Sequence record: LC788708.1
DNA from: Escherichia coli phage AZ21
DNA length: 64,000 nucleotides
Strand: one strand, 5' to 3'
Part shown: one piece after another, positions 1 through 64,000 of the stretch
Position numbering within the stretch: position 1 is the stretch's first letter
How the letters are laid out: every line of letters begins with the position of its first letter
Notes under the pieces: generated by a model
Told to the model about the DNA's origin: nothing
The model's database searches: none
What the model saw: only the letters and a program-made list of their open reading frames with translations
Position numbers and translations under genes: made by a program

Positions 1-467
1 TCGTACGTCCTAATGAACCTCTAGGCAAGTCTCTTGGTATGCTTCCTGGTGATCTAGCAGAAAAGCTAGAGCCTTGGTTGGAGCCAATAGCTGATGGTAT
101 GAAATGGGCCATCGGCGATCATGCATATAAAGGATATGTCGAACGTCAGAAAATTAAATTTTTGGCTATCGAACATGCTCGTGGCAGAACTTTCAACAAC
201 TCCTATGTAATTGTCGATGAAGCTCAGAATATTTCCGTTGAGGCAATGATTTGTCTCCTAACTCGTGTAGGACAAGACTGCCGTTTAATTATCTGCGGAG
301 ATATAGCTCAGAAAGACATTAAAGGTGACTCAGGTCTAGCACTCCTTATGGAAGTCTATGAGAAATACGAAAATGCCCCATTCTCAATGATCGAATTGAT
401 TGATAACGTTCGTTCTGTCGAGTCTAAAGCATTCTATGATATTTTTAAAGACATGGGGAAGGTGTAA
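1..467 (+). CDS. phoH: PhoH-like ATPase, C-terminal part (5' end outside window)
   Basis: Frame is open to the window edge. RPNEPLGKSLGMLPGDL and VIVDEAQN motifs are typical of PhoH. Confidence 0.8.
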   Translation, partial: VRPNEPLGKSLGMLPGDLAEKLEPWLEPIADGMKWAIGDHAYKGYVERQKIKFLAIEHARGRTFNNSYVIVDEAQNISVEAMICLLTRVGQDCRLIICGDIAQKDIKGDSGLALLMEVYEKYENAPFSMIELIDNVRSVESKAFYDIFKDMGKV

Positions 468-468
468 T

Positions 469-690
469 ATGGGAAACGTCGTTCATCTGAGCCGTAAAAC
501 TAAAATACATCGTACTTCACTGAGTGCTGCTAATATTATTACACGTAAGGAAGGAGAAGAAAGTCCTAAGACAACCCTAGCGTGGAAAATTGTAACCTCA
601 AATCCAAATAAACCATTCAATTATAACGAGCTGAGCACCTCCATAGATATTCTATTAAAAGAAGTAGCTAGAGCTAAAGTAATTGAATAA
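469..690 (+). CDS. hypothetical early protein (73 aa)
   Basis: ATG at 469 lies 2 nt after the phoH stop and is preceded by GGAAGGTG. The track ORF start at 400 overlaps phoH. Confidence 0.5.
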   Translation: MGNVVHLSRKTKIHRTSLSAANIITRKEGEESPKTTLAWKIVTSNPNKPFNYNELSTSIDILLKEVARAKVIE

Positions 691-765
691 GCTAAAAAGC
701 TAGACTGGTAATATACAGGGCCTGGGTATGAAAATACTCGGGCCTTTTCTATCAGAAAATTTTAT

Positions 766-794
766 TTGCCTAATGACCAATAATAATGTAGAAT
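766..794 (+). promoter_or_regulatory. sigma70-type promoter upstream of nrdA
   Basis: TTGCCT, 17-nt spacer, TAGAAT. Follows a hairpin plus T-run at about 717-750. Confidence 0.5.
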
Positions 795-832
795 ATTCCT
801 TAAATCCTGATAACTATAAAAAGGAAAGCCAA

Positions 833-3163
833 ATGAGCCATCGCATTGAAAAAGTAATTAAACGTGACGGTACTGTAGAAGACTTTGCTCCTGAAAAAAT
901 CAATGGTTGGGCAGAGTATGGTTGCAAAACAGTTGATGTAAGTTGGTCAGCCATTACTATGGCTGCTCAAAAAACTCTGCCTAAAGGGGTTGTAGATTCC
1001 GACACTCTGATGGATGCATTAATTAAAGCTGCTGAAAGTCTTATTAAAGATAATCCAGCATATGATGTGCCAGCAAAGGAATTACGTCTTGCGCAAATGC
1101 GTAAACGCCTTTATGATTCCTTCGAACCGCCTTCTCTGCGCTTCTTCCATGACCATATGGTTAGCGTAGGTGCATGGGAAGACATGAGTGCATGGATTAC
1201 CGATGAGCAATTTGAAGCTCTGAATCAGGTTATCGACCATGATCGTGACCGTCTTTTTACTAGTGGTGGGCTGAAGCAGTTCTTTGATAAGTATTCCCGC
1301 CGTAACATAGCCACTGGTGAAATTTATGAAACCCCGCAGTTTGCCTACATGGGTATGGCAATGGCGATGCTTTCTCAACCTAACTGGACAATTCTAGATG
1401 CAATCGACCTCTACAACGCAATGTCACTCCACAAAATCAACGTTCCTACGCCGCCACTGGTTGGTCTGCGCTCTAGTGACCGTGGATTTGCTAGTTGCTG
1501 TCTCGTGGATTCCACTGACACGTTGGATTCAATCGACACCGCCGAGCACATCGTCTTCAAAATGGTCGCAGCCAGAGCGGGAATCGGGTATCATCTTGAA
1601 AGCCGATCAATTGCTGATCCGGTGCGAAATGGGGCATTCCCGCATTCCGGAAAACTGCCATATTATCGACACATTGACCGCTCAGTAAAGGCCAATACTC
1701 AGCAAACTCGTGGTGGTTCTGCTACAGTGTCTTATCCATACTTCGACCCTGAAATCATTCAATTGATGCAGGTTAAGCAACAACGTGCTACAGATGAGAA
1801 TAAAATCGATAAGATGGATTATTCTCTGAGCTTTAACAATCTTTTGTTAAAACGTTATCTTAAAAACGAAGATATTACGCTAATGTCATACTTCTATGCT
1901 CCAGAAGTTCATGAAGCGTTTTATAGTGATGACGAGGCTAAATTTGAAGAAATCTACGTGGCAGCGGAGAAACGTGTGGCATCTCTTACAAAGATCGACC
2001 ACGAAGGAAAAACAGTTCCTGCAGCTCCTAAAGTCTCTGCAAAAGAAATCCTAGATACTTGGCTACGTATCCGAATGGAAACAGGACGTATGTATGCTCA
2101 TCACATCGGGGAATCTAATCGTCACGGTAACTTCCTTGATCCGATCCGTATGACAAACCTTTGTGTTGAAATTACTCAGCCTACACGCCCGTTCCATCAT
2201 ATCACAGAGCTGTATAAGACAAAAGAGCAGCTTGATCAAATGAAGCCGGAGGATATTGGTGAAGTATCTCTGTGTAACTTAGGCGGTGTTGTACTTGGAC
2301 GCATGGAATCTCTGGCTGAGTGGGAAAAAACTTGCTACATCCTTCTGAAATTCGTTGATACAATTATTGAGATTCAGGATTATCCGTTCCCAACTATGGA
2401 ATATACGGCTAAGAAACGTCGTAATGTTGGTATTGGCCTGATGAACGCAGCAGGTGCAATGGCAGCAGAAGGTCTGGCTTACGAAGGTATTGAAGCCCGT
2501 AACTGGATCCACCGTGAGGCTGAAAAACTGTCTTACTTCCTGCATAAAGCCTCTGTACGCCTAGCTAAAGAACAAGGTGCATGTGAGTGGTTTGATCGTA
2601 CTAAACCATCTAAAGGAATTCTGGTAATCGACACGTACAAGAAAACTGTTGATGAACTAGTATCCGTAGGCCTAGAAATGGATTGGGAGTCTCTGCGGGC
2701 AGATATTCTGAAATATGGTATGCGTAACTCTGTTCTAACTGCTCAGATGCCGGGAGAAAGTTCTTCTGTTCTGTTAGGTGTTACTAACTCTATTGAACCA
2801 CCTCGTAAGATTGTATCTATCAAGGGTAGTGCAGTAAATAAAGTAATTGCAATTGCTCCGGGTGCAACCGATTGGGAGACGTTAATGAGCTATAAACTGG
2901 CTTATGATGTAGATCGTATCGAGTGGATCAAGTGGGTAGCAACTATGCAGAAATTCTTCAGTCAGTCTATCAGTACGAATATGTACTATGACTACACCAA
3001 GTTTGAGAATGAAATCATTCCTGGCCCAGTAGTAGTTCGTGATTTCATGACTGCTGTTAAGTATGGGTGGAAAACTTTCTATTATGCTAACTTCAACACC
3101 GCAAATGGTGGAGGTGCTGGAGAAGAAGCAGCCGGTTGTGCATTCGGTGGTTGTACTATTTAA
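833..3163 (+). CDS. nrdA: ribonucleotide reductase class Ia alpha subunit
   Basis: 776 aa from ATG 833 with an AAGGAAA RBS. ATP-cone-like VIKRDGTVEDF, TNLCVEITQP active-site motif and a C-terminal Cys pair. The track start at 728 lies in the terminator/promoter region. Confidence 0.93.
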   Translation: MSHRIEKVIKRDGTVEDFAPEKINGWAEYGCKTVDVSWSAITMAAQKTLPKGVVDSDTLMDALIKAAESLIKDNPAYDVPAKELRLAQMRKRLYDSFEPPSLRFFHDHMVSVGAWEDMSAWITDEQFEALNQVIDHDRDRLFTSGGLKQFFDKYSRRNIATGEIYETPQFAYMGMAMAMLSQPNWTILDAIDLYNAMSLHKINVPTPPLVGLRSSDRGFASCCLVDSTDTLDSIDTAEHIVFKMVAARAGIGYHLESRSIADPVRNGAFPHSGKLPYYRHIDRSVKANTQQTRGGSATVSYPYFDPEIIQLMQVKQQRATDENKIDKMDYSLSFNNLLLKRYLKNEDITLMSYFYAPEVHEAFYSDDEAKFEEIYVAAEKRVASLTKIDHEGKTVPAAPKVSAKEILDTWLRIRMETGRMYAHHIGESNRHGNFLDPIRMTNLCVEITQPTRPFHHITELYKTKEQLDQMKPEDIGEVSLCNLGGVVLGRMESLAEWEKTCYILLKFVDTIIEIQDYPFPTMEYTAKKRRNVGIGLMNAAGAMAAEGLAYEGIEARNWIHREAEKLSYFLHKASVRLAKEQGACEWFDRTKPSKGILVIDTYKKTVDELVSVGLEMDWESLRADILKYGMRNSVLTAQMPGESSSVLLGVTNSIEPPRKIVSIKGSAVNKVIAIAPGATDWETLMSYKLAYDVDRIEWIKWVATMQKFFSQSISTNMYYDYTKFENEIIPGPVVVRDFMTAVKYGWKTFYYANFNTANGGGAGEEAAGCAFGGCTI

Positions 3164-3171
3164 TAAAAACA

Positions 3172-3197
3172 AGGAGATCTTCGGGTCTCCTTTTTCT
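3172..3197 (+). terminator. rho-independent terminator after nrdA
   Basis: AGGAGATC-ttcg-GGTCTCCT hairpin followed by a T-run. Confidence 0.7.
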
Positions 3198-3209
3198 TTG
3201 AAATTTTAC

Positions 3210-3238
3210 TTGCTAATCGCTACCAGATTTGCTATAAT
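3210..3238 (+). promoter_or_regulatory. T5 early-type promoter (nrdB)
   Basis: TTGCTA, 17 nt, TATAAT. Confidence 0.7.
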
Positions 3239-3269
3239 ATTCCTGAAATAGTGAGAAAGAGGAAAATCA

Positions 3270-4415
3270 ATGACTACTTTACTAAACCTGAATTGGGATC
3301 ATACTAACGCTGACCTTTTCCTGGGAGATTCTCTCGGTATCGCAGATTATGTACGTGTAGCACATCCAGAACTAGAACGTCTGGCACTTCTGCAACGCTC
3401 TCAATTTTGGACTGAAACTGAAATCAGTCTGGAAGCAGATAAGAAACAATGGCCCAATCTCCCTCGTGAAATTCAGGAAATTACACTCCTGAACTTAGCA
3501 TGGCAAACTCAAACTGATTCCTTTATCAGTCGTGCCCCTGAAGCAGCTATTATGCCACTTGTAAGTCGTCCAGAATTGGAAGGTATGCTCAAACAGTGGA
3601 GCTATTTTGAAGACCTGCATAGTCGTGCTTATAGCAATATTATTCGTAATGTGCTGACTGATCCAGCAGAATTTATTGATTCTGTAACCAAAAACCAAGA
3701 AGCATTCGCGCGCATCGCTGATTCTGTTGAACTATTCGATGAACTGTACCAGTTAGGTCAGTATTTCATCGCAGTACGCGATCATCGTGGAGACAATACA
3801 TATCCAGAAACTGAGTTCCCTGAAGTTAAACGTGAAACTCAGGCTAAACTATTGGACGCTTACTTTGCGATCTATGGTCTGGAAGCAATGCAGTTTTACG
3901 CATCCTTTGCATGTACCTTTGCATTAGCAGAGAACGATATTCTGCAAGGTATTGCTAAAAATCTGCAATTAATCGCTAAAGATGAAGCTCTGCACACTCA
4001 GATGTCCAAAGCAATCATCCAGATTATGTTTCAGCAATTTGACAAAGATCTGGTAGATGAGGCAGTAGCTAAAGCACCAGCACAGCTCCTGAAAACTCTG
4101 AAAACTGAAATTGAATGGGGTCATTTCATTTTCAAAGGTCGTAGTCTGATTGGCTTGAATGCAGAACTTCTAGAAGAATATCTGTACTTTGTGGGGCGCA
4201 ATGCATTTATGCACATCGGTGTAGAATGGCCTAGTCACTTACCAGTAATCACCAAAAACCCTATTCCGTGGATCATGAACTGGTTGGATACTACTTCTCT
4301 ACAGCCTGCTCCGCAAGAAATCCAGATTGGTGCAGCTTACCGTGTAGGTCAGGTAACTGAGACCTCTACTGATACTCTGAAAGATCTGGGTAATGAATTT
4401 GGAGATTTCTTATGA
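3270..4415 (+). CDS. nrdB: ribonucleotide reductase class Ia beta subunit
   Basis: 381 aa. Diiron-ligand contexts FEDLHSRAY and KDEALHTQ. Lies adjacent to nrdA. Confidence 0.92.
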   Translation: MTTLLNLNWDHTNADLFLGDSLGIADYVRVAHPELERLALLQRSQFWTETEISLEADKKQWPNLPREIQEITLLNLAWQTQTDSFISRAPEAAIMPLVSRPELEGMLKQWSYFEDLHSRAYSNIIRNVLTDPAEFIDSVTKNQEAFARIADSVELFDELYQLGQYFIAVRDHRGDNTYPETEFPEVKRETQAKLLDAYFAIYGLEAMQFYASFACTFALAENDILQGIAKNLQLIAKDEALHTQMSKAIIQIMFQQFDKDLVDEAVAKAPAQLLKTLKTEIEWGHFIFKGRSLIGLNAELLEEYLYFVGRNAFMHIGVEWPSHLPVITKNPIPWIMNWLDTTSLQPAPQEIQIGAAYRVGQVTETSTDTLKDLGNEFGDFL

Positions 4416-4945
4416 TTACAGCAATGTATGCAGTTGGGCCGAATGGGGAGTTCGGCCTCCGCGGTAAACTTCCATGGGGTTCCTTCAAAGAAGAACTAGA
4501 TGCTTTCTATTCTCAACTGGACGTATTAAATCCAGATAACATCATCATTGGTGCGGGTACTTATTTAGCTCTTCCATACGCCGTTAGAGAACGTATGATT
4601 AGGGCTTCTGACCTATTTATTCGTGTTGATCGTCCACTGCCAGACGATATTACGCATGATATTTACACTCCAATTTCTAAGATTGGGGATACATTACCTA
4701 CGTTTCTGAAAGATCAGCAGACAGTGGTTTTAGGTGGCGCAACATTATTGTACGAAATGTATATTCATGGACATATTGAGAGTGCTTTTGTATCCACAAT
4801 CTTTAGTAGTCAAAAACTAGAGGCAGATGTACATCTGGATAATATGATTCTAGATTACAACTATGAATCTACTCGTTTAGTTTACGCAACTGGCGCAAAC
4901 AGTGATAACAGCCTGCGATTTGTACAGGAATTGGTTACTTATTAA
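4412..4945 (+). CDS. frd: dihydrofolate reductase
   Basis: 177 aa with an ATGA start/stop overlap with nrdB. GKLPW motif. Sits between nrdB and thyA as in T5. Confidence 0.75.
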
Positions 4946-5799
4946 TGGATCAGTATATCGAAGTTGGAAAACGCATTCTATCAGATGGTCAGTGGGTAAC
5001 GAATCCTAGAACAGGGGTTCGTTGCCTCACTATTATTGATGCAGACTTTACTTTTAACGTAGGTGCAGGGGAATTTCCCCTTATTACTACTCGTAAGGCG
5101 TTTGCAAAACAAGCAATAATGGAAATGATTGGGTATCTACGTGGATATGACTCAGCAGCACAATTCCGTGCTATTGGTGTTAACACATGGAATGCTAATG
5201 CAAATGAAAACTCAGCTTGGCTAGACAATCCATACCGTAAAGGTGAGGATGATATGGGACGAGTCTATGGTGTTCAAGGACGTCAGTGGACTAATTCCGA
5301 TGGTCTTATGTTTGACCAACTAGCCAAGATTTATCATAATCTGAAAAGGGGCATTGATGATCGTGGGGAAATTCTAACCTTCTGGAATCCGGGAGAGTTC
5401 TCAAAGGGTTGCTTACGTCCATGTATGCACACTCATCAGTTCTCTATTTTGGGAGATACATTATACCTGAACTCTTTCCAGAGATCTAATGACTTCCTGT
5501 TAGGCCAAGTATTTAACATGGTTCAGTGCTATACGCTTCTAGCATTAATGGCTCAGATTACAGGCCTTAAACCAGGAATTGCACGCCAGAAGATTATCAA
5601 TCTTCATATCTATGAGGATCAGTATAATGTTTTGATGGAGCATAAGCAATTCGATCGTAAACCTTTTGCACCTCCTACTCTAGAAATTAATCCAAATATC
5701 CGAACTCTGGAGGATGTATTGACCTGGGTAAATAAGGATGATTTTACTGTTCGTGGTTACGAACACCACCCTGCTATTGCATACCCCTTTACGGTATAA
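4945..5799 (+). CDS. thyA: thymidylate synthase
   Basis: 284 aa. [10 protein letters not shown] (catalytic Cys) and [13 protein letters not shown] motifs. Confidence 0.92.
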
Positions 5800-5802
5800 T
5801 AT

Positions 5803-6156
5803 ATGTTGACAATACTATTATTTGTTATATTCTTCCTGAAACATTTTATGGCTGATTATCCCCTCCAAACTCCATACATGTTAAGGAAGACCCACAAAAT
5901 AGGGTGGAAACTTCCATTACTAACCCATTCTCTAGTACATGCTGGACTAACCTTTATAATTCTTACTATGTTCACATCACTAGGAATGGCTATAACTTTA
6001 GCTATAATGGAATTAATTCTACACTTTATCATAGATTACTGGAAAGCACAATGCTGTAAATACGATATAAGTGATTCCAGGTTTTGGATAGCTTTAGGAT
6101 TTGATCAGTTACTCCATTACTTAACCTATGCTCTCATAATTTTAATTATAATTTAG
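5803..6156 (+). CDS. small integral membrane protein (117 aa)
   Basis: At least 3 hydrophobic helices. Starts directly after thyA. Confidence 0.6.
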   Translation: MLTILLFVIFFLKHFMADYPLQTPYMLRKTHKIGWKLPLLTHSLVHAGLTFIILTMFTSLGMAITLAIMELILHFIIDYWKAQCCKYDISDSRFWIALGFDQLLHYLTYALIILIII

Positions 6157-6161
6157 CTCAA

Positions 6162-6190
6162 ATAGCCCTTCGGGGCTATTATATTTAAAT
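6162..6190 (+). terminator. hairpin terminator
   Basis: ATAGCCC-ttcg-GGGCTAT followed by an AT-rich tail. Confidence 0.5.
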
Positions 6191-6195
6191 TTCAT

Positions 6196-6224
6196 TTGCT
6201 TATTTAGTGAAATTTAAATATAAT
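6196..6224 (+). promoter_or_regulatory. T5 early-type promoter
   Basis: TTGCTT, 17 nt, TATAAT, with a downstream TATAAATTGGAGG box. Confidence 0.7.
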
Positions 6225-6250
6225 ATATTTTATAAATTGGAGGTACACAT

Positions 6251-6508
6251 ATGGGACTCTTTAGAAAGAAAGTTTATTTAACAGAAGAGCAAGAACACAA
6301 ACTTCTTACTCTATCAGAATACTATCATTTACCATATGATTATTTTGTAGATAGAGCAATAGAGGAATTCTTAGATAGAGAATTAGAGGCTATAAAACCT
6401 AAGCCTCCTGAGCCGTCTTTAGCATCAAAGGGTCACCAAAGAGAATCCCCAAGAGTTCCGCCAATGCCCCCAATTCCACCAAAAACTAGAGTTGTAACAG
6501 AGTTGTAA
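6251..6508 (+). CDS. hypothetical early protein (85 aa, Pro-rich C-terminus)
   Basis: GGAGG RBS and its own promoter. Confidence 0.6.
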   Translation: MGLFRKKVYLTEEQEHKLLTLSEYYHLPYDYFVDRAIEEFLDRELEAIKPKPPEPSLASKGHQRESPRVPPMPPIPPKTRVVTEL

Positions 6509-6524
6509 TAGAAGGTAAAAAATA

Positions 6525-7004
6525 ATGTCGGTTTTCCACATTTACACAGATGGTGCTTGTAAGTCTAACCCAGGTCCAGGTGCTTGGGGTTTTATTGTCT
6601 ATAATGATAACGACGATCGTTTAGGTTCTAAATCTGGTTATAATCCTAAAACTACAAATAATGAGATGGAACTCACAGCTATTGTAGAAGCTCTACGTTG
6701 GTCTGTTAAAAAAGATAATAGACCAATTGCTATCTATACTGACTCTGCTTATTGCAAAAATGGCATGGAAAGCTGGATGTTTTCTTGGCAAAGGAAAGGC
6801 TGGAAGAAAGCAGATGGTGAAGTTCCTCTTAATCTAGAACTTTGGCAGGAAGCATTTAAATTAACACAGCAGTATATCAACTTTCATAATACTAATCCTA
6901 CCTTTATTAAGGTTAAAGGACATTCTGGTATTAGTGGTAATGAAGCTGTAGACGCCTTATGTAATACAGTTATTACTGAAGCTGAAATGGCTGAGATGTT
7001 ATAA
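6525..7004 (+). CDS. rnh: ribonuclease HI
   Basis: YTDGAC..GPGAWG, NNEMELTA, YTDSAY and GHSG..GNE.VD motifs (the RNase HI DEDD set). Confidence 0.9.
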   Translation: MSVFHIYTDGACKSNPGPGAWGFIVYNDNDDRLGSKSGYNPKTTNNEMELTAIVEALRWSVKKDNRPIAIYTDSAYCKNGMESWMFSWQRKGWKKADGEVPLNLELWQEAFKLTQQYINFHNTNPTFIKVKGHSGISGNEAVDALCNTVITEAEMAEML

Positions 7005-7021
7005 ATAAATTAAAAATTTTC

Positions 7022-7050
7022 TTGCTTAAAGCCCTCTAATTTAGTATAAT
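7022..7050 (+). promoter_or_regulatory. T5 early-type promoter
   Basis: TTGCTT, 17 nt, TATAAT. Confidence 0.7.
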
Positions 7051-7077
7051 ATTCGTATTGAAAGTGAGGAGGGATTT

Positions 7078-7356
7078 ATGCGAATTTATAACTCAAATTC
7101 ATTAGGATTTAAACCATTGAGAAAACGTGCACAATCACCTCGTCAAATAAGAAAGGCTAATATTGGTGAGCCAGAGACACGCCTTCCACCTCCTCCAGAA
7201 CAACGTTTAGTTTATCTGGACGAAGAATTAGCTGAACGCGAAAGAAAAGCTCAAGAAGAGATTGAGCGTAAGAAAATGTGTACTGCTCCAGCGTATAATA
7301 AAGGGGCGTATCAATACGTCTCAGATGCCGAACAAGCTAAGATGGTTGGTAGATAA
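7078..7356 (+). CDS. hypothetical early protein (92 aa)
   Basis: GAGGAGGG RBS and its own promoter. Confidence 0.6.
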   Translation: MRIYNSNSLGFKPLRKRAQSPRQIRKANIGEPETRLPPPPEQRLVYLDEELAERERKAQEEIERKKMCTAPAYNKGAYQYVSDAEQAKMVGR

Positions 7357-7372
7357 TTTTTAAAAAATTCAT

Positions 7373-7401
7373 TTGCTAAACGCTTCAAATTCTCGTATAA
7401 T
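7373..7401 (+). promoter_or_regulatory. T5 early-type promoter
   Basis: A-tract, TTGCTA, 17 nt, TATAAT, CATAAATTGA box. Confidence 0.75.
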
Positions 7402-7439
7402 ATACTTCATAAATTGATAAACAAAAAGGAAAACAAATA

Positions 7440-7955
7440 ATGGCTAAGCAGAAAAACGCAAAAACTCAAGCAGCTCCGGCAGTTAAAACTTTCCCGAAGA
7501 CTGAGGCTAATCGCAAAGCTCGGCTGGAACGTCACCTGCGTAAGCATCCTACAGATGCTCAGGCTGCGCAAGCACTGAATAATCCGGCTCCGATTCGTCA
7601 GAAGCCTAAAGCTAAAAATGCCACCCGTAAATCCTACAAAATGGTTATGTATGTAGAAAATTACGGCCACAAATCTGTCCCAGTTTCCCTGAGCTTTAAC
7701 GCTGGGGCTGAATTGTTCTCTCGTAATGGTATGTCTATGAAAGACTATGAGAAGGCAGTTAACCAGAAGCGTAAACCAACAGCAGATGTATTGCGCGATA
7801 CTCGTGGACAGTTTGGTTCTGTTAAGCCAAGTATCTTTGGCGTAGAGTATAGTAAAGATAATGTTCGTGCTCTGTGTTACGGTGTAGGTATTAAGTTCAC
7901 GGGTGATTCTGCTCGTAAATCTGCTAAACCAGCTCGCAAGCGTAAAGCGAAGTAA
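7440..7955 (+). CDS. basic Lys/Arg-rich early protein (171 aa)
   Basis: AAGGAA RBS. Lys/Arg-rich termini. Codon choice resembles the capsid gene. Confidence 0.65.
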   Translation: MAKQKNAKTQAAPAVKTFPKTEANRKARLERHLRKHPTDAQAAQALNNPAPIRQKPKAKNATRKSYKMVMYVENYGHKSVPVSLSFNAGAELFSRNGMSMKDYEKAVNQKRKPTADVLRDTRGQFGSVKPSIFGVEYSKDNVRALCYGVGIKFTGDSARKSAKPARKRKAK

Positions 7956-8019
7956 TAGATAAATAGGGGCGAAAGCCCCTACAATCGACTAATTCTCTAA
8001 CTAATCAAGGATATTTTTT

Positions 8020-8235
8020 ATGTTCTCTAAGAAACCACGTTCTGTTACTGAAATCGTTGCTTCCTTTACCACTATCACTGATGAGCTTCAAGCTCGTATT
8101 GAGGCTGATCAAAAAATCGCTGCTGATATTCAGAAACAGCAGGAAGAACTCGCTTTAAAGTTGGCTGAAACCAACAAGAGTGAAAAATCTGCCCAAACTA
8201 TTATGGAAAATATCCTTAAACTGCTGGGCAAGTGA
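8020..8235 (+). CDS. hypothetical coiled-coil protein (71 aa)
   Basis: AAGGA RBS. GC hairpins flank both sides (7965-7980 and about 8246-8263). Confidence 0.55.
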   Translation: MFSKKPRSVTEIVASFTTITDELQARIEADQKIAADIQKQQEELALKLAETNKSEKSAQTIMENILKLLGK

Positions 8236-8279
8236 TTTAAATCAGGGGGGGGCGAAAGCCCCTCTTATTTGGAGAAACT

Positions 8280-8516
8280 ATGCGTAATTTTGTAGCAAAG
8301 AATGATTTTAACCGTGCTAGCACTCATAAGTCCGCTAGAGATTATACACGACTTTCTAGTCATGAGGTAATGGATACCTGTTATGAAGAGCTGGAAGGTA
8401 GCTGGAATGAGTGTCCCGACTTCTCTATGGAAGAGAACTGGGATGTCAGTGAGGATATGCTTCCTGGTTTTAAAGACCCCAAGAAGTGGGAGTCTATTAA
8501 AGAGACAGCTCTTTAA
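8280..8516 (+). CDS. hypothetical acidic protein (78 aa)
   Basis: GGAG RBS. The antisense 88-aa ORF is judged a shadow. Confidence 0.55.
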   Translation: MRNFVAKNDFNRASTHKSARDYTRLSSHEVMDTCYEELEGSWNECPDFSMEENWDVSEDMLPGFKDPKKWESIKETAL

Positions 8517-8544
8517 TAGTTTTCTACACAATAAAGGATAAGTT

Positions 8545-9246
8545 ATGAAAGTAAAACCATTTGGTATGCTAGATATTGAATCTCTAGGAACTCCAGGAGA
8601 TTGTGGTACTACCCATATCGCAATGCCTTCATTCGCTTTTGTGGCTATGCATGGAATTGATAAAGACCCTGATCTAGTATTTGTTACTTTAGATGTACAA
8701 GATCAACTTAATTCTGGTGCCAAAGTTACAGCATCTACTCTAGCATTCTGGATGGATCAGGCTAAACATAGCCCGTCTGCTATCCACATTATGGAAGCTA
8801 TGAATGAGCGTAATCCAAAACTGGTTGCCTTCCAAAATGGTAAACATCATTGCACTAATAAACTTGGCTCTAACCATGCTGCCTTCTCTATGGCTCAAAA
8901 TATTATGGAGTTGGCTCTAGGCGAAAATGCTTTGTATTATGGCAATGGCCCAGAGTTTGATATGACTATCTACTCTGCAAACACTTTCCATGCTGGAACC
9001 AATGAAGAAATAGTTCCGTGGAAATTCTGGAACTTGGGTAATGTTAGATCTCTTCGTAATCTCTGGATGCAAACTGGCTATAGTTATAAAGCTCTAGAAA
9101 CCGAAGGTATTAGCTGGGCAATAGCTAAAATGGAGAAGATGGACACCATTCGTTATGGGATCTATCCGGTTAAGCACGACCCAGCATTCGATGCCCTAGT
9201 TGAGAGCTATTGTGTTGCAGCTATGATCGAAAAAATGAAAATTTGA
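8545..9246 (+). CDS. DEDDh-type 3'-5' exonuclease (Rv2179c-like fold suspected)
   Basis: N-terminal MLDIESLGTPG (Exo I) and C-terminal KHDPAFDAL (Exo III H-x4-D). Confidence 0.6.
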   Translation: MKVKPFGMLDIESLGTPGDCGTTHIAMPSFAFVAMHGIDKDPDLVFVTLDVQDQLNSGAKVTASTLAFWMDQAKHSPSAIHIMEAMNERNPKLVAFQNGKHHCTNKLGSNHAAFSMAQNIMELALGENALYYGNGPEFDMTIYSANTFHAGTNEEIVPWKFWNLGNVRSLRNLWMQTGYSYKALETEGISWAIAKMEKMDTIRYGIYPVKHDPAFDALVESYCVAAMIEKMKI

Positions 9247-9247
9247 T

Positions 9248-9276
9248 TTGCTTCCGGCTCCAAAATTCTGTATAAT
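9248..9276 (+). promoter_or_regulatory. T5 early-type promoter
   Basis: TTGCTT, 17 nt, TATAAT, CATAAATTTGAG box. Confidence 0.75.
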
Positions 9277-9316
9277 ATATTCATAAATTTGAGAAAACAA
9301 TAAAAGGAAAACAAAT

Positions 9317-9499
9317 ATGCCAGTATCTAAAAATGTTCGTAAAAATGGTAAGAAAGCTACTCGTAATCTGGGTATCCGTCGTATGGCTGAACGTCAATCA
9401 GGTATCCAGAAAATCTTTGATCTGCTAAATCGTGCTAATCCTAAAATTGATAACAGTAACGATACTGTTCTGCGCACCCTGCTGGCAATTGGTCTGTAA
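9317..9499 (+). CDS. small basic protein (60 aa)
   Basis: AAGGAA RBS and its own promoter. Highly basic N-terminus. Confidence 0.55.
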   Translation: MPVSKNVRKNGKKATRNLGIRRMAERQSGIQKIFDLLNRANPKIDNSNDTVLRTLLAIGL

Positions 9500-9552
9500 T
9501 AGACCAAATTTAAACAAATTCAAATCTCAAACTTCATATAAGGAAGCAAATA

Positions 9553-10191
9553 ATGACTACTCGTATCTCTAAAACTCGCGCTCTGGCAACTATCAAATCT
9601 CTGGAAGCTAAAATCCGTAAAGCTACTGAACAACAGCTTCTGATCGCTGTTGGTGAAGGTAAGGATAAAAACCAGGTTGTAGTTGGCGCTGCAATCGAAG
9701 TAGATGCCCTGTCTACTCGTATTAAAACTGATTTCCAATCTCTGCTGGATATGATGTCTCAGCGTGATCGTATTAAATCTGCTCTGATTAAGAGCAATGC
9801 AGAAACAATCGTTGAGATTGGTTCTCGTAAGATGACTGTTGCGGAAGCAATTGAAGCTAAGCGTTCTATGGAGCTTAAAGCTCAGCTGCTGGCTAACATG
9901 CGTAAGCAGTTCCATGCCGCTACGATTAAGTTTAATACGCAGAAAGCACAGTTTGATGCTAAATATGAGCGTTTGCAGGATAGCATGGCTACCCGCGATA
10001 AGAAAACTTCCGAAGATGAAGTTAAAATGCAGCTCAATCTGCTGGAACTCAAGAATACTCCATTCTTGATTGATCCGCTGGAACTGGAGAAGCTGATTAA
10101 GCAGCATGACGAGGAATACCAGGACTTTGCAACAAATGTTGACTTTGTTCTATCCGAGTCTAACGCCTCTACCTTCATTGAAGTAGAGTAA
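9553..10191 (+). CDS. coiled-coil early protein (212 aa)
   Basis: AAGGAA RBS. Strongly host-optimal-looking codons. Three overlapping track ORFs are treated as shadows. Confidence 0.7.
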   Translation: MTTRISKTRALATIKSLEAKIRKATEQQLLIAVGEGKDKNQVVVGAAIEVDALSTRIKTDFQSLLDMMSQRDRIKSALIKSNAETIVEIGSRKMTVAEAIEAKRSMELKAQLLANMRKQFHAATIKFNTQKAQFDAKYERLQDSMATRDKKTSEDEVKMQLNLLELKNTPFLIDPLELEKLIKQHDEEYQDFATNVDFVLSESNASTFIEVE

Positions 10192-10202
10192 TAATTTAAA
10201 AG

Positions 10203-10553
10203 CTAGTAAATCGGTAGACGAAAGCCCAAGCATCTTACCTCGCAGCAGCGGTTGAAATACGAGGTTAAATAAGACCGCTGACCATACTATAAAGTATAAT
10301 CTATTGGAGATTATGTTTATTACACCAGCCTCTTAAGCTGACACGTAAGAACAAAGCGTCGTTGATATTACCGACACAACTTCAAAGATCAACATTTAAG
10401 TATGAAAGCTGAAAAGTTTAAAGAACTCAAACTTCTAAACTTCTAAAGCTAAAAGATGCAAAGTATTCGTTGATGATTCAAACCCTAGATCAAAGGTACA
10501 TGGCTCATAAGATATGGCCTGTGGCGCCTCTAGGCTGTTTATCGGTTTACTAG
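10203..10553 (+). ncRNA. candidate structured non-coding region
   Basis: ORF-free. A 17-bp closing helix pairs 10203-10219 with 10537-10553 (G-U pairs allowed). An internal interleaved CCTCG/GCGGT/CGAGG/ACCGC pattern suggests a pseudoknot. Confidence 0.3.
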
Positions 10554-10574
10554 TTTCACAATTTAAAAATGTAT

Positions 10575-10603
10575 TTGCTAATTTACTAAGTTATCTGTAT
10601 AAT
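10575..10603 (+). promoter_or_regulatory. T5 early-type promoter
   Basis: TTGCTA, 17 nt, TATAAT. Confidence 0.75.
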
Positions 10604-10633
10604 ATATTTTTAAATTGATGAAACGAGGCTATT

Positions 10634-10951
10634 ATGACTTTTCATATTTTGATTGATGATGTGCGTAATCTTCACGGAATGGACATTATCATTCGAACCC
10701 CAGAAGCCGCTGTAGAGTTTCTGAATAAAACTGATACCACAGGCCACTTCGTTTATATGGATAATGACTTGGCTGTAGATGGTATGGAAGGTTATCAAAT
10801 TCTTCGTTTACTCTTAGAATTTGGGCAGAGACCAAAGAAAGTGGTACTAGTAACCTCAAACCCAGTAGCTAAGCAAAATATGCGTAATGATTTGCTTGAC
10901 TTAGGGTATAAAGAAAATCCCAATCGTGTTGAATATGATTGGCAGGAGTAA
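10634..10951 (+). CDS. receiver(REC)-like domain protein (possibly cREC family)
   Basis: 105 aa. N-terminal HILIDDVR and a later VYMDNDL pattern resemble receiver-fold proteins. Confidence 0.45.
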   Translation: MTFHILIDDVRNLHGMDIIIRTPEAAVEFLNKTDTTGHFVYMDNDLAVDGMEGYQILRLLLEFGQRPKKVVLVTSNPVAKQNMRNDLLDLGYKENPNRVEYDWQE

Positions 10952-10956
10952 AAAGA

Positions 10957-11406
10957 ATGAAGGCAGCTTTGCTTTTAGTAGCTGCCCTTACCTTCAGCTT
11001 TAGTAGTCAGGCATCGCACGATGCAAAAGAAATAGATTGCATTGCTAAAAATATCTATTTCGAGAGTCGCGGTGAGGGCATAAAGGGAATGACGGCGGTT
11101 GCACATGTTACTAAAAACCGTGTAAACTCCGGTAAATTCCCAGATTCCTACTGTAAAGTAGTATATCAGTCTAACCAGTTCTCTTGGGTATCTAAGAGAC
11201 CAAAAGTTGATAAAACTGATGAGGCTTGGCAAACCGCTAAGAATTTAGCTAGAGTGATATACTACGTTGATTTACCACAAGATCCTACGTATGGAGCACT
11301 ATACTTCCATAGTGGTAAAGATAAACCTTACTGGACAAAGAAGTTTAAGAAAACAACTAAGATTAAGGGACATACGTTTTATAAACCTGTTGTCACTAAA
11401 ACTTAA
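10957..11406 (+). CDS. secreted SleB/CwlJ-family cell-wall hydrolase
   Basis: Signal peptide MKAALLLVAALTFSFSSQA. CIAKNIYFESRGE..VAHV..NR motif of the Hydrolase_2 family. Confidence 0.75.
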   Translation: MKAALLLVAALTFSFSSQASHDAKEIDCIAKNIYFESRGEGIKGMTAVAHVTKNRVNSGKFPDSYCKVVYQSNQFSWVSKRPKVDKTDEAWQTAKNLARVIYYVDLPQDPTYGALYFHSGKDKPYWTKKFKKTTKIKGHTFYKPVVTKT

Positions 11407-11414
11407 AAATTTAC

Positions 11415-11443
11415 TTGCTTAGCTACTTAAATTTCTGTATAAT
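11415..11443 (+). promoter_or_regulatory. T5 early-type promoter
   Basis: TTGCTT, 17 nt, TATAAT, CATAAATTAATGAGAGG box. Confidence 0.75.
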
Positions 11444-11474
11444 ACTTTCATAAATTAATGAGAGGAAGCGAAAT

Positions 11475-11645
11475 ATGAAATCAGTTGTAATTATTGGTGT
11501 TAACACTCGCGGTATTCGTACTACGAAAACTGTTAAAACTTCTAACGTTGCTGAAATCACTACGAACCCTAAAAAGTTTGATTTCGCCAAAGTCTCAGCA
11601 GTTATGACAGAACAATCTTTTAACCAAGCATTGGGGATGAAATAA
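11475..11645 (+). CDS. small protein (56 aa), below the track cutoff
   Basis: ATG 32 nt downstream of the promoter -10 hexamer (ends 11443), after a GAGAGGAAG RBS. TAATG coupling to the next gene. Confidence 0.55.
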   Translation: MKSVVIIGVNTRGIRTTKTVKTSNVAEITTNPKKFDFAKVSAVMTEQSFNQALGMK

Positions 11646-12079
11646 TGGGTGAAAATATTCTAATGACCCTTCGTGGACTGCTTAGTCTAGCACGTACCCA
11701 CGGTGATAAGGAGAGGGCACTTAATCTTCAGACCATGATTGGTGATCTGCAACGTATTGATAAAGACATTGTTACTCGAACCGAGTTCGTAGCCTATCTG
11801 AAAGCTCAGATTAAGGCTCTAGAAAATGCAAAACAACGCGCTATTAAAGTTGGTACGGAAGTTCCTACTGATGTAGACTATGAGCAACTGCTTTATTCCA
11901 TGCTGCAAGAGTATCAGCCAAGTCAACTGACTGAAGTTCAGATTCGTGAGTATTTTGCAGAACTGGTTAAATTAAACCCAGGTATTACCAAAGCTCTATT
12001 AATGAAAACTATTAAGGCAGAATTTCCTGGACGTTATGACGGTAAAACAACTGCTTTGATTGCTAGTGAATTTTTCTAA
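11645..12079 (+). CDS. hypothetical early protein (144 aa)
   Basis: Translationally coupled. Long clean ORF. Confidence 0.65.
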   Translation: MGENILMTLRGLLSLARTHGDKERALNLQTMIGDLQRIDKDIVTRTEFVAYLKAQIKALENAKQRAIKVGTEVPTDVDYEQLLYSMLQEYQPSQLTEVQIREYFAELVKLNPGITKALLMKTIKAEFPGRYDGKTTALIASEFF

Positions 12080-12087
12080 AAATTCAC

Positions 12088-12116
12088 TTGCTAAATGCTT
12101 ATAAATTCTATATAAT
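12088..12116 (+). promoter_or_regulatory. T5 early-type promoter driving an ORF-free region and tRNA-Arg
   Basis: TTGCTA, 17 nt, TATAAT. Confidence 0.7.
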
Positions 12117-12193
12117 ATATTCATAAATTAGATGATAATTAGGCATCTAATTTATAAATAGTGGGGTGTGGAAATCACTTATGTAGTAACACT

Positions 12194-12267
12194 GCCGTCC
12201 TAGTATAATTGGTATTATCAAGCCGTAACTGGTGGAAGATGTAGGTTCGAATCCTACGGTCGGTAAG
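12194..12267 (+). pseudogene. tRNA-like element or degenerate tRNA
   Basis: Good T-arm GTAGG-TTCGAAT-CCTAC. D-arm has A14 and G18G19. The acceptor pairs with one mismatch. No foldable anticodon arm and no CCA. Confidence 0.3.
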
Positions 12268-12766
12268 AACTGGATAACTGATGCTTTTAACGTAAAAGCT
12301 TCCGAGGTTAGTTGCGCACTGCCTAAACCACGCGGTAGTTGGTTCCAGACTAACCAACCAGTCTGCTGAATAGTTTTATTACGATTTAACTATGTCCAGG
12401 CTAAAGAAGAACTTTAGAAGGTATTCTAGGATAGTGAAGTTCTTTCTCCACATCGGAGTAGTTTTTCAAGCTATCCACAAAGTGGGAAATGCTGACATGA
12501 GAGATGTCACTAATGGTGCACAATAGCACAGGTAATTCGCGATAATTCCTGTTGAGTAGCAGCAAAAGGCGGGAAGTCATGACCCCAAGCCTAACCGAGT
12601 CCTCAATATACCGCAGGGCATAACCACTAAGTCACCCTGACTTAAACTGGAAAATAATAGACGTTACTGTATTTTGTCTTGAAATACTTAATGAGTGAGA
12701 CTTATGACTCTCCCGGTATCGTCTGTATTTTTAAGAGTTTTTACGAGAGTTCTTAAAAATACTTAA

Positions 12767-12841
12767 ACGGGGTGTAGTCTAAGGGAGAGGCAGGAGTCTT
12801 CTAAATTCCTTTATGCAGGTTCGAATCCTGTCACCTCGGCC
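12767..12841 (+). tRNA. tRNA-Arg (anticodon TCT), CCA encoded
   Basis: Hand-folded cloverleaf: acceptor CGGGGTG/CACCTCG, anticodon loop CTTCTAA, T-arm GCAGG-TTCGAAT-CCTGT. Confidence 0.8.
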
Positions 12842-12876
12842 AATTTTATTAACTGTAACTAAAACAAAGGAAACAT

Positions 12877-13824
12877 ATGTTTAATACTAAAAATATGAAA
12901 GAATTGACTTCTGAGCAGAAAGTAATTCGTACTATTAAACGTTGGGGTATTGGTGCTGTAGTTGGTTTAGCAGGTTTAATCCTAGCTTTTAATTCGTATA
13001 CCATTGTTTCTGATGGTACGGTTAAAACCCAAACATTCCTGGGTAAAGTAGACCCTAATCCAGTATTACCTGGTTTCCATCTTGTAAACCCGTTTGCATC
13101 TTTCGATACTTTTAGTACGAAAGATATTTCTATGAAACTGGATAAACTTCAGGTTCCTAGCCAGGATAAGTTTAAGTCTACAGTTGACATTACCGTTATG
13201 TTGCAGTTTGATGGTGCTAAAGCTCCTATTAACCGTGTTAACGCAGGTACTCAGGATCAAGCTCTGAACAAGTACGTTGAAGAGAAGATGCTGTCTACGA
13301 TTCGTGAGTTTGGTAAGTCTGTACCAAAAGCACAAGATCTGTTCGACGCTAAGATTCAGGCTCAACTGCAAACCGCTATTCAGCAAGAAGTAGAAGAGTA
13401 TGCGCGTCCTTATGGCTACACCGTTAAGCAAGTATTCCTTCAGGATATTACTCTGCCACCGGTAATCATGGAACAGGTACAAAACACCAAAGTTCGTGAA
13501 GAACAAGTTAACGCTGCAAAAGCTGAACTAGCTCGTGTTGAACAAGAAGCACAGCAGAAAGTTAAGCAAGCTGAGGCTGATCGTTCTGCTCGTGAAAATA
13601 TGGCAGTAGCTAACGAACGTGACGCAGATGCTAAACTGTATGCGGCTAAGAAAGAAGCTGAAGCTAACACCGCTCTGCAGCGTACCATCACTCCAGAGAT
13701 GATTCGCTGGAAACAGCTGGAAGTTGATATGAAACGCGCTGAAAAATATCAGGGTGGCGTTCCTCAGACTGTTGTAGGTACTGGTTATGATGGCCAGATG
13801 ATTATGGATATGCGTAATAAGTAA
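12877..13824 (+). CDS. SPFH/band-7 (prohibitin/HflC-like) membrane protein
   Basis: 315 aa. N-terminal TM, then a band-7-like core, then a long Ala/Glu/Gln coiled coil. Confidence 0.7.
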   Translation: MFNTKNMKELTSEQKVIRTIKRWGIGAVVGLAGLILAFNSYTIVSDGTVKTQTFLGKVDPNPVLPGFHLVNPFASFDTFSTKDISMKLDKLQVPSQDKFKSTVDITVMLQFDGAKAPINRVNAGTQDQALNKYVEEKMLSTIREFGKSVPKAQDLFDAKIQAQLQTAIQQEVEEYARPYGYTVKQVFLQDITLPPVIMEQVQNTKVREEQVNAAKAELARVEQEAQQKVKQAEADRSARENMAVANERDADAKLYAAKKEAEANTALQRTITPEMIRWKQLEVDMKRAEKYQGGVPQTVVGTGYDGQMIMDMRNK

Positions 13825-13847
13825 TAGTTACACGTAATCTTCGAAAC

Positions 13848-13883
13848 AAGCCCGCGTTTCCTCCGAGAGCGCGGGCTTTTCTG
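13848..13883 (+). terminator. rho-independent terminator
   Basis: 9-bp stem AAGCCCGCG/CGCGGGCTT plus a T-run. Confidence 0.75.
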
Positions 13884-14027
13884 TATTTAAGGCAAAAGAA
13901 AAGCCCATAAGTTATTCAACTAAGGTCTTTAGTACTTAATTCTTTAGAATCATATACTATTATTGCAGCAACAACGTGCTACCACTAAATGCCCTACGAT
14001 TTTCCTCTAAAAAGTTAAAAAATTCGA

Positions 14028-14056
14028 TTGCTTGAATGCTAAATTCTCTGTATAAT
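14028..14056 (+). promoter_or_regulatory. T5 early-type promoter
   Basis: TTGCTT, 17 nt, TATAAT, ATAAATTTGAGAGAGG box. By recall, very close to the classic PN25 sequence. Confidence 0.8.
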
Positions 14057-14086
14057 ATATTTATAAATTTGAGAGAGGAATCAAAT

Positions 14087-14383
14087 ATGAAACGCATTGT
14101 ACTTGCATTGACTCTAGTATCTACTTCTGTATTTGCTGCTCCACAACAGGAACTTTGTCAAGTTCAAGTTTGTAATAAGCTAGAACGATTTACTTTGGAT
14201 ATTTGGTCACACATTAAAGATAATATGGGTGAGCAATGTTTTGATATTGTTCTGCCAAAAGAACAAGCTGTTCCTGGTGCTGTTCTCAGCTCAGAATCAC
14301 GTTGGTGGCAAGGTTCTTCTATCAATCCAACTAAGAAGTCAGTGACACGTATCAAACAAGTGTATCAGTGCAGTGTTCAGTAA
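14087..14383 (+). CDS. secreted Cys-containing protein (98 aa)
   Basis: Signal peptide MKRIVLALTLVSTSVFA. The start was moved from the track's 14036, which lies inside the promoter. Confidence 0.6.
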   Translation: MKRIVLALTLVSTSVFAAPQQELCQVQVCNKLERFTLDIWSHIKDNMGEQCFDIVLPKEQAVPGAVLSSESRWWQGSSINPTKKSVTRIKQVYQCSVQ

Positions 14384-14391
14384 AATTTCAC

Positions 14392-14420
14392 TTGCTTAAT
14401 GCCGAAATTTTCTATATAAT
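14392..14420 (+). promoter_or_regulatory. T5 early-type promoter
   Basis: TTGCTT, 17 nt, TATAAT. Confidence 0.75.
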
Positions 14421-14451
14421 ATATTCTATAAATTATAGATAGGAGTCATAT

Positions 14452-14970
14452 ATGACTGTTGACGAGTTAAAACAACATCTTTTATCTAGGGGCTTTGATA
14501 GTGATAAGTATCACTGTTGGCTCTCTCCACATGGATGGTTAACAGTTCCACTGTATGATTTCTCTGGCATGTTACGTGGATATCAAACATATAACCCTAG
14601 TGCAGCTAAAGGTCATGGAAAATGTCCTTCTGAAGCTAAATATTTTACGCATTCTTCTACTCAATGTCTATGGGGTTTAGAAACTCTTACAGGTAATGAA
14701 GACCTAGTATTAGTTGCAGAATCTGTATTTAAAGCTGTGGCACTACACAACGCGGGATATCCCGCACTAGCAATGCTAGGATCTTCCCCTAGCAAAGCAC
14801 TGCTAAAGCAGCTAAAATTACAACCTTTTAAAGTAGTAGCCGTAGGCGATAATGATTCTGCTGGTGAGAAGTTTGCTAAAAAACTAAATGGGTTTACTTC
14901 CCTCATGGATTTAGATGAAATGAATACAGAAAACTTGAAAAATTTTCTTGCCATGAAGCTAAATTTCTAA
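14452..14970 (+). CDS. Toprim-domain protein
   Basis: LVAESVFKA (Toprim Glu) and VGDNDSAGEKF (DxD) motifs. Confidence 0.6.
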   Translation: MTVDELKQHLLSRGFDSDKYHCWLSPHGWLTVPLYDFSGMLRGYQTYNPSAAKGHGKCPSEAKYFTHSSTQCLWGLETLTGNEDLVLVAESVFKAVALHNAGYPALAMLGSSPSKALLKQLKLQPFKVVAVGDNDSAGEKFAKKLNGFTSLMDLDEMNTENLKNFLAMKLNF

Positions 14971-14976
14971 TATAAT
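14948..14976 (+). promoter_or_regulatory. T5 early-type promoter embedded in the CDS 3' end, driving tRNAs
   Basis: TTGCCA, 17 nt, TATAAT. CATAAATTTGG runs directly into tRNA-Ser. Confidence 0.65.
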
Positions 14977-14990
14977 ATATTCATAAATTT

Positions 14991-15084
14991 GGAAGATTAA
15001 CCCTAAAGGTAAGGGAGCTGTTTGCTAAACAGCCAGTAGCTGTGGAGACACGGTGTGCCAGTTCGAATCTGGCATCTTCCTCCA
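14991..15084 (+). tRNA. tRNA-Ser (anticodon GCT), class II, CCA encoded
   Basis: Acceptor GGAAGAT/ATCTTCC, anticodon arm GCTGT-TTGCTAA-ACAGC, long variable arm, T-loop GTTCGAATC. Confidence 0.85.
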
Positions 15085-15089
15085 AATTT

Positions 15090-15167
15090 GGTTCTCAAGC
15101 TCATTTGGTATGAGCCGTCGCCTCATAAGCGAAAGGTAGGCAGGTTCGAATCCTCCGGGAGCCACCA
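15090..15167 (+). tRNA. tRNA with CAT anticodon (Met or lysidine-Ile), CCA encoded
   Basis: Acceptor GGTTCTC/GGGAGCC (with G-U pairs), anticodon loop CTCATAA, T-loop TTCGAAT. Confidence 0.75.
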
Positions 15168-15186
15168 AATTAAATAAGGACAACTA

Positions 15187-15375
15187 ATGGAATTATTCAT
15201 AGTTTCTATTAAATTTGCACAAGATAGAGAACATTCGGACGAGTTTAAACAAGGGTACAGACTAGTAAAGGCTACATCTGAACTACATGCTATGGACAAA
15301 GTAGTAGACTATATGTATAAAGTAGAAGACGTTTACTACGTCAATGCTTTAGAAGCCTCAAAAGTAATTAACTAG
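15187..15375 (+). CDS. hypothetical protein (62 aa)
   Basis: AAGGA RBS, directly after the tRNA. Confidence 0.5.
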   Translation: MELFIVSIKFAQDREHSDEFKQGYRLVKATSELHAMDKVVDYMYKVEDVYYVNALEASKVIN

Positions 15376-15383
15376 GAGACTAT

Positions 15384-15569
15384 ATGTCCAAATTTCAAGA
15401 ACTCAAGCAAGAGCTAGAAGAGTGTGCCTGCCCAAAATGCTTCGGAGTAGGTGAGTGGAACGATGCTGAACCCGGTGATACACGGTATAATACATACGTT
15501 TGTACATATTGTAATGGTTCTGGTATTAATCCTGAATGTGGTATTTCTCTAGACATTGAGCGAGGTTAA
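15384..15569 (+). CDS. small zinc-ribbon protein (61 aa)
   Basis: CPKCFGVG and CTYCNGSG pairs (DnaJ-type CxxCxGxG). Confidence 0.6.
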   Translation: MSKFQELKQELEECACPKCFGVGEWNDAEPGDTRYNTYVCTYCNGSGINPECGISLDIERG

Positions 15570-15570
15570 G

Positions 15571-15909
15571 ATGGATATTTTTACTACTCCGGCAATAAAC
15601 CTTTTAGGTGTTGGCTTGTTCCAAGCTACGGTGTATCGTACTGATGATTCTACTGATGTGGTAACGTTCATCGTACCTGAGTTCTTCCTAGAAAAGTTCT
15701 TTGAAGAGTTTGAGCAGTTCCGTGAAGAACACAATGCTCATTCCGATATGGAAGATCTAGCAGCTATGTTCCCTGCGGTTTACGGCTATATCTTTGAAGG
15801 TAATGGCCTAGATCTTAATAAATCTGAACTCGTTGAACTTAACTGGGGCATCAATTTTGAAGTTGGCTCTCCATTCCCTCGATATTTCCAGGGTTTAGAG
15901 ATTCGCTAA
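15571..15909 (+). CDS. hypothetical acidic protein (112 aa)
   Basis: ATG 15571 after a GAGG RBS. The track start at 15556 is non-ATG and overlaps the upstream gene. Confidence 0.6.
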   Translation: MDIFTTPAINLLGVGLFQATVYRTDDSTDVVTFIVPEFFLEKFFEEFEQFREEHNAHSDMEDLAAMFPAVYGYIFEGNGLDLNKSELVELNWGINFEVGSPFPRYFQGLEIR

Positions 15910-15917
15910 GATTACAT

Positions 15918-15994
15918 GGGGGTGTAATCGAATTGGCATAGGTACTGGACTTAAAATTCAGGTTTTGTGGGTTCGAATCCCACCACCCCTACCA
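15918..15994 (+). tRNA. tRNA with anticodon TAA (Leu by anticodon) but a short variable arm, CCA encoded
   Basis: Acceptor GGGGGTG/CACCCCT, anticodon arm CTGGA-CTTAAAA-TTCAG, 5-nt variable region, T-arm GTGGG-TTCGAAT-CCCAC, discriminator A. Confidence 0.7.
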
Positions 15995-16009
15995 AATTAA
16001 GGAAATAAA

Positions 16010-16132
16010 ATGAAAGCTATTAAGAAAGCACTGCGTAAATTTATGTATTGTCGTTTTCATAGCATCAAGGCTTCAACTAATGGTACTACTTACGATCGCT
16101 ATGATCCTAAGTTTGGCTTACATTCTAAATAA
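16010..16132 (+). CDS. possible mini-protein (40 aa)
   Basis: ATG after AAGGAAATAAA directly downstream of the tRNA. Below the track cutoff. Confidence 0.35.
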   Translation: MKAIKKALRKFMYCRFHSIKASTNGTTYDRYDPKFGLHSK

Positions 16133-16145
16133 CTGGAGAAAACAA

Positions 16146-16352
16146 ATGGCTAATCCTGAAATTACGGCACAACGCTTTATGCTGAAAGGAATTATTGCTG
16201 AAGCAGGCATGACAGAAGAAGTTGCAGATTTTCAAAAGCAATTCCTCAATATTCTCACTCAAGCCAAAGAGCTAGGAGAGAAAGAACATGGCGCGGCTAT
16301 TATGGCAATCACATTGGTTGGGCTTGATCTGGCTGAAGAATCAGGAGTTTAA
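16146..16352 (+). CDS. hypothetical protein (68 aa)
   Basis: ATG 16146 after a GGAGAAAAC RBS, in frame with track ORF 16080. Confidence 0.55.
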   Translation: MANPEITAQRFMLKGIIAEAGMTEEVADFQKQFLNILTQAKELGEKEHGAAIMAITLVGLDLAEESGV

Positions 16353-16382
16353 CTCCTCCAAGCAGAAATTTTAAAAATGTAC

Positions 16383-16412
16383 TTGCTTTTTGCTTAAGAT
16401 TTCTGCTATAAT
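16383..16412 (+). promoter_or_regulatory. T5 early-type promoter
   Basis: TTGCTT, 18 nt, TATAAT. Confidence 0.65.
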
Positions 16413-16441
16413 AGTTATATAAGTTGATGAGAGGAATCAGA

Positions 16442-16717
16442 ATGTTAAAACGTTTTGCAGCAACTGGTATTGAAAGCTCAGTATGTAAATCCTGGGGTGG
16501 TTGGGAAGGTGAGATCGAGTGGCTTCAGTTCTACAATGTAGAACTTCTTCCAGAGATCAAAGCTCAATGTATTGAGGCTGGTATGGCTCCTGATGCTACG
16601 GCTGATGTTGAAATCAGCATGAATAAGCTAGAGGGTCGAGTAGTCACTGTTACTGATGAAGGTGAAGAGGTATTCGAACTTCCATTCACTTTGAAAGTCA
16701 CTCCTTCATTTGATTAA
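16442..16717 (+). CDS. hypothetical protein (91 aa)
   Basis: ATG after the GAGAGGAATCAGA box. Confidence 0.6.
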   Translation: MLKRFAATGIESSVCKSWGGWEGEIEWLQFYNVELLPEIKAQCIEAGMAPDATADVEISMNKLEGRVVTVTDEGEEVFELPFTLKVTPSFD

Positions 16718-16753
16718 CTGATACAGCACTGAGCAAGTTCTTTAAAATTTGAC

Positions 16754-16782
16754 TTGCTCAGTGCCTTAAAACTTGATATAAT
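16754..16782 (+). promoter_or_regulatory. T5 early-type promoter driving tRNA-Tyr
   Basis: TTGCTC, 17 nt, TATAAT. Confidence 0.65.
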
Positions 16783-16847
16783 ATTTATCTAATTTGGAAA
16801 CATATTTAAAAGTGTTTAAATGAGAATTTTTGAATACTTCTAAATAT

Positions 16848-16935
16848 GGGCGTTTATTCCGTAAGTGGTAGCGGAGGGGATTGTAAATCCCTGGTCATTG
16901 CGACTCGAGTGGTTCGACTCCATTAACGCCCACCA
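16848..16935 (+). tRNA. tRNA-Tyr (anticodon GTA), class II, CCA encoded
   Basis: Acceptor GGGCGTT/AACGCCC, anticodon arm GGGGA-TTGTAAA-TCCCT, long variable arm, T-loop TTCGACT. Confidence 0.85.
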
Positions 16936-16952
16936 AATTAAAGGTAAAGGAT

Positions 16953-17144
16953 ATGTATATTGATCGGATAATTCAAGAAGCTGCAAATAGGGGTATTATA
17001 CAGTTGGGTTCACCCGCTGATATAAATAAAGATCTAATATTAGAAAGCCTCACATTTGGTACAGCTAACTTTGGTCGCGATAGTAATCGTCGATATAGCT
17101 TGAAGTTATCTGCACTATCTTTTATCAAGTATAACAAATTATAG
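16953..17144 (+). CDS. hypothetical protein (63 aa)
   Basis: AAAGGTAAAGGA RBS. Lies between two tRNAs. Confidence 0.5.
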   Translation: MYIDRIIQEAANRGIIQLGSPADINKDLILESLTFGTANFGRDSNRRYSLKLSALSFIKYNKL

Positions 17145-17218
17145 TTAGTTGGCAGAGTGGTTATGCACCTCCTTCATACGGAGCGACTACAGTGGTTCAA
17201 CTCCACTACTAACTACCA
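17143..17218 (+). tRNA. second tRNA with CAT anticodon (Met/fMet/Ile2), CCA encoded
   Basis: Acceptor AGTTAGT/ACTAACT, anticodon loop TTCATAC, T-arm AGTGG-TTCAACT-CCACT. Confidence 0.75.
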
Positions 17219-17401
17219 AAGATAAGATCAGGCCTTTGTGCCAGATCTCTGTGTTTATTAAACTGAATGGGACTATCAATCCACAAGCCGGACTACGAGC
17301 GATTATCGGGTATTCACTTAATAAACAGCCTGCCTCCCAGTTTTTATCTTGCTTCTGGGTTAACAAAAAGCTGAGCCAAATTCTAACATCAGGGAGATCT
17401 A

Positions 17402-17770
17402 ATGAAAGCATATCAAAGTCTTAAGTCTGGCGTAATTAACCTTGTTCATGATAACCAGATCATTCAGCTATATTCTAAAGATGGTGAACTTAAACAAAAG
17501 GTTCTAGTTGAAGATCTAGAGGGTATCACACCTCATTTTGACCCTGAGGCCTTCCGCATTGTAGATGTAGAAGTGGTTCCTCAAGTCGAGGGTGGTCAGC
17601 ACCTAAATGTCAATGTGTTAAGCCGTGATCAGCTTTTGGATGCACAGAAACATCCTGAAAAATATCCTCAGTTGACCATCCGTGTCTCTGGCTATGCTGT
17701 TCGATTTAACGCATTGACGCGTGAACAACAGAACGACGTTATTAGTCGTACATTTACTCAGGCGATATAA
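17402..17770 (+). CDS. autonomous glycyl-radical cofactor (GrcA/YfiD-like)
   Basis: The C-terminal [36 protein letters not shown] matches the glycyl-radical loop of PflB/GrcA by recall. Confidence 0.85.
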
Positions 17771-17851
17771 TGGGGTTTGGATACGATTTCTCCCAACTAC
17801 GCAAGGTAGTCGAGCAAACTCCATTTATCTCCCAAGTTTTAGGAGAAATGT

Positions 17852-18151
17852 GTGGATCGAGCATTAAGACGCCATCACCGGCAACGTGTGAAAAACAATC
17901 GCAAGAAGTATTGGACAGTCTTCCCACATGAAGAAAGCCCTAAGAGGTTAGGCATTATCACTACCACTCCTTGCATCTGTTCTTGTTGGATGTGTGGGAA
18001 TCCTCGCAAATACTATAAGAATAGTAAAGCAGGCATGAAAATTTCGGAGATTAAAAAGATGGATGCAATGATTATGGGCATCACCTTTACAGGTGGTATC
18101 TCTGATGAATTCGACGGTTTTGTAACTCAGGATATTGTCGAAATTATCTAA
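17852..18151 (+). CDS. hypothetical basic Cys-rich protein (99 aa)
   Basis: GTG start 6 nt after AGGAG. Contains CICSCWMCGNP. Confidence 0.5.
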   Translation: MDRALRRHHRQRVKNNRKKYWTVFPHEESPKRLGIITTTPCICSCWMCGNPRKYYKNSKAGMKISEIKKMDAMIMGITFTGGISDEFDGFVTQDIVEII

Positions 18152-18161
18152 TTAATAATAA

Positions 18162-18196
18162 ACCCCAGCTATTGAATACGTAGTCTGGGGTTTTCT
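18162..18196 (+). terminator. rho-independent terminator
   Basis: ACCCCAG...CTGGGGT stem plus TTTT. Confidence 0.65.
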
Positions 18197-18215
18197 TGTA
18201 TATAGGATTTTCGAA

Positions 18216-18401
18216 ATGAAAATTTTTAAAGTGAACTATAGCGGCCTGTGGTTAGGTGGTACAGCTATTGTTGTTGCGGAAACTGCGGAAGAAGCAATCG
18301 AACTGGCTAGAAATCATAGAAGTTCTATAGAATTCGAGAATGTGACAGCAGAAGAACTCCCTAGCAGTGGGGTAGTATACAACGATAACGGAGACTACTA
18401 A
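18216..18401 (+). CDS. hypothetical protein (61 aa)
   Basis: AGGA RBS. Confidence 0.5.
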   Translation: MKIFKVNYSGLWLGGTAIVVAETAEEAIELARNHRSSIEFENVTAEELPSSGVVYNDNGDY

Positions 18402-18460
18402 ATGTTATATTTTGAAGTTAGACCACATTAAGTTACTTTAACAGACTTAATGGAGGTATT

Positions 18461-18814
18461 ATGAGCCGTACATATCGTAAACAATCGGGGAATCGTCACT
18501 GGCGTGATGCACATCGTTCTAAATTCAACTTTACTCTTGGGTACAATCGTCGTTTCTTTGCTTTGAAGGAGCCAGCAGTCCCGTATACTAGAGAAGAAGT
18601 TGAAAAGGAATTACAAGACGATATCATTAAATATGAGAAGAAGGATGGTTATAACTGGAATTCCATTAGTAAGAATGTTAAGTGGCACTCTAATAAAATG
18701 GTTCGTCAAGGGAATCGTCAAGAACTTCACCGCGTGATGAAAGATCCAGAAAATTACGACTATAATCGCGATCATGACATGCGTAAGCGTGGGTTATGGT
18801 GGTGCTATGACTAA
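18461..18814 (+). CDS. hypothetical basic protein (117 aa)
   Basis: GGAGG RBS. Confidence 0.6.
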   Translation: MSRTYRKQSGNRHWRDAHRSKFNFTLGYNRRFFALKEPAVPYTREEVEKELQDDIIKYEKKDGYNWNSISKNVKWHSNKMVRQGNRQELHRVMKDPENYDYNRDHDMRKRGLWWCYD

Positions 18815-18831
18815 ATTCTGAAATAATTCAT

Positions 18832-18860
18832 TTGCTAAACCTCTCTTTTCTTGCTATAAT
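18832..18860 (+). promoter_or_regulatory. T5 early-type promoter
   Basis: TTGCTA, 17 nt, TATAAT, TATAAATTGATGAGAGAGG box. Confidence 0.75.
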
Positions 18861-18890
18861 ATGTTTATAAATTGATGAGAGAGGTTTGAA

Positions 18891-19172
18891 ATGAAAACTC
18901 GTCTAGACTGTGCTGTTCATGTTCTTGAGCATGATGTTGCGGGAACCTGTATGTCCTACCATGAAGCAGGTCGTTTAATTAAAGAACGTGTGGCAGATGT
19001 GTGCGGATTGAAGATTACTGCTGAGGAAGCTGATGATCTTTTAGGTCAAGCACTGGAGAAAACCGAAATGTTCCTCTGCGATTCTTGTTCTTGGTGGTGT
19101 GAAGCTCACGAACGTTCTTTCAACGATTATGATGTATGTCGTGATTGTAGTGGGGAGGATGAAGATGAATAA
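18891..19172 (+). CDS. hypothetical Cys-rich acidic protein (93 aa)
   Basis: Has its own promoter and RBS. CDSCSWWC and CRDC motifs. Acidic tail. Confidence 0.6.
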   Translation: MKTRLDCAVHVLEHDVAGTCMSYHEAGRLIKERVADVCGLKITAEEADDLLGQALEKTEMFLCDSCSWWCEAHERSFNDYDVCRDCSGEDEDE

Positions 19173-19464
19173 GTTTATTATTGCACTGATGATCTCCGCA
19201 GTTAGTTTCGGTTCTCTGGCGTCTACCAAAGTTTCTATGAAAAATGGTAATGTTAAAGTCCAACAGAACGGTATTATTACCGAGTATGGTAAAGTTCGCG
19301 ATGTTAAAGAACGTAATGGTAAAGTAGAAATCTATACTAATAAAAACTTCTCTACTCCAGCCGTTACTATTGGCAAACGTGGTGAAATAACCACTCAACG
19401 TACTAATAGTTCCAGCTCTTTTACTTGTCGTTATGATTGCGACTTTGAAGGTGAAGATGAATAA
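19165..19464 (+). CDS. secreted protein (99 aa)
   Basis: ATG 19165 overlaps the upstream stop. Signal peptide MNKFIIALMISAVSFGSLA. Confidence 0.6.
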   Translation: MNKFIIALMISAVSFGSLASTKVSMKNGNVKVQQNGIITEYGKVRDVKERNGKVEIYTNKNFSTPAVTIGKRGEITTQRTNSSSSFTCRYDCDFEGEDE

Positions 19465-19852
19465 TTTAGACCCTAGAATTAAATTTGCAATTACAGAAAT
19501 CCAAGATCAAATTGATGAGGACTTCACTGTTTGGTCAAGGTCTGGTAATGGGGAATATTGCCAGCTTTATAGCATGAAAATGGGTATCTCAATTGAGCTT
19601 AATATCAACTCTGAAGGCAGAGTAGAAGCCCAACCCATGTTCAGTGTTCCAGGCTTCTCTGGATTTGTTGCAGGTATAAAATTGTGTCTACCAAATAACC
19701 ATCTTCATCGAATTATTTGTCAGCTAGAGACTATTAAGCATTTCTTGCCAGAAGATAACATTAATGACTACTACCACGAAGTTGTAGCAGCTCATATGAT
19801 GAAAGAATCTAAACGTCGGAGAGAAGAACGTGAAAAGACTAAACATCAATAG
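19457..19852 (+). CDS. hypothetical protein (131 aa)
   Basis: ATG 19457 lies in the same GAAGATGAATAA junction motif as the previous gene pair. Confidence 0.6.
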   Translation: MNNLDPRIKFAITEIQDQIDEDFTVWSRSGNGEYCQLYSMKMGISIELNINSEGRVEAQPMFSVPGFSGFVAGIKLCLPNNHLHRIICQLETIKHFLPEDNINDYYHEVVAAHMMKESKRRREEREKTKHQ

Positions 19853-20126
19853 CACAGTGCAGATTCCAGCAACTAAGGATGTTTTAACATTCCTACGGAG
19901 TGAAAACGCTCAGTTTTGGCATGATCATGTTGTAAAGAACGGTAGTATTCCAGATGTAGTTGCCTTTGCCAAAAAACGTATTGAAGAATATAAAGATCCA
20001 GAGATTAAAGATGGGATGATCACTATACAATTGTGGGTAGCCATGAATACGTTTGGGCCTACTATGAGTCTAGGAGTTACTCCACTGTTTACTAATATTC
20101 TAATTAAGGAAAAGGATCTGAAATGA
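19830..20126 (+). CDS. hypothetical protein (98 aa)
   Basis: GTG start after GGAGAGAAG. Overlaps the upstream end. Confidence 0.55.
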   Translation: MKRLNINSTVQIPATKDVLTFLRSENAQFWHDHVVKNGSIPDVVAFAKKRIEEYKDPEIKDGMITIQLWVAMNTFGPTMSLGVTPLFTNILIKEKDLK

Positions 20127-20407
20127 TTATCTCTCCATTTGCTCTTTGGTTCGTCATTGGATCTATAGTAGCTATTTACAGCTTGGTTGATGATCTGTAT
20201 ATTTCTAAGAATAAAGATGTAATATTATACGTTATACATAAAACTCGACCGTTAGATCTGCCTCCTCTTGATGATAAAACATTACTCAGATGTGCTAGAT
20301 CTATGATATTTGTTGTGGATATTCTTCTAGGCCCAACATCTGTGTTTTTCTTTTATAGAAAGACTCGTAATATGAAAAAATTTAAAGCTGAAATGCAGAA
20401 TACCTAA
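20123..20407 (+). CDS. 2-TM membrane protein (94 aa)
   Basis: ATGA coupling. N-terminal and C-proximal hydrophobic helices. Confidence 0.6.
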   Translation: MIISPFALWFVIGSIVAIYSLVDDLYISKNKDVILYVIHKTRPLDLPPLDDKTLLRCARSMIFVVDILLGPTSVFFFYRKTRNMKKFKAEMQNT

Positions 20408-20517
20408 AGAACTCGCGTAGGACCGAGTTGCGTCACCTGCAACTGTTACGGATAAGGGAGTCGTGCCCCTTAGTGCGGTAAGTGGTGAGGTGGCTGCTAG
20501 CCATAACTGGAGATAAT

Positions 20518-20862
20518 ATGACTATATTACTAATTCTTGTTACAACTTGGTTTTTAATAGGTGCTGGATACGCAATAGCTATTATTAGACATTTGGACGA
20601 ATACTCTGCTGAATGGTTTGTTAAATATCTACGTATTGATGATCAAGAACAGAAGTTTAAAGATGAAAAGCAGAAAAAAGCAGTAAATAATATGACAGCC
20701 AAAGAATGCTTGTTCTACATGCGTATTGTAGGGTTCTTTGGACTATTAGTTGCTGGCCCAATTGGTTCTACCATTGCTCCCTATAAAGAAACAGTTGCTG
20801 ACATCAAATTGTGGAGAAATGCAGGGGTACTACGCAAAGCTAGAGAAACTAATATTACATAA
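20518..20862 (+). CDS. 2-TM membrane protein (114 aa)
   Basis: ATG 20518 after a CTGGAG RBS. Same architecture as the preceding gene. Confidence 0.6.
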   Translation: MTILLILVTTWFLIGAGYAIAIIRHLDEYSAEWFVKYLRIDDQEQKFKDEKQKKAVNNMTAKECLFYMRIVGFFGLLVAGPIGSTIAPYKETVADIKLWRNAGVLRKARETNIT

Positions 20863-20956
20863 GATTGATACTAAATCAACTTACTAGCAAAAGCAAATAA
20901 TGACAAAGTCCAGCCTGCACTTTTGCGACTGGGCTATTTTTATAATAAAATTTTAG

Positions 20957-20985
20957 TTGCTTAGATGCCCAAACTTTTGTATAAT
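20957..20985 (+). promoter_or_regulatory. T5 early-type promoter
   Basis: TTGCTT, 17 nt, TATAAT. Confidence 0.75.
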
Positions 20986-21016
20986 ATGTTTATAGATTGA
21001 GGCAAGAGGATTAAAT

Positions 21017-21715
21017 ATGAGGATTATTTCTAAGTTCGCCGATGTGTATGATTTGCAGAACAGTTTGTTCGACCCAGATCGTGTTTGGGAACGTAAAACT
21101 GAAGAGTTGCTGGTTAAAGTAACCGATGATGCAGAAAAGAACATTGTGCATACTCGCCAGGTATTTCGTGATGGTTCGCTATCTTTCCGTGGTGATTTCG
21201 AATATTTTGTAAACCCACTATTTGTTGCAGGTGAAGTTTACTGGTTACACGAGCTGTACTGCTGGCATCCAGCATTTAGCTTCAAAACGTTTAATCTCGA
21301 CACTATGTTCGATAAAATGGAAGAGATGGGATTACATGCTCGCTCTTACTTAATGGATAAGAGTCGTGGAGATGTTCGTGAAACAGTACGTGATTTGCTC
21401 TCTGAAGCAAAACCTAAAGCAGAACGTATCTTATCCGAACTGCGTGTACCGATTGCATATGTGAAAGGTATTAAGAAGAACGATAACGATGATGTTCGTA
21501 ACTTCGTGATTCAGACTAACATTCGTTTCCATCAGTCAGGTATTCCGTGGCAGGAAATTGAAAGTAACTTATACCGTTTACACCAAGTTCTCGAACAGTA
21601 TATCTTCGGTGTACTAGGAACTGGTGAGCCTGATATGATTAAAGTATCAGATAAAGACAGGTTAGCAGCGCATGGATTTGATACAAAAACTTCTTTCAGG
21701 AATATGGCACGGTAA
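21017..21715 (+). CDS. hypothetical protein (232 aa)
   Basis: Has its own promoter and RBS. Long clean ORF. Confidence 0.7.
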   Translation: MRIISKFADVYDLQNSLFDPDRVWERKTEELLVKVTDDAEKNIVHTRQVFRDGSLSFRGDFEYFVNPLFVAGEVYWLHELYCWHPAFSFKTFNLDTMFDKMEEMGLHARSYLMDKSRGDVRETVRDLLSEAKPKAERILSELRVPIAYVKGIKKNDNDDVRNFVIQTNIRFHQSGIPWQEIESNLYRLHQVLEQYIFGVLGTGEPDMIKVSDKDRLAAHGFDTKTSFRNMAR

Positions 21716-22121
21716 GTGGTATATCCTGGGAGCAGGTCTAGCGATAGGCATCGGGTTCGGTGCTTATCACTTAGTAGATAAAGTGGAGACTTTAGCAGGA
21801 GATCTTGCGGTAGCTACTAAAAAGATTTCTTCTCTAGAAACTTCCCTTAATAAGGTGAAAGCTGAAAGTGAACTTCGGGAGACTCGGATGAATCAGTATT
21901 TCACGATGAATAATACTTCTCAAGCAGATCTAGACAAAAAGATTAAGCAGTTAGATAAAGCTCTTAGTCGACAAGATATTATAGCTGCAAAGCCTGGATT
22001 GGTAACATTAATTGCTAAAAAGCAGAGTAAAGAGTTCGAGGAAAGATTAGCGTGTTTAACTGGAAACTTGGAATACTGCTCGCAGCCGCAATCACAATCA
22101 CAGGCTGTGCAGAAGAAATAA
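21672..22121 (+). CDS. i-spanin (Rz-like)
   Basis: N-terminal TM WYILGAGLAIGIGFGAY followed by a coiled coil. Its 3' end is overlapped by a lipoprotein ORF. Confidence 0.65.
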   Translation: MDLIQKLLSGIWHGKWYILGAGLAIGIGFGAYHLVDKVETLAGDLAVATKKISSLETSLNKVKAESELRETRMNQYFTMNNTSQADLDKKIKQLDKALSRQDIIAAKPGLVTLIAKKQSKEFEERLACLTGNLEYCSQPQSQSQAVQKK

Positions 22122-22405
22122 AACCAGAGCCATCTCATGAGTTAAAGCAAGCTCATGTAGACTGGCCTAAAGGACTTCAACCTTGTAGCTTTGACTTTAA
22201 GTTTGAAAAGAAATTAGCTACAAATGGAGAAGATGGCGTAGTAGTTGTTGTACCATACAAAGATTGGAATGCAAAAGCAAAATGTGAGGAAGCAGTTTAC
22301 TCTTACATTTCACGACTGACTGGTATGGTTTGCTTCTATCGCCAAGATTTACAAGAAAAACGTTGCTTAGTTTACTATCCACCAATTAACAATAGGAAAG
22401 ATTAA
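22052..22405 (+). CDS. o-spanin lipoprotein (Rz1-like)
   Basis: Lipobox ITITGC after a hydrophobic leader. Overlaps the i-spanin 3' end in another frame. GTG start. Confidence 0.65.
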   Translation: MFNWKLGILLAAAITITGCAEEIKPEPSHELKQAHVDWPKGLQPCSFDFKFEKKLATNGEDGVVVVVPYKDWNAKAKCEEAVYSYISRLTGMVCFYRQDLQEKRCLVYYPPINNRKD

Positions 22406-23157
22406 TGTCAGTATTAGTCGGTTTACATGGTGAAGCTGGTTCGGGAAAAGATACCGTTGCAAAATTAATTATCGATTGGTGTAATGACACGTATCCAACG
22501 TGTTTATCCCGTCGTTATAGTTTTGCTAAGCCCGTTTATGAACTTGCATCCGTAATCCTCGGTGTAACTCCGGAGTTTCTAGGAGAGCGCAGGGGAAAAG
22601 AGATTGACCAATGGTTTACTGTCACACAATCTCAATTGGAGCGAGCCAGAGATGTGTGGTTTAAGTACGGTATCGATAAGTTTGAAGACTTCTCGTACAT
22701 TTGGCCTATTTTTGAGGAAAAGTATCTTAATCCTCAACAACTTATCTCAGAGAATAAAGAAGACGGATTTTATAGTTTATTTATTTCTCCGAGAAAAATG
22801 TTACAGCTCGTAGGGACAGAGCTAGGAAGGCAGCTGGTGCATGAACGCATTTGGCTCATAATTCTGGAGCAATCCATCGCTAAAGACGACCCAGATGTCG
22901 CCGTAATAACAGATGTTAGATTCCCCAATGAAGGAGAGTTACTCAGAGAAACAAACCATTTAGATATGGATTCTTTGATAGTAAATGTAGTACCCGCTGA
23001 GCAGAAGTTCACTATTAAATCAGATCATCCATCTGAAAGTGGTATTCCTGCAAAATATATTACTCACGAATTAGTTAATAAATTCGATGGTATCAATAAC
23101 CTTAAACTAGAAGTTTATAACTTCTGTGACTTAGAGCTAGAACCACTAGTTGGATAA
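22405..23157 (+). CDS. dnk: deoxynucleoside monophosphate kinase
   Basis: 250 aa. P-loop GEAGSGKDT. Size and position match the T5 dNMP kinase by recall. Confidence 0.75.
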   Translation: MSVLVGLHGEAGSGKDTVAKLIIDWCNDTYPTCLSRRYSFAKPVYELASVILGVTPEFLGERRGKEIDQWFTVTQSQLERARDVWFKYGIDKFEDFSYIWPIFEEKYLNPQQLISENKEDGFYSLFISPRKMLQLVGTELGRQLVHERIWLIILEQSIAKDDPDVAVITDVRFPNEGELLRETNHLDMDSLIVNVVPAEQKFTIKSDHPSESGIPAKYITHELVNKFDGINNLKLEVYNFCDLELEPLVG

Positions 23158-23169
23158 TCAAGGATCGCT

Positions 23170-23769
23170 ATGACTAATAAAAAAGAAGAAAAGACTAACC
23201 TGTTTCACTCCATTCGCCAATCTAACGAGTATACCTTTTTCTTTGATGAAGAATTAGGCCCGCCTGATGAATACCGTGATTTATCAATGGTACTTATGCA
23301 GGCAAATGAGGACGACGAAATTAATCTGATGATTAATGGCCCAGGTGGTTATGTTGATACTGCTGCACAGTTAGCTAACTTAATTGCTAATTGCCGTGGA
23401 ACAGTTATAGGGCATCTGATTGGTCCTAGTGCTTCTGCTTACTGCACAATTTTCCTATCCTGTCATGGATGGGTAGTACATCCACATGCTACGTTAATGG
23501 GACACACGTTCTCTGGCGGATTCTGTGAGAAAGGTCAGGAAATCAAGAAAGCCTATGAATCTTACAACAAGTTTGTAGAAGATATGATGCTAGATGTCTA
23601 CTATCCCTTTTTCTCAATAGATGAAATCGACGAGATGGTAAAAGACAACAAAAATATCTATCTAGATAGCAAGGAAATCCATAAGCGTATTGAAATCTTG
23701 GCGAAATATCGATCTGAGCAATATAATAAAGCCCAGTTACCTCAATCCGAGGAGTACAACGAAGAGTAA
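23170..23769 (+). CDS. ClpP/NfeD-class serine protease-like protein
   Basis: INLMINGPGGYVDTAAQLANLI resembles the ClpP family INSPGG motif. Confidence 0.6.
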   Translation: MTNKKEEKTNLFHSIRQSNEYTFFFDEELGPPDEYRDLSMVLMQANEDDEINLMINGPGGYVDTAAQLANLIANCRGTVIGHLIGPSASAYCTIFLSCHGWVVHPHATLMGHTFSGGFCEKGQEIKKAYESYNKFVEDMMLDVYYPFFSIDEIDEMVKDNKNIYLDSKEIHKRIEILAKYRSEQYNKAQLPQSEEYNEE

Positions 23770-23777
23770 GTAATTTT

Positions 23778-23810
23778 AAGCCAGGGTTTAACGACCCTGG
23801 CTTTTCTTTT
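23778..23810 (+). terminator. rho-independent terminator
   Basis: AAGCCAGGG...CCCTGGCTT stem plus a T-rich tail. Confidence 0.75.
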
Positions 23811-23872
23811 ATCTAAAATTCTTCTTGACAACGACAAAATTTTGTGCTCCAAAGAAAATCTTTAAAAACACA

Positions 23873-23901
23873 TTGTAATTTTCCTCCAAAATTAGTATAA
23901 T
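23873..23901 (+). promoter_or_regulatory. promoter of the lysis cassette
   Basis: TTGTAA, 17 nt, TATAAT. An isolated TTGACA sits at 23825. Confidence 0.55.
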
Positions 23902-23925
23902 GGTACTGGTTAGAGGAGGTTACAA

Positions 23926-24582
23926 TTGGAAAAGTTCTTACAATTATTAACGGTACTGCTCCAAGAAGCGAAAGATCCAGCATCGCTTCTTAAACGTCTG
24001 CTAACTATCTTAGTTGCTGTCATTATTTTCTTATTTGTTAGTAATACTAGCGAGGTGATGTCATTCTTAAAGACTTTCTCCACGTCTGCGGTTCTACAGG
24101 ATGTTCAAACTCAAAGGATAGATAACTTTCCTAATGTAGCTAGAGAAAAGAGCATGGTACTCTTTTCTCAAACGGGTGCGGATGCTGTTTTTGTAGTCAA
24201 GTATAAACCCGATGCCATTAATGATTATTCTAACATTATTGCATGGGAAAGCAATGCGCAATTAGATAGGGCTGACTTGGCCGATAAAGCAGTAAATAAA
24301 ACGTCTGAGCTATACAGACGTCACTTAGAGGGCTTTAACTACGCATCGGATTTAAGTGTAAGAGTAAATAAATATACGGGGTTAAATATACCTGCGTTTA
24401 AGAACGTTACTTTTAATTACATATACACTTGTCCATATTTCAATCTAAACAATATCTATGCTGGATATATTGGTATTGCTTGGAAAGATAATCCTGTAGA
24501 TGCAGCCGATTCTGAGAGATTTAAGGAATATTTAACAAAGCTCTGTTCTCCACAACAGAGATCTTTAGGTAGATCAATATGA
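23926..24582 (+). CDS. holin (T5 type)
   Basis: 218 aa. TTG start after GAGGAGG. N-proximal TM. Immediately precedes and overlaps the endolysin. Confidence 0.7.
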   Translation: MEKFLQLLTVLLQEAKDPASLLKRLLTILVAVIIFLFVSNTSEVMSFLKTFSTSAVLQDVQTQRIDNFPNVAREKSMVLFSQTGADAVFVVKYKPDAINDYSNIIAWESNAQLDRADLADKAVNKTSELYRRHLEGFNYASDLSVRVNKYTGLNIPAFKNVTFNYIYTCPYFNLNNIYAGYIGIAWKDNPVDAADSERFKEYLTKLCSPQQRSLGRSI

Positions 24583-24992
24583 GTTTTAAATTTGGTAAAA
24601 ATAGCGAAAAACAATTAGCTACCGTTAAGCCAGAGCTACAAAAAGTAGCTCGTAGAGCGTTAGAATTATCCCCATATGATTTCACAATCGTACAGGGTAT
24701 TCGTACAGTAGCACAAAGTGCCCAGAATATTGCTAATGGTACTTCATTTTTAAAAGATCCTAGTAAAAGCAAGCATATTACTGGGGATGCGCTTGATTTT
24801 GCTCCATATATTAATGGCAAAATTGATTGGAATGACTTAGAAGCATTTTGGGCGGTTAAAAAGGCTTTTGAACAAGCGGGTAAAGAACTAGGTATTAAAC
24901 TTCGTTTTGGTGCTGATTGGAATAATTCTGGAGACTATCACGATGAAATAAAACGTGGTACCTATGATGGCGGTCATGTCGAACTAGTTTAA
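24579..24992 (+). CDS. lys: endolysin, L-alanyl-D-glutamate peptidase (T5 Lys type)
   Basis: 137 aa. By recall the sequence is essentially that of T5 endolysin (MSFKFGKNSEKQL...HITGDA.DF...GGHVELV metal ligands). Confidence 0.88.
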   Translation: MSFKFGKNSEKQLATVKPELQKVARRALELSPYDFTIVQGIRTVAQSAQNIANGTSFLKDPSKSKHITGDALDFAPYINGKIDWNDLEAFWAVKKAFEQAGKELGIKLRFGADWNNSGDYHDEIKRGTYDGGHVELV

Positions 24993-25003
24993 TTAATAAT
25001 TGA

Positions 25004-25026
25004 GGCGGGAATATTCCCGCCTTTTT
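25004..25026 (+). terminator. rho-independent terminator
   Basis: Perfect palindrome GGCGGGAAT/ATTCCCGCC plus TTTTT. Confidence 0.8.
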
Positions 25027-25069
25027 AGGCAAAGGGGGCTTTAATAATTTTTGAAGATAGGAGAAAGCC

Positions 25070-25486
25070 ATGTTTGCAGAACTATTCACTATGATGCTGC
25101 TAAGTATCTGGAAAATAAGTCTAGTAGTATTCGTTTTAATGATAGTCTTTACTATCCTTGCATTAACTACCCGAAATAGCTTATTAATAAAGGTTATTCA
25201 CGGACTAGAGTATATAATTATGGGTTCATTCGGCGTTTGTAAATGCAATTGCCATAGAGATACGAAATATTGTTGGTTATGGATGGAACTAGAGAATCCT
25301 ATATCCATAGCTTTGGCTGTTTCATTCGGCATGATTCTTATGGCCCTTACTCTAGCATTAATACCTTTGATGTTAGCTGGGGGAGTTACAGCGTATTTCA
25401 CCCTTTTCTCCCCGATACTTATGTACTCAATTTACCCGATAACTATGTATCTAGTTAGGAAAAGATTTATCCATGCAGTAGATTAA
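25070..25486 (+). CDS. multi-pass membrane protein (138 aa)
   Basis: AGGAG RBS. About 4 hydrophobic helices. Confidence 0.6.
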   Translation: MFAELFTMMLLSIWKISLVVFVLMIVFTILALTTRNSLLIKVIHGLEYIIMGSFGVCKCNCHRDTKYCWLWMELENPISIALAVSFGMILMALTLALIPLMLAGGVTAYFTLFSPILMYSIYPITMYLVRKRFIHAVD

Positions 25487-25499
25487 GATAAAAAAGTAG

Positions 25500-25528
25500 T
25501 TGACTTTTAGCCCTACTTATTATATAAT
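25500..25528 (+). promoter_or_regulatory. T5 early-type promoter
   Basis: TTGACT, 17 nt, TATAAT, CATAAATTAG box. Confidence 0.75.
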
Positions 25529-25563
25529 ATATACATAAATTAGTTAAGAGAGGTATATATATT

Positions 25564-25992
25564 ATGTCTGATCGTTTCTATACTCAAATGGCGGAACATT
25601 TTCGTATACCACATTACGAGCTAAACATTGCACTCCGTGATCATGACTCTCCTGAGTACAAAAAGCTCGAAAAGAAAGCGGAAAAATCTATTGATACAAA
25701 GGTAGGTGCATCTATGTCTAAGGGCAAAAAGTTAACTCGTCTTGATCTTAATAAAATTTTAACTGAACTTTTGGGTACTGATATTGAAGGTGCTAAATTA
25801 CCGCTTCTTGTACTAGAGACTATGATTAAAAAGGTCAAAAATAAAGAATATAAGAAGGTAGAAGTCCCGGAAGGCAGATTAAAAGCTCCTTATCAGGAAG
25901 CATTAACCGAGTGTTTGGGTGTAAATCTTGATCTGAGCACCGCAACCGTAAAAACTATGAAAAACTTCTTAGAGGCCATTAATAAATTGTGA
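25564..25992 (+). CDS. hypothetical protein (142 aa)
   Basis: Has its own promoter and RBS. Confidence 0.65.
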   Translation: MSDRFYTQMAEHFRIPHYELNIALRDHDSPEYKKLEKKAEKSIDTKVGASMSKGKKLTRLDLNKILTELLGTDIEGAKLPLLVLETMIKKVKNKEYKKVEVPEGRLKAPYQEALTECLGVNLDLSTATVKTMKNFLEAINKL

Positions 25993-26495
25993 TTACTAGG
26001 GAAAGATTATTAGAGGTACTAGAGTATCACGAAGATGGTACTCTAACCTGGAAACCTAGACCAGAAGGTACAAGAGGTTGGAATACCAGCCTTAACAATA
26101 TGCCTGCTGGGTCTATTAATGCTGATGGCTATCTAATGCTCTCTATTGATAGAGAACGAATACTTGCGCATAGGGCAATCTTCTTTATGCACAAAGGCTA
26201 TTTACCTGATATAGTAGATCATGATGATACCAATACTCTAGATAATCGTATTGGTAACTTAAGAGAAGCTACAAAAGCTCAAAATGCTTTTAATAGGAAA
26301 TCGGCTAATAAAAATAACCTATTGGGATTAAAAAATATATCTCAAAGAGGGAAGTCTTTTAGAGTAAAAATCTCTAGGGCAGGAATCAATTATATGAAAA
26401 CGTGCAGTTCTTTGGAAGAAGCAATTGCATGGAGAGATGAAAAACTAGAAGAACTCCACGGTGAGTTTGCCAGCAAAGGAAATAAAAATGTCTAA
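25989..26495 (+). CDS. HNH-family homing endonuclease with AP2-like DNA-binding tail
   Basis: GYL.LSI....ILAHR..F....G......VDH.D.N..DNR..NLR motif. GTGA overlap with the upstream gene. Confidence 0.75.
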   Translation: MITRERLLEVLEYHEDGTLTWKPRPEGTRGWNTSLNNMPAGSINADGYLMLSIDRERILAHRAIFFMHKGYLPDIVDHDDTNTLDNRIGNLREATKAQNAFNRKSANKNNLLGLKNISQRGKSFRVKISRAGINYMKTCSSLEEAIAWRDEKLEELHGEFASKGNKNV

Positions 26496-26778
26496 ATTAG
26501 TCTATCTATTAAAAGGTTCCACCTGTAACCCGTGTAAACTTTTCGAGCCAGTATTTGATAAAGTAGTCAGTGACTATAATTTGGAAATCCATAAAGAGAC
26601 TGATAATACAGAATTAATGCAGAAATTTGGTGTGCGCCAAGTTCCTGTAGTAGTTCTGGCGGATCGCTTACCTAATGGTCGAGTAGAAGCTAATCATATT
26701 CTGATTGGACGTCAGCTTCGTAAAGAAACTATGCACGAAGCTATTAAAAATTTCCTGGATGATAATCCAGAGGACTAA
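26488..26778 (+). CDS. thioredoxin/glutaredoxin-fold protein
   Basis: 96 aa from ATG 26488. CNPC redox motif near the N-terminus and VP.VV later on. Confidence 0.65.
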   Translation: MSKLVYLLKGSTCNPCKLFEPVFDKVVSDYNLEIHKETDNTELMQKFGVRQVPVVVLADRLPNGRVEANHILIGRQLRKETMHEAIKNFLDDNPED

Positions 26779-26784
26779 TAAACA

Positions 26785-26815
26785 AAGCCTGATTTTAGCT
26801 GATCAGGCTTTTATT
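26785..26815 (+). terminator. rho-independent terminator
   Basis: AAGCCTGAT...ATCAGGCTT stem plus T-run. Confidence 0.75.
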
Positions 26816-26819
26816 TTAC

Positions 26820-26848
26820 TTGCTTTTTGCTAAAAATTTTGGTATAAT
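26820..26848 (+). promoter_or_regulatory. T5 early-type promoter
   Basis: TTGCTT, 17 nt, TATAAT. Confidence 0.75.
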
Positions 26849-26875
26849 ACTTATATAAATTGATTGGAGGATTAA

Positions 26876-27121
26876 ATGTTAGCGGAACAAGCAAAACGTT
26901 TAGCTAGAATAAATAGAGCTGCACTCCTTAAGAGCAAGAAGAAAACGTATAAGTATGTTAAAAAGAGAATAGTTTCTTCTGTAGGGATTGGAAGTTCTTT
27001 TGTACAGTTTAATCGTGATGAAATTAGTTATGAAGTTATAAAAGCCCTCTATAAAGAGGGTTATACTCTCCAACTATCTAATGATTATGGCACAACTATT
27101 TTAACTGTTATTTGGGAATAA
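26876..27121 (+). CDS. hypothetical protein (81 aa)
   Basis: GGAGG RBS. Confidence 0.55.
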   Translation: MLAEQAKRLARINRAALLKSKKKTYKYVKKRIVSSVGIGSSFVQFNRDEISYEVIKALYKEGYTLQLSNDYGTTILTVIWE

Positions 27122-27123
27122 TT

Positions 27124-27987
27124 ATGAAAAAAGAATTTAATGTACATAAAACTCTAGTAGTGCCTGATGATGCCAACTTGTTTTTCGTTGGTGATATTCA
27201 TGGATGCAATGATTTGCTAGAAGATGCGTTGAAGTTAGCTGGGTATAATAGCAAAAAAGATTGCGTAGTATGTGTCGGAGACTTAATAGACCGAGGCACA
27301 CAAAACCTACAAGTTTTAGCCAAATTCCTGTATAATCCACGTTTTATCAGTGTACGTGGTAATCATGACCAATTTATGATTGTAGGAGATTGGGCTAATT
27401 GGATGTATAATGGTGGTATGTGGGCTATGAATGAACTAGATGCAGACACCATTAAAAATATTGCCGAAGATATGGCTGAAAAAATGCCAGTATTCCTAAC
27501 TGTTAGACATCGTGGTAAGAAGTTTGGTGTTGTTCATGGTGGTGTACCTTTTACGTACAAAGAATGTGGTAATGAAGTAGAAACCCCAGTATGGGATAAT
27601 CTTATTGCACAAATAGAAGCAGCTAAGGAAAACCCACATGACCATCCTGAATACCATATTGAACCATATTTATGGGATCGAGATGTAATCCAAGAAATAG
27701 GCTTCTACTTGTCCAAAAATGGTGAGGAACACCCGTATTTCCAGCGTTATGCAGGATTTAAAGAAAAATACATGGTAGAAGTGCCAGAAGTTAAAGGTGT
27801 AGATTTCGTGTTTCACGGACATACTGGAGTTCCTTACCCACTTCTTTATAAGAACCGTGTTTATCTTGATACTGGCGGTGTTTTCAACGGGCAGTTGACG
27901 GTTGCGCAAGTTAACGATGAAACTGGCAAAATCACCACATTTACCACAGATAAAAATAATAGCTGCGGTGTACAGAGGATTCTTTAA
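27124..27987 (+). CDS. Ser/Thr protein phosphatase-type metallophosphoesterase
   Basis: GDIHG, GDLIDRG and RGNHD motifs (lambda-PPase family). Confidence 0.8.
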   Translation: MKKEFNVHKTLVVPDDANLFFVGDIHGCNDLLEDALKLAGYNSKKDCVVCVGDLIDRGTQNLQVLAKFLYNPRFISVRGNHDQFMIVGDWANWMYNGGMWAMNELDADTIKNIAEDMAEKMPVFLTVRHRGKKFGVVHGGVPFTYKECGNEVETPVWDNLIAQIEAAKENPHDHPEYHIEPYLWDRDVIQEIGFYLSKNGEEHPYFQRYAGFKEKYMVEVPEVKGVDFVFHGHTGVPYPLLYKNRVYLDTGGVFNGQLTVAQVNDETGKITTFTTDKNNSCGVQRIL

Positions 27988-28508
27988 TGAAAGTTCGCTT
28001 TTGGAGTGATCTCCACTTGGGGCATGCAAATATTACTAAATTCAGACCAATCTTCTCTACTATGGAAGAGCATGATGAATTTATTATGGATACTATTACA
28101 TCTATGAAAGATAAGCGTACAGTATTCTATATTTTAGGAGACGCATTTGTATCTAGAAATGGTTTGGAGAAGTTCGAAAAACTCTTTGGCAATGTTAGAA
28201 CTACGTTAGTTTTGGGAAACCACGACTTAGAACGAGAAGGATTATCTTTCAAAGACTTAATAGGGGTTGTAGATAATGTACAATCACTAGTTAAATATAA
28301 AAACTTCTGGCTTTCCCATGCTCCAGTGCACCCTGGGGAGCTGAGGGGTAAAAAGAACCTACATGGACATACTCACTTTGAGTTAATGGGAGACCCTCGT
28401 TATATTAACGTTTGTATCGAGTATGCAAAATCTCCAGTACGCCTGGAAGACATCATGAGTGGTAAGTACACTTCACATGATAAAACTAGCTGGATGTTAA
28501 ATGTCTGA
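27987..28508 (+). CDS. second metallophosphoesterase (173 aa)
   Basis: SDLHLGH, GDAF, LGNHD and GHTH motifs. TAATG coupling. Confidence 0.7.
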   Translation: MKVRFWSDLHLGHANITKFRPIFSTMEEHDEFIMDTITSMKDKRTVFYILGDAFVSRNGLEKFEKLFGNVRTTLVLGNHDLEREGLSFKDLIGVVDNVQSLVKYKNFWLSHAPVHPGELRGKKNLHGHTHFELMGDPRYINVCIEYAKSPVRLEDIMSGKYTSHDKTSWMLNV

Positions 28509-28623
28509 GTATATAGCTGAGGGTATTATTAAACGAATCATACAAGCGATAGCAATACTTATAATCATTTGTATTGCTATTGGTGCGGGATTAGGCATTT
28601 TAATTAAAAGTTTTATTTGCTAA
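28501..28623 (+). CDS. possible 40-aa single-TM peptide
   Basis: ATG overlaps the upstream stop. AILIIICIAIGAGLGILI helix. Below the track cutoff. Confidence 0.4.
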   Translation: MSEYIAEGIIKRIIQAIAILIIICIAIGAGLGILIKSFIC

Positions 28624-28645
28624 AATGCTTAAGTTTCTGTATAAT
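28617..28645 (+). promoter_or_regulatory. T5 early-type promoter
   Basis: TTGCTA, 17 nt, TATAAT. Confidence 0.75.
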
Positions 28646-28675
28646 TACTTTATAAATTGATGAGAAGGAATCAAA

Positions 28676-29104
28676 ATGAACAAAGTTGATAAAGCTCTAG
28701 TTTTCGCAGCAGCAGATAAGTTTGAACAAGTTAAGGCAACTTTCCGAACCTTGTTCCAGTCTTACGTTCAAGATAAGTCTAATCCTATCTCTGAACGTTT
28801 GATGGTCTGGGAATGCTACGCAACTGATGCCCTATTAATGGCATATTACAGGGGTGAGGCAGACGAAGAGATCGAAGAACTTTTTACTGAAGATACTCCA
28901 CGTTATCAGGCAGTTTATTTCCAAGACCTAGCTGAGCGCATCATTCCTGATGATCTTTGGAATAAATACTACGGTGATCCTGAAGATGAAGGAATGACTC
29001 CAGAAGCCTGTATTGAGCTGATCTGCAAAGATCATCCTGAAATTGCAGAGAAATTTGAAAAAGTTTTTGCTTCTGAGTTCTCCGGCGTTGTTAACGATTG
29101 GTAA
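28676..29104 (+). CDS. hypothetical acidic protein (142 aa)
   Basis: Has its own promoter and RBS. Confidence 0.65.
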   Translation: MNKVDKALVFAAADKFEQVKATFRTLFQSYVQDKSNPISERLMVWECYATDALLMAYYRGEADEEIEELFTEDTPRYQAVYFQDLAERIIPDDLWNKYYGDPEDEGMTPEACIELICKDHPEIAEKFEKVFASEFSGVVNDW

Positions 29105-29121
29105 GTAATTAAAAAATTCAG

Positions 29122-29150
29122 TTGCTTTAAGCCTTAAAATTCTGTATAAT
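29122..29150 (+). promoter_or_regulatory. T5 early-type promoter
   Basis: TTGCTT, 17 nt, TATAAT, CATAAATTAATGAGAGAGG box. Confidence 0.75.
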
Positions 29151-29182
29151 AAGTTCATAAATTAATGAGAGAGGAAATTCTA

Positions 29183-29461
29183 ATGAAAAACATGACTAAA
29201 GACTTCGACGCCTCTAACCTTACCAAGACTGAAATGGCCAATGTATTAGCAATTCTCCTCGACATGCAAGGATTTGAGGGGCAACTGATGAAAATGTCTA
29301 TTCCAGCGATGAAGAAGATGTACGATTCCCTTAACAAGAACGCTATGGCCTTTAACTTAGCAAAACAAGAGGCGCGCTTTGCTAAGGAGCATCAAGCAGT
29401 GGCAGAACGCCGAGCAGCTAGCTTTGAGCGTGAAGTTAAGCAACTGAAAGGTAAGAAATAA
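29183..29461 (+). CDS. hypothetical protein (92 aa)
   Basis: ATG 29183 after the promoter-box RBS. Confidence 0.6.
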   Translation: MKNMTKDFDASNLTKTEMANVLAILLDMQGFEGQLMKMSIPAMKKMYDSLNKNAMAFNLAKQEARFAKEHQAVAERRAASFEREVKQLKGKK

Positions 29462-29483
29462 GGACTAAGGGAGTATATAATTA

Positions 29484-29765
29484 ATGTTAATTGAAATTCT
29501 CATTGGATTGCTAGTGCTTATGACACTAGCAGCGATTGGTGGGGTTATTGGTATTGTAAGCATACGAAAAAACATGGAGAGTATGCTTATTACTAATAGT
29601 GGACTTCACTGCCGCTTAATAGAACAAGAACAAGATATTGAACTAGCACAAAGACGCTCGGATATTCTAAAAGAAAAATTAAACAATATTGAAGCAATAG
29701 CTGGGAATACAAAACTACCTAATAAAGTAATGCGTGCTCAGATAATTACGGAGATTAAAAAATGA
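29484..29765 (+). CDS. single-TM coiled-coil protein (93 aa)
   Basis: GGGAG RBS. N-terminal TM. Confidence 0.6.
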   Translation: MLIEILIGLLVLMTLAAIGGVIGIVSIRKNMESMLITNSGLHCRLIEQEQDIELAQRRSDILKEKLNNIEAIAGNTKLPNKVMRAQIITEIKK

Positions 29766-30007
29766 TGATGTTTATTCTAGCGTTTTATCTAATTGTGGTT
29801 GGTGTACTGGTTACTAAATATCACACATGGACGCCAAAGAATGTTGTTAAGGTAGCCTTATTTGTTATTCCAGTTCCACTTATTATCTTTTCTATGTTAC
29901 TAGTGATGTTAGTTGGTAAAGTAACAAAAACCGATATTAAACGAATTGCGGATGAATTGCAACAGTCTTGTGATATGGTAGAGGATATTCTTAAAGATGA
30001 AGCTTAA
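29762..30007 (+). CDS. 2-TM membrane protein (81 aa)
   Basis: ATGA coupling. Confidence 0.6.
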   Translation: MMMFILAFYLIVVGVLVTKYHTWTPKNVVKVALFVIPVPLIIFSMLLVMLVGKVTKTDIKRIADELQQSCDMVEDILKDEA

Positions 30008-30323
30008 TTTTAATGAATTAAATACCTTACATGAGATATTACAGTTTGTGAATAACAATATTAGTATTCCGGACGATACACTAGAAGTTCTCAGGATAAT
30101 TGAGAAAAAGGTAGGAATTGAAATTGAGGACTCTTGGAAACCACTTTCTGTATTAACACCACTTAATATGAAAGTGATAGTTAAAAATATCAATACTGGT
30201 GAAGAGTGTGAAATGATTCGTAAAGAACTAGCTGATAGCTATTCACCAAAGTCTGTAGTAATGTACCATGATGATACTGCTAAGACTCTACAGACAGCTA
30301 ATTACGTATGGCGTCTCCCATGA
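29997..30323 (+). CDS. hypothetical protein (108 aa)
   Basis: Start overlaps the upstream gene's end. Confidence 0.6.
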   Translation: MKLNFNELNTLHEILQFVNNNISIPDDTLEVLRIIEKKVGIEIEDSWKPLSVLTPLNMKVIVKNINTGEECEMIRKELADSYSPKSVVMYHDDTAKTLQTANYVWRLP

Positions 30324-30466
30324 TTGATTTAGTACCAATTACTGCTGGGCTAATAGCACTATTAGTGCTTGCAGTTTTTATTATTGTGGAGCAGGCCAAA
30401 GTAATAAGGAGACTTAAAAACAATGATAAAACGTCTTGTTTATCAGGCACCAAAGATTGTAACTGA
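30320..30466 (+). CDS. possible 48-aa single-TM peptide
   Basis: ATGA coupling. ITAGLIALLVLAVFIIV helix. Below the track cutoff. Confidence 0.4.
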   Translation: MIDLVPITAGLIALLVLAVFIIVEQAKVIRRLKNNDKTSCLSGTKDCN

Positions 30467-30623
30467 GTATTTTGTATTACTGCCTCAGATTGTATTTCTA
30501 ACAGCATTATTTAATATACTTTTTCGGCATCTAGGAATAACGGAAAATATCTTCTACACTTCTGAACTACTTCCTTTTATGTACGAAGGCATCATCGTGG
30601 CAATTAACGGAGTTCGTAAATGA
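30423..30623 (+). CDS. small membrane protein (66 aa)
   Basis: AAGGAG RBS. Confidence 0.55.
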   Translation: MIKRLVYQAPKIVTEYFVLLPQIVFLTALFNILFRHLGITENIFYTSELLPFMYEGIIVAINGVRK

Positions 30624-31081
30624 CAGCACTACAACAACTACAGAATTACTGGTTTGATAACCAATTTAACGATCTCTTCATCCAGTTGTTTGTCGAAACG
30701 AACGGACGCTTCAACTACCGATTCTTTAATAAGTTTCACGAAACAAAATTCTCGCATACAGAAATTAATGCAGCGATCCAAGACCTAACTGGTTCTAAAG
30801 TAATTCAGTATCGTGAAGTAGACTTTACACCAGATTGTTTTGGGTTTGAATTGTTTAAGAAAGCATATAAATTTGGTAAGTTTGAGGATGCTCGTCAATG
30901 GGTTCATGATTTCTGGTACAACACTGATATTGTTCCTAGTCGTGTGCTGATTCTTAACTGGATTGCTAAACAACATCCACCTAAAGCTCAATCGTCCTTC
31001 TTACCAACTGACACAGGAAACCTTTACCATGACAGAAAAGAAAAATCCATTGCTGGAGCAGATGAAGGAATGGGAGAGTAA
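30620..31081 (+). CDS. hypothetical protein (153 aa)
   Basis: ATGA coupling. Confidence 0.65.
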   Translation: MTALQQLQNYWFDNQFNDLFIQLFVETNGRFNYRFFNKFHETKFSHTEINAAIQDLTGSKVIQYREVDFTPDCFGFELFKKAYKFGKFEDARQWVHDFWYNTDIVPSRVLILNWIAKQHPPKAQSSFLPTDTGNLYHDRKEKSIAGADEGMGE

Positions 31082-31400
31082 TATTGAATCTGGTCTGGTA
31101 GACGGAGAAGATATTGTTAACTCTATGCTAGAAGTAACAATAGATAATATAAATCCTATTTTGGCCAGTGAAACCTCAGATCTTATAGGACTTTCTAGTA
31201 CTTTCGATTCTTTGGCTAAATTAGCCTTAGATGACAAAGAGATAACCAAAGAAGATCTCGCCTCAGCTATGAATATGGCTATTAACGCTTACATTGGCAA
31301 ACGTACCGATGAACTCGACAAACAAATCAAAAAGCGTGATACAACACTAAATCTTATGGAAACGGCCACTATTTTAAGAAGTGGTAAACAACTTCATTAA
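31029..31400 (+). CDS. hypothetical acidic protein (about 123 aa; start uncertain)
   Basis: ATG 31029 after AGGAAA. An alternative ATG lies at 31062. Confidence 0.55.
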   Translation: MTEKKNPLLEQMKEWESNIESGLVDGEDIVNSMLEVTIDNINPILASETSDLIGLSSTFDSLAKLALDDKEITKEDLASAMNMAINAYIGKRTDELDKQIKKRDTTLNLMETATILRSGKQLH

Positions 31401-31454
31401 TTCTAGAGGCCGGGACTTGATTGTTCTGGCCTTTTGTGTTTCAAGGAATATAAT

Positions 31455-31652
31455 ATGAAAGCACTAGATAATTACTTAAAGGCTAAATATAGTCCTATAG
31501 AAGATCAATCTGCTGTAACTTGTGAAATAAGTCGAAATAATACAGTACGATTAGCTCAAAAAGGCGGAGGAACATCTGCTAATATTATTTGGCTATCCGA
31601 AGAACAAGCAAAAGACTTGTACCATAAACTAGACAAGTTATTTAATAAGTAG
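31455..31652 (+). CDS. hypothetical protein (65 aa)
   Basis: ATG after AAGGAATATA. Confidence 0.5.
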   Translation: MKALDNYLKAKYSPIEDQSAVTCEISRNNTVRLAQKGGGTSANIIWLSEEQAKDLYHKLDKLFNK

Positions 31653-31653
31653 T

Positions 31654-32094
31654 ATGAGAGAAAAAGTAAATGAATTACTAATCGAGGAAGCTAACAACTT
31701 TCCAATAAATAGGTTTGTCAAATCTGATGGATCTATTAATAGAACTAAGATTAAGCAGCTACATCCCGACTTTCAACAAGAAGCACTAAACCTTATATTT
31801 ATCAAGAAAGCTGTTGCAGTTCATGGGGCTTTCTTTGGGTATGAGCGTGTAAATTACAAAACAATGCAACAGCAAGTCGAGATCTACTGTCCAGATCATG
31901 AAGGGTATTATTGGCAAACTGCTAGATCTCATTTAGAAGGGCATGGTTGTCGACTGTGTGCACACAAGGTTGTGCAGCGTGTCACGGATTATGGAACTTA
32001 TACCGTACCAGCATGTTATCATAAATTTGTAGTTGACGATAATCATATAGTTTGGTATAATAAGTTTTCAAAGTTAAGAATGGAGATAAAATAA
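31654..32094 (+). CDS. hypothetical Cys/His-containing protein (146 aa)
   Basis: CPDHEG...HGCRLCAH suggests a zinc-binding site. Confidence 0.6.
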   Translation: MREKVNELLIEEANNFPINRFVKSDGSINRTKIKQLHPDFQQEALNLIFIKKAVAVHGAFFGYERVNYKTMQQQVEIYCPDHEGYYWQTARSHLEGHGCRLCAHKVVQRVTDYGTYTVPACYHKFVVDDNHIVWYNKFSKLRMEIK

Positions 32095-32279
32095 TGGAAA
32101 CTCTTTTTCTTTTAATGCTCGTAGGTTCTCTGTTACTAATACTAGCACTTCTACTAATCTGCAATATTCTTAACAACAAGAATCTAGAGCTAAAGTGTGA
32201 GAACCAAATCCTTAATCGTGAACTTAAACAATATAACATCGCAGCCCATAAACTGTTAGACAAACTGGAGAATAAATAA
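32094..32279 (+). CDS. single-TM coiled-coil protein (61 aa)
   Basis: TAATG coupling. Confidence 0.55.
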   Translation: METLFLLMLVGSLLLILALLLICNILNNKNLELKCENQILNRELKQYNIAAHKLLDKLENK

Positions 32280-32884
32280 TGACTTTTAATACACAACAAT
32301 CTATTCAAGTAGTGCCAGATCATGAACTGAACACATGGGATTATAGCTTTAAAGATTTAACTGCTACTATACAATTTAAATCTATGAAGCTAACATTTGC
32401 ACACACTGATCTTAGAGCCTGTAAAGATCTTGAGGATAAGCTCGAAGATGCTCGTAAGATTTTTGGCAAGGCTCGCATCCCGGCTGATAATCTAATTAAC
32501 GCATTAATCGATGTAGGATACAAACTCGTGAAGACTGAGGTGAACCGCCCTAGTACTCCAGTGACTGTTAGAGATCCGTGGCAGCCAGGGACAATCTCAA
32601 TGCTAAATAAATCATCGGATATACACAATGTTCCATGCGGTGGTGTGGTAAGTAGTACGCAGTCATACAAGTTTGGTGAAGATTACGGCCCTTCTGTGCA
32701 GTTGAAACATACTCAAGAAGCTTTTGAATCTGATATGCGAAGCGTAGCACCTGTGGATGCTGGAGTTTCTAGGAGTTCTGTTTGTACTATTCATTTTAAT
32801 AATCCTAGTAAACATGGAAGTTTAGAGGATGCTATCCTTGAAGCGTTGGGAGCTGCTATTAATGAAGATAAAAGAGGTAGTTAA
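32279..32884 (+). CDS. hypothetical protein (201 aa)
   Basis: TAATG coupling. Confidence 0.65.
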   Translation: MTFNTQQSIQVVPDHELNTWDYSFKDLTATIQFKSMKLTFAHTDLRACKDLEDKLEDARKIFGKARIPADNLINALIDVGYKLVKTEVNRPSTPVTVRDPWQPGTISMLNKSSDIHNVPCGGVVSSTQSYKFGEDYGPSVQLKHTQEAFESDMRSVAPVDAGVSRSSVCTIHFNNPSKHGSLEDAILEALGAAINEDKRGS

Positions 32885-33774
32885 TGGGATTTTATAGTAA
32901 TAGAAAACCAAAAGGTGTAACTGGTAAATTCGCAGTTGAAGAAAGACCTTTTCCACCGGTCGATGTAGAGAAACTACGTGAACTTCTAGAAATGCTAGAA
33001 GGTTGCCATGAACGTTGTTATTCTGAACTCTCTTTAAATGAGAAACGTGTTGTTGAGATGTTCTGTATTCGTTCAGCTAGAACAGCTAAAGGTACTTCTC
33101 CAAAAGATGAAGTAAAAGAGTACAGAGTTCTAGTGATGCATGCTTGGGCACAACGTTTTGCAGTTCATTCGCTTCAGGAATGGTTTAATCTTCCAGCCTA
33201 TAAAGATTTTCATGTTTACGAAGATGAGGTTATGAATTATAATGAGTTGTATGGTTTGTCCTTCAAAAAGACAGGCTCACCGATGCATGATGCACTCAAT
33301 TCATTCCCTGATCATTACCTTCCAGTTCGTGAATATAGAGATCGTGAAGGAAATAAACCCTGCTTCACTATTTGGAATAAGTCTAAGACGATATCTGATC
33401 TAGATAATTATTGGTTTCGCACAAAAGAAGGATTCCTAGGAACAGAACCTTTACCTAAGGATCTCAAACCTATCCTTCCGCCTGCGAAACCTAAACATGA
33501 AGTAACGATTGCTATTAATAGAATAATTCTAGGAGCAGATGATCTTACTAAACAAATCGCCGCAGTTATCGCAGTTCTGTTTGACGGTACAAATTCTTCT
33601 GCACGTTATGAGAAGCTAACGGATAACAAATTGCAGATACCTAACGAGTTGTATGAGAGTTCGTGCAAGATCTATGATAACTTTAGTAAAGTAGATTACC
33701 CCGTGAGATCCATTAAAGAACTCATGGAGTATGCGGAGATGGGGATGAAAGGAAATCTCATGTTCGATGAATAA
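32884..33774 (+). CDS. hypothetical protein (296 aa), last gene of the early arm
   Basis: TAATG coupling. Long clean ORF. Confidence 0.7.
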   Translation: MGFYSNRKPKGVTGKFAVEERPFPPVDVEKLRELLEMLEGCHERCYSELSLNEKRVVEMFCIRSARTAKGTSPKDEVKEYRVLVMHAWAQRFAVHSLQEWFNLPAYKDFHVYEDEVMNYNELYGLSFKKTGSPMHDALNSFPDHYLPVREYRDREGNKPCFTIWNKSKTISDLDNYWFRTKEGFLGTEPLPKDLKPILPPAKPKHEVTIAINRIILGADDLTKQIAAVIAVLFDGTNSSARYEKLTDNKLQIPNELYESSCKIYDNFSKVDYPVRSIKELMEYAEMGMKGNLMFDE

Positions 33775-33781
33775 ACTCTAC

Positions 33782-33810
33782 TTGACGTTATGATTTCTGC
33801 ATGTTATAAT
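33782..33810 (+). promoter_or_regulatory. near-consensus sigma70 promoter reading into an ORF-free region
   Basis: TTGACG, 17 nt, TATAAT. Confidence 0.65.
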
Positions 33811-33817
33811 AACTCTA

Positions 33818-33990
33818 TGAAATAACATAGAATAAAGAGATCCACCCGGATACGGATGGTGGATGGGAAACTTCTATTTCCCCCGTAGCTTGTCGGAGGG
33901 CTAGGGAAATCTTAAGAAGTTTTGTACCATCTCACGCAATTCGTATCCCAGGGGTGGAGCATCTCTTCCAATCTTTGGGGATCTTATACT
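33818..33990 (+). ncRNA. candidate promoter-driven structured transcript
   Basis: No ORF. Local hairpins CTATG-aaataa-CATAG, TCCACC..GGTGGA and GGGAAA..TTTCCC. Long-range pairing CCACCCGGATACG / CGTATCCCAGGGGTGG. Confidence 0.3.
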
Positions 33991-34138
33991 TAAATTAAAG
34001 GTAAAACTTTTGGTCACATAATTTACATTCAAGATGATACACTGGTTGCCGCCATTCTTCCTAGGATGGCACAACACTTTCTTCTAGACTCCTAAGTTTC
34101 TAGGAATACTAACTCTAGAGTTTACACTAAACTTTGAA

Positions 34139-34876
34139 TCGGATTCGCACATGCTCTAGGGCAGTTTTTCATCTACTATAAATATCCTAGGCCGGTTTTC
34201 CTATACAGGGCGGTTATGGGGAGGGCGGTTATTTCTAGACAATAAAATTTACTCTTGTCAGTCCAGAAATTACTGTCGGATTTGCACATTGTGTTTCTAG
34301 AAATTTATGGTCGGATTTGCACAATTGCCTAAGTTTTTAGGAACATATAATCTCCTGAAAATGGCAGCATTATTTCGGGCCGAAGGCCCATGATTGCCTG
34401 AGTTTTTTTAGAGACACAGAAATTTTCACTTGTCAAGCTATTTTGCCCCATTTTGCTAATAAAATTTTACTTTATCTCCCCTAATCTCAAATTAACCCAA
34501 ATCTTCTCAACTCTTCTCCAAAATCCCCGCAAATCAGGTGCTCCGCACCAAACATGCGCCCCTCCCGTAGTTCCCCCAAGTTTCTCTCGATCTCTCAACT
34601 TCTCCCCAAACTCATACAATCACACACCCTCCAATCGAAGTCACAAAAATCTTGTCGGATTCGCACAAATAAACCCATGTCGGATTTGCACATATTCTAG
34701 TTAATTCCACAGGATTGATGCGCAGCATCGGATTGCTGGAGTTTTTGGGAGAATTCATTGTCGGATTCGCACACTATAAAAATTTTTCGGGTCGGATTTG
34801 CACACTACCAAAAATTGTCGGATTCGCACATACACGCCCACGCGTAATCCATGGGGGCAAATGTCGGATTTGCACA
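34139..34876 (+). repeat. array of nine direct 14-bp iterons GTCGGATT(T/C)GCACA
   Basis: Copies start at 34139 (lacks the first G), 34275, 34310, 34654, 34679, 34760, 34791, 34817 and 34863. All share one orientation. Confidence 0.9.
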
Positions 34877-34881
34877 AAAGC

Positions 34882-34899
34882 GCAGGGCAATTGCCCTGC
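34882..34899. repeat. perfect 18-bp palindrome GCAGGGCAATTGCCCTGC
   Basis: Read directly from the sequence. Confidence 0.9.
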
Positions 34900-34904
34900 T
34901 TGCC

Positions 34905-35100
34905 TGAATGCGAATGATAATGAGAATCATTTGCATTTAAAAAGCGGAATGAGAATGATAATAATTCGCATTTAAGAATGGAAGTGAGAATTATTCAGGA
35001 AGTGAAACGATTCTCATTTAAAAAGTGAAACGATTCTCATTTAGAAAGTGAAACGCGAATGATAATGATTCGTATTTAAGAATGGAAGTGAGAAACACTA
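34905..35100. promoter_or_regulatory. cluster of Fur-box-like imperfect palindromes and short tandem repeats
   Basis: 19-mers at 34916-34934 and 34951-34969 match GATAATGATAATCATTATC at 16/19 and 15/19 by hand. A 23-bp unit AGTGAAACGATTCTCATTTAAAA is tandem at 35001 and 35024. A ~40-bp direct repeat lies at 34947-34990 and 35054-35094. Confidence 0.6.
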
Positions 35101-35281
35101 TTATTTAAGTTATCCACAGACTTATCAACAGCACGATTTGACTTGACAGAATCCTAGCCATTTTGAGGCGTTATCAACAGACTTATCAACAGCTTATCCT
35201 ACTGTATAAATATACAGTATTCCTATGCAGTGAATAATTCTAATATACAGCTAAAACGCTCTCAAACGCATTCTAACGCGT
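35086..35281. repeat. left arm of a ~200-bp imperfect inverted repeat carrying DnaA-type boxes
   Basis: TTATCCACA at 35110. TTATCAACA at 35122, 35171 and 35183. Aligns with the reverse complement of 39128-39330. Confidence 0.85.
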
Positions 35282-35413
35282 TTAATTTTGGTGGGGATAC
35301 TAAAACAAGGGCAAAATTGGAGGAGGCTTGAAAATTAGTTAGCTCGCTAATGATCACACACGGCGACACGTAACACCCTAACCATTAGCAGGCTAACCAT
35401 CGCGGGCGTGGTC

Positions 35414-35434
35414 AAATGAGAATGATTCTCATTT
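35414..35434. repeat. perfect 21-bp palindrome AAATGAGAAT-G-ATTCTCATTT (Fur-box-like core)
   Basis: Read directly. The TGAGAATGATTCTCA core differs from TGATAATNATTATCA at one symmetric position pair. Confidence 0.85.
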
Positions 35435-35475
35435 GTGGATTGGGGGCGCTTCCTGATAGTTGCGCCCCGTGATTA

Positions 35476-35589
35476 TTATAGTAGGGGGCAACCGTTACGC
35501 TTTGCCCACTCCCGCCACTCATCTTGGTGCCTAGACTTGCGACGGCGTACTAAAAACCGCTTGTACCAGTGATTAAACCATCGTTTCAT
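35476..35589 (-). CDS. possible 37-aa basic Trp-rich peptide, last gene of the leftward cassette
   Basis: ATGA overlap with the upstream gene's stop. MKRWFNHWYKRFLVRRRK... Below the track cutoff. Confidence 0.35.
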   Translation of the reverse strand: MKRWFNHWYKRFLVRRRKSRHQDEWREWAKRNGCPLL

Positions 35590-35789
35590 AAATCCTCCTC
35601 CGGTAGTCGATGCGTGATCTTTTCCTCCTCCCCATAGGAATCCACCAAATACTGATAATAACCATCGTGATCATAAATCACTTTATCATATTCCCCACGC
35701 TCGACCGCTTGCCGATTTTCCAACGTATCAGGCACAAAGAAAGTATCAACGGTAACAGTAGTTTTAGTTACAACAATTTTATCACTCAT
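35586..35789 (-). CDS. pre-early-region hypothetical protein (67 aa)
   Basis: Co-directional cassette. AGGGG RBS region. Confidence 0.55.
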   Translation of the reverse strand: MSDKIVVTKTTVTVDTFFVPDTLENRQAVERGEYDKVIYDHDGYYQYLVDSYGEEEKITHRLPEEDL

Positions 35790-35809
35790 AATGCCATCGC
35801 CCCTAGAAT

Positions 35810-35828
35810 GAGAATGATTATCAATATC
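35810..35828. promoter_or_regulatory. Fur-box-like 19-mer GAGAATGATTATCAATATC
   Basis: 16/19 to the Fur consensus by hand. Lies in the intergenic gap of the leftward cassette. Confidence 0.45.
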
Positions 35829-35915
35829 ATTGTGAAGCCATTACCAAATCGTAAACGCTGGGAATGTTTCCCAGCGGTATTATTAGACTTATGGCTTTGT
35901 GTTTTTCGCCACCAG

Positions 35916-36116
35916 CTATTCACGGTAGACGCTCCATCCGTCTAGCTTCCATTCTTCCCCCTTGCGAATATTGAAAAACCAATCATTAAAATTGTAACCA
36001 TCTTCTGACATGATCACGCCGTTTTCTTTCATGTACAAAAATTCATCACTAGTAAAATATTGATTACTAACTTTAAAACCTTGTTTCATTTTTTCTAGTG
36101 CTTCATCTTTAGTCAT
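35916..36116 (-). CDS. small protein (66 aa) with DUF2829/Tad2-like N-terminal pattern (tentative)
   Basis: MTKDEALEKMKQGFKV... and a Trp-rich C-terminal part. ATGA coupling to the upstream gene. Confidence 0.55.
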   Translation of the reverse strand: MTKDEALEKMKQGFKVSNQYFTSDEFLYMKENGVIMSEDGYNFNDWFFNIRKGEEWKLDGWSVYRE

Positions 36117-36457
36117 TGCGCCACCTTTCGAAACGCTGTTTCAATACTATCCGCAGTGGATTGAATATATGCGCCTTTGAGTATCAGCCGCTCGGTGCAT
36201 ATCTTGCGAAAAATATTAATAAAATCGTCCTCATTTTCTGCGATTAATGCCTCACCCATAACCTGAACGTCGCAAGATGCAAAGGTCAAAAATTGAAACG
36301 CTAGTTCACGGGCAACGACCGCATTGATTTTATAATGCGCCTTGCCTTCATAGATATTAATAACGCCCTTATAAGCTGGCGAAAGCTGATTTAAGTAGTT
36401 TGCTAATAATGCCGGACGGCAATTAGCAACAAAACGATTGCCCTCATAAATAACCAT
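36113..36457 (-). CDS. hypothetical protein (114 aa)
   Basis: Co-directional cassette. Confidence 0.6.
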   Translation of the reverse strand: MVIYEGNRFVANCRPALLANYLNQLSPAYKGVINIYEGKAHYKINAVVARELAFQFLTFASCDVQVMGEALIAENEDDFINIFRKICTERLILKGAYIQSTADSIETAFRKVAQ

Positions 36458-36584
36458 TTGATAGTCTCCCGATTAGATAGCCAGATAATAACATAAAGAT
36501 CCCCAATAAAAGAGGATCATTCTTAAATAAGGTGGCGGTAAAACCGCCAACCATTGCAAGGAGAATAACAATAATGCTTTTCAT
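36444..36584 (-). CDS. possible 46-aa 2-TM peptide
   Basis: ATGA overlap with the upstream stop. MKSIIVILLAMVGGFTATLF...LLLGIFMLLSGYLIG. Below the track cutoff. Confidence 0.45.
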   Translation of the reverse strand: MKSIIVILLAMVGGFTATLFKNDPLLLGIFMLLSGYLIGRLSNGYL

Positions 36585-36793
36585 AGTACCCCACGAAACG
36601 CAGCGTAAAAGGTGGCAAAGTGTTTAACTGTTTCAGCAATCACGTTGCCGCGCTTATCAAATTTCTTTTCTGTAACACGAAAGGCATTTTTATTACGTGC
36701 TACATATTCGATTTTACAATCTTCCCGCTCGAACGTGTTAACATCCACCAGCTTAAAGCCTTTCGAACGTGCAAGAGAAACGTTGCGGATCAT
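36581..36793 (-). CDS. hypothetical basic protein (70 aa)
   Basis: AGGGGA RBS. Confidence 0.55.
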   Translation of the reverse strand: MIRNVSLARSKGFKLVDVNTFEREDCKIEYVARNKNAFRVTEKKFDKRGNVIAETVKHFATFYAAFRGVL

Positions 36794-36795
36794 TT

Positions 36796-36978
36796 TTATT
36801 CCCCTTTACTAGTCATGCAGCCCAGCAGATAAGAAAATACAGCGATGCCAGCACCAATAGTAACCATTGGTTTTATATTTACTAAACCGCAATAGGAATC
36901 CTGAATACCATAAGCGGTGGCGAAAAGAGTCAAAATAGCGCCCAAGATACCCGCTAAAATAGCTCGAAAAATAACCAT
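36796..36978 (-). CDS. 2-TM membrane protein (60 aa)
   Basis: GAGGAG RBS. Two hydrophobic helices. Confidence 0.55.
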   Translation of the reverse strand: MVIFRAILAGILGAILTLFATAYGIQDSYCGLVNIKPMVTIGAGIAVFSYLLGCMTSKGE

Positions 36979-37027
36979 TTGTAATACTCCTCTAGTTAGT
37001 GGGGCGAAAGTAACGCCCCGTTATTAA

Positions 37028-37258
37028 TTACATTAAAATAATTTTTGCCGCTTGTTTTTTGGTACAGTGTTCCGCTTTCAGGGTGTCCAGCAAAAAGCCC
37101 GCCGTTTGCTGATCGATTTTATCGGCATTATATAGTTCTTGGATGGTGTTATAAGTTTTAGCAATGCCGTATTCTTGTACCATTTCTTGAATAATCCAGC
37201 GATTTGATACCCAGCCTTTACCAGTGAAAAGAGCGTCAGAAGAAGAGTAAGCAACCAT
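37028..37258 (-). CDS. hypothetical protein (76 aa)
   Basis: ATG 37258 after a GGAGG RBS. The track start at 37291 lacks an RBS. Confidence 0.55.
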   Translation of the reverse strand: MVAYSSSDALFTGKGWVSNRWIIQEMVQEYGIAKTYNTIQELYNADKIDQQTAGFLLDTLKAEHCTKKQAAKIILM

Positions 37259-37321
37259 TTTAAGCCTCCAAATTTTTGGGAAAATTTTCAACCGTCCTCA
37301 AACGGTGTAAAGGCATTATAA

Positions 37322-37348
37322 CAAAAAAGGCCGCCATAAAAGGCGACC
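37322..37348 (-). terminator. rho-independent terminator (minus strand)
   Basis: GGTCGCC-ttttat-GGCGGCC followed by TTTTTT on the minus strand. Confidence 0.65.
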
Positions 37349-37364
37349 TTTACAAAACTTTACA

Positions 37365-37859
37365 TTAAACTACTTGTAAGGATTCAATATTGAAACATCG
37401 TTTCAGTTCGTCATGCAAAACGGCATATTCATCCCATCGGGTACTATCAGGAATATAAACAAGCTGTTTTAATCGGTTTGCATATATTACCGCTTTGTTA
37501 TCAATTATCTCGACGCCACCATATTTAATAATTAATTTCATGACGGAATTAATAGGATCGCCGCCGTTTACATATGCGCCGGATTTACTTAATTGATAAT
37601 GATAAAGGCTTGCATATACGTTTTCATTTTCATACCATTCGCCAGTCTCTTCGTCTTCATAGCCATCGCTACCAAAACGAGAAGCATTATCAACAGCCAT
37701 TTCATGAGCAAAAGCGTCCAGATCCGTACCAGCAGGAACAAAATATTCCTCGGTATTCCCTTCCCCGCAATAGCCAGTATGACAATCGACTAAAATGATC
37801 ATATCATGTTTAGCCTTGCTCACTTCCCCTAGCGAGAAGCCGTATTTTTCTTCTAACAT
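37365..37859 (-). CDS. hypothetical acidic protein (164 aa)
   Basis: ATG 37859 after AGGAGACTAATT. Confidence 0.65.
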   Translation of the reverse strand: MLEEKYGFSLGEVSKAKHDMIILVDCHTGYCGEGNTEEYFVPAGTDLDAFAHEMAVDNASRFGSDGYEDEETGEWYENENVYASLYHYQLSKSGAYVNGGDPINSVMKLIIKYGGVEIIDNKAVIYANRLKQLVYIPDSTRWDEYAVLHDELKRCFNIESLQVV

Positions 37860-37923
37860 AATTAGTCTCCTATTAATTAACAAGGAAATAGTAAAGCGGG
37901 GAAATAATCCCCGCTAGATATTA

Positions 37924-38157
37924 TTACTCGTTTTCGGTGTTAGTGGTAAAAGTAGAGATATCGATACCTTTTACCATTTCATCGATCATCTCAGCGATGT
38001 TAAAACTTTGCACCATTTCTAACATTGCCGCTTCCATAGCCGCCCCTGCTACCGCTTTCGCTTTCTGATTAGTCGGGGCGTACTGGTCAACCGCTACACT
38101 CAGCAGGTTAGCGATCACTACACGACCAATCGGCGTATCAATATAGCCTTTGATCAT
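37924..38157 (-). CDS. 77-aa ORF, probably the C-terminal part of the upstream gene
   Basis: Open in the +1 frame relative to 38138-38929. No RBS of its own. Confidence 0.5.
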   Translation of the reverse strand: MIKGYIDTPIGRVVIANLLSVAVDQYAPTNQKAKAVAGAAMEAAMLEMVQSFNIAEMIDEMVKGIDISTFTTNTENE

Positions 38158-38929
38158 AAACGGTGCTTTTTTTAGCCGCTACTTTCGTGATTTGAGTTAG
38201 TGCAATTTTACCAGCTTCCAGTTTTGCAGCGTTTACAACAGCGGATTTATTAGCGGCAACGATATTAGCGATCTTGGTCATGGTATTTTTTCCTTTGTTT
38301 TCAGTAGTTTGAGTATTAACGCTTTGAGTGTTAGAGCTTACAACCTGTTTTTCAATATTGTCAACTGGTTTTAGTGTAAATCCAGCATTTGCAACGTTTG
38401 ATTCATTCCCATACTCTAAATAATCACTAGGGATCAACATGTTGCCACTAGCGCGTTCAAAACATAACACGCCAGTTGTAGAAATTACATTACTATCAGC
38501 ACTTTTGTAATTAGCTGATAGTTCACGCCAAATGCTAGTTAATAACGATCCGACACTATCAGTCCTGATATTACTTACTTTTGTTGCTGTTACTTGCTCT
38601 TTTTCTTGCACGTTATATAATCGCGCAATGTAACCACTATTAGATTCACTATAACCAACAATGATAAAATCAATATCTCTTCCACGTTGATTGCGGAAAA
38701 TGTGATAATCACGGTTGAAAATTACTAGCGCCCTTTTCTGGTCTAGTAATTGTGTGAAATCTTCAACTGAATAATGAGTACCCTCATCGTCTAAAATTCT
38801 ATCATGAATCTTTTCGATAATAGTAGCGGTATGCTGTACGCTTGCCGCGCTACTACCCTCTAACAGATTGCGCAAACTGCCTTTAATAATAGTGGCGTTT
38901 GCTGGTACTGCAATTCTTACAGTAGACAT
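38138..38929 (-). CDS. first gene of the leftward cassette (263 aa as written)
   Basis: GGGAG RBS. Ends 27 nt after an A7 run at 38167-38173. Confidence 0.65.
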   Translation of the reverse strand: MSTVRIAVPANATIIKGSLRNLLEGSSAASVQHTATIIEKIHDRILDDEGTHYSVEDFTQLLDQKRALVIFNRDYHIFRNQRGRDIDFIIVGYSESNSGYIARLYNVQEKEQVTATKVSNIRTDSVGSLLTSIWRELSANYKSADSNVISTTGVLCFERASGNMLIPSDYLEYGNESNVANAGFTLKPVDNIEKQVVSSNTQSVNTQTTENKGKNTMTKIANIVAANKSAVVNAAKLEAGKIALTQITKVAAKKSTVYDQRLY

Positions 38930-38961
38930 TTTATTTTGTCTCCCTCGTTAATCGGTGAGTG

Positions 38962-38991
38962 AATGATAAGGGTAATTTTCTAGCATAGGCA
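38962..38991 (-). promoter_or_regulatory. candidate promoter of the leftward cassette
   Basis: On the minus strand: A-tract, TTGCCT, 18 nt, TATCAT. Confidence 0.4.
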
Positions 38992-39127
38992 AATATTATT
39001 TTACTTTTTTATTTTCCTTGCCTAGCGTCTAATTTTATGCTAACCGCGCAGCGGTGCAATAAAGAGCAAACCACGGCGAAGCCACCAGCCCGACGCATTG
39101 AGGCTTTACTTTAATATTACCTTACAG

Positions 39128-39330
39128 CGTTTAGCTCGTTAGAATGCGTTTTGGGCCACTTAAAATTGATTGCAGTTGTTAACACTACCTTTCTACCCTG
39201 TATATTTATACAGTGGAATAACCTGTGGATAAGTCTGTGCAAAAGTCCTTATATCACCGCCTATCGTGTCAAGTTATTTTGTGCTGTGGAAAACATTGTG
39301 GATAACTTAAATGATAGTGCTTCTCACTTA
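39128..39330. repeat. right arm of the ~200-bp imperfect inverted repeat with DnaA-type boxes
   Basis: TGTGGATAA at 39224 and 39297. TGTGGAAAA at 39285. The shared core CTGTATAAATATACAG is also present. Confidence 0.85.
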
Positions 39331-39554
39331 GGCTAATGATTTCTTATAGTTATTATTTCTCATTAATTTATAAGTATATTATATATTATCAAATAGTTAG
39401 TTGGCTAATGAGATTTTCCGTGATTAATAGTCTGCTAATAATTCAGGTCGTTACAATCCACCAGCATGATTATCATTCTAGCAATTATTAGTCTGCTATC
39501 TTTCCGATACATACTAACAAATAAAAGTCAATTAATTTATTTCATAAAATAAGT

Positions 39555-39591
39555 AGTTATCCACTGGAAAATAAAAGTCAAGTGGATAACT
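39555..39591. repeat. palindrome of two inverted DnaA-like boxes
   Basis: AGTTATCCACT - 15 nt - AGTGGATAACT. A further TTATCAACA lies at 39624. Confidence 0.8.
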
Positions 39592-40034
39592 AGGAAAATT
39601 TCATTTTTGCTTTTGGGGATAAGTTATCAACAAGGCTAGAATGCGCCTAAAACGCTCCAGAACGCGATGAAGTTTTTAGCCACCCCATCATAAGGGGATA
39701 GGCCGTTTATCGCTGCCACGAGCTTTTTAGATTTTGTCAAGTAGGGGAAAGCAAATATAAATGAAAAAATTACTTGCCTATTTGCTTTATTTTGTGGTAT
39801 TCGCGCCCGTTTCTTTTAATTTTAGGCCGTCGCCGGACGTGGTGCGGTGAATTTTGTCTTTACGTTTCTTTACAAAAATAAGGTTGCGCCATTTTCGGGA
39901 ATCCCCTATTATTTATCACGTAGGGCGGCAATGACGAACTACACGGCGGGAAGTTTACCGCCACGCTCTTTAAAAATTGGGTACATCTTAAAGCCTATCG
40001 GCGGTAAACTTATTTATTATAAGGAATCGACGAT

Positions 40035-40247
40035 ATGAAACAAACTTTATTGATCACTGGCAAGCCTATTAAGGCACTAGATAGCAAAACAAAAAATTTG
40101 TTGACAGTAGCGCAAAGATCGGTAAAATACCGATTCACGCAGTACAAGAAAGACCGCCAGCAAGGTTTAGAAATGATCTGGCGAAACATTATGATTGACT
40201 TGAAAGAAAATCATAAAAAACTGCAAAAAAATTATTTGACAACCTAG
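40035..40247 (+). CDS. doubtful 70-aa basic ORF inside the bracketed segment
   Basis: AAGGAAT RBS-like sequence, but the segment contains several -35/-10-like elements. Confidence 0.3.
   Translation: MKQTLLITGKPIKALDSKTKNLLTVAQRSVKYRFTQYKKDRQQGLEMIWRNIMIDLKENHKKLQKNYLTT
40101..40128 (+). promoter_or_regulatory. candidate pre-early promoter
   Basis: TTGACA, 16 nt, TAAAAT. Confidence 0.45.
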
Positions 40248-40264
40248 CCGATAGGTTTTAAGAT
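40236..40264 (+). promoter_or_regulatory. candidate pre-early promoter of the A2-A1-dmp operon
   Basis: TTGACA, 17 nt, TAAGAT. Confidence 0.55.
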
Positions 40265-40391
40265 GTACCCAGTTCGATAAGAGCGATAACTTGATAAAAT
40301 TTGACGGTCGGTGCTTACCATAATGCGCCCCGCCCCCTAACGGGATATAGCGGCCTACGTGGAGTTCTTTAAATTGATTATAGCGGCGAGA

Positions 40392-40445
40392 GGATTGTTA
40401 CTTATTACCTGCTAGTATTTTCTAGTAGGTAATAAGTAACAATCC
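40392..40445. repeat. 54-nt near-perfect palindrome (24-bp stem, 6-nt loop)
   Basis: GGATTGTTACTTATTACCTGCTAG-tatttt-CTAGTAGGTAATAAGTAACAATCC. Lies just upstream of the first operon RBS. Confidence 0.9.
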
Positions 40446-40468
40446 ATCAAATAACTGGAGTTTATATT

Positions 40469-40720
40469 ATGCAAAACGTTATTACCGCGCCTAAAATTGG
40501 TCAATCCGTCTTTATTCCTTTCGTTACTAAAACGGATGAATTAACCGGAAAGGCCGAACGTATTAAAGGTGCGGCGCTTATGCCGTTCGATACAATCGAC
40601 GCGGTATATGCTGAAAATGAACGCAGTAACAACGGCAAGCCCGTTTTTAGCGTTCGCGTTAAATCCGGCGATGTTGTAAAGGTTGTTCAACGCAACGAAA
40701 AATGGGAAGCTGTGTTGTAA
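40469..40720 (+). CDS. pre-early hypothetical protein (83 aa)
   Basis: CTGGAG RBS. Followed by a hairpin at 40734-40763. Confidence 0.65.
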   Translation: MQNVITAPKIGQSVFIPFVTKTDELTGKAERIKGAALMPFDTIDAVYAENERSNNGKPVFSVRVKSGDVVKVVQRNEKWEAVL

Positions 40721-40818
40721 TTTAGTGTTAACTTTATATCCCCCTTATTTCAGGGGGATATAACGATTAACATTAAGTTAATCTAATCCCTTAAATTAAA
40801 CTAATAGGAGTTTTTACC

Positions 40819-41226
40819 ATGACTAACGCAAAAACCGCAAAATTCGCATGGAATGAAGAAAACACTCAGAAAGCTGTTACCATGTACCAGCAGTTAATCA
40901 ACGAAAACGGTTTAGATTTTGCAAATAGCGACGGCCTGAAAGAGATTGCAAAAGCAGTAGGCGCGGCCTCCCCCGTATCCGTTCGGTCAAAATTGACCAG
41001 TGCAAAAGCCTATCAAAAAAGCGATAAGCCGCGTAAAGTTGGCGGCGGTAGCTCTGTGCGTAAAGCTCACTATGTGCGAGTAATTGCAAAACACGCTATC
41101 GATTCCGGTATTATCAAAGACGCCGATGATCTGGCAAGCCTTGAAAGTGCTAAACTGGAAACGCTGGACGCGGTGGCGCAACTGTTAGGCGTTGCCGATG
41201 AAGTAAAACAAGCCGTAGGTGAATAA
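40819..41226 (+). CDS. A2: pre-early protein A2
   Basis: 135 aa. Size, position just upstream of A1 and recalled sequence character match T5 A2. Confidence 0.75.
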   Translation: MTNAKTAKFAWNEENTQKAVTMYQQLINENGLDFANSDGLKEIAKAVGAASPVSVRSKLTSAKAYQKSDKPRKVGGGSSVRKAHYVRVIAKHAIDSGIIKDADDLASLESAKLETLDAVAQLLGVADEVKQAVGE

Positions 41227-41316
41227 TAGTTATACCTTGCCCCCTTCTAGTGAGGGGGCACTAATATAACTGTTTAGCGATAGTTATTTTCTTCCCTTAA
41301 ATCAGGAGTTTTAAAA

Positions 41317-41514
41317 ATGGTTTTCTTCCCTACTGAATCTTTGATTCTAGGCTTGTTTATTATGGCGGCCTCATTATTGTTCGCTTATTTTCAGAATGAT
41401 TTAGATTCGTATTATTTTAAACGTAAATCTAAATTAGCAAAACGTTTGGGCTTGCTTTGTTTTATCGCTGCCGTTGCCTGTGGTGTTAGTTCGAGTCTAG
41501 TACCATTAAATTAA
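41317..41514 (+). CDS. pre-early 2-TM membrane protein (65 aa)
   Basis: CAGGAG RBS. Two hydrophobic helices. Confidence 0.6.
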   Translation: MVFFPTESLILGLFIMAASLLFAYFQNDLDSYYFKRKSKLAKRLGLLCFIAAVACGVSSSLVPLN

Positions 41515-41601
41515 TGTTGCAAATTATAACGCCTATTATTCGAGGCGTTATATTTGGCAATATTGCCATTATTAACCTAATCCCTTTAATGGAGTTTTAT
41601 T

Positions 41602-43272
41602 ATGATTATTTCCGCAGAAAAACAAACCGTTATCCTGAAAATGGCCGCTGATTTCAATTTCTACGGTAAACGCCTGCGCGCCACTAAACTGGAGGTCTGC
41701 GACGATATTTCAAAAGCGGTCTACGATACAACGAAACACTCCACCGCTATCTGCGACTGGCTGGAAGCAAATAAACCAGCGAAACCAAAAGCGGCAAAAG
41801 TAGCAAAAGCCATTAAAAACGGTGAGCGCCCCGAAGCGGCTGGGATTGTTTCTAGTACCGTGGAGCAGTGGGAAGTAAAACAAGGTAAACGCTTTATTAT
41901 TACATCGATTCAGAATAATACTTTCCCGCATAAAAACTTTTTAGCCTCACTGGAGCAATTTGCTAAATATATCGGGGCTGATTTGCTCGTTTCTAAGTAT
42001 ATTTATAATAAAAACGGTTTTCAAAATGGGGAAGGTGCTGACGGAATCAAATATGATTCCGCGTTTGATAAATATATTTGCAGCAAAAACGTGTTTTTGA
42101 ATAACCGCCGCTTTGCTTTCATGGCTGAAATTAATGTTTTGCCTACCGCAGATTATCCGCTTTCTGGATTCGCAGAAACTGCAACGGCTTTAAATATTGA
42201 AGGTCTGGCAATTGGTCACGCTAAAATTACCGCTGAAAGCGTACCAGCTTTAAAAGGTGAAGTAGTGCGCCGTATGTACTCAACCGGAACGGCAACGCTC
42301 AAAAACTACATTCAGCAGAAAGCAGGACAAAAGGCCGAGGCGCTGCATAACTTCGGTGCGCTTATTGTTGAGTTCGACGAGGACGGGGAATTTTTTGTAC
42401 GCCAGCTTGAAACGATGGACGAAAGCGGGGTATTTTATGATCTGAATGTGTGTGCTACTCCTGCCGGATGCTATGAAACATCGGGGCATGTTTTAGGCTT
42501 GCAGTATGGCGATATTCACGCCGAAAAATTAGATGAGGAGTGCGCCGCCGCGTCATGGGGGCATGGTGATACTTATGGGCTAGTAGATATTCTTAAACCA
42601 AAATATCAGTTTGTGCATGACGTGCATGATTTTACATCGCGCAATCATCATAACCGCGCATCGGGTGTATTCCTAGCAAAACAGTACGCCGCCGGACGTG
42701 ATAAGGTTATTGATGATCTTATCGATACGGGGCGCGTGCTGGAATCAATGGAGCGTGATTTTTCTCAAACAATCATTGTTGAATCGAATCACGATTTGGC
42801 GTTATCCCGTTGGCTTGATGATCGTAATGCTAACATCAAAGACGATCCAGCAAACGCAGAACTGTATCACCGCCTGAATGCTGCAATTTACGAGGCAATC
42901 GGTGAACATGACGAAACGTTCAACGTGCTAGATTATGCGCTGCGCAAGGTTGCAGGTTGTGAGTTTAACGCCATTTTCCTGACCACTGACCAATCTTTCA
43001 AGATTGCAGGCATTGAATGCGGCGTACACGGTCACAACGGCATTAATGGCAGTCGTGGCAATCCCAAACAATTTAAGAAATTGGGCAAGTTAAACACTGG
43101 TCATACTCATACGGCAAGCATTTACGGCGGGGTATATACCGCTGGCGTAGCTGGTAGTCTGGATATGGGTTACAACGTTGGCGCGTCAAGCTGGACGCAA
43201 ACTCATTTAATTACCTATGCAAACGGTCAGCGCACTTTGATTGACTTTAAGAACGGTAAATTTTTTGCGTAA
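41602..43272 (+). CDS. A1: pre-early protein A1 (metallophosphoesterase-type nuclease motifs)
   Basis: 556 aa, the T5 A1 length by recall. C-terminal half has GDIHAEK, VESNHD, GVHGHNG and TGHTH motifs of calcineurin-like/Mre11-type phosphoesterases. Confidence 0.8.
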   Translation: MIISAEKQTVILKMAADFNFYGKRLRATKLEVCDDISKAVYDTTKHSTAICDWLEANKPAKPKAAKVAKAIKNGERPEAAGIVSSTVEQWEVKQGKRFIITSIQNNTFPHKNFLASLEQFAKYIGADLLVSKYIYNKNGFQNGEGADGIKYDSAFDKYICSKNVFLNNRRFAFMAEINVLPTADYPLSGFAETATALNIEGLAIGHAKITAESVPALKGEVVRRMYSTGTATLKNYIQQKAGQKAEALHNFGALIVEFDEDGEFFVRQLETMDESGVFYDLNVCATPAGCYETSGHVLGLQYGDIHAEKLDEECAAASWGHGDTYGLVDILKPKYQFVHDVHDFTSRNHHNRASGVFLAKQYAAGRDKVIDDLIDTGRVLESMERDFSQTIIVESNHDLALSRWLDDRNANIKDDPANAELYHRLNAAIYEAIGEHDETFNVLDYALRKVAGCEFNAIFLTTDQSFKIAGIECGVHGHNGINGSRGNPKQFKKLGKLNTGHTHTASIYGGVYTAGVAGSLDMGYNVGASSWTQTHLITYANGQRTLIDFKNGKFFA

Positions 43273-43328
43273 TTAAATTATTTCCCTAGCGGCTTGAAAT
43301 ACAGCCGCTATTACAGGAGCTAAATTAA

Positions 43329-43607
43329 ATGGCTATTAAAATTAATCTTCCCAATATTAAAAACACCGCTGATATATGGTCGATTGATACTATATTGCGT
43401 GGCACTGTATACCGTAATTTAAAAGATAATAATTGTTATATTTATCAAAATGAATTAAACGGCCATATTTACATAATCGAGTCCGATGGTTTTTGTTCTT
43501 TTGAGACTGATTATGAAGCGCAAGATCATATACAGGCAAATGATATTCCTGACGTATGGAAAGAAACAAACCTTGCTTTTGTTGTAAGTCTTGAAGCTAA
43601 CAAATAA
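43329..43607 (+). CDS. pre-early hypothetical protein (92 aa)
   Basis: CAGGAG RBS. Confidence 0.6.
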   Translation: MAIKINLPNIKNTADIWSIDTILRGTVYRNLKDNNCYIYQNELNGHIYIIESDGFCSFETDYEAQDHIQANDIPDVWKETNLAFVVSLEANK

Positions 43608-43645
43608 ATTAAATATCTTATTAAATTAATTGGAGTTTTACAAAT

Positions 43646-44038
43646 ATGAAAAAGCAAAATATTCCATTCGATCGCGCTCAGTCTTCTATTGTTCTGGTTT
43701 ATTCTAATGGTGAGCGTTACCACGTCGAGGCGGGGCACGTTATTGATGAATTATTAGATTTCAATGACGCTTTACAGGTTACTACCTTTGCCTACACGCA
43801 AGGCCGCGCAAGTAGTTACATTAAGGCCGCAGGCGTTTATGTTGACACGGTGAAACAAGAAACGATTATCATCGACGCAGTAAAATCCGGTCTAGCCTTT
43901 GCAGTTGTCGCGCCTTGCCCCTCTTGTCTTGATGATCAGCTAACGAGTGCGAAAGTATACACCTGCGCGGGCATTCGTTCCCATGTATCAGGAGAGGATA
44001 TTAGTTTTATCGCTGATGCGTTGGCTTATGGTCTTTAA
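43646..44038 (+). CDS. pre-early hypothetical protein (130 aa)
   Basis: TTGGAG RBS. Confidence 0.6.
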   Translation: MKKQNIPFDRAQSSIVLVYSNGERYHVEAGHVIDELLDFNDALQVTTFAYTQGRASSYIKAAGVYVDTVKQETIIIDAVKSGLAFAVVAPCPSCLDDQLTSAKVYTCAGIRSHVSGEDISFIADALAYGL

Positions 44039-44118
44039 TAGTTGATTTATTATTGCCCGCTGATAGATAGCGGGCAATGCTGGATAAACTACATCCCTTT
44101 AATGGAGAACGTAACAAA

Positions 44119-44853
44119 ATGAATCAAGTTAAAACGAATATTTCCCGTAACTTCCCGCATATTTCCCGCGTCATGATCTGGGATCTTGATGGCACTATCG
44201 TTAATTCATTCCATCGTGTAGCGCCTTGCTTTGATAGTGAGGGTAATCTAGATTTAAATAAGTATAAGAATGAGGCTTGCAAACATGATTTAATAATGCA
44301 GGATACTTTATTGCCTTTGGTGGAATATATGCGCCAATGCATGAATGACGCAAATACTTTAAACATTATTTGTACCGCTCGATTAATGAGCAAATCGGAT
44401 TATTATTATTTGCGCAAACAAGGCTTGCGAGGGCGTGGGGATAGCAATATCCGCGTGTTTTCCCGCGACACGCTGCATAAATATTTTGAAGCTGATAAGG
44501 TTAGCGAGATATACCACAGTAAAGACGCAGTTTATAAATCGTATTACTTTGAATTATTTAAACAGCTATATCCGAACGCTGATTTCACAATGATTGATGA
44601 TCATAAAGGTGTATTATCAGCGGCGGCGTCATACGGATTTAAAACGCTAGACGCGCAAGCCGTTAACGATATTCTATCAATCGGCGTGGCATTGATAGGC
44701 GGAACCTTTATTGATGAATCTCTCGATGATGATAATGATTATCAGTTCCTAGCCGATCGATTGAAATTATGTTGGGAAAGTATGACCGAAGAAGAACGCG
44801 CAGAATATAGTTGCAGCCCGCAACAATATATTGAGAAATTAAAAGTTGCGTAA
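44119..44853 (+). CDS. dmp: 5'-deoxyribonucleotidase (HAD family)
   Basis: 244 aa from ATG 44119. The track start at 44077 lies in hairpin 44052-44078. HAD motif I is IWDLDGTIV. Confidence 0.8.
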   Translation: MNQVKTNISRNFPHISRVMIWDLDGTIVNSFHRVAPCFDSEGNLDLNKYKNEACKHDLIMQDTLLPLVEYMRQCMNDANTLNIICTARLMSKSDYYYLRKQGLRGRGDSNIRVFSRDTLHKYFEADKVSEIYHSKDAVYKSYYFELFKQLYPNADFTMIDDHKGVLSAAASYGFKTLDAQAVNDILSIGVALIGGTFIDESLDDDNDYQFLADRLKLCWESMTEEERAEYSCSPQQYIEKLKVA

Positions 44854-44870
44854 TAATTAAAGTTGAAATA

Positions 44871-44907
44871 GTTTCATCCTGCAATTAAAATGGTTGCGGG
44901 ATGAAAC
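44871..44907 (+). terminator. 14-bp GC-rich hairpin closing the A2-A1-dmp operon
   Basis: GTTTCATCCTGCAA-9 nt-TTGCGGGATGAAAC. No clear T-run. Confidence 0.5.
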
Positions 44908-45017
44908 AATTACCCTGCTAATAGTAACGGGGGTGGCGGTTAGCAGACTAAGTATTCTCCCCCAACCCACTGGACACACCTCCATGTGTAATCCTATGAA
45001 ATTTGGCAAAAGTCAAA

Positions 45018-45263
45018 TTAGCGCATAGAAGGGTCATCAAACCTGTGCTCTGGTCTGAACTCACGGAATCTCTTCCACGACGCCCGAGATCCATCAGACC
45101 ACTCCCGCTCAAACTCCGCACGTTTCTCGTCAAACTTCCGCTCCCTTTCCGCAATCTCTCGCGTCACCCCCGCGATATATTCCCGATGCTTGTTAATTGC
45201 CGCAGTTGTCCCGAAAACTCCCGCGAGTATCCCGATAATAAAAGCAATTACAATACTAAACAT
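45018..45263 (-). CDS. N-terminal-TM protein with a charged tail (81 aa)
   Basis: Last of a coupled minus-strand chain. Confidence 0.6.
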   Translation of the reverse strand: MFSIVIAFIIGILAGVFGTTAAINKHREYIAGVTREIAERERKFDEKRAEFEREWSDGSRASWKRFREFRPEHRFDDPSMR

Positions 45264-45450
45264 CTAATTCCCTCTCAATTTGCAGAATACGGGTACTATC
45301 ACAACGTTGCAGTAGTGCTAGCTTTTCTAGAGTAACTTGTTGTTGTTTTACCTGAGCTTCTAGAGTTTTTAGGCGGAGATACACGATACGAGAGACAATG
45401 AGGATTACCCAGACTAATATTACCATTAGTGTAATTGCCGCTTCCATCAT
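45256..45450 (-). CDS. single-TM coiled-coil protein (64 aa)
   Basis: ATGA coupling to the upstream mini-ORF. Confidence 0.6.
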   Translation of the reverse strand: MMEAAITLMVILVWVILIVSRIVYLRLKTLEAQVKQQQVTLEKLALLQRCDSTRILQIERELDV

Positions 45451-45554
45451 TTACGTTTCTCCAATAATAAGGTTTCAATTCTAGCTAAATGATTATCTAA
45501 AATACATTGTCCAATAATCACAATCCCTAGTAGTGCAATAATTACCCATTCCAT
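45447..45554 (-). CDS. 35-aa single-TM peptide
   Basis: TAATG overlap upstream and ATGA overlap downstream. MEWVIIALLGIVIIGQCIL... Below the track cutoff. Confidence 0.5.
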   Translation of the reverse strand: MEWVIIALLGIVIIGQCILDNHLARIETLLLEKRK

Positions 45555-45682
45555 TAAATCCACCCCGCCATAGCTGCTAACCAAAAACCTACGAAGATTA
45601 GGAATAATACAAAACCAAATCCGTAAATATTAATCCACGCTTCATATACTTCTCCGCGTCTGTTCTTTCTTTTATTTGACAT
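45554..45682 (-). CDS. C-terminal-TM peptide (42 aa; start may be 45691)
   Basis: GGAG about 10 nt upstream of ATG 45682. GFGFVLFLIFVGFWLAAMAGWI helix. Confidence 0.5.
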   Translation of the reverse strand: MSNKRKNRRGEVYEAWINIYGFGFVLFLIFVGFWLAAMAGWI

Positions 45683-45797
45683 ATCTTTCATGCTCCAATA
45701 AATGTGGTATCTGGAATATTTTACAGTTTGTGCACAACCAACCATGCTTGTGACTTCCTAGAAGGACTTCTCATTTTCTTGCATAGTGGTTTCTGCC

Positions 45798-45835
45798 AAT
45801 ATACCATCCAAAAAATAAAAAATTTAGTTTACTTG
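45798..45835 (-). promoter_or_regulatory. candidate promoter of the tiny-membrane-protein chain
   Basis: On the minus strand: T/A-rich tract then TGGTATATT (extended -10 like). Confidence 0.3.
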
Positions 45836-45856
45836 GATGTCGTTTTGCTTTATACT
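45828..45856 (+). promoter_or_regulatory. candidate + strand promoter reading antisense through llp towards pb5
   Basis: TTTACT, 17 nt, TATACT. Same hexamer style as the promoter at 49837. Confidence 0.35.
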
Positions 45857-45858
45857 AA

Positions 45859-46125
45859 TTACAGGTAGTTAGATTGCTCTAGTTTAAATTTACAATCACC
45901 GTATTTAAGATCAAACTGACTGAGATCCCACCACCCAAACTTAGTACGGAGCTGTACTACTGGGAAGCGATCTCCCTTAATACGAACTTTTTGAACTTTG
46001 AGGCCATAATGTTCTTCTCCTGCACCTCCAAAAGATTTTACAAATCCCGTACAAAATGGTTTGGGAGCAGGTGCACAACCAGATAACATAACTGCGGCAA
46101 CTAGTGCAATCACAAACTTTTTCAT
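45859..46125 (-). CDS. llp: receptor-blocking lipoprotein (Llp-like)
   Basis: Lipobox MLSGC after the signal sequence. Divergent from and adjacent to the receptor-binding protein gene, as in T5. Confidence 0.75.
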   Translation of the reverse strand: MKKFVIALVAAVMLSGCAPAPKPFCTGFVKSFGGAGEEHYGLKVQKVRIKGDRFPVVQLRTKFGWWDLSQFDLKYGDCKFKLEQSNYL

Positions 46126-46156
46126 ATTTATCTCTCCATTTCTAATTTATGAATCT

Positions 46157-46185
46157 ATTATAGCAAAATAGAGGGATGAAAGCAA
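46157..46185 (-). promoter_or_regulatory. T5 early-type promoter for llp
   Basis: On the minus strand: TTGCTT, 17 nt, TATAAT, followed by the CATAAATTAG box. Confidence 0.7.
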
Positions 46186-46210
46186 ATACATTTTTATAAT
46201 AGGAGATTAT

Positions 46211-47968
46211 ATGGGTTTTTTCGCTGGTAAGTATAGCGATGGTAAGACCGTACTATCTTTAAATACTGAATCTGGTGGTGACATTAATCGTCACTATAGT
46301 CCAAATGCCAATAGTATTTTTCATAGTGATATGCCATTTGTCCTAGTTGATGGTACTTATGAGTCTGGGTTAGGTGATGCCGGTAATGGGTTTTTTGTAT
46401 GTCAGATGCCCTCTGACATAATAAATATTAAATCTAACGATCCTGGTAGAGTTATACTAACTGCTATTGAAATTAATGGTACTCACAGAGCTTTTCTTAA
46501 CGGTACTCAGAGTAAAGTAGGTCAAACTATAGCTGCCACTCAAGCAGATCCTTTTAGATCTTTTGCTAGTGTTTCCCAGACTAGTGGATTTGCATTTGGT
46601 AATAGCCTGGCATCTGGTACATATAACTATAATCCATCTATAGGGCATGAAGAATCTATTTCTAGAAATGGTACTGGTGGAACCACCCTACATAGTACGT
46701 ATCATGGTATAGTTAGGCCAGGTGCAGGAGCTCCAGTAGGGGTTACTGTTGCAGAAGCTTTTGCACAGTTGGGTTTTCCTACTAATAGTAGTACAGTACC
46801 TATAGATGGTAATAATCAATATTACTGGGACCCAGGATGGATGTCTCCTTTAGGATCAGCACACAGAGGGCACGATTGGTTTTATGTTTGTAACTCTAAC
46901 ATACGTGGGTATGGTGGGGTAAGACAAGGTCTTCCTGGTAGTGTAAATACTATGTATCATGATGGTGGCAACAGATTTGTTTGTAGGGGTTCTACAACTA
47001 ATTTAGCTAATCAATCTAGTGATTCTACAATACTACAAGATTGGTATAACATAACTCCTACTAAGGTTATTTGGTACGTCTTGAATTTAAGATATTCTGG
47101 CGGCAATATGAGTATCTCTGGTAATCCTTTTACTGGTTCAGATATTCTTATATCTCCTTCTAATTTCATAATTAAAGGGGTTAGTCTTCCCAATACTGGA
47201 TACAAGTTTATTAACCAGAACGCTTTCGGTAACTTAGGTTATAGACCAGATATGGAATATATTGGAAATAATGCAGCGTACACTGGGGCCTTCGGAGATA
47301 CTACTGCAAGGTGTGAACTTGTAGGTTCTAGTAATGGGGGTTTATGGTCTCCTGTGGACTATGGAGGGGCTAAGTCTCAAATTAGTATTTACAAATTCGG
47401 AGCTGGTAAGCAATGGTACGTAAACTCTAATGATAATACTATCGGTAATGAACACGGGGTTGTTTGGGGGCCTTCAGCAGTTCCACTACGACTTTTTAGC
47501 GGAAATGTTGGTAGTTCTTACATGGGGGATGATATTACTCCCAGCTATCCAGGAACTGGAGATAGATACGTTGGTTTATCAACTATTGGGCTAGGTATAC
47601 CGGGTGGCAATGCTACCGTAATTCTTACCACTGAAGTTATATCAGGTAATCTTAACTGCGCGGGTGTTCCCGCTAATACATGGAATAACGGTGTATTTCA
47701 GGTTCAAGGAAGAAGAGCATATAGTTATAGTAATGGGGATGCAATATTTCATCAGATTTTAACATTACCAGTAGGGTATTTAGTACCTTTTCATACTACA
47801 TCTGCTTTTAGATACACACCTAACAATGCCCTAAGTAGAAATAGTTTTATATACACTGCTAAAAATCTGGGGAATGGAAATGTAGAGCTAGGGGTAGTTA
47901 TGCACGTAAGTTTAGGTAGTGCAGTTTTCCTACCTAGATTAAGAGTAACAGTTCAACGCCTAACCTAA
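46211..47968 (+). CDS. receptor-binding tail protein (pb5 family, 585 aa)
   Basis: Sits between llp and terminase as T5 oad does. Gly/Asn/Ser-rich. The length differs from the recalled 640-aa T5 pb5, so the receptor type is not inferable here. Confidence 0.7.
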
Positions 47969-47978
47969 AGGAGGATAT

Positions 47979-48461
47979 ATGGCAAATGATGTATTAGTTC
48001 CCGATCTCATGTCTCCCGAAGGCATGGATGTTATTGAAGCCTATTTACAGTGCGGTAGTGATGTTCCTGCCGCCGCTCGTAGTCTTGGAATGTCCGAGAT
48101 TGCATTTCGTGATATAATGAATCGTGGGGAAGTTAAAAACTATCTCAACGATATCTTTATGGAAAGCGGCTTCCGTAATCGTGACCGCTTATTCGGAGTT
48201 CTTGATGAAGTTATCAAACGCAAGTTGGAAGAACTCGAAGAAACTGGCATGGGTTCTGACCAGGATATCATGGATATTCTCTGGAAGGCGCACAAGATGA
48301 AGATGGAAGAAATGAAAATGATGGTAGAACTGGAGAAAGTGAAGGCAGCAGCCCGTACTCCGGCTAACCAGACTAATATTCAGAATAATATTATTGCTGG
48401 AAGTGGTGACGAAAACTATATGAATCTTATTACCGCTCTAGCAGGAGGAGGTAAGAGATAA
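47979..48461 (+). CDS. terminase small subunit
   Basis: 160 aa, immediately upstream of and overlapping the large subunit. N-terminal HTH-like region. Confidence 0.7.
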
Positions 48462-49777
48462 TGAAAGTCTCTAGAGATTATATTAACACCACAGATGTTA
48501 TTGACTTTGGTATTGACAAACGATTTTTTCGTCTGCCAGTCTCTAGCATTCTAGCTCAAGAGGGGATTACACCTAACGCCCCTCAGGTTGCAATTATTAA
48601 TGCGTTAGAAGATCCTAGACACCGTTTCGTAACTGCGTGTGTATCACGTCGTGTAGGTAAGTCATTCATCGCATATACACTTGGGTTCCTAAAACTTCTG
48701 GAACCCAATGTGAAGGTGCTGGTAGTTGCACCTAACTACTCACTGGCTAACATAGGTTGGTCACAGATTCGTGGTCTTATTAAGAAGTATGGATTACAGA
48801 CTGAACGTGAGAACGCAAAAGATAAAGAGATTGAACTAGCGAATGGTTCTCTCTTTAAGCTGGCTTCTGCGGCGCAGGCTGACTCCGCGGTTGGTCGTTC
48901 ATATGACTTCATCATTTTTGACGAAGCAGCGATTTCCGACGTTGGTGGTGCAGCTTTCGATATTCAGTTACGTCCTACTCTAGATAAGCCAAACTCTAAA
49001 GCTCTGTTTATTTCCACACCTCGTGGTGGTAACTGGTTTAAAGAGTTCTATGAGAAAGGATTTAACGAAACTCTACCTAACTGGGTATCTATTCATGGTA
49101 CATATCGTGATAACCCACGTGCTGATCTGAACGATATCGAAGAAGCGCGTCGTACTGTTAGTAAAAACTACTTCCGTCAAGAATATGAGGCTGACTTCTC
49201 TGTATTCGAAGGTCAGATCTTTGACACCTTCAATGCTATCGAACATGTTAAAGACCTCAAAGGTATGCGCCACTTCTTTAAAGATGATGAGGCTTTCGAA
49301 ACATTACTTGGTATCGACGTTGGTTATCGTGACCCTACAGCAGTTCTTACTATCAAGTATCACTATGATACTGATGTTTATTACGTACTGGAAGAATATC
49401 AGCAAGCTGAAAAGACTACAGCTCAACACGCTGCTTATATCCAACACTGCATAGATCGTTATAATGTTGATCGTATATTTGTAGACTCCGCCGCTGCTCA
49501 GTTCCGTCAGGACTTAGCATATGAACATGAAATCGCTTCTGCTCCTGCTAAGAAATCTGTCCTAGATGGTCTGGCATGCCTACAAGCACTGTTCCAGCAA
49601 GGTAAGATCATCGTAGATGCTTCATGTACCTCATTGATCCACGCCCTAGCGAACTACAGGTGGGACTTCCAGGAGGGCGAAGAGAAATTATCACGTGAAA
49701 AACCACGTCATGATGCGAACTCTCACCTTTGTGACGCACTGCGTTATGGAATTTACTCAATTTCCCGTGGGAAATAA
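48461..49777 (+). CDS. terminase large subunit
   Basis: 438 aa. Walker A-like RRVGKS, Walker B IIFDEAA, and C-terminal nuclease Asp residues (FVDSAA, HLCDALRY). Confidence 0.88.
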   Translation: MKVSRDYINTTDVIDFGIDKRFFRLPVSSILAQEGITPNAPQVAIINALEDPRHRFVTACVSRRVGKSFIAYTLGFLKLLEPNVKVLVVAPNYSLANIGWSQIRGLIKKYGLQTERENAKDKEIELANGSLFKLASAAQADSAVGRSYDFIIFDEAAISDVGGAAFDIQLRPTLDKPNSKALFISTPRGGNWFKEFYEKGFNETLPNWVSIHGTYRDNPRADLNDIEEARRTVSKNYFRQEYEADFSVFEGQIFDTFNAIEHVKDLKGMRHFFKDDEAFETLLGIDVGYRDPTAVLTIKYHYDTDVYYVLEEYQQAEKTTAQHAAYIQHCIDRYNVDRIFVDSAAAQFRQDLAYEHEIASAPAKKSVLDGLACLQALFQQGKIIVDASCTSLIHALANYRWDFQEGEEKLSREKPRHDANSHLCDALRYGIYSISRGK

Positions 49778-49836
49778 ATAAGTATAGGATGGGATACTAC
49801 TCAGTTGGTATCCCATTCCTGCATTTTAAAATCCCC

Positions 49837-49865
49837 TTTACAAATTCGACATGATTATGTATACT
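49837..49865 (+). promoter_or_regulatory. promoter of the endonuclease insert
   Basis: TTTACA, 17 nt, TATACT. Confidence 0.5.
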
Positions 49866-49948
49866 ATATTCATTGATCGGGAGAACTTCTCCCCTAATAG
49901 AACGTAAACAAGAAAAATTAGTGCTCTATACGGAGTGTAGGAGATTCT

Positions 49949-50623
49949 ATGGGTCGACAAAAGCTAACAATAAAAGATATAAATACTAGATTAGCTGATC
50001 GTGGAATCCAAATTGTCGGTGAATATGTAAACCAACGTACAAAAACAGTATTTAAGTGCCAAAGAGCACACGTTTGGGAAGCAACGCCACATTCTATACT
50101 CCATATTAAGAGGGGTTGCCCACACTGCGCACCTAATACTATATTGCTAGATGAAGTTAATAACAGGATATCCAGTATAGGGTATACACTGTTAAATAAC
50201 TATACTAATGCAAAAACAAAACTACATCTACGCTGTAATAATGGTCATGAATGCGATATTACCTTAGATGGGTTGACGCAAGGTAGAAGATGTCCTTATT
50301 GCTCCCTTAAATGGGATAATGGTGGATTTCTCTATATCATGTCCTCTTCTAGGGGTACTAAAGTAGGTATAGGTTTATACCCCGAGAAGCGATTGAACGA
50401 GGTTAAAAGAGAGTCTGGATTTTCAGATCTATACTTATTTACCACGTATCACTTACCTGATAGAGAAACTGCTCTAGATTTAGAAAAAGAAGTCCATAGA
50501 GAATATTATAATAAAAACTGTGGGTTTTCAAAATTTACAGGAAGCACAGAATTTTTTAATGTTGCTCCAGAGGATATAGTAGTCTTTCTAAGTAACTTTG
50601 GATTGGAGGAATATGGCCACTAA
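49949..50623 (+). CDS. T5orf172/GIY-YIG-like putative homing endonuclease with zinc-ribbon repeats
   Basis: Two CxxC...CPxC modules, then GFLYIM...GTKVGIG...R..E motif. Confidence 0.65.
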   Translation: MGRQKLTIKDINTRLADRGIQIVGEYVNQRTKTVFKCQRAHVWEATPHSILHIKRGCPHCAPNTILLDEVNNRISSIGYTLLNNYTNAKTKLHLRCNNGHECDITLDGLTQGRRCPYCSLKWDNGGFLYIMSSSRGTKVGIGLYPEKRLNEVKRESGFSDLYLFTTYHLPDRETALDLEKEVHREYYNKNCGFSKFTGSTEFFNVAPEDIVVFLSNFGLEEYGH

Positions 50624-51050
50624 TACTAAGTACAAACGTGATGCCATTTCCATAATGAGGGATGGTATAAAATCTAGGTATAGTAAGGATGGTTGCTGTG
50701 CTATATGCGGTAGTGATGAAGCCCTAGAACTTCATCACTATCATACTATATCTCAACTAATTAAAAATTTTGCTAAAGAACTCCAGCTGGATTTCACTGA
50801 TGAGAATATCGTCCTTTCAAATAGGGAAGCATTCTATAAGAAATATGAGCATGAATTAGTTAGAGACGTAGTAACATTATGCCAGCATCATCACCAATTA
50901 TTACATAAGGTTTACACAAAAGAACCTCCTTTATTTTCTGCTAATAAGCAAAAAGTGTGGGTTCAAAAGCAGAAAGACAAATTACAGAATCCTCAAGAAA
51001 AGACACAAGTCAAGACTGAAACAAAATCAGGATTCGCAAGGTTCTTATAA
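50613..51050 (+). CDS. HNH endonuclease
   Basis: CAICGS...LELHHYH...CQHHHQLLH (HNH with a zinc-finger frame). Confidence 0.8.
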   Translation: MATNTKYKRDAISIMRDGIKSRYSKDGCCAICGSDEALELHHYHTISQLIKNFAKELQLDFTDENIVLSNREAFYKKYEHELVRDVVTLCQHHHQLLHKVYTKEPPLFSANKQKVWVQKQKDKLQNPQEKTQVKTETKSGFARFL

Positions 51051-52267
51051 TGGGTTTTAAAAGCTGGATTACTGAAAAGCTAAATCCGGGTCAACGTATT
51101 ATAAGAGACATGGAACCAGTTAGTCATCGCACTAACCGTAAGCCTTTTACCACTGGACAAGCCTACAGTAAAATTGAGATTCTCAATAGAACTGCTAATA
51201 TGGTTATAGATAGTGCGGCGGAGTGTTCTTATACTGTCGGAGATAAATATAATATTGTCACGTATGCCAATGGCATCAAGGCAAAGACTCTAGACACTCT
51301 CTTAAATGTACGACCTAATCCATTCATGGATATAAGCACATTCCGTAGACTTGTAGTCACTGACCTACTTTTTGAAGGTTGTGCATACATCTATTGGGAT
51401 GGCACAGCACTTTACCATGTCCCTGCTGCACTAATGCAAGTAGAGGCAGATGCCAATAAGTTTATCAAAAAATTTATATTTAATAACCAGATAGACTATC
51501 GCGTAGATGAGATTATCTTTATAAAGGATAACAGTTACGTGTGTGGCACAAATTCTCAAATTTCTGGACAATCTCGTGTTGCTACTGTTATTGATTCTCT
51601 TGAGAAGCGTTCTAAGATGCTTAACTTTAAAGAGAAGTTCCTAGATAACGGAACCGTGATTGGTCTTATTCTTGAGACGGATGAAATCCTGAACAAGAAA
51701 TTGCGTGAGCGTAAACAAGAAGAATTACAACTAGATTATAATCCTAGTACTGGTCAGTCCTCTGTCCTGATTCTAGATGGTGGTATGAAAGCTAAACCGT
51801 ACTCCCAAATATCCTCTTTTAAAGATCTAGACTTTAAGGAAGACATTGAAGGATTTAATAAATCTATCTGTCTAGCCTTTGGTGTTCCGCAAGTGCTACT
51901 TGATGGTGGTAATAATGCGAACATTAGACCAAATATCGAACTGTTCTATTATATGACTATCATCCCTATGCTGAACAAGCTGACTAGTTCTCTTACTTTC
52001 TTTTTTGGTTATAAGATTACTCCTAATACTAAGGAAGTAGCTGCATTAACACCAGATAAAGAATCTGAGGCTAAACATTTAACCTCATTGGTTAATAATG
52101 GTATTATAACTGGTAATGAAGCTCGCTTAGAGCTGAACCTTGAACCTTTAGATGATGAGCAGATGAATAAGATTCGTATTCCTGCTAACGTTGCTGGTTC
52201 TGCAACAGGTGTATCCGGTCAAGAAGGTGGTAGACCTCAAGGTTCCACCGAGGGAGATAAAGAATGA
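51050..52267 (+). CDS. portal protein (pb7)
   Basis: 405 aa. Synteny terminase-portal-protease-capsid. Confidence 0.85.
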   Translation: MGFKSWITEKLNPGQRIIRDMEPVSHRTNRKPFTTGQAYSKIEILNRTANMVIDSAAECSYTVGDKYNIVTYANGIKAKTLDTLLNVRPNPFMDISTFRRLVVTDLLFEGCAYIYWDGTALYHVPAALMQVEADANKFIKKFIFNNQIDYRVDEIIFIKDNSYVCGTNSQISGQSRVATVIDSLEKRSKMLNFKEKFLDNGTVIGLILETDEILNKKLRERKQEELQLDYNPSTGQSSVLILDGGMKAKPYSQISSFKDLDFKEDIEGFNKSICLAFGVPQVLLDGGNNANIRPNIELFYYMTIIPMLNKLTSSLTFFFGYKITPNTKEVAALTPDKESEAKHLTSLVNNGIITGNEARLELNLEPLDDEQMNKIRIPANVAGSATGVSGQEGGRPQGSTEGDKE

Positions 52268-52752
52268 TTGATTATAGTGGTCTAAAGACCATTTTTGGAG
52301 AAAAACTGCCAGAATCTCATATCTTCTTTGCTACGGTTGCTGCGCATAAATATGTTCCTAGCTATGCTTTTCTGCGTAGAGAACTAGGACTTTCATCTGC
52401 GCATACTAACCGTAAAGTATGGAAGAAATTTGTAGAGGCTTATGGTAAGGCTGGTCCAGTAGACGTTGTCCCTGGAGCCCCTACGTTGCAGGTAACTCCG
52501 GGTGAAAATTCAGTAACTTATATAATTACTGAGGGTACTAATACCGACTCACCAATCACCCAGTATAAAGTATACTATACTGATGGGGTTACTGCGAAAA
52601 CCTATAACTCTGGATCTTCTAAAACAGGTACTATTCCTACCTTAGAAGCAAAAGAGTATACTTTCCAGGCAGTAGCTGTTAATGGGGCGGGAGAATCTCC
52701 TAAGTCTACAGCAGTAAAAGCTACCCCAACTGCACCTGGTGTTGGAGGCTAA
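52264..52752 (+). CDS. capsid decoration protein (pb10-like) with a C-terminal FN3/Ig-like domain
   Basis: 162 aa. Sits between portal and protease. C-terminal beta-sandwich-like repeat PGAPTL..Y.V.Y......S...... Confidence 0.55.
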   Translation: MIDYSGLKTIFGEKLPESHIFFATVAAHKYVPSYAFLRRELGLSSAHTNRKVWKKFVEAYGKAGPVDVVPGAPTLQVTPGENSVTYIITEGTNTDSPITQYKVYYTDGVTAKTYNSGSSKTGTIPTLEAKEYTFQAVAVNGAGESPKSTAVKATPTAPGVGG

Positions 52753-52755
52753 TAA

Positions 52756-53388
52756 ATGACACAAGCTGCTATTGACTATAACAAGTTAAAATCAGCACCG
52801 GTTCATTTAGATGCTTATATTAAATCTATTGATAGCGAATCCAAAGAGGGTGTTGTAAAAATCCGTGGATTCGCTAATACAATTAGTAAAGATCGCGCTG
52901 GTGATGTAATTCCTGCTTCGGCATGGAAAACATCTAATGCACTTGCTAACTACATGAAAAACCCGATTATTCTTTTCGGACATGACCATCGTCGTCCAAT
53001 CGGCAAGTGTATTGATCTTAACCCTACTGAAATGGGTCTCGAAATCGAATGCGAGATCTATGAAAGTTCTGATCCGGCTATCTTTTCACTAATTAAAAAC
53101 GGTGTACTGAAAACTTTTAGTATCGGATTCCGCTGCCTAGATGCAGAGTGGGATGAAGCTACTGATATATTTATTATTAAAGATTTAGAACTATACGAAG
53201 TTTCGGTAGTTTCTGTACCTTGTAATCAGGACTCAACATTCAACCTCGCTAAGAGTATGAATGGTCATGATTATACTGAATGGCGTAAATCTTTTACTGC
53301 AATAAGTTCTAAAGCTGTCCCAGCTCAAGAACGTAATCTTTCTGAACTAGAAAAACTTGCGATAGCTTTAGGCTACGTTAAAGAATAA
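52756..53388 (+). CDS. prohead protease (pb11)
   Basis: 210 aa, HK97-type S78-like. Immediately upstream of the major capsid gene. Confidence 0.8.
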   Translation: MTQAAIDYNKLKSAPVHLDAYIKSIDSESKEGVVKIRGFANTISKDRAGDVIPASAWKTSNALANYMKNPIILFGHDHRRPIGKCIDLNPTEMGLEIECEIYESSDPAIFSLIKNGVLKTFSIGFRCLDAEWDEATDIFIIKDLELYEVSVVSVPCNQDSTFNLAKSMNGHDYTEWRKSFTAISSKAVPAQERNLSELEKLAIALGYVKE

Positions 53389-53405
53389 CGGAGAATTATT
53401 TAAAA

Positions 53406-54782
53406 ATGACTATTGATATTAATAAGCTGAAAGAAGAACTTGGTCTGGGTGATCTGGCTAAATCTCTGGAAGGTCTGACCGCTGCTCAGAAAGCTGCTGA
53501 AGCTGAACGTATGCGTAAAGAGCAGGAAGAAAAAGAACTGGCTCGTATGAATGATCTGGTTTCTAAAGCAGTTGGCGAAGATCGTCAGAAGCTAGAAGAA
53601 GCTCTGGAACTGGTTAAATCCCTGGATGAAAAATCTAAGAAGAGCGCAGAACTGTTTGCACAGACTGTAGAAAAACAGCAGGAAACTATTGTTGGTCTTC
53701 AGGACGAAATCAAATCTCTGCTAGCAGCTCGTGAAGGTCGTTCCTTCGTCGGTGATAGCGTAGCTAAAGCACTGTATGGTACTCAAGAAAACTTTGAAGA
53801 CGAAGTGGAGAAACTGGTTCTTCTGTCCTACGTGATGGAAAAAGGTGTATTTGATACCGAACATGGCCAGAGACACCTGAAAGCTGTAAACCAGTCCTCT
53901 TTAGTAGAAGTTTCTAGTGAAAGCTATGAAACTATTTTCTCCCAGCGTATTATTCGTGATCTGCAGAAAGAACTGGTAGTTGGTGCACTGTTCGAAGAAT
54001 TGCCGATGTCCAGCAAATTGCTGACTATGCTGGTTGAACCAGAAGCTGGTAAAGCTACTTGGGTAGATGCTAGTGCATATGGTACTGATGCTACTACTGG
54101 TGACGAAGTTAAAGGTGCTCTGACTGAAATTCAGTTCAAAACCTATAAACTGGCTGCTAAGTCCTTCATTACTGATGAAACTGAAGAAGATGCAATCTTC
54201 TCCCTGCTACCGTTGCTGCGTAAGCGTCTGATTGAAGCACACGCTGTTTCTATCGAAGAAGCATTTATGACTGGTGACGGTACTGGTAAGCCTAAGGGTC
54301 TGCTGAAACTGGCTGAAGGCGATAAGGCTAAAGTTATTACTGAAGCTAAAGCTGATGGTTCTGTTCTGGTAACTGCTAAAACTATCTCTAAACTGCGTCG
54401 TAAACTGGGCCGTCATGGTCTGAAACTGAGCAAACTGGTACTGATCGTATCTATGGATGCTTATTACGATCTGCTGGAAGATGAAGAATGGCAGGATGTT
54501 GCCCAGGTTGGTAACGATGCTGTTAAACTGCAAGGTCAGGTTGGTCGTATTTACGGTCTGCCGGTTGTAGTTTCTGAGTTCTTCCCGGCTAAAGCTAACT
54601 CTGCAGAGTTCGCAGTTATTGTTTATAAAGATAACTTCGTAATGCCGCGTCAGCGTGCTGTTACTGTTGAACGTGAGCGCCAAGCTGGTAAACAACGTGA
54701 TGCGTACTACGTTACTCAGCGTGTTAACCTGCAACGTTACTTCGAAAACGGCGTTGTATCCGGTACTTACGCTGCATCTTAA
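53406..54782 (+). CDS. major capsid protein precursor (pb8)
   Basis: 458 aa. Coiled-coil delta domain followed by an HK97-fold-sized body. Strong codon bias. Confidence 0.9.
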   Translation: MTIDINKLKEELGLGDLAKSLEGLTAAQKAAEAERMRKEQEEKELARMNDLVSKAVGEDRQKLEEALELVKSLDEKSKKSAELFAQTVEKQQETIVGLQDEIKSLLAAREGRSFVGDSVAKALYGTQENFEDEVEKLVLLSYVMEKGVFDTEHGQRHLKAVNQSSLVEVSSESYETIFSQRIIRDLQKELVVGALFEELPMSSKLLTMLVEPEAGKATWVDASAYGTDATTGDEVKGALTEIQFKTYKLAAKSFITDETEEDAIFSLLPLLRKRLIEAHAVSIEEAFMTGDGTGKPKGLLKLAEGDKAKVITEAKADGSVLVTAKTISKLRRKLGRHGLKLSKLVLIVSMDAYYDLLEDEEWQDVAQVGNDAVKLQGQVGRIYGLPVVVSEFFPAKANSAEFAVIVYKDNFVMPRQRAVTVERERQAGKQRDAYYVTQRVNLQRYFENGVVSGTYAAS

Positions 54783-54801
54783 TACAGGCTTTTCAGCCGA
54801 T

Positions 54802-54841
54802 AAGGAGAGCTTCGGCTCTCCTTTTTTATTGGGAAAAATAA
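54802..54841 (+). terminator. terminator plus conserved late-gene leader motif
   Basis: AAGGAGAGC-ttcg-GCTCTCCTT then TTTTTTATTGGGAAAAATAAA abutting ATG 54842. Confidence 0.75.
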
Positions 54842-55354
54842 ATGCAAATCATCACAGCCGAAGATTATAGATTATATGGTGGTTTAAAACGACCTGAATT
54901 AGAATCTGGTGTAGAAATGATGATTACTGCTGCCAATGCGCTGATTACGAGCCTTCTAGGCATGGATGATGCTGATGCGGTAGACCAGTTAATCAATACA
55001 AAACCTACACGTAGGAAATATTTTCTGAGCTCACCATCTGCTACCTCCGTAACTAAAGTGACGATTAACGATAATGAGATTGACCCAGAGCAGTATAAGC
55101 TATACTCTGATGGTATTATCCTTCTCAAATTTAATCCTCCAGAAGGTTATATGGATGTAGCATATACACAAGGTGGATTCAATCCAATACCTGAAGATCT
55201 CAAACTTGCAGCATGTATGTTAGTAGATCATTGGCACAAACAAGATTACCGCCAAGCTAAAACAATTGGTGGTGAAACAGTAACCTTCAATAGCACTAAG
55301 TCTGGTATCCCAGAGCATATTCGTACTATTATTGAAGTGTATAGGAGAGTATAA
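54842..55354 (+). CDS. head completion/adaptor protein
   Basis: 170 aa. First gene after the capsid terminator. Called from synteny with T5. Confidence 0.6.
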   Translation: MQIITAEDYRLYGGLKRPELESGVEMMITAANALITSLLGMDDADAVDQLINTKPTRRKYFLSSPSATSVTKVTINDNEIDPEQYKLYSDGIILLKFNPPEGYMDVAYTQGGFNPIPEDLKLAACMLVDHWHKQDYRQAKTIGGETVTFNSTKSGIPEHIRTIIEVYRRV

Positions 55355-56121
55355 TGTCTCTTTCCGATCTAGCTAAACAAATTATTAAAGAGCAGCTAGA
55401 TACTGCAGGACGATCTGAAAATAATAAGAATACTGTTGTGTATTCTGTTGAGACAGGGTTAAAAGATCCTACCAGAGATGGTACTGTTGCTCAAGTATCT
55501 TTTAAGTTTTCAAAACCCGTATCACAAGATCTTCTTGATGTTAGAACAGCCTCTATACTAAAAGCAGTATCCTCTAGTTTAGATCTTTCGGGGGATTTAG
55601 GTGCTCTAGAGAACTTAATACAAGCAACCGCGGGTAAAAAATCCTCTGTAGGTAAAAAACGTTCTACAGGCAGAGTACAGGTAAACTTTGGGGATCCTAG
55701 AGACGTAGAGGATGGATACTCAGGTGCAATAACAGGTGCTTCCGGACGTTTTGTATCAAATAGCAATATGAAGGTTATATTAGAGATAGTTGCTAAAGAG
55801 TACTTAATAAAGGATATGAAAAAGACAGGAGCGCCATTAAAATTTAGAACTGGCAGGTTTGCAAATTCTCTGAAAATTAAGGATGTTATGCTTAGAGATG
55901 CAGAGACTAGTAAAGGTGCTCCTGAATTAAACGTGACGTATAATTATATGGTACGTCCATATTCTGTATTTAATCCAGCAGTATCTACATATCGAAGATT
56001 ATCTCTACGACCTTACCCAGGCGCTAGAAACCCCCAAAAACTTATTGGTGAGGCTATAGCAAAAGCTGCAAGAGACCTGATTCACTCTAGATATAAAATC
56101 AAGGTTAATCAAGGAACCTAA
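55354..56121 (+). CDS. head-tail joining / tail completion protein
   Basis: 255 aa. TAATG coupling. Called from synteny. Confidence 0.55.
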   Translation: MSLSDLAKQIIKEQLDTAGRSENNKNTVVYSVETGLKDPTRDGTVAQVSFKFSKPVSQDLLDVRTASILKAVSSSLDLSGDLGALENLIQATAGKKSSVGKKRSTGRVQVNFGDPRDVEDGYSGAITGASGRFVSNSNMKVILEIVAKEYLIKDMKKTGAPLKFRTGRFANSLKIKDVMLRDAETSKGAPELNVTYNYMVRPYSVFNPAVSTYRRLSLRPYPGARNPQKLIGEAIAKAARDLIHSRYKIKVNQGT

Positions 56122-56124
56122 TAA

Positions 56125-56610
56125 ATGGATTATAGAACAAGTATTGCACAAGCTCTGGTTGACCGTATATCTAAACAGTTGGATGGTTCTCAACCTGACG
56201 AATATTTTAATAACCTATATGGAAACGTTTCTCGTCAAACTTATAAATTTGAGGAAATACGAGAGTTTCCTTATGTGGCAGTTCATATCGGAACTGAAAC
56301 TGGGCAGTATCTTCCTTCGGGCCAACAGTGGATGTTTTTAGAACTTCCAATCCTGGTGTACGATAAAGAGAAAACAGACATTCAAGAGCAACTTGAAAAA
56401 CTCGTAGCGGATATAAAAACCGTTATTGACACAGGTGGAAATTTAGAATATACTGTTAGTAAACCTAATGGATCGACCTTCCCATGTGAGGCAACTGATA
56501 TGATCATTACATCAGTTAATACAGATGAGGGTCTACTGGCCCCATATGGTTTAGCAGAAATAAATGTAACAGTGAGGTATCAGCCTCCACGTAGGTCACT
56601 TCGCAGATAA
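56125..56610 (+). CDS. tail terminator protein (p142-like)
   Basis: 161 aa, directly upstream of the tail tube gene. Confidence 0.6.
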   Translation: MDYRTSIAQALVDRISKQLDGSQPDEYFNNLYGNVSRQTYKFEEIREFPYVAVHIGTETGQYLPSGQQWMFLELPILVYDKEKTDIQEQLEKLVADIKTVIDTGGNLEYTVSKPNGSTFPCEATDMIITSVNTDEGLLAPYGLAEINVTVRYQPPRRSLRR

Positions 56611-56636
56611 GTTACAGATTAGGAGAAAATAATTAA

Positions 56637-58031
56637 ATGTCTTTACAACTATTACGTAATACTCGAATCTTCGTGTCTACGGTTAAGACTGGTCATAATA
56701 AGACCAACACGCAAGAGATTCTAGTTCAGGATGATATTTCTTGGGGTCAGGACAGTAACTCAACAGATATTACTGTTAATGAAGCTGGTCCGCGTCCAAC
56801 TCGTGGTTCTAAACGTTTTAACGACTCTTTAAACGCGGCTGAGTGGAGTTTCTCTACTTACATCCTGCCCTATATCAATAAAGATGATCAGAAGCAAATC
56901 GTTCCTGACTATATGTTATGGCATGCACTTTCTAGTGGTAAAGCTATTAACTTAGAAGGTAATACAGGGGCACACAATAACGAGGCTAACTTCATGGTTA
57001 ACTTCAAAGATAACTCCTATCATGAGTTAGCAATGTTACATATTTATATTCTGACTGATAAAGCATGGAGTTATATCGATTCCTGTCAGATTAATCAGGC
57101 AGAAGTTAACGTTGATATCGAAGATATTGGCCGTGTAACTTGGTCCGGTAATGGTAATCAGCTTATTCCTCTGGATGAGCAACCATTTGACCCAGATGAG
57201 TTAGGTATTGATGATGAAACTTATATGACTATCCAGGGTTCTTATATTAAGAACAAACTAACGATCTTGAAGATCAAGGATATGGATACCAATAAGTCTT
57301 ATGACATACCTATTACTGGTGGTACTTTCACCATTAATAATAACATCACGTATCTAACCCCGAATATTATGTCCCGTGTAAATATTCCGATCGGTTCATT
57401 TACTGGCGCATTTGAACTAACTGGTTCATTAACTGCTTATCTGAATGATAAATCTCTTGGTTCTATGGAGCTGTATAAAGATCTTATCAAAACTCTGAAG
57501 GTAGTTAACCGCTTCGAAATTGCTCTAGTACTTGGTGGTGAATACGATGAAGAACGTCCTGCGGCTATTTTGGTAGCTAAACAAGCACACGTTAATATTC
57601 CTACTATTGAAACTGATGATGTACTTGGTACTTCAGTAGAGTTTAAAGCTATTCCATCTGATCTGGATGCTGGTGATGAAGGTTACTTAGGCTTCTCTAG
57701 TAAATATACCAAAACAACTATTAATAACTTGATTGTTAATGGTGATGGTGCTACTAATGCTGTAACCGCAATTACTGTTAAATCTGCTGGTGATGTTACT
57801 ACAGTAAATAACTCGGCTACTCTTCAAATGAGTGTTGAAATTACTCCTTCTTCCGCAAAGAATAAAGAAGTTACTTGGGCTATCACTGCTGGTGATGCAG
57901 CTACTATCAATGCAGCAGGACTATTAACAGCCCATGCTAGTAAAACAGGTGCGGTAACTGTTGAAGCTACAGCTAAGGATGGTTCTGGAGTTAAAGGTAC
58001 TAAACAGATTACTGTAACAGCAGGTGGTTAA
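56637..58031 (+). CDS. tail tube protein pb6 with a C-terminal Big_2 Ig-like domain
   Basis: 464 aa, the T5 pb6 length by recall. The C-terminus AVTAITVKSAG...EVTW.ITAGDAATI...G.LTA...G.VTV.A resembles Big_2. Confidence 0.85.
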   Translation: MSLQLLRNTRIFVSTVKTGHNKTNTQEILVQDDISWGQDSNSTDITVNEAGPRPTRGSKRFNDSLNAAEWSFSTYILPYINKDDQKQIVPDYMLWHALSSGKAINLEGNTGAHNNEANFMVNFKDNSYHELAMLHIYILTDKAWSYIDSCQINQAEVNVDIEDIGRVTWSGNGNQLIPLDEQPFDPDELGIDDETYMTIQGSYIKNKLTILKIKDMDTNKSYDIPITGGTFTINNNITYLTPNIMSRVNIPIGSFTGAFELTGSLTAYLNDKSLGSMELYKDLIKTLKVVNRFEIALVLGGEYDEERPAAILVAKQAHVNIPTIETDDVLGTSVEFKAIPSDLDAGDEGYLGFSSKYTKTTINNLIVNGDGATNAVTAITVKSAGDVTTVNNSATLQMSVEITPSSAKNKEVTWAITAGDAATINAAGLLTAHASKTGAVTVEATAKDGSGVKGTKQITVTAGG

Positions 58032-58035
58032 TTAA

Positions 58036-58935
58036 ATGTACTACTCTCTAATGAGAGAGTCAAAAGTTATAGTTGAGTATGATGGTAGGGCATTTCATTT
58101 TGATGCCCTATCAAACTATGATATACAGACTTCCTACGAGGAATTCAAGACTCTTCGTAGGACTGTTCATCGTAGAACTAACTATGCAGACTCTATTATA
58201 AATGCTCAAACTCCCTCTTCTATCTCTCTAGCCGTAAATTTCAGTAATACTCTTACGGAGGCTAACTTCTTTGAATGGTTAGGTTTTGATAGAAAAGGTA
58301 ATACTTTCTTACTCCCACTATATAGTAGTAATATTGAACCTATTATGTTCAATATCTATATAGTAAACAAAGATAGTAACTGTGTATATTTTGAAAACTG
58401 TTATGTATCTACGGTAGATTTTTCTTTAGATAAGAACATACCAATTCTTAATGTTGGTATTGAGTCTGGGAAATTCTCAGAAGTATCTACCTATAGAGAA
58501 GCAGCTTCTATTATACAGGGTGAAGTAATGTCTTACAGCCCAGTAATAGCTTCTACTAATGGCAGCATCTTACCAGGTCTTATTTCTGCCTCTTTATCTT
58601 TCCAACAGCAGTGTTCCTGGAGAGAGGATAAGAGTGTTTTTGATATAAATAAAATTTATAATAATAAAAGAGCCTATGTAACTGAAATGAATGCTTCGGC
58701 AACCATTTCTCTATACTACTTAAAACGTTTTGCAGGAGATATGGTTTATAATATAGAACCGGAGATAGATATACCTTTAACAATAAGAAATAATAATATT
58801 TCTATAGATTTTCCTTCAGCACGTATTACAAAACGCCTAGATTTCTCAGATGTGTATAGAGTTGAGTGGGATATTATACCTACTGCTTCTTCAGACCCAG
58901 TGAGAATAGATTTCTTTGGAGAAATTAAAAAATGA
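58036..58935 (+). CDS. minor tail protein (p140-like)
   Basis: 299 aa. Lies between the tube and chaperone genes. Confidence 0.6.
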   Translation: MYYSLMRESKVIVEYDGRAFHFDALSNYDIQTSYEEFKTLRRTVHRRTNYADSIINAQTPSSISLAVNFSNTLTEANFFEWLGFDRKGNTFLLPLYSSNIEPIMFNIYIVNKDSNCVYFENCYVSTVDFSLDKNIPILNVGIESGKFSEVSTYREAASIIQGEVMSYSPVIASTNGSILPGLISASLSFQQQCSWREDKSVFDINKIYNNKRAYVTEMNASATISLYYLKRFAGDMVYNIEPEIDIPLTIRNNNISIDFPSARITKRLDFSDVYRVEWDIIPTASSDPVRIDFFGEIKK

Positions 58936-59336
58936 TTAATTTAAAAGATATTACTCTTGATACTCGTACTATTACTCTTTCCTACCCAGGTATGCCGAAC
59001 TTTAAACTAGAACTTAACTATATGTCTCGTGCTACCTCTAAACGTGTTATTTCTTCTGCTAAACGCGATGAATGGGTTAACGGTACTTTGGTTCAGGTAC
59101 AGGATGATGATAAGTTCATTGAAGCCTTTGTTGACGCAGCTATTAAAGGTTGGACTGGTTTGACTGTAGGTGACGTTGAAAAACTAATGCTGATTGAAAC
59201 AGATGCTGATCCTGCTACTGAAGTTCCTTTTAGCCGCGATAATGCTGTAATGCTTATGCAGAACTCTGCTGCGTTTGATTCTTGGATCAACCAGACAGTG
59301 TTCCACTTAGACACTTTTCGTAGCCCAAAAGCGTAA
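58932..59336 (+). CDS. tail assembly chaperone (G-like)
   Basis: 134 aa, upstream of the tape measure. ATGA coupling. Confidence 0.7.
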   Translation: MINLKDITLDTRTITLSYPGMPNFKLELNYMSRATSKRVISSAKRDEWVNGTLVQVQDDDKFIEAFVDAAIKGWTGLTVGDVEKLMLIETDADPATEVPFSRDNAVMLMQNSAAFDSWINQTVFHLDTFRSPKA

Positions 59337-59766
59337 AGAACTTCTGGATGCTGTTGCTGATTTTGCAGATAAATGTATTAAGAGCTCAGCATCTAAAATG
59401 ACCAAACAACAATATTTAATACTTTGCGAGTCAATGGGTATAGAGCCTGATCCTAAGGCTATGCCCGTTGAACTTGAGGATTTTCCACCTATTGTATCTA
59501 TTAGTATGAATATTTATAACAGTCTGATTGACTGTTTCATACCGGGTGACTTTCCTATTTTTATAGGTAAGGATAAAGCTGCATTAGGTGTTTTATTTGA
59601 TATTTATGGGATTACTGATCCTATAGAAAAAGAATTTGTTCTACACATTATCAATATATTTGATGCTAAAGCTGTAGACGCTGCACGTAAACATGCTGAG
59701 AAGCATAAACCGCAAAACGGGAGGATCCCTAACGTTAAGCCACATGCTAGATCTCGTGCACGGTAA
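59311..59766 (+). CDS. tail assembly chaperone extension (T-like), +1 frame
   Basis: The frame is open from 59311 and overlaps the G ORF by 26 nt. The internal ATG at 59398 lacks an RBS. Confidence 0.55.
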   Translation, partial: TLFVAQKRKELLDAVADFADKCIKSSASKMTKQQYLILCESMGIEPDPKAMPVELEDFPPIVSISMNIYNSLIDCFIPGDFPIFIGKDKAALGVLFDIYGITDPIEKEFVLHIINIFDAKAVDAARKHAEKHKPQNGRIPNVKPHARSRAR

Positions 59767-59801
59767 AAGTTTCCTCCAATGGGCGTTCCACGATGAGGCT
59801 T

Positions 59802-59848
59802 GGCTCTGGGTGATTTGCCCAGAGCCTTTTTTATTGGGAAAAATAAAA
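59802..59848 (+). terminator. terminator plus conserved late-gene leader motif
   Basis: GGCTCTGGG-tgatttg-CCCAGAGCC then TTTTTTATTGGGAAAAATAAAA, 1 nt before ATG 59850. Confidence 0.75.
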
Positions 59849-59849
59849 C

Positions 59850-62800
59850 ATGACTGATAAGCTAATACGAGAATTACTAATAGACGTTAAACAGAAGGGG
59901 GCAACTCGTACTGCAAAGTCTATTGAAAACGTATCTGATGCGTTGGAAAATGCTGCTGCTGCTTCCGAACTGACAAATGAGCAGTTAGGTAAAATGCCCA
60001 GAACTCTTTATTCCATTGAGAGGGCAGCAGACAGAGCAGCGAAAAGTCTTACTAAAATGCAAGCTAGTAGGGGTATGGCTGGTATCACTAAATCCATTGA
60101 TGGTATTGGTGATAAGCTAGATTACCTGGCTATCCAACTTATTGAAGTAACAGATAAACTAGAAATTGGATTTGATGGAGTTTCTAGATCTGTTAAAACA
60201 ATGGGTAATGATGTTGCAGCTGCAACAGAAAAAGTCCAGGATAGATTATATGATACTAATAGAGCATTAGGTGGTACAGCTAGAGGTTTTAACGACACTG
60301 CTGGTGCCGCTGGTAGAGCTTCTAGAGCTATTGGTAATACTTCTGGTTCAGCACGTGGTGCAACTCGTGATTTTGCGGCAATGGCTAAGATCGGTGGTAG
60401 TCTACCTATTATGTACGCAGCTCTTGCTTCCAACATCTTCGTTTTGCAATCAGCATTTGAACAACTTAAACTAGGTGATCAGCTAAATCGTCTAGAAAAA
60501 TTTGGTGTTATAGTAGGTACTCAGACAGGTACTCCTGTTCAGACCCTTGCTAGATCACTACAAGAAGCTGCTGGATATGCTATTTCTTTTGAGGAAGCAA
60601 TGAGACAGGCATCTTCAGCATCTGCTTATGGATTTGATGCTGAACAGCTTAATAAATTTGGTTTAGTAGCTCGTCGTGCGGCTGCTGTTCTTGGCGTTGA
60701 TATGACTGATGCACTTAACCGTGTAATTAAGGGCGTATCTAAACAAGAAATCGAACTTCTGGATGAACTTGGTGTCACCATCCGTCTTAATGACGCATAC
60801 GCTGATTATGTTAAACAGTTAAATGCTGCAAACACAGGTATAACATATAATGTTAATAGTCTTACCACTTTCCAGAAGCAACAAGCATACGCTAATGCGG
60901 TAATTGCTGAATCTACTAAGCGTTTCGGCTACCTAGATGAAGTACTACGTGCAACTCCATGGGAGCAGTTTGCTGCTAATGCAGATGCTGCACTAAGAAA
61001 AATACAACAAGCTGCTGCTAAGTATTTAGGGCCAGTAATTGATGCTATCAACACAGTATTTTATACGTCTCAGGCTTCTATATCTGCTGAGGCAGCTAGG
61101 GCTCAAGAAAAAACTAATAGACAGATAGACCCTACCAACGTTGGTGCTGTTGCTTTAAGTTTAGCTGCTTCTGAAGAAGGCTATAATAAAGCTCTAGATA
61201 TGTATAAGGAATCTCTTGATAAGCGTAATAAGCTAAAATCTGAGTTTGATAAACGAATGGAACAAGCAGATTTCTATACAAAATTAGCTATACGTCAAGT
61301 TGGTGAAGGTATTCCTATTGGTATTGCAGCAGCAGGTGCTTCGGAGGCCAATAAGCAATTTGTAGCAGAAACTGCAGCTATGGGTCTACAAGTAACTAGA
61401 CTTGGTAAGGAAGTAGAGGATTCTACAGAGAATCTCAATGCTTGGAAATCAGCGTATCAAGCTGCTGGGGCTGCTGCTGCAAATGCTAGTCCAGAGTTTC
61501 AGAAGCAAATTAATCTCCAGAGAGATACTACTGATCCTGATGCTGTATACGATTTTAACTCTACTGTATTAAAAGGACTAACTGAGCAGCAGAAAGCGTA
61601 CAATCAGACTAAGAAAACTGCTAGTGACTTAGCTAATGACTTTCAAAATATAGCTAGTAGCACAGATACTGCTGCTAAAACCAGTGCAACTTTTGAAGAG
61701 GTAATTAAAAACATATCGTCTCTATCCGCAGGAACTGGTAAGAGTGCTGATGATTATGTTAAAAGCCTCAACTTAGGGTTTAACACTCTGTCTGAAATGA
61801 AAACTGCGTCTCAGGCCTTATCTGAGTACGTTAAACTAACGGGTAATGAGACTAAGAACCAGTTAGCAGTTCAACAGAAGATAGCGGATGTATATAACCA
61901 AACTAAGGATAAAGAAAAAGCACAGGAAGCTGGTAGACGTTTAGAGTTGCAACAGTTAGAAGAGCAAGAAACTGCTTTACACCGTGTTCTTCAAACAAAC
62001 CAGGGAAATAAAGCTGTTGAAAAAGAAATTGAAAAAATTCAGCTGGAGAAACTTAAACTTACTAATCAGGGTATGGAGGCTCAGAAGAAGGTTAAGGATT
62101 ACACAGATAAAATTCTGGGTGTAGATCGTGAGATAGCCCTCTTAAATAACCGTACTATGACAGATACTCAGTATCGTCTAGCACAGTTAAATCTTGAATT
62201 GACCGTTGAAAAAGAGAAGTACGAATGGTACACAAAACAAGCTGATAAACAGAAAGAGGCAGAACAGTCTAGACGTGCTCAAGCTCAAATTGAACGTGAA
62301 ATCTGGAAATTCCGCCAAGATCAGATTGCTTCAATGGCTGCTGGTAGAGAGGAAGAACAGCAAAGACAATTTACTGCTAAACCATTAATGGGAAATGCGG
62401 AGCGCCTACAGGAACAGCTAAAATTATATGAAGACTTAAAGCAGAAAACATTAGGTAATGCTGCGGCACAAGCGGAATATAATAAAAAGATAGCTGAAAC
62501 TAGGGCACAACTAGCAGGTTTAAGGGCACAGAGAAATGCGGAGATGCAAGCTTCTGTTGGATCTTCTTTAGGTGCTGTGTACACCCCTACAACTGGACTA
62601 TCTGGAGAAGATAAAGATTTTGCTGATATGGGAAATAGGATGGCTTCTTATGACCAGGCAATATCTAAACTATCCGAGCTAAACTCTGAAGCAACCGCTG
62701 TAGCTCAAAGCATGGGTAACCTAACCAATGCTATGATTCAGTTCTCTATGGGGTCTTTAGACACGACTTCCACGATCGCAGTAGGTATGCAAGCTGTATC

Positions 62801-63530
62801 CTCTATGATTCAATATAGTACTAGTCAACAGGTTAGTGCAATTGATCAGGCTATCGCAGCAGAGCAGAAACGTGATGGTAAATCAGAAGCATCTAAAGCT
62901 AAGTTGAAGAAGTTGGAAGCTGAAAAGCTGAAGATTCAACAAGACGCAGCTAAGAAGCAGATTATCATCCAAACTGCGGTAGCAGTAATGCAAGCGGCAA
63001 CAGCTGTACCGTACCCGTTCTCTATTCCTTTGATGGTGGCGGCAGGTTTGGCAGGTGCCTTAGCTCTTGCTCAAGCATCTTCTGCATCTGGCATGTCTTC
63101 TATTGCAGATTCTGGGGCGGATACAACTAGTTATTTAACCTTAGGAGAACGTCAGAAGAATATAGATGTGTCCATGTCTGCTAATGCTGGTGAATTATCT
63201 TATATTCGTGGCGATAAAGGCATAGGTGGTGCTAACTCTTTCGTTCCCCGTGCTGAGGGTGGTAATATGTACCCTGGGGTTAGCTATCAAATGGGTGAGC
63301 ATGGTACAGAAGTAGTTACCCCTATGGTTCCTATGAAAGCTACACCTAATGATGAGCTAAAAATCTCATCTAACTCAACTTCAGGAAGACCTATCATCTT
63401 GAATATTAGTGCTATGGATGCTGCAAGTTTTAGAGAGTTTGCTTCTAGTAATAGTAGTGCTCTAAGAGACGCAGTAGAATTAGCTCTGAATGAGAACGGT
63501 GCTAGTCTGAAAACATTAGGAAATTCTTAA
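59850..63530 (+). CDS. tape measure protein pb2
   Basis: 1226 aa. Ala/Gln-rich coiled coil with C-proximal hydrophobic segments. Position after the chaperones. Confidence 0.9.
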   Translation: MTDKLIRELLIDVKQKGATRTAKSIENVSDALENAAAASELTNEQLGKMPRTLYSIERAADRAAKSLTKMQASRGMAGITKSIDGIGDKLDYLAIQLIEVTDKLEIGFDGVSRSVKTMGNDVAAATEKVQDRLYDTNRALGGTARGFNDTAGAAGRASRAIGNTSGSARGATRDFAAMAKIGGSLPIMYAALASNIFVLQSAFEQLKLGDQLNRLEKFGVIVGTQTGTPVQTLARSLQEAAGYAISFEEAMRQASSASAYGFDAEQLNKFGLVARRAAAVLGVDMTDALNRVIKGVSKQEIELLDELGVTIRLNDAYADYVKQLNAANTGITYNVNSLTTFQKQQAYANAVIAESTKRFGYLDEVLRATPWEQFAANADAALRKIQQAAAKYLGPVIDAINTVFYTSQASISAEAARAQEKTNRQIDPTNVGAVALSLAASEEGYNKALDMYKESLDKRNKLKSEFDKRMEQADFYTKLAIRQVGEGIPIGIAAAGASEANKQFVAETAAMGLQVTRLGKEVEDSTENLNAWKSAYQAAGAAAANASPEFQKQINLQRDTTDPDAVYDFNSTVLKGLTEQQKAYNQTKKTASDLANDFQNIASSTDTAAKTSATFEEVIKNISSLSAGTGKSADDYVKSLNLGFNTLSEMKTASQALSEYVKLTGNETKNQLAVQQKIADVYNQTKDKEKAQEAGRRLELQQLEEQETALHRVLQTNQGNKAVEKEIEKIQLEKLKLTNQGMEAQKKVKDYTDKILGVDREIALLNNRTMTDTQYRLAQLNLELTVEKEKYEWYTKQADKQKEAEQSRRAQAQIEREIWKFRQDQIASMAAGREEEQQRQFTAKPLMGNAERLQEQLKLYEDLKQKTLGNAAAQAEYNKKIAETRAQLAGLRAQRNAEMQASVGSSLGAVYTPTTGLSGEDKDFADMGNRMASYDQAISKLSELNSEATAVAQSMGNLTNAMIQFSMGSLDTTSTIAVGMQAVSSMIQYSTSQQVSAIDQAIAAEQKRDGKSEASKAKLKKLEAEKLKIQQDAAKKQIIIQTAVAVMQAATAVPYPFSIPLMVAAGLAGALALAQASSASGMSSIADSGADTTSYLTLGERQKNIDVSMSANAGELSYIRGDKGIGGANSFVPRAEGGNMYPGVSYQMGEHGTEVVTPMVPMKATPNDELKISSNSTSGRPIILNISAMDAASFREFASSNSSALRDAVELALNENGASLKTLGNS

Positions 63531-63537
63531 AACTGGA

Positions 63538-63579
63538 GGAGGACTTTGAGTCCTCCTTTTCTTTATGGAAAAATAAAAA
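63538..63579 (+). terminator. terminator plus variant of the leader motif
   Basis: GGAGGACT-ttg-AGTCCTCC then TTTTCTTTATGGAAAAATAAAAA. Confidence 0.7.
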
Positions 63580-63583
63580 TTTC

Positions 63584-63612
63584 TTGATAAAATTTTCTAA
63601 TACTATTATAAT
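63584..63612 (+). promoter_or_regulatory. sigma70-type promoter before the distal tail gene
   Basis: TTGATA, 17 nt, TATAAT. Confidence 0.55.
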
Positions 63613-63639
63613 ATTGTTATTAAAGAGGAGAAATTAACT

Positions 63640-64000
63640 ATGAGATTACCAGACCCATACACGAATCCAGAACTTTCAGGCTTAGGATTCGAAAGTGTTA
63701 ACCTGATTGATAATGACCCAGTAATTCGTGATGAGTTACCAAATGGTAAAGTTAACGAAGTTAAGGTATCTGCTCAATACTGGGGTATAAATATTTCTTA
63801 TCCAGAATTATTTCCAGATGAATATAGTGTTCTAGATGCTTTTATTCTAGAATACAAAAGGACTGGTGGTTATATAGATGTTATATTACCCCAATACGAA
63901 GCTTTCAGAGTTAGAGGTAATACTAGTCTAGTAAATATACCTGCTGGACAGAAGGGTTCTAATATAACTATGGATACAAAAGGACTTCTTACAGGTACTC
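63640..64000 (+). CDS. distal tail protein (pb9/Dit-like), 3' end outside window
   Basis: GAGGAG RBS. First gene after the tape measure. The ORF runs off the window. Confidence 0.65.
   Translation, partial: MRLPDPYTNPELSGLGFESVNLIDNDPVIRDELPNGKVNEVKVSAQYWGINISYPELFPDEYSVLDAFILEYKRTGGYIDVILPQYEAFRVRGNTSLVNIPAGQKGSNITMDTKGLLTGT

What the first reader, a model, noticed from the sequence alone, without database searches (positions are those of the whole stretch)
35916..36116. A 66-aa pre-early-region protein resembles DUF2829/Tad2-type small proteins (possible anti-defence sponge)
- **Resemblance:** the N-terminus MTKDEALEKMKQGFKV and the aromatic/Trp-rich remainder (NDWFFN..EEWKLDGWSVY) recall the F.EAL.A.K.GKKV..W...W pattern of DUF2829 proteins. 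One subgroup, Tad2, sequesters Thoeris signalling nucleotides.
- **Context:** genes delivered on first-step-transfer DNA are the logical place for counter-defence functions.
- **Limit:** the resemblance is by eye only, and the protein is shorter than typical family members.
Basis: inference. Interest (0 to 1): 0.5.

Follow-up and report, generated by a model that had tools for sequence, protein, structure and literature searches.

The report
Minimal Tad2-fold protein, altered pocket
A 66-residue gene on the first DNA a T5-like phage injects has the fold of the Tad2 family, which soaks up bacterial immune signals, but it lacks the residues Tad2 uses to hold those signals, so it is a plausible but untested counter-defence protein with an unknown target.

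Summary
The ORF (window 35916-36116, minus strand, 66 aa) is real. The window is E. coli phage AZ23, a Tequintavirus. Synteny with T5 places the gene in the first-step-transfer DNA, about 8.9-9.1 kb from the left end. It occupies a hypervariable slot that replaces T5.016.

The protein scores 17.8 bits against PF11195, below the cutoff of 25. Two relatives pass, one of them 49% identical to it.

The residues Tad2 uses to bind gcADPR are absent. The S-x-T-D motif occurs in 0 of 113 family members against 62 of 63 Tad2. W-N-G occurs in 1 of 113 against 63 of 63. The family has its own invariant set (E25, E38, G40, F21, W61).

Verdict: an unannotated, widespread, minimal Tad2-fold clade with a re-tooled pocket. 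A sponge role is plausible but not shown, and canonical Thoeris-signal binding is unlikely.

The parts
35916..36116 (-). 66-aa gene encoding a minimal Tad2-fold protein (PHROG 3474; BEU76020.1, annotated hypothetical).
36121..36127 (-). Shine-Dalgarno AAGGTGG, 4 nt upstream of the ATG.
   Evidence: Read directly from the sequence.
36113..36457 (-). Upstream neighbour, the T5.015 ortholog (114 aa, PHROG 4379, function unknown). Its TGA overlaps the ATG of the 66-aa gene (ATGA), implying translational coupling.
   Evidence: tblastn gives 92% identity to T5.015. PHROG.
35793..36112 (.). Cassette that replaces T5 coordinates 8645-8950 (gene T5.016). It carries most of the 66-aa gene and the start of a 45-aa ORF. 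This is a hypervariable slot among T5-like phages.
   Evidence: blastn breakpoints against T5. T5.016 translation is unrelated. Slot survey of 36 IMG/VR loci. Stokescottia and EH7 slots.
35786..35923 (-). Unannotated 45-aa ORF (GTG start) with a basic N-terminal half and a hydrophobic C-terminal tail. It overlaps the end of the 66-aa gene by 8 nt and the start of the T5.017-like gene by 4 nt.
   Evidence: Conserved with amino-acid changes in 6 IMG/VR loci, both with and without the 66-aa gene. No Pfam or PHROG hit.
35586..35789 (-). Downstream neighbour, the T5.017 ortholog (67 aa, PHROG 6973). It is the last gene before the injection stop signal region.
   Evidence: tblastn 82% identity. PHROG. 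T5 annotation.
38963..39024 (-). Two sigma-70-like promoter matches at the position equivalent to T5's annotated promoter (T5 6411-6489) for the rightward pre-early operon. This is the inferred transcription start for the operon that contains the gene.
   Evidence: Promoter scan. Coordinates mapped through the blastn segment T5 6018-6486 = window 39439-38940. T5 annotation. Inferred, not demonstrated.
34480..35600 (.). Non-coding region homologous to the T5 injection stop signal (T5 9140-10149). It marks the inner limit of the first-step-transfer DNA. Coordinates are approximate.
   Evidence: blastn segments T5 8951-9279 = window 35792-35465 and T5 9317-10659 = window 35311-33977. T5 iss annotation.

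Best explanation
The gene encodes a minimal (66 aa) member of the Tad2-like (DUF2829) fold superfamily. It belongs to a large, unannotated clade of proteins of about 60-70 aa found in many virulent enterobacterial phages.

In this T5-like phage it is an accessory cassette in a hypervariable slot of the first-step-transfer DNA, translationally coupled to the T5.015 ortholog. It would therefore be made in the first minutes of infection, before the rest of the genome enters.

Most likely mechanism (inferred): like Tad2, it assembles into a homo-oligomer and binds a small molecule at the edge of the sheet formed by the beta1-beta2 loop and the beta3-beta4 turn, blunting a host response. The pocket chemistry has been replaced. 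The Tad2 residues that contact phosphate and ribose are gone, and a different invariant set (E25, E38, G40, F21, W61, plus H18 in most relatives) lies on the same edge. The ligand is therefore probably not gcADPR bound in the canonical way, and it is unknown.

Shown: the ORF, its location, the fold, the remote homology, the loss of canonical motifs, the family-specific conservation, and the accessory character. Inferred: oligomerisation, ligand binding and an anti-defence role.
For: Fold:
- Foldseek against the PDB ranks SPO1 Tad2 first, probability 0.94.
- BFVD neighbours beyond the protein's own family are repeatedly annotated DUF2829 or Thoeris anti-defense 2-like, including a 63-aa DUF2829 protein at 32% identity (E 6e-5, TM 0.74-0.77).
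- The fold is reproduced with a shallow and a deep alignment (pLDDT 94.4 and 97.1).

Homology:
- hhalign of the family profile against a Tad2 profile gives 91% probability, E 1e-6.
- 23 of 113 relatives hit PF11195 at E<=0.01, and no other family recurs.
- Two relatives pass the 25-bit cutoff: P0062 at 26.5 bits and P0035 at 25.9 bits. P0035 is 49% identical to the query.

Pocket location:
- The family's near-invariant residues are H18, F21, E25, E38, D39 and G40. They lie at the end of beta1, in the beta1-beta2 loop, at the start of beta2 and in the beta3-beta4 turn (secondary structure).
- These are the same elements that line the Tad2 pocket according to 10.1101/2023.05.01.538930.

Ligand plasticity of the fold: different Tad2 homologs bind 3'cADPR, His-ADPR, N7-cADPR, cyclic dinucleotides and cUMP/cCMP (PMC12393519; 10.1101/2023.11.15.567273).

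Context:
- The gene is on FST DNA.
- The slot has at least 7 alternative states.
- T5 genes 011-017 are dispensable in the laboratory, and gene 016 is present in under 15% of Demerecviridae (10.64898/2026.04.02.716235).
- Relatives in other phages also sit in arrays of small early or accessory genes.
- The protein is small, acidic and 19.7% aromatic.
Against: - There is no functional evidence of any kind.
- The canonical ligand motifs are absent: S-x-T-D in 0 of 113 family members and W-N-G in 1 of 113. The segment aligned to Tad2 S76-D79 is variable and deleted in 23-29% of the family.
- Sequence homology is only detectable over the N-terminal 33-35 residues.
- The broad family profile does not retrieve any Tad2 chain from the PDB by sequence.
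- The protein lacks the beta2-beta3 insertion with helix alpha2. That element contributes to dimerisation in SPO1 Tad2 and to the second (CDN/cUMP) pocket in HgmTad2 and MoTad2.
- No fusion to a known sponge domain was found among 20 longer relatives.
- No known anti-defence gene lies next to it here or in three other phages.
- The invariant residues are acidic, whereas described sponges have positively charged pockets (10.1101/2025.07.12.664507).
- Oligomeric state could not be predicted with these tools.
- The pocket-location argument rests on topology, not on a superposition of coordinates.
Confidence: 0.42

Rival explanations
1. It is a functional, canonical Tad2: a tetrameric sponge that sequesters Thoeris signals (3'cADPR/gcADPR or His-ADPR) in the same pocket as SPO1 Tad2 or ModTad2.
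For: The fold and remote homology are those of Tad2. The aromatic scaffold positions are kept: F21 for W25, W/F48 for W73 and W61 for W85. It is small, phage-encoded and expressed early.
Against: N26, G27, K28, S76, Q77 and D79 are 100% conserved, and T78 98%, in 63 Tad2 proteins, and none has a counterpart here. Mutating the equivalent W21/N22 or S90/T92/D93 in HgmTad2 markedly reduces gcADPR binding, and about 99% of Tad2 proteins keep this site (10.1101/2023.11.15.567273). The aligned segment is deleted in about a quarter of this family.
Confidence: 0.1
2. The Tad2 fold is reused here as a protein-binding or host-takeover module, for example an inhibitor of a host enzyme or defence protein, and not as a small-molecule sponge.
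For: The canonical ligand residues are lost. The surface is acidic and aromatic-rich, with invariant glutamates. Other T5 pre-early proteins act directly on host proteins or DNA; the T5 Ung-dependent nickase is two genes upstream. Several T5 pre-early genes perturb host physiology. Relatives carry varied C-terminal extensions of unknown function.
Against: Every characterised member of this fold is a small-molecule sponge. The family's conserved polar residues cluster on the sheet edge that forms the Tad2 pocket and are not spread over a surface. The family occurs in phages of many hosts, which argues against a single rapidly co-evolving protein target.
Confidence: 0.25
3. It binds a nucleoside or nucleotide for phage metabolism, not for defence evasion. 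For example, it could buffer products of the massive host-DNA breakdown that T5 pre-early genes (A1, dmp) cause.
For: It shares the FST DNA with A1 and dmp. The composition, rich in aromatic and acidic residues, would suit binding of a base and a ribose.
Against: The gene is accessory. About 70 of some 450 matching phage records carry it at 80% identity or more. T5 itself lacks it yet carries out the same DNA degradation. Relatives occur in phages that have no T5-type two-step injection or dmp pathway.
Confidence: 0.08
4. The resemblance is convergent or a chance similarity of a small alpha+beta fold, and the protein is unrelated to DUF2829.
For: Its own Pfam score is below threshold. The PDB sequence hits are marginal (E 0.06) and disappear with the broad profile. 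The C-terminal half shows no sequence similarity.
Confidence: 0.03

Closest known systems
SPO1 Tad2 (gp34.65; PDB 8SME/8SMF/8SMG, 8WJE), the founding DUF2829 anti-Thoeris sponge
   Same: Both have an N-terminal helix with an E-A-L-x-x-[LM]-K-x-G-x-[KQ]-V motif, followed by an antiparallel sheet and a C-terminal W-x-[IV]-[VY] strand. SPO1 Tad2 is the top PDB hit by sequence and by Foldseek. Both are small, acidic phage proteins.
   Different: The window protein is 23 residues shorter and has no beta2-beta3 insertion or alpha2. W25-N26-G-K becomes Y-F-T-S. The S76-Q-T-D79 helix motif is absent. Its invariant residues are different (E25, E38, G40).
ModTad2 (PDB 9EIB; His-ADPR and cUMP sponge) and HgmTad2/AcrIIA7 (PDB 8KBI; gcADPR plus cyclic-dinucleotide sponge)
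   Different: Both keep the canonical pocket, and both have a long insertion that builds a second pocket. The window protein has neither the canonical polar residues nor the insertion.
Short genuine DUF2829 proteins of 72-73 aa (for example P0285 and P0296)
   Same: They are of similar length and also lack the beta2-beta3 insertion, so being short is compatible with family membership.
   Different: They retain GWNGKN and SQTDVLAEDW intact. The window family does not.
T5.016 and other occupants of the T5.015|T5.017 slot in Demerecviridae
   Same: They occupy the same genomic position on FST DNA and have the same accessory, dispensable character.
   Different: Their sequences are unrelated. Only the AZ23-type (66 aa) and EH7-type (61 aa, 45% identical) occupants belong to the Tad2-fold family.

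Membership tests
Pfam PF11195 (DUF2829 / Thoeris anti-defense 2-like domain) | Score at or above the curated gathering threshold (25 bits) | tested here: not met
   The protein scores 17.8 bits, E 0.005, covering residues 1-52. Of 113 relatives, 23 hit at E<=0.01. Of the 10 most Tad2-like of these scored individually, two pass the threshold: P0062 at 26.5 bits and P0035 at 25.9 bits. P0035 is 49% identical to the query.
Pfam PF11195 (DUF2829 / Thoeris anti-defense 2-like domain) | Homology detectable by profile-profile comparison with genuine members | tested here: met
   hhalign of the family profile (A2) against 63 PF11195-annotated Tad2 proteins (A3) gives probability 91.1%, E 1e-6. The confident part covers only residues 1-33.
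Tad2 fold | N-terminal helix packed on an antiparallel beta-sheet, with a C-terminal helix and strand, superposable on solved Tad2 structures | tested here: met
Tad2 signal sponge (functional class) | W-N(-G-K) in the beta1-beta2 loop, contacting the ligand (SPO1 W25/N26; HgmTad2 W21/N22) | tested here: not met
   The aromatic residue is kept as F21 (94% of the family), but N/G/K are absent. W-N-G is present in 1 of 113 family members against 63 of 63 Tad2.
Tad2 signal sponge (functional class) | S-x-T-D motif at the start of helix alpha3 (SPO1 S76/T78/D79; HgmTad2 S90/T92/D93) | tested here: not met
   S.TD occurs in 0 of 113 family members against 62 of 63 Tad2. The aligned segment (positions 50-53) is variable and gapped in 23-29% of the family. 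The alignment of this half has low confidence.
Tad2 signal sponge (functional class) | Homotetramer (dimer of V-shaped dimers) with pockets at protomer interfaces | not testable with these tools
   Only single-chain prediction was available and no coordinates were returned. The alpha2 element of the SPO1 dimer interface is missing.
Tad2 signal sponge (functional class) | Binds and sequesters a nucleotide-derived immune signal and rescues phage from the cognate system | not testable with these tools
   This needs biochemistry and infection assays. No published test of this family was found.
T5 pre-early (first-step-transfer) genes | Located in the terminal repeat, to the left of the injection stop signal, within a pre-early operon | tested here: met
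   T5 position 1 corresponds to window 44976. The gene lies at the equivalent of T5 coordinates 8.65-8.95 kb, between the T5.015 and T5.017 orthologs and before the iss homolog. Promoter-like sites sit at the position of the T5 operon promoter. Expression timing was not measured.
T5 pre-early (first-step-transfer) genes | Orthology to a T5 pre-early gene | tested here: not met
   It replaces T5.016, whose product is unrelated. T5 itself has no homolog in its terminal-repeat region: no T5 pre-early protein, including T5.016, corresponds to this gene.

The most novel reading that the evidence does not exclude
This is the first-noticed representative of a large, unannotated clade of minimal Tad2-fold sponges (582 clusters at 50% identity). 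Their re-engineered pocket, acidic and aromatic (E25/E38/F21/W61), would capture an immune or stress signal that no known Tad2 binds, possibly a messenger not yet described. T5-like phages would deploy it pre-emptively from first-step-transfer DNA.
Probability: 0.3. Interest if true: 0.7.

Novelty: new variant of a known kind. Interest (0 to 1): 0.48.

Why it matters
Sponge proteins have been used as molecular bait to discover new bacterial immune messengers. His-ADPR was identified by pulling it out of lysates with ModTad2. A widespread Tad2-fold clade with a replaced pocket is a ready-made probe for a ligand that current Tad2 proteins do not see. It occurs in T5-like, T4-like, Felix-O1-like and Phapecoctavirus coliphages. 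It would also give a first function to one of the many unexplained accessory genes on T5-type first-step-transfer DNA. If instead it does not bind a small molecule, it would show that the Tad2 fold has been put to a different use.

Tried and rejected
1. PDB sequence search with the broad family profile. Tad2 was not retrieved, and the top hits (C3larvin, FlaI) were chance-level. Only the narrow profile placed Tad2 first, at E 0.06.
2. Guilt by fusion. 20 longer relatives were scanned with Pfam, and none is fused to Acb4, Sequestin, Tad1, Acb2 or any other informative domain. Sub-threshold DnaJ zinc-finger and SEC-C hits were the only extras.
3. NCBIfam has no relevant model.
4. The supplementary tables of the 84-sponge study (PMC12393519) are not held, so I could not check whether this clade was in their Tad2 set.
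5. The AFDB50 fold library was not available.
6. Genomic context in Merlin, Schickermooser and SUSP1 showed only arrays of hypothetical small genes.
7. The local operon neighbours are all of unknown function except the Ung-dependent nickase.
8. Long repetitive surface proteins among the representative hits (P0050, P0067, P0084, P0085, P0132, P0179) match only the short EDGYxFxxWF stretch through their G-Y-x-F-x-G-W-F repeats. I judged them spurious.
9. No model coordinates are exposed, so no direct superposition or pocket geometry could be computed.
10. I considered and rejected the idea that T5.016 is a diverged homolog. Its sequence is unrelated.

Full report
**Observation**

A Shine-Dalgarno AAGGTGG sits 4 nt upstream of the start. 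The ATG overlaps the TGA of the preceding 114-aa gene as ATGA, which is a typical translational-coupling arrangement. The window segment tested (35000-37500) is 100% identical to Escherichia coli phage AZ23 (LC788707, Tequintavirus, Demerecviridae), where the ORF is annotated only as a hypothetical protein.

**Genomic setting**

blastn and tblastn against the first 12 kb of T5 (NC_005859) show that the window carries the T5 left terminal repeat in reverse orientation, with T5 position 1 at window 44976. Orthologs of dmp, A1, A2 and T5.011-T5.015 and T5.017 are all present.

T5 coordinates 8645-8950 (gene T5.016) are replaced by window 35793-36112, which carries the 66-aa gene. The flanking genes are conserved: T5.015-like at 92% and T5.017-like at 82% amino-acid identity. 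T5.016 itself is unrelated in sequence. The gene therefore lies about 8.9-9.1 kb from the left terminus, immediately before the homolog of the injection stop signal. This is inside the DNA delivered in the first transfer step. Promoter-like sites occur at the position of T5's annotated promoter for this rightward operon. Expression timing itself was not measured.

A survey of 36 IMG/VR loci, anchored on the T5.015 ortholog, shows that the slot is hypervariable. Its states are:
- empty;
- a 71-aa protein;
- either of two different small membrane proteins of about 52 aa;
- an 87-aa protein;
- T5.016, intact or truncated;
- a 45-aa ORF alone;
- the 66-aa gene (3 loci).

Salmonella phage EH7 carries a 61-aa member of the same family, 45% identical, in the same slot. 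A recent T5 study reports that genes 011-017 are dispensable in the laboratory and that 016 is among the rarest pre-early genes, present in under 15% of Demerecviridae. Its authors note that such genes may matter in hosts with other defence systems (10.64898/2026.04.02.716235).

**Is it DUF2829/Tad2-like?**

By sequence, the signal is weak but points consistently to one family.
- PF11195 (Tad2-like) is the only Pfam hit, at E 0.005 and 17.8 bits, below the 25-bit gathering cutoff.
- PHROG 3474 (unknown function) matches at E 4e-29.
- A profile of 19 close homologs ranks SPO1 Gp34.65, which is Tad2, first in the PDB at E 0.06.
- A full HMMER scan of 1.84 billion representatives finds 582 related clusters at E<=1e-3, mostly proteins of 60-75 aa.
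- Of 113 of these, 23 hit PF11195 at E<=0.01, and no other Pfam family recurs.
- Two pass the cutoff: P0062 at 26.5 bits and P0035 at 25.9 bits. P0035 is 49% identical to the window protein.
- A profile-profile comparison against 63 genuine PF11195-annotated relatives of SPO1 Tad2 gives 91% probability and E 1e-6. The confident part covers only residues 1-33, from helix alpha1 to strand beta2.
- An HMM built from the Tad2 proteins behaves the same way.

By structure, the answer is clear.
- AlphaFold2 gives pLDDT 94.4 with the shallow alignment and 97.1 with the deep one, with identical secondary structure.
- Foldseek against the PDB ranks SPO1 Tad2 first (probability 0.94, TM 0.58), with nothing else above probability 0.15.
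- In BFVD, the neighbours beyond the protein's own uncharacterized relatives are repeatedly labelled DUF2829 or Thoeris anti-defense 2-like. One is a 63-aa DUF2829 protein at 32% identity (E 6e-5).

The short length is explained. The roughly 23 missing residues correspond to the variable beta2-beta3 insertion, which genuine 72-73-aa Tad2 proteins also lack. I conclude that the protein is a true, peripheral member of the Tad2-fold superfamily. Its clade straddles the curated Pfam boundary and is unannotated in public sources: 0 of 66 profile hits carry a Pfam domain or a name.

**Does it keep the Tad2 ligand site?**

It does not. In SPO1 Tad2, 1''-3' gcADPR is held by W25, N26, W73 and D79, with T78, I63 and T65. 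Water-mediated contacts involve D67, H71 and S76 (10.1101/2023.05.01.538930). In HgmTad2, the W21A/N22A and S90A/T92A/D93A mutations markedly reduce binding, and the site is reported as conserved in about 99% of Tad2 proteins (10.1101/2023.11.15.567273).

In my set of 63 Tad2 proteins, R22, W25, N26, G27, K28, M30, S76, Q77, D79, L81, D84 and W85 are invariant. The 113-member family of the window protein differs as follows:
- The scaffold positions are shared: A6/A10, G13/G17, F21/W25, W48/W73 and W61/W85.
- W-N-G occurs in 1 of 113 members, and S-x-T-D in 0 of 113. The Tad2 set has 63 of 63 and 62 of 63.
- The segment aligned to S76-D79 is variable and is deleted in 23-29% of members.
- The family has its own near-invariant residues: E25 (100%), W61 (97%), E38 (96%), A6 and G13 (95%), F21 (94%), G40 (90%) and H18 (88%). 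The AZ23 subgroup has N at position 18.

By topology, H18, F21, E25 and E38-D39-G40 lie at the end of beta1, in the beta1-beta2 loop, at the start of beta2 and in the beta3-beta4 turn. All of these are on the same sheet edge that lines the Tad2 pocket. This is an inference. No coordinates were available for a superposition, and the alignment of the C-terminal half has low confidence.

**Mechanism**

The best-supported reading is a small Tad2-fold binder, produced at the pre-early stage, that keeps the position of the pocket but has changed its chemistry. It probably acts as a sponge for a ligand other than canonically bound gcADPR.

Three things support this indirectly:
- The fold shows documented ligand plasticity. 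Different homologs bind 3'cADPR, His-ADPR, N7-cADPR, cyclic dinucleotides and cUMP/cCMP.
- The gene is accessory and sits in a hypervariable cassette slot.
- The protein is small, acidic and 19.7% aromatic.

Several things count against it:
- There are no functional data at all.
- The alpha2 insertion, which contributes to oligomerisation and to the second pocket in characterised Tad2 proteins, is missing.
- No fusion to a known sponge domain was found.
- The neighbours are uninformative.
- The invariant residues are acidic, whereas known sponges have positively charged pockets.

I put the re-tooled-sponge reading at about 0.4, a protein-targeting reuse of the fold at about 0.25, canonical Thoeris-signal binding at about 0.1, a metabolic nucleotide-binding role at about 0.08, and non-homology at about 0.03.

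**Novelty and verdict**

Tad2-like proteins in phages are well known, so the fold assignment alone is not surprising. What is new is that a large, widespread clade is unannotated, has a minimal form of the fold and has replaced the canonical signal-binding residues. One search found it in 442 phage records, including T5-like, T4-like, Suspvirus and Phapecoctavirus phages. In T5-like phages it sits in a variable slot of first-step-transfer DNA. I could not establish whether the clade was already counted among the about 7,500 HHpred-defined Tad2 homologs of PMC12393519. I classify it as a new variant of a known kind, of moderate interest: a concrete, testable lead rather than a demonstrated anti-defence protein.

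Noticed in passing
window 35786-35923 (-): An unannotated 45-aa ORF (GTG start; MNSWWRKTQSHKSNNTAGKHSQRLRFGNGFTMILIIILILGAMAL) with a basic N-terminal half and a hydrophobic C-terminal tail. It overlaps the 66-aa gene by 8 nt and the T5.017-like gene by 4 nt. It is conserved with amino-acid substitutions in six IMG/VR T5-like loci, both with and without the 66-aa gene. It has no Pfam or PHROG match and is not annotated in LC788707.
   Followed up: partly
window 36444-36584 (-): A 46-aa hydrophobic, probably membrane ORF (PHROG 19184, E 1.9e-28) lies in an insertion of about 115 bp between the T5.014 and T5.015 orthologs. It is absent from T5 and not annotated in the AZ23 record, but it is annotated in phage Stokescottia.
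   Followed up: partly
window 37924-38929 (-): The ortholog of T5.011 (DUF7566, 336 aa; reported as toxic in E. coli) is split here into two overlapping ORFs. One is 263 aa (38138-38929, matching profile positions 1-257) and the other is 77 aa (37924-38157, matching profile positions 260-336). The N-terminal part is only 48% identical to T5.011, while the C-terminal part is 96% identical.
   Followed up: partly
window 37365-37883 (-): A 172-aa acidic ORF (PHROG 6741, unknown function, no Pfam hit) occupies an insertion of about 550 bp relative to T5, between the T5.011 and T5.012 orthologs. Terminator-like hairpins flank it at 37895-37915 and 37326-37351. This is a second variable slot on the FST DNA.
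   Followed up: no
window 39440-39526: The homing endonuclease gene hegG (T5.010) is absent. T5 coordinates 5420-6017 are replaced by about 87 bp here, and tblastn finds no hegG hit in the window.
   Followed up: no
window 34924-35217 (iss-homologous region): This region contains short repeats. T5 6098-6228, near the divergent pre-early promoters, also matches window 35087-35217 at 76% identity. T5 9534-9600 and 9638-9697 each match a second site in the window (34990-34924 and 35094-35035). Together these indicate repeated elements in the injection-stop region.
   Followed up: no
P0052 (331 aa, metagenomic relative): This protein contains three tandem copies of the mini Tad2-fold domain in a single polypeptide. 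That hints that the domain works as a multimer. Other relatives carry uncharacterised C-terminal extensions, or an N-terminal DnaJ-type zinc-finger-like segment in P0046.
   Followed up: partly
P0050, P0067, P0084, P0085, P0132, P0179: Long repetitive surface proteins score against the family profile only through the stretch S-E-D-G-Y-N-F-N-D-W-F, which resembles their repeated G-Y-x-F-x-G-W-F-T units. I judged this a short-motif coincidence and not homology.
   Followed up: partly

What the first reader, a model, noticed from the sequence alone, without database searches (positions are those of the whole stretch)
37924..38929. The first gene of the leftward cassette is split at an A7 run; a +1 shift restores one ~335-aa reading frame
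- **On the minus strand:** the 263-aa ORF reads ...GCT AAA AAA AGC ACC GTT TAT GAT CAA AGG CTA TAT TGA.
- **After skipping one A of the A7 run (38167-38173):** the frame reads ...AAA AAA GCA CCG TTT ATG ATC AAA GGC... This runs straight into the 77-aa ORF, and the protein context stays continuous (Ala/Lys-rich helix ...ITKVAAKK/APFMIKGYIDTPIG...).
- **No independent start:** the downstream ORF has no RBS.
- **Possible explanations:** a homopolymer sequencing error, a genuine inactivating frameshift, or programmed slippage (transcriptional or +1 translational) producing two isoforms.
Basis: seen in the sequence. Interest (0 to 1): 0.5.

Follow-up and report, generated by a model that had tools for sequence, protein, structure and literature searches.

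The report
One-base insertion splits T5 pre-early gene 011
A known, dispensable, host-toxic early gene of this T5-like phage (the counterpart of T5 gene 011) is broken by one extra A in a run of A's; this is an ordinary frameshift or sequencing slip, not a programmed recoding signal.

Summary
On the minus strand, a 263-aa ORF (38138-38929) and a 77-aa ORF (37924-38157) overlap at an A7 run (38167-38173). Removing one A gives a 334-aa protein.

- **Identity:** the window is E. coli phage AZ23 (LC788707). The repaired protein matches Pfam DUF7566 end to end (E 4e-136). It is the orthologue of T5 pre-early gene 011, which published work shows to be toxic to E. coli and dispensable for infection.
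- **Not programmed:** every relative checked with an intact gene has A6 and a single ORF of about 334 aa. So do all 10 metagenome contigs and all 25 IMG/VR stretches that matched the run pattern. A7 is therefore a one-base insertion private to AZ23.
- **Real or artefact:** this cannot be settled without reads. I lean towards a real, recent mutation. No other conserved gene in the AZ23 window is frame-broken.
- **Recurrence:** the A-runs of this gene carry ±1 alleles in about nine other independent assemblies. One of these was sequenced on Illumina (phiAPCEc03).

Interest is low. The only mildly interesting point is that this toxic, dispensable gene is frameshifted repeatedly.

The parts
37924..38929 (-). 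Interrupted orthologue of T5 pre-early gene 011 (Pfam DUF7566, PHROG 4263). It gives 334 aa once one A is removed.
   Evidence: The T5.011 annotation is. Single 1002-1011-nt ORFs in PK7, phiLLS, Stitch, IME178, EscoHU1, Sw2, WP85 and T5.
38138..38929 (-). 5' ORF of 263 aa. It covers the N-terminal globular domain, the linker and most of a long helix, then 10 out-of-frame residues (STVYDQRLY after the second K) and a TGA stop at 38138-38140.
   Evidence: Annotated as AZ23E_1130 in LC788707. Domain layout from the AlphaFold model of a 97%-identical homologue.
38167..38173 (-). A7 run (T7 on the plus strand), the site of the one-base insertion. Relatives with an intact gene have A6 (GCN AAA AAA GCN = Ala-Lys-Lys-Ala).
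37924..38157 (-). 3' ORF of 77 aa. It is the last part of the conserved C-terminal helical module, has no Shine-Dalgarno sequence, and its ATG lies 17 nt upstream of the 5' ORF's stop.
   Evidence: Annotated as AZ23E_1120. Synonymous changes far outnumber non-synonymous ones in this stretch when read in the fused frame.
38206..38209 (-). A4 run (GGT AAA ATT) about 30 nt upstream of the A7 run. It is intact in AZ23 but carries -1 in T5 record AY587007 and +1 in a Logan contig, which produces the same 77-aa ORF there.
38279..38294 (-). SD-like AGGA (38291-38294), a first A6 run (38286-38291) and an in-frame internal ATG (Met217, 38279-38281) at the start of the conserved C-terminal module. It is intact in AZ23. 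One metagenome contig has A5 at this run.
38963..39024 (-). Two promoter-like sigma-70 hexamer pairs upstream of the gene. T5 annotates a promoter at the equivalent place.
   Evidence: These are consensus matches only.
37895..37915 (-). GC-rich hairpin (AGCGGGGATTATTTCCCCGCT) followed by a T-rich tail, just after the stop codon. It is a terminator-like site, as annotated after T5.011 in T5.

Best explanation
The two ORFs are the halves of one gene, the AZ23 orthologue of bacteriophage T5 pre-early gene 011 (DUF7566). This gene is the first of one of the two divergent pre-early operons in the terminal-repeat (first-step-transfer) DNA.

**What happened (shown).** The state of every intact relative is GCN-AAA-AAA-GCN (A6). 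AZ23 carries one extra A (A7). This shifts the frame after Lys253, adds 10 unrelated residues and stops.

**How it most likely arose (inferred).** It is a real, very recent replication-slippage mutation in the sequenced phage stock. It is tolerated because the gene is dispensable for growth in the laboratory and its product is toxic to E. coli.

**Expected consequence (inferred).** The product is a 263-aa protein that lacks the last 81 residues of the most conserved (C-terminal) part. That is a loss of function or a strong reduction of function. At most a trace of full-length protein would arise from random polymerase or ribosome slippage on A7. A little of the 77-aa fragment might arise from re-initiation.

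**What it is not.** It is not a programmed recoding site.

**Confidence.** The figure of 0.6 applies to the whole statement, including 'real mutation'. That this is one gene with a non-programmed one-base insertion relative to A6 I hold at about 0.95.
For: **One gene, one-base insertion**
- Searches show the anatomy.
- The full-length DUF7566 and PHROG 4263 matches appear only after repair.
- A6 and a single ORF occur in PK7, phiLLS, Stitch, IME178, EscoHU1, Sw2, WP85 and T5.
- Pattern scans found A7 in 0 IMG/VR stretches, A6 in 25 and A5 in 1.
- All 10 matching metagenome contigs have A6.
- Nearly all of the top 120 protein clusters are 328-340 aa.

**The downstream frame was constrained until very recently**
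- In codons 252-334 read in the fused frame, synonymous versus non-synonymous differences to relatives are 15:2, 18:3, 15:2 and 7:2.
- AZ23-private changes in that stretch are two synonymous ones.

**Real mutation rather than error**
- I ran tblastn with all T5 ORFs of at least 70 aa (127 had hits) against the 64-kb window. Only T5.011 shows a true frame break.
- The other AZ23-private non-triplet indels, judged against both IME178 and T5, lie outside the ORFs tested.
- IME178, by contrast, carries about 10 extra-A differences, most of them truncating ORFs. The AZ23 assembly is therefore not homopolymer-noisy.
- The same run is A5 in phiAPCEc03, which was sequenced on Illumina HiSeq (PMC4900583).
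- It is also A5 in MM-1 and MM-2, pork27 and INF11.
- mar004NP2 has a net -1 change there, and its 77-aa product is also on record from a Logan read assembly.
- Neighbouring A-runs are shifted in T5 record AY587007 (A4 to A3), in a Logan contig (A4 to A5) and in a metagenome contig (first A6 to A5).
- AZ23 also has private substitutions at an invariant and a near-invariant residue (D24E, D50G).

**Tolerated**
- Gene 011 is toxic on ectopic expression (PMC8201957; bioRxiv 10.64898/2026.04.02.716235).
- It lies within a deletion (hegG to 017) that leaves T5 viable.
- The T5 st0 record calls it an 'unessential gene located in del1 region'.
Against: - No reads are available, so a consensus error at a homopolymer cannot be excluded. 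I could not find which sequencing platform was used for LC788707.
- The allele is known from one phage only. Both protein accessions found carry the AZ23 name.
- There is no decay downstream of the shift. That is what an artefact would also look like.
- Some of the other shifted records are demonstrably noisy. INF11 also has its next gene split, and IME178 has many A-run differences. Recurrence at A-runs is therefore partly database noise.
- MM-1 and MM-2 are near-identical, so they may share one systematic error.
- AZ23 has two other private homopolymer length changes, at 34408 and 40231. These could be either real or errors.
Confidence: 0.6

Rival explanations
1. Sequencing or assembly artefact. 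The phage really has A6 and an intact 334-aa gene, and the deposited consensus has one A too many in a homopolymer.
For: - Homopolymers are the classic site of consensus errors.
- Apart from the extra A, AZ23 has only two synonymous private changes downstream of the run, so nothing has decayed.
- All 10 matching metagenome contigs and 25 IMG/VR stretches have A6.
- Public T5-like records demonstrably contain such errors. IME178 has about 10 extra-A differences, and INF11 has two adjacent split genes.
- AZ23 has two further private homopolymer length differences, at 34408 and 40231.
Against: - It is the only frame break found in a conserved gene in 64 kb of AZ23. The assembly therefore does not look homopolymer-noisy.
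- An Illumina-sequenced relative, phiAPCEc03, carries a length change in the very same run.
- A Logan read assembly reproduces the split product of mar004NP2.
- Real ±1 alleles of this run therefore exist, and the gene is dispensable.
Confidence: 0.3
2. Contingency (phase-variable) switch. The A-runs of gene 011 are mutable tracts that toggle a host-toxic pre-early protein on and off within phage populations. AZ23 was caught in the OFF state.
For: - ±1 alleles occur at three A-runs of this one gene in about ten independent assemblies: AZ23, phiAPCEc03, MM-1/2, INF11, pork27, mar004NP2, T5 AY587007, Logan SRR13759996 and the CYGL01 contig.
- The A6 Lys-Lys codons are invariant in the Markadamsvirinae sequences examined, while neighbouring synonymous sites vary.
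- The protein is toxic and dispensable, so there is a plausible cost-benefit trade-off.
- In A5 alleles the two halves overlap as ATGA, a coupling arrangement.
Against: - Runs of 4-6 A are short for a contingency tract, and they are common in an AT-rich genome where AAA is the preferred Lys codon.
- More distant homologues lack the run. Spivey has AGC AAA GCG and Slocum has GGT AAG CTG.
- Shifted alleles are a small minority. In an evenly spaced sample of 60 of the 506 matching phage records, only AZ23 and MM-1 aligned in two frames. No matching metagenome contig is shifted at this run.
- I ran no control to test whether this gene is hit more often than other dispensable genes.
- No data on within-population heterogeneity are available.
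Confidence: 0.08
3. Programmed recoding. A +1 ribosomal frameshift or transcriptional slippage on A7 routinely makes both a 263-aa and a 334-aa isoform.
For: - tRNA-Lys on AAA-AAA-A can re-pair perfectly after a +1 slip (read).
- A-runs are known slippage sites for RNA polymerase (my own knowledge of dnaX, IS elements and Buchnera poly(A) tracts).
- The downstream ORF has no RBS of its own.
Against: - The out-of-frame arrangement is private to AZ23, and relatives encode the long form directly with A6.
- Other shifted alleles go the opposite way (A5), which would need a different shift.
- The A-site codon after the run is an ordinary AGC, not a stop or a rare codon. No SD-like stimulator lies a few nt upstream.
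- Seven A's is below the roughly 9 or more usually needed for efficient transcriptional slippage (my own knowledge).
- The 10-residue out-of-frame tail is not a conserved sequence.
Confidence: 0.03

Closest known systems
Bacteriophage T5 pre-early gene 011 (T5.011, YP_006839; '37 kD pre-early protein' T5p010 in AY692264); Pfam DUF7566, PHROG 4263
   Same: - End-to-end profile match after repair.
- tblastn against T5.011 gives about 48% identity over the N-terminal part and 96% over the C-terminal 82 residues.
- Same position: first gene after the divergent pre-early promoter region in the terminal-repeat DNA, followed by a terminator.
- By orthology it is expected to be host-toxic and dispensable.
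   Different: - The AZ23 copy is interrupted by a one-base insertion.
- The N-terminal domain is quite diverged from that of T5.
- AZ23 carries an extra 172-aa ORF between the 011 and 012 orthologues that T5 lacks.
Frameshifted alleles of the same gene in other T5-like records: phiAPCEc03, vB_EcoS_MM-1/MM-2, INF11, pork27 and mar004NP2 at the same run; T5 AY587007 ORF011/ORF012 at the A4 run
   Same: The same gene is split into an N-terminal ORF of about 250-260 aa plus the identical-length 77-aa ORF, by a ±1 change in an A-run within the same 40-nt stretch.
   Different: - At this run the other alleles are all -1 (A5), which makes the stop overlap the downstream ATG as ATGA. AZ23 is the only +1 (A7) allele found, and its stop lies 17 nt past the ATG.
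- A Logan contig has a +1 change at the neighbouring A4 run.
Programmed frameshifts and transcriptional slippage in bacteria and phages (prfB +1; dnaX and tail-chaperone G/GT -1; IS-element and mxiE slippage)
   Same: A homopolymeric or slippery A-run at the junction of two overlapping frames, with a downstream ORF that lacks its own RBS.
   Different: - The out-of-frame arrangement is not conserved.
- There is no stimulatory element or pause codon, and the run is short.
- Relatives make the long protein without any shift.
Homopolymer-tract contingency loci (phase variation by slipped-strand mispairing)
   Same: Recurrent ±1 length changes in a coding mononucleotide run that switch a costly gene off.
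   Different: The tracts are short (4-6 nt). They are not conserved outside one subfamily. There is no evidence of reversibility or of mixed populations. The minority alleles may simply be neutral losses or errors.

Membership tests
T5.011 / DUF7566 pre-early protein family | Full-length match to the family profile | tested here: met
   After one A is removed: Pfam PF24450, residues 1-334 against profile 1-336 of 336, E 4.1e-136, 454 bits against a cut-off of 27. PHROG 4263, 1-334 of 334.
T5.011 / DUF7566 pre-early protein family | Genomic position: first gene of one of the two divergent pre-early operons in the terminal-repeat / first-step-transfer DNA, between a promoter and a terminator | tested here: met
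   The homologous region lies inside the annotated terminal repeat in Stitch, EscoHU1, Sw2, T5 and MM-1. Promoter-like and terminator-like sites flank the AZ23 gene. The A2, A1 and dmp orthologues lie on the other side in the close relative IME178.
T5.011 / DUF7566 pre-early protein family | A single uninterrupted ORF of about 330-340 aa | tested here: not met
   AZ23 has 263-aa and 77-aa ORFs because of the A7 run. This is a disrupted member of the family, not a non-member.
T5.011 / DUF7566 pre-early protein family | Toxicity to E. coli, nucleoid disorganisation, and dispensability for infection | not testable with these tools
   Known for T5 gene 011 only (PMC8201957; bioRxiv 10.64898/2026.04.02.716235).
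Programmed +1 ribosomal frameshift | The out-of-frame arrangement and shift site are conserved among relatives | tested here: not met
   Intact relatives are in frame with A6. A7 occurs in 0 IMG/VR stretches, A6 in 25 and A5 in 1. All 10 matching metagenome contigs have A6.
Programmed +1 ribosomal frameshift | A pause-inducing A-site codon (stop or rare) and/or an upstream SD-like stimulator | tested here: not met
   The codon after AAA-AAA is AGC. The upstream sequence is AAAGTAGCGGCT, with no GGAGG-like element.
Programmed transcriptional slippage | A long A/T run (typically 9 or more) conserved together with the out-of-frame arrangement | tested here: not met
   The run is 7 nt and private to AZ23. 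The length threshold comes from my own knowledge of the literature.
Phase-variable contingency locus | Recurrent independent ±1 changes at the same tract | tested here: inconclusive
   A7 occurs in AZ23. A5 or a net -1 change occurs in phiAPCEc03, MM-1/2, INF11, pork27 and mar004NP2. Some of these records are error-prone, and I ran no control gene.
Phase-variable contingency locus | The tract is maintained by selection across the family | tested here: not met
   The run is absent from the Klebsiella, Serratia and Proteus phage homologues.
Phase-variable contingency locus | Mixed ON/OFF sub-populations within one stock, and reversibility | not testable with these tools
   This needs reads or experiments.

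The most novel reading that the evidence does not exclude
The short A-runs in the conserved C-terminal part of T5.011-family genes act as a mutational on/off switch for a host-toxic but dispensable pre-early protein. T5-like phage populations would then repeatedly and reversibly generate 011-minus variants, of which AZ23 A7 is one. In the A5 form, the ATGA overlap would let the two halves be made as separate, coupled polypeptides.
Probability: 0.08. Interest if true: 0.55.

Novelty: already known. Interest (0 to 1): 0.2.

Why it matters
**Annotation.** The two 'hypothetical proteins' AZ23E_1130 and AZ23E_1120 should be read as one disrupted T5.011/DUF7566 gene. They are not two genes and not a recoding site.

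**Biology.** If the A7 is real, AZ23 is a natural 011-defective T5-like phage. That fits the published finding that gene 011 is toxic to the host yet dispensable. It could serve as a natural knock-out for asking what 011 does.

**The broader point.** Gene 011 is frameshifted at A-runs in many independent T5-like assemblies. This suggests either frequent loss during propagation or systematic homopolymer errors in deposited genomes. It is cheap to test and has modest consequences.

Tried and rejected
- **Programmed frameshift or slippage.** Rejected, because intact relatives are in frame with A6 and no stimulatory features are present.
- **The 'DNA N-6-adenine methyltransferase' label** on some homologues (phiLLS, STG2, UniRef). 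It is not supported by any Pfam hit: only DUF7566 matched, plus a sub-threshold bMG3 hit. I treat it as a propagated mis-annotation.
- **Sequencing platform for AZ23.** Literature searches for AZ23, Shin27 and the LC7887xx accessions found no description. LC788708 is not in the phage collection.
- **An apparent second frameshift in AZ23, in the T5.154 orthologue (about 49930).** Rejected. The indel lies upstream of the real start (MGRQKL... with a GGAG), in what looks like a non-coding hairpin region that T5's annotation over-extends into.
- **A first protein search with the 77-aa ORF alone** returned only 2 candidates, so it was not usable as a census. The exact-sequence cluster look-up was more informative.
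- **A fuzzy-regex script** timed out.

Full report
**1. The observation**

- A 263-aa ORF (38138..38929) follows a good RBS (GAGGGAG).
- It runs through GCT AAA AAA AGC and stops at TGA ten codons later.
- A 77-aa ORF (37924..38157) starts at an ATG that lies inside the tail of the first ORF.
- The A7 run is at 38167-38173.
- Removing one A gives a 334-aa ORF with the junction ...ITKVAAKKAPFMIKGYIDTPIG....
- The 22 nt before the downstream ATG hold no Shine-Dalgarno core.

**2. What the gene is**

The window is 100% identical to E. coli phage AZ23 (LC788707, genus Tequintavirus). There the two ORFs are annotated as separate hypothetical proteins AZ23E_1130 and AZ23E_1120.

The repaired protein matches Pfam DUF7566 over its whole length (1-334 of 336, E 4e-136) and PHROG 4263 (1-334 of 334). 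Its T5 counterpart is T5.011 (6495..7505 of NC_005859, 336 aa). This is the first gene after the divergent promoter region in the terminal repeat, and a terminator follows it. The AZ23 gene has promoter-like sites upstream and a GC-rich hairpin with a T-rich tail just after its stop. The T5 st0 record calls the gene '37 kD pre-early protein, unessential gene located in del1 region'.

[quoted passage not shown] The second paper adds three points:
- The wild-type gene could not be cloned.
- Its expression disturbs nucleoid organisation.
- A T5 mutant deleted from hegG to 017 is still viable.

**3. Relatives: one ORF, A6**

PK7, phiLLS, Stitch, IME178, EscoHU1, Sw2, WP85 and T5 all annotate a single ORF of 1002-1011 nt. 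All read GCN AAA AAA GCN at the site.

| Source | A7 | A6 | A5 |
|---|---|---|---|
| IMG/VR pattern scans (stretches) | 0 | 25 | 1 |
| Metagenome scan allowing A5-A7 (contigs) | 0 | 10 | 0 |

Nearly all of the best 120 protein clusters are 328-340 aa. The exact repaired AZ23 sequence is not in the 15-billion-protein collection, but the 263-aa and 77-aa products are, from AZ23 only.

The C-terminal third is the most conserved part of the family. It is the only part shared with Klebsiella, Serratia and Proteus phage homologues. In codons 252-334, read in the fused frame, synonymous differences to relatives far outnumber non-synonymous ones (15:2, 18:3, 15:2, 7:2).

A7 is therefore a one-base insertion private to AZ23 in a gene that was under purifying selection until very recently. 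That rules out a conserved programmed frameshift. The local sequence offers no stimulator: the next codon is AGC and no SD-like element lies upstream. Seven A's is short for efficient transcriptional slippage (my own knowledge of that literature).

**4. Real mutation or artefact?**

No reads are available, and I could not find a description of how AZ23 was sequenced. The indirect evidence is as follows.

(a) *Assembly quality.* I ran tblastn with all T5 ORFs of at least 70 aa against the window, and 127 had hits.
- Only T5.011 changes frame inside a real gene.
- The apparent break in the T5.154 orthologue lies upstream of its true start.
- I polarised AZ23-versus-IME178 indels with T5. The AZ23-private non-triplet indels are at 12429, 13863/13873, 25554, 34408, 39807, 40231 and 38173.
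- Of these, only 38173 breaks a conserved ORF.
- IME178 carries about ten extra-A differences, and most of those checked truncate ORFs that are intact in AZ23.
- AZ23 therefore does not look like a homopolymer-noisy assembly.

(b) *The A-runs of this gene vary elsewhere too.*

| Run | Change | Record | Note |
|---|---|---|---|
| This A6 run | A5 | phiAPCEc03 | Illumina HiSeq per PMC4900583 |
| This A6 run | A5 | MM-1, MM-2 | near-identical records |
| This A6 run | A5 | pork27 | |
| This A6 run | A5 | INF11 | noisy record; its next gene is also split |
| This A6 run | net -1 | mar004NP2 | its 77-aa product is also on record from Logan |
| A4 run, about 30 nt upstream | A3 | T5 AY587007 | split into ORF011 and ORF012; the other two T5 records are intact |
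| A4 run, about 30 nt upstream | A5 | Logan contig SRR13759996 | |
| First A6 run, before Met217 | A5 | CYGL01 metagenome contig | |

At least some of these alleles are very likely real.

(c) *Weak sign of relaxed constraint.* AZ23 has private substitutions at an invariant and a near-invariant residue (D24E, D50G).

*Against a real mutation.* There is no decay downstream of the shift. There is a single source. Homopolymer errors are generally common in deposited phage genomes.

My estimates:

| Explanation | Probability |
|---|---|
| Real, recent slippage mutation | about 0.6 |
| Consensus error | about 0.3 |
| Contingency switch | about 0.08 |
| Programmed recoding | about 0.03 |

**5. Consequences if real (inferred)**

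The 263-aa product keeps the N-terminal domain, the linker and most of the long helix. It loses the last 81 residues of the conserved module, so I expect loss of function.

The 77-aa ORF has no RBS, and its ATG lies 17 nt upstream of the stop. At best, weak re-initiation would express it. In the A5 alleles of other phages, by contrast, the stop overlaps the ATG as ATGA, the classical coupling arrangement.

Spontaneous +1 slippage of tRNA-Lys, or loss of one A by RNA polymerase, on A7 could give traces of full-length protein. Nothing suggests this is efficient.

**6. Comparison with known things, and novelty**

This is a disrupted member of a known family (T5.011/DUF7566) with a known phenotype. 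The type of lesion, a ±1 change in a coding homopolymer, is commonplace. It does not meet the defining features of programmed +1 frameshifting or programmed transcriptional slippage. It meets only one of three features of a contingency locus, and that one inconclusively.

The one point that goes beyond routine is how often this toxic, dispensable gene is hit at its A-runs in independent T5-like genomes. I did not run a control gene, so I cannot say the frequency is unusual.

**Verdict**
- The programmed option is rejected.
- Interest is low (0.2).

Noticed in passing
window 38279-38294 (minus strand); L010, L004, L054, L056, L055: The conserved C-terminal module of the family begins at an in-frame Met (Met217 in AZ23) that is present in all homologues examined, although their N-terminal domains are unrelated. 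An SD-like core lies 6-9 nt upstream of it in Markadamsvirinae (AGGA), Klebsiella phage Spivey (GGAG) and Proteus phage PM135 (AGGA); Serratia phage Slocum has only GAG. The background for any ATG in the window is 7.9%. Gene calls of 118 aa starting at this Met exist in ENA, Logan and NCBI contigs. This may be a nested C-terminal isoform or the trace of an old gene fusion.
   Followed up: partly
L007, L011, L053, L037, L060 (INF11, MM-1, MM-2, phiAPCEc03, pork27): In records with A5 at this run, the upstream ORF's TGA overlaps the downstream ATG as ATGA, a translational-coupling arrangement. The -1 alleles could therefore still make both halves.
   Followed up: partly
L058 (T5 AY587007, 6417-7426) versus L010 (NC_005859): One of the three T5 genome records splits gene 011 into ORF011 and ORF012, through loss of one A in GGC AAAA TTG. 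The other two T5 records are intact. A Logan contig (SRR13759996) has +1 at the same A4 run.
   Followed up: yes
L038/L039 (IME178, MZ398246) versus window positions 10007, 20873, 22356, 24298, 26746, 27479, 39977, 40097, 55660, 58726: IME178 has one extra A at about ten A-runs. Most of those checked truncate ORFs that are continuous in AZ23, and T5 does not share any of them. This looks like systematic homopolymer error in that record.
   Followed up: partly
window 49789-50620: The T5.154 ('endonuclease') orthologue most likely starts at the ATG near 49937 (MGRQKLTIKD..., preceded by GGAG). The T5 annotation extends about 49 codons further upstream, through a hairpin-like sequence. AZ23 has a 1-nt indel in that extension.
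   Followed up: partly
window 34408 and 40231: These are two further AZ23-private homopolymer length differences in non-coding DNA. One is T7 against T5 in the injection-stop-signal region. The other is A7 against A6 just upstream of a TTGACA box in the divergent pre-early promoter region.
   Followed up: no
window 37365-37883 (minus strand): A 172-aa ORF lies between the 011 and 012 orthologues. It is present in PK7, IME178, Stitch, EscoHU1, Sw2 and MM-1 but absent from T5, phiLLS and WP85, so it is a variable accessory pre-early gene. In INF11 it is split in two.
   Followed up: no
homologues P0015, P0019, P0090 and others; L003: Many database entries call this protein 'DNA N-6-adenine methyltransferase'. 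No methyltransferase domain is detectable; the only significant Pfam match is DUF7566. The label looks like a propagated annotation error.
   Followed up: partly

What the first reader, a model, noticed from the sequence alone, without database searches (positions are those of the whole stretch)
39340..39700. AT-rich stretch with short direct repeats and an inverted pair of DnaA-like boxes (origin-like architecture)
- **Location:** immediately inside the second ORF-free region.
- **AT-rich run (39340-39550):** it contains duplicated TAGTCTGCTA (about 39428 and 39489) and duplicated AAATAAAAGTCAA.
- **DnaA-like boxes:** the palindrome AGTTATCCACT-15 nt-AGTGGATAACT (39555-39591) follows, then GGATAAGTTATCAACA (39617-39632).
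- **Third motif copy:** a third copy of the AAACGC..CTAACGCG-type motif seen in both inverted-repeat arms lies at 39641-39666.
- **Interpretation:** AT-rich unwinding-type sequence next to clustered DnaA boxes is the classical layout of a DnaA-dependent origin or of a DnaA sink.
Basis: partly seen in the sequence, partly recalled or inferred. Interest (0 to 1): 0.5.

Follow-up and report, generated by a model that had tools for sequence, protein, structure and literature searches.

The report
DnaA-box module in T5-like phage repeat
The AT-rich stretch and DnaA-like boxes are real and conserved, but they lie in the already-described non-coding centre of the first-injected terminal repeat of a T5-like phage and are dispensable in phage T5, so they are probably an accessory host-DnaA binding site rather than a replication origin.

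Summary
The window is a T5-like phage, 100% identical to E. coli phage AZ23. The finding lies in the non-coding gap between the two divergent pre-early operons of the terminal repeat (first-step-transfer DNA). This gap corresponds to Repeat Regions 1 and 2 of the T5 literature.

Just left of the finding is the known IRC-spacer-IRD element. It carries four consensus DnaA boxes and is an inverted copy of the injection-stop-signal arm.

The finding adds two things:
- **AT-rich spacer:** the least stable DNA in the 64 kb window, but variable in length between relatives and the site where T5 carries the hegG homing-endonuclease gene.
- **83-bp module (39553-39635):** four one-mismatch DnaA boxes, nearly invariant among close relatives. 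A two-to-three-box form occurs in Epseptimavirus and Sugarlandvirus. About 400 phage records carry a box-bearing version. About 100, including T5, carry a box-less allele.

A published T5 deletion, whose primers I mapped to T5 5394-9160, removes the homologue of the AT-rich run and the IRC/IRD boxes and is viable.

An essential origin is therefore very unlikely. An accessory DnaA-binding element is the best reading, and no one has tested it experimentally.

The parts
39198..39329 (.). IRC-spacer-IRD element, just left of the finding. It is an inverted copy of the injection-stop-signal arm at 35086-35217. It holds four strict-consensus DnaA boxes on the minus strand, in two pairs separated by 3 bp: 39224-39232, 39236-39244, 39285-39293 and 39297-39305.
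   Evidence: I1, I2. It matches T5 6098-6228, which is Davison's IRCspacerIRD. Across 35 unique sequences and 4 box slots, variation concentrates at box positions 3 (A/T only) and 5 (any base). These are the degenerate positions of the DnaA consensus.
39330..39552 (.). AT-rich non-coding spacer.
- Least stable DNA of the window at 39350-39389.
- In relatives, a 31-bp minisatellite expands at about 39340-39360.
- 15-mer repeats at 39423-39437 and 39484-39498.
- First AAATAAAAGTCAA copy at 39519-39531.
- Window 39440-39526 is the stretch that the hegG cassette replaces in T5.
   Evidence: 31-bp unit, 3.6 copies in L008; T5 junctions. The 51-aa ORF at 39336-39491 is not conserved. Its start codon is absent from the relatives' sequences printed. 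In my own reading of those sequences (no tool), every difference from L153 changes the amino acid.
39553..39635 (.). Conserved 83-bp box module.
- TTATCCACT on the plus strand (39557-39565) and on the minus strand (39581-39589) form the palindrome.
- Invariant 19-mer AAATTTCATTTTTGCTTTT at 39596-39614.
- Back-to-back pair TTATCCCCA on the minus strand (39614-39622) and TTATCAACA on the plus strand (39624-39632).
   Evidence: Among 8 unique close relatives only 1 of 83 sites varies, against 9 of 53 and 21 of 60 in the flanks. AGTGGATAACT, the 19-mer and GTTAT[C/T]AACA are shared with Epseptimavirus and Sugarlandvirus. T5-type phages carry a box-less allele instead.
39636..39668 (.). 'Motif B' (IRB of the T5 literature), about three helically spaced CTAAAACGC-like units. 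It is inverted relative to 39127-39155 and direct relative to 35250-35285.
   Evidence: (D13, I12). It is conserved in all three genera. In Sugarlandvirus locus L040 it forms a perfect 36-bp palindrome.
35086..35217 (.). Partner arm in the injection-stop-signal region (IRD'-spacer-IRC'), with boxes on the plus strand at 35110, 35122, 35171 and 35183.
38963..38992 (-). Promoter-like site upstream of the gene 011 homologue. It marks the left edge of the stretch that carries no known promoter-driven transcription.
   Evidence: TTGCCT-18-TATCAT. T5 annotation places a promoter at 6411-6489. This promoter was experimentally characterised in T5.
40101..40264 (+). Two strong promoter-like sites, homologues of T5 P_H22 and P_D/E20. 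They drive the hdi-A2-A1-dmp operon and mark the right edge of the gap.
   Evidence: TTGACA-16-TAAAAT and TTGACA-17-TAAGAT. T5 annotation.

Best explanation
The finding is the middle of the non-coding region that separates the two divergent pre-early operons in the terminal repeat (first-step-transfer DNA) of a T5-like phage.

It has two components:
- An AT-rich spacer that tolerates length changes. It is also a landing site for a homing-endonuclease gene.
- A strongly constrained 83-bp module of DnaA-box-like 9-mers followed by the 'motif B' repeats.

I infer that the module is a third, accessory member of the set of host-DnaA binding clusters on the first-injected DNA. The other two are IRC/IRD (39224-39305) and the injection-stop-signal arm (35110-35191). 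This phage therefore carries 12 boxes rather than the 8 described.

Most likely mechanism (inferred, not shown): host DnaA assembles on these clusters as the DNA enters. Together with the inverted repeats, this builds a nucleoprotein complex that holds or organises the first-step-transfer DNA during the pause before second-step transfer. It may also modulate the flanking pre-early promoters.

The module is beneficial but not essential, and it is not a replication origin.
For: **Identity and location**
- 100% match to phage AZ23, with hundreds of T5-like relatives.
- Collinear with the T5 left terminal repeat.
- Flanked by the gene 011 homologue on one side and hdi, A2 and A1 on the other.

**DnaA specificity**
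- Four strict-consensus boxes sit next to the finding.
- Across 140 box instances, variation falls at positions 3 (A/T only, 17%) and 5 (all bases, 32%). Positions 1, 2, 4, 7, 8 and 9 vary by 6% or less. This matches the code TT[A/T]TNCACA.
- Strong statistical clustering.

**Constraint on the module**
- 1 of 83 variable sites, against 30 of 113 in the flanks.
- The core is shared by three genera and 409 phage records.

**Accessory, not essential**
- 102 records including T5 carry a box-less allele.
- The T5 deltaL-deltaR deletion is viable, with small plaques.

**Published context**
- DnaA boxes in the T5 stop-signal region have been known since 1987.
- A model in which membrane-bound DnaA acts as an anchor has been proposed, and a secondary first-step-transfer band was reported near IRC.

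**Not host-derived:** no match in 5,426 E. coli genomes.
Against: - No binding of DnaA to any of these sites has been shown. The authors of the BF23 paper state that experimental studies are lacking.
- All four boxes inside the finding deviate from the consensus, at position 9, 7 or 6. They may bind weakly or only cooperatively.
- The whole 83 bp is invariant, including the palindrome loop and a 19-mer that is not a DnaA box. Another ligand could therefore be involved.
- T5 performs two-step transfer without this module, and presumably also in the mutant that lacks IRC/IRD. That limits any role in stopping injection.
- Similarity between the module and the other two clusters is confined to short motifs and is only marginally significant.
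Confidence: 0.5

Rival explanations
1. DnaA-dependent replication origin, primary or auxiliary. DnaA on the flanking boxes melts the AT-rich run and phage or host helicase is loaded there.
For: - Boxes lie on both sides of the least stable DNA of the window.
- T5 is reported to use multiple internal origins, so a secondary origin is not formally excluded.
- Repeated 15-mers are spaced 61 bp apart.
Against: - The T5 homologue of the AT-rich run plus the IRC/IRD boxes can be deleted.
- T5 naturally lacks the right-hand boxes.
- The AT run is a length-variable minisatellite and a hegG insertion site, and it is missing in Sugarlandvirus.
- No GATC over 1.5 kb. No DnaA-trio array and no conserved IHF site.
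- No Rep-like neighbour; the flanking proteins are families of unknown function.
- According to Davison, T5 origins were mapped near the genome centre and the replication genes arrive only with second-step transfer.
- T5 encodes its own candidate initiator, D2.
Confidence: 0.05
2. Transcription element rather than a DnaA site. The palindrome would act as a hairpin terminator or insulator between the divergent pre-early units, and the AT-rich run would carry promoters.
For: - In the box-less allele, a different hairpin followed by a T-run occupies the same position just after hegG. In L036 it is a strong GC-rich terminator.
- The window palindrome folds well and, read on the minus strand, is followed by CTTATTTTAT.
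- Promoter-like hexamers, for example TAGCCA-18-TATAAT on the minus strand (39407-39378), are retained in Epseptimavirus and T5. The hit is; the comparison is my reading of the sequences.
Against: - The terminator scan finds nothing here. The stem is AT-rich with a 15-nt loop.
- The left arm of the palindrome is absent in Epseptimavirus and Sugarlandvirus, although the right-hand box is invariant.
- The known strong promoters all point away from this region.
- Many promoter-like hits are expected in DNA with 20% GC, and the spacing of the candidates is not consistent between T5 and the window.
- No Rfam family matches.
Confidence: 0.15
3. Binding platform for another protein that happens to include DnaA-like words. 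Candidates are the phage DNA-binding protein A2 or a host nucleoid protein.
For: - The entire 83 bp is invariant, including the 19-mer AAATTTCATTTTTGCTTTT. A version of this 19-mer is retained even in box-less alleles.
- The adjacent motif B repeats, CTAAAACGC-like and spaced about 10 bp apart, accompany all three box clusters.
- A2 is an essential DNA-binding protein with no known target.
Against: - The box positions that vary in the neighbouring clusters follow the DnaA degeneracy code.
- Perfect TTATCCACA words recur across genera.
- Nothing links A2 to these sequences.
Confidence: 0.15
4. Largely functionless mosaic left by homing-endonuclease traffic and recombination in a tolerant non-coding gap.
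For: - Two sharply different alleles occur in the same place.
- hegG is inserted here in T5.
- The minisatellite copy number varies between relatives.
- T5 tolerates deletion of most of the region.
Against: - The module is far more conserved than its flanks.
- Its core persists across three genera and about 400 records, while the surrounding sequence is unalignable.
Confidence: 0.1

Closest known systems
[quoted passage not shown]
   Same: - Same genomic position, between gene 011 and hdi.
- Same IRC-spacer-IRD element, inverted relative to the stop-signal arm.
- Same IRB/IRB' and IRA/IRA' repeats.
- Same pairs of DnaA boxes separated by 3 bp.
   Different: Davison's preprint describes eight boxes, in IRC, IRD, IRD' and IRC'. 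The four boxes at 39557-39632 lie between Repeat Regions 2 and 1. T5 lacks them because it carries hegG and the box-less allele there. They are not mentioned in the sections of the preprint that I read. The Wang 2005 and Davison 2015 papers were not available to me.
E. coli oriC
   Same: Consensus DnaA boxes lie next to an easily melted AT-rich stretch. From my own memory of the oriC sequence, not tested here, the 11-mer AGTTATCCACA at IRD equals the oriC R4 context.
   Different: - No GATC cluster; the region is a GATC desert.
- No tandem 13-mers.
- No conserved IHF site.
- The homologue is dispensable in T5.
- No sequence similarity to any E. coli genome.
datA and DARS1/DARS2 (chromosomal loci that titrate or recycle DnaA)
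   Same: Non-origin clusters of DnaA boxes that include oppositely oriented boxes (DARS boxes I and II).
   Different: [quoted passage not shown] Here the opposed pairs are separated by 1 bp and by 15 bp.
- The perfect IHF consensus at 39387-39399 is not conserved in relatives.
- A regulatory effect on host initiation would be pointless in a host whose DNA is degraded within minutes.
Iteron-type plasmid and prophage origins with flanking DnaA boxes, such as P1 oriR and RK2 oriV (from general knowledge)
   Same: DnaA boxes at both ends of an AT-rich segment that carries short direct repeats.
   Different: There is no adjacent Rep gene. Each repeat has only two copies. The repeats are not conserved as an array.

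Membership tests
Central non-coding repeat region (RR1/RR2) of the terminal repeat of T5-like phages | Located in the terminal repeat between the gene 011 operon and the hdi-A2-A1-dmp operon | tested here: met
Central non-coding repeat region (RR1/RR2) of the terminal repeat of T5-like phages | Contains a ~131-bp IRC-spacer-IRD element inverted relative to IRD'-spacer-IRC' in the stop-signal region, with paired DnaA boxes 3 bp apart | tested here: met
   (39198-39329 against 35086-35217). Matches the description.
Central non-coding repeat region (RR1/RR2) of the terminal repeat of T5-like phages | IRB/IRB' and IRA/IRA' repeats present | tested here: met
   (39127-39155 with 39641-39668; 39964-40002 with 40247-40285)
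DnaA-dependent origin of the oriC type | Cluster of consensus DnaA boxes | tested here: met
DnaA-dependent origin of the oriC type | Adjacent AT-rich unwinding element | tested here: inconclusive
   It is the least stable DNA in the window. However, it is length-polymorphic, interrupted by hegG in T5, and absent in Sugarlandvirus.
DnaA-dependent origin of the oriC type | Tandem AT-rich 13-mers, GATC clustering or DnaA-trio array next to a box | tested here: not met
   Zero GATC in 38551-40051. No trio-like array. The two 13-mers are 50 bp apart, and one lies in the palindrome loop.
DnaA-dependent origin of the oriC type | Required for replication, or supports autonomous replication | tested here: not met
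   This is indirect evidence from T5. The viable deletion of T5 5394-9160 removes the homologous AT-rich run and the IRC/IRD boxes. T5 also lacks the right-hand boxes. Autonomous replication cannot be tested with these tools.
DARS-type DnaA-reactivating sequence | Boxes I and II oppositely oriented with a 5-bp gap, plus box III in the same direction as box II | tested here: not met
   Opposed pairs are present, but their gaps are 1 bp (39614-39632) and 15 bp (39557-39589). No third box lies in register.
datA-type DnaA titration locus | Box cluster with a functional IHF site | tested here: inconclusive
   A perfect WATCAANNNNTTR match lies at 39387-39399. In relatives the sequence there is TATGAAATAGTTA or ATCATGAAATAG, so the site is not conserved.
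DnaA binding site (any function) | DnaA protein binds the sequences | not testable with these tools
   Only sequence evidence is available. The substitution pattern follows TT[A/T]TNCACA.
Rho-independent terminator | GC-rich stem, short loop, and a T-run immediately after the stem | tested here: not met
   No hit in the scan. The stem is AT-rich, the loop is 15 nt, and the plus-strand T-run starts about 8 nt after the stem.
Known RNA family | Match to an Rfam covariance model | tested here: not met
   Only microRNA-model noise, well below the gathering thresholds.

The most novel reading that the evidence does not exclude
A virulent phage uses host DnaA as a structural partner for genome delivery. 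Three DnaA-box clusters on the first-injected DNA, with the module at 39553-39635 as the third, would recruit membrane-associated DnaA. This would brake, tether or fold the entering DNA during the pause between first-step and second-step transfer. The natural split between box-bearing and box-less alleles would tune this brake.
Probability: 0.2. Interest if true: 0.75.

Novelty: new member of a known kind. Interest (0 to 1): 0.3.

Why it matters
How T5 stops and restarts DNA injection has been an open question for about 60 years. The only sequence-based hypothesis involves DnaA boxes in the first-injected DNA.

This analysis adds three things:
- Many T5-like phages carry a further box module that is strongly constrained.
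- That module exists in nature as box-bearing alleles (about 400 records) and a box-less allele (about 100 records).
- The substitution pattern of the neighbouring boxes follows the DnaA recognition code.

The natural alleles, together with the viable T5 deletion, provide ready material for allele-swap and DnaA-binding experiments. The analysis also removes the idea that this region is a replication origin.

Tried and rejected
- **Rfam scan of 33500-45500:** only sub-threshold microRNA noise.
- **Small ORF 39336-39491:** the start codon is absent in relatives. By my own reading of those sequences, all differences from L153 change the amino acid. It is not coding.
- **Promoter reading of the conserved 19-mer:** the spacing between candidate -35 and -10 hexamers is not conserved between alleles (reasoned from the alignment).
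- **Intrinsic terminator:** no hit.
- **IHF site:** the perfect match at 39387 is not conserved.
- **DnaA-trio array:** none.
- **Host origin of the sequence:** no match in E. coli genomes.
- **Exact-pattern scan of viral contigs with the 17-mer ATTTCATTTTTGCTTTT:** mostly chance hits in unrelated AT-rich contigs and no new relatives.
- **Module as a clear paralogue of the IRC/IRD or stop-signal arms:** only 14-20-nt motif matches, z about 2-3.5.
- **Rep-like neighbour:** the flanking proteins match only domains of unknown function.
- **Literature not held:** Davison 2015, Bourguignon 1976 and Wang 2005 could not be read. Statements about mapped T5 origins therefore rest on how later papers cite them.

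Full report
**Observation**

- The 15-mers ATTA[A/T]TAGTCTGCTA lie at 39423-39437 and 39484-39498.
- The 13-mer AAATAAAAGTCAA lies at 39519-39531 and 39569-39581.
- The palindrome AGTTATCCACT-15 nt-AGTGGATAACT lies at 39555-39591. As single-stranded DNA it folds at -10.2 kcal/mol, z = -6.35.
- GGATAAGTTATCAACA lies at 39617-39632.
- A CTAAAACGC..AACGC motif lies at 39646-39665. It also occurs at 35250-35269 (direct) and at 39130-39155 (inverted).

GC falls to 21-27% over 39300-39600. By nearest-neighbour energy, 39350-39389 is the least stable 40-mer of the whole 64 kb and 39302-39401 is the least stable 100-mer.

The boxes are clustered far beyond chance. There are 7 matches within one mismatch of TTATCCACA in 39190-39700, against 0.18 expected, and 0 of 2000 shuffles reach this. 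There are 4 in 39550-39640, against 0.02 expected. GTTATCCAC occurs four times in the window, all in these repeat regions.

One qualification applies. The four boxes inside the finding each carry one mismatch to TT[A/T]TNCACA. The four strict-consensus boxes (39224, 39236, 39285, 39297) sit just left of the finding's start.

**What the region is**

The window is 100% identical to E. coli phage AZ23. The 1.2-kb region matches 542 records of T5-like phages.

Alignment to T5 (AY543070) shows the following:
- Window 44976 down to 39527 equals T5 1-5419, which carries dmp, A1, A2, gene 007 and hdi.
- Window 39328-38940 equals T5 6098-6486.
- Window 35311-33977 equals the annotated injection stop signal.

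The finding therefore lies in the terminal repeat, which is the first-step-transfer DNA. It sits in the roughly 1.1-kb gap between the leftward gene 011 operon and the rightward hdi-A2-A1-dmp operon. The characterised promoters of these operons point away from the gap.

Davison's preprint calls this gap Repeat Regions 1 and 2. It notes that they are one region in phages that lack the T5 hegG insertion. It describes IRC-spacer-IRD as an inverted copy of the stop-signal arm IRD'-spacer-IRC', with two DnaA boxes 3 bp apart in each of IRC, IRD, IRD' and IRC'. In the window these elements are 39198-39329 and 35086-35217.

**What the finding adds**

Between IRD and motif B the window has an AT-rich spacer (39330-39552) and an 83-bp module (39553-39635) with four more box-like 9-mers.

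Alignment of 24 unique relatives shows two allele families for the module. The box-bearing family has three forms:
- *Window type.* It has the palindrome plus GGGGATAAGTTATCAACA. 121 phage records match the 83 bp at 95% identity or more.
- *Epseptimavirus and Sugarlandvirus types.* They lack the left palindrome arm. They keep AGTGGATAACT, the 19-mer AAATTTCATTTTTGCTTTT, and TGTATAAGTTAT[T/C]AACA. About 286 records fall here. The complement of the TTTGTATAA stretch reads TTATACAAA, one mismatch from the consensus. These types therefore keep the back-to-back box pair as well.

The box-less family includes T5, HildyBeyeler and Spc35, 102 records in all. It has unrelated sequence at each box position and a different hairpin followed by a T-run at the place of the palindrome.

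Among 8 unique close relatives the module has 1 variable site in 83. The flanks have 9 in 53 and 21 in 60. The module is therefore under stronger constraint than its surroundings.

The AT-rich spacer behaves differently:
- It holds a 31-bp minisatellite that ranges from 0 to 3.6 copies among relatives.
- It is shortened in T5.
- In T5, window 39440-39526 is replaced by the 600-bp hegG cassette.
- It is absent from Sugarlandvirus.

**Is DnaA the ligand?**

No binding data exist. One sequence test does speak for DnaA. Across 35 unique sequences and the four IRC/IRD slots (140 boxes), variation is concentrated at position 3 (17%, only A or T) and position 5 (32%, all four bases). Positions 1, 2, 4, 7, 8 and 9 vary by 6% or less, and position 6 by 11%. 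This is the degeneracy of TT[A/T]TNCACA. Within the module, the only between-genus change in the right-hand box is also at position 5 (TTATCAACA against TTATTAACA).

Against a pure DnaA reading, the loop of the palindrome and the 19-mer are invariant too. In addition, the CTAAAACGC-like repeats accompany all three clusters.

**Why it is not an origin**

- T5 lacks the four module boxes.
- The Boulanger-Rossier preprint reports a viable T5 mutant deleted from hegG to gene 017. Its junction primers map to T5 5360-5393 and 9159-9186. The deletion therefore removes T5 5394-9160, the homologue of window ~35460-39553. That stretch includes the AT-rich run, the 15-mer repeat and all the IRC/IRD boxes. 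The phage makes smaller plaques but grows.
- There is no GATC between 38551 and 40051, where about 5 would be expected. There is no DnaA-trio-like array, and the only IHF consensus match (39387-39399) is not conserved.
- The neighbouring proteins are domains of unknown function, not initiators.
- According to Davison, T5 origins were mapped near the genome centre, and the replication genes enter only with second-step transfer. T5 has its own candidate initiator, D2. I could not read the primary mapping papers.

**Most likely mechanism**

I infer that the module is an accessory third DnaA-box cluster of the first-step-transfer DNA. This phage then has 12 boxes rather than the 8 described. DnaA loaded on the three clusters, together with the long inverted repeats, would organise or tether the injected DNA during the pause. 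It might also influence the flanking pre-early promoters.

This follows Davison's untested model. That model also cites a minor first-step-transfer band of about 5.8 kb near IRC in T5. The natural box-less allele and the viable deletion show that any such role is not essential.

**Rivals**

The rival readings, with the confidence I assign, are:
- a transcription terminator or promoter element (0.15);
- a platform for another protein such as A2 (0.15);
- a functionless mosaic left by homing-endonuclease traffic (0.10);
- a replication origin (0.05).

**Novelty and score**

The region and the oriC-like look of its DnaA boxes are already published. The extra module, its allelic dimorphism and the substitution-pattern test are modest additions. 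I rate it a new member of a known kind, with interest 0.3.

Noticed in passing
window 37924-38929 (minus strand): The gene 011 homologue (Pfam DUF7566, 336-position profile) is split into two overlapping ORFs. 38138-38929 covers profile positions 1-257 and 37924-38157 covers 260-336. This points to a frameshift, a pseudogene or a sequencing error.
   Followed up: partly
window 37365-37883 (minus strand): A 172-aa ORF (phrog_6741, unknown function) lies in a ~550-bp stretch with no T5 counterpart, between the homologues of genes 011 and 012.
   Followed up: no
window 34260-34880: The stop-signal direct repeats TGTCGGATT[T/C]GCACA include ATTTGCACA five times, all on the plus strand. This is one mismatch from the degenerate DnaA consensus. 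The stop-signal region may therefore hold more DnaA-like sites than the four usually counted.
   Followed up: partly
window 38551-40051: There is no GATC site in 1.5 kb covering the whole central non-coding gap. The window average is one per ~290 bp.
   Followed up: partly
window 39340-39360; L008:2414-2524: A 31-bp AT-rich minisatellite (TTTCATATAGTTATTATTATACTGGTGATGA) is present in 0 to 3.6 copies among close relatives. The window has the single-copy form.
   Followed up: yes
window 39440-39526; T5 (L001) 5418-6017: T5 and many relatives carry the HNH homing-endonuclease gene hegG, with its own promoter, in place of this 87-bp stretch. In T5 hegG is linked to the box-less allele of the adjacent module. 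HildyBeyeler has the box-less allele without hegG. Whether HegG cleaves the box-bearing allele is unknown.
   Followed up: partly
window 40392-40445: A 24-nt-arm, 96% complementary palindrome lies between hdi and gene 007. It is 89% similar to T5 9493-9546, inside the T5 stop-signal region.
   Followed up: no
window 39964-40002 and 40247-40285: A 39-nt inverted repeat (IRA/IRA') brackets the hdi gene. One strong promoter-like site lies between the arms, and the other (40236-40264) overlaps the right arm.
   Followed up: no
L040:2401-2436: In Sugarlandvirus-type phages, motif B is a perfect 36-bp palindrome, CTAAAACCGCTTAGAATCGATTCTAAGCGGTTTTAG. This suggests a dimeric DNA-binding protein as its ligand.
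   Followed up: no
window ~44976: T5 position 1, the physical left end of the genome, aligns to window 44976. The source record is 104 kb, which fits a permuted assembly with the terminal repeat collapsed to one copy.
   Followed up: partly
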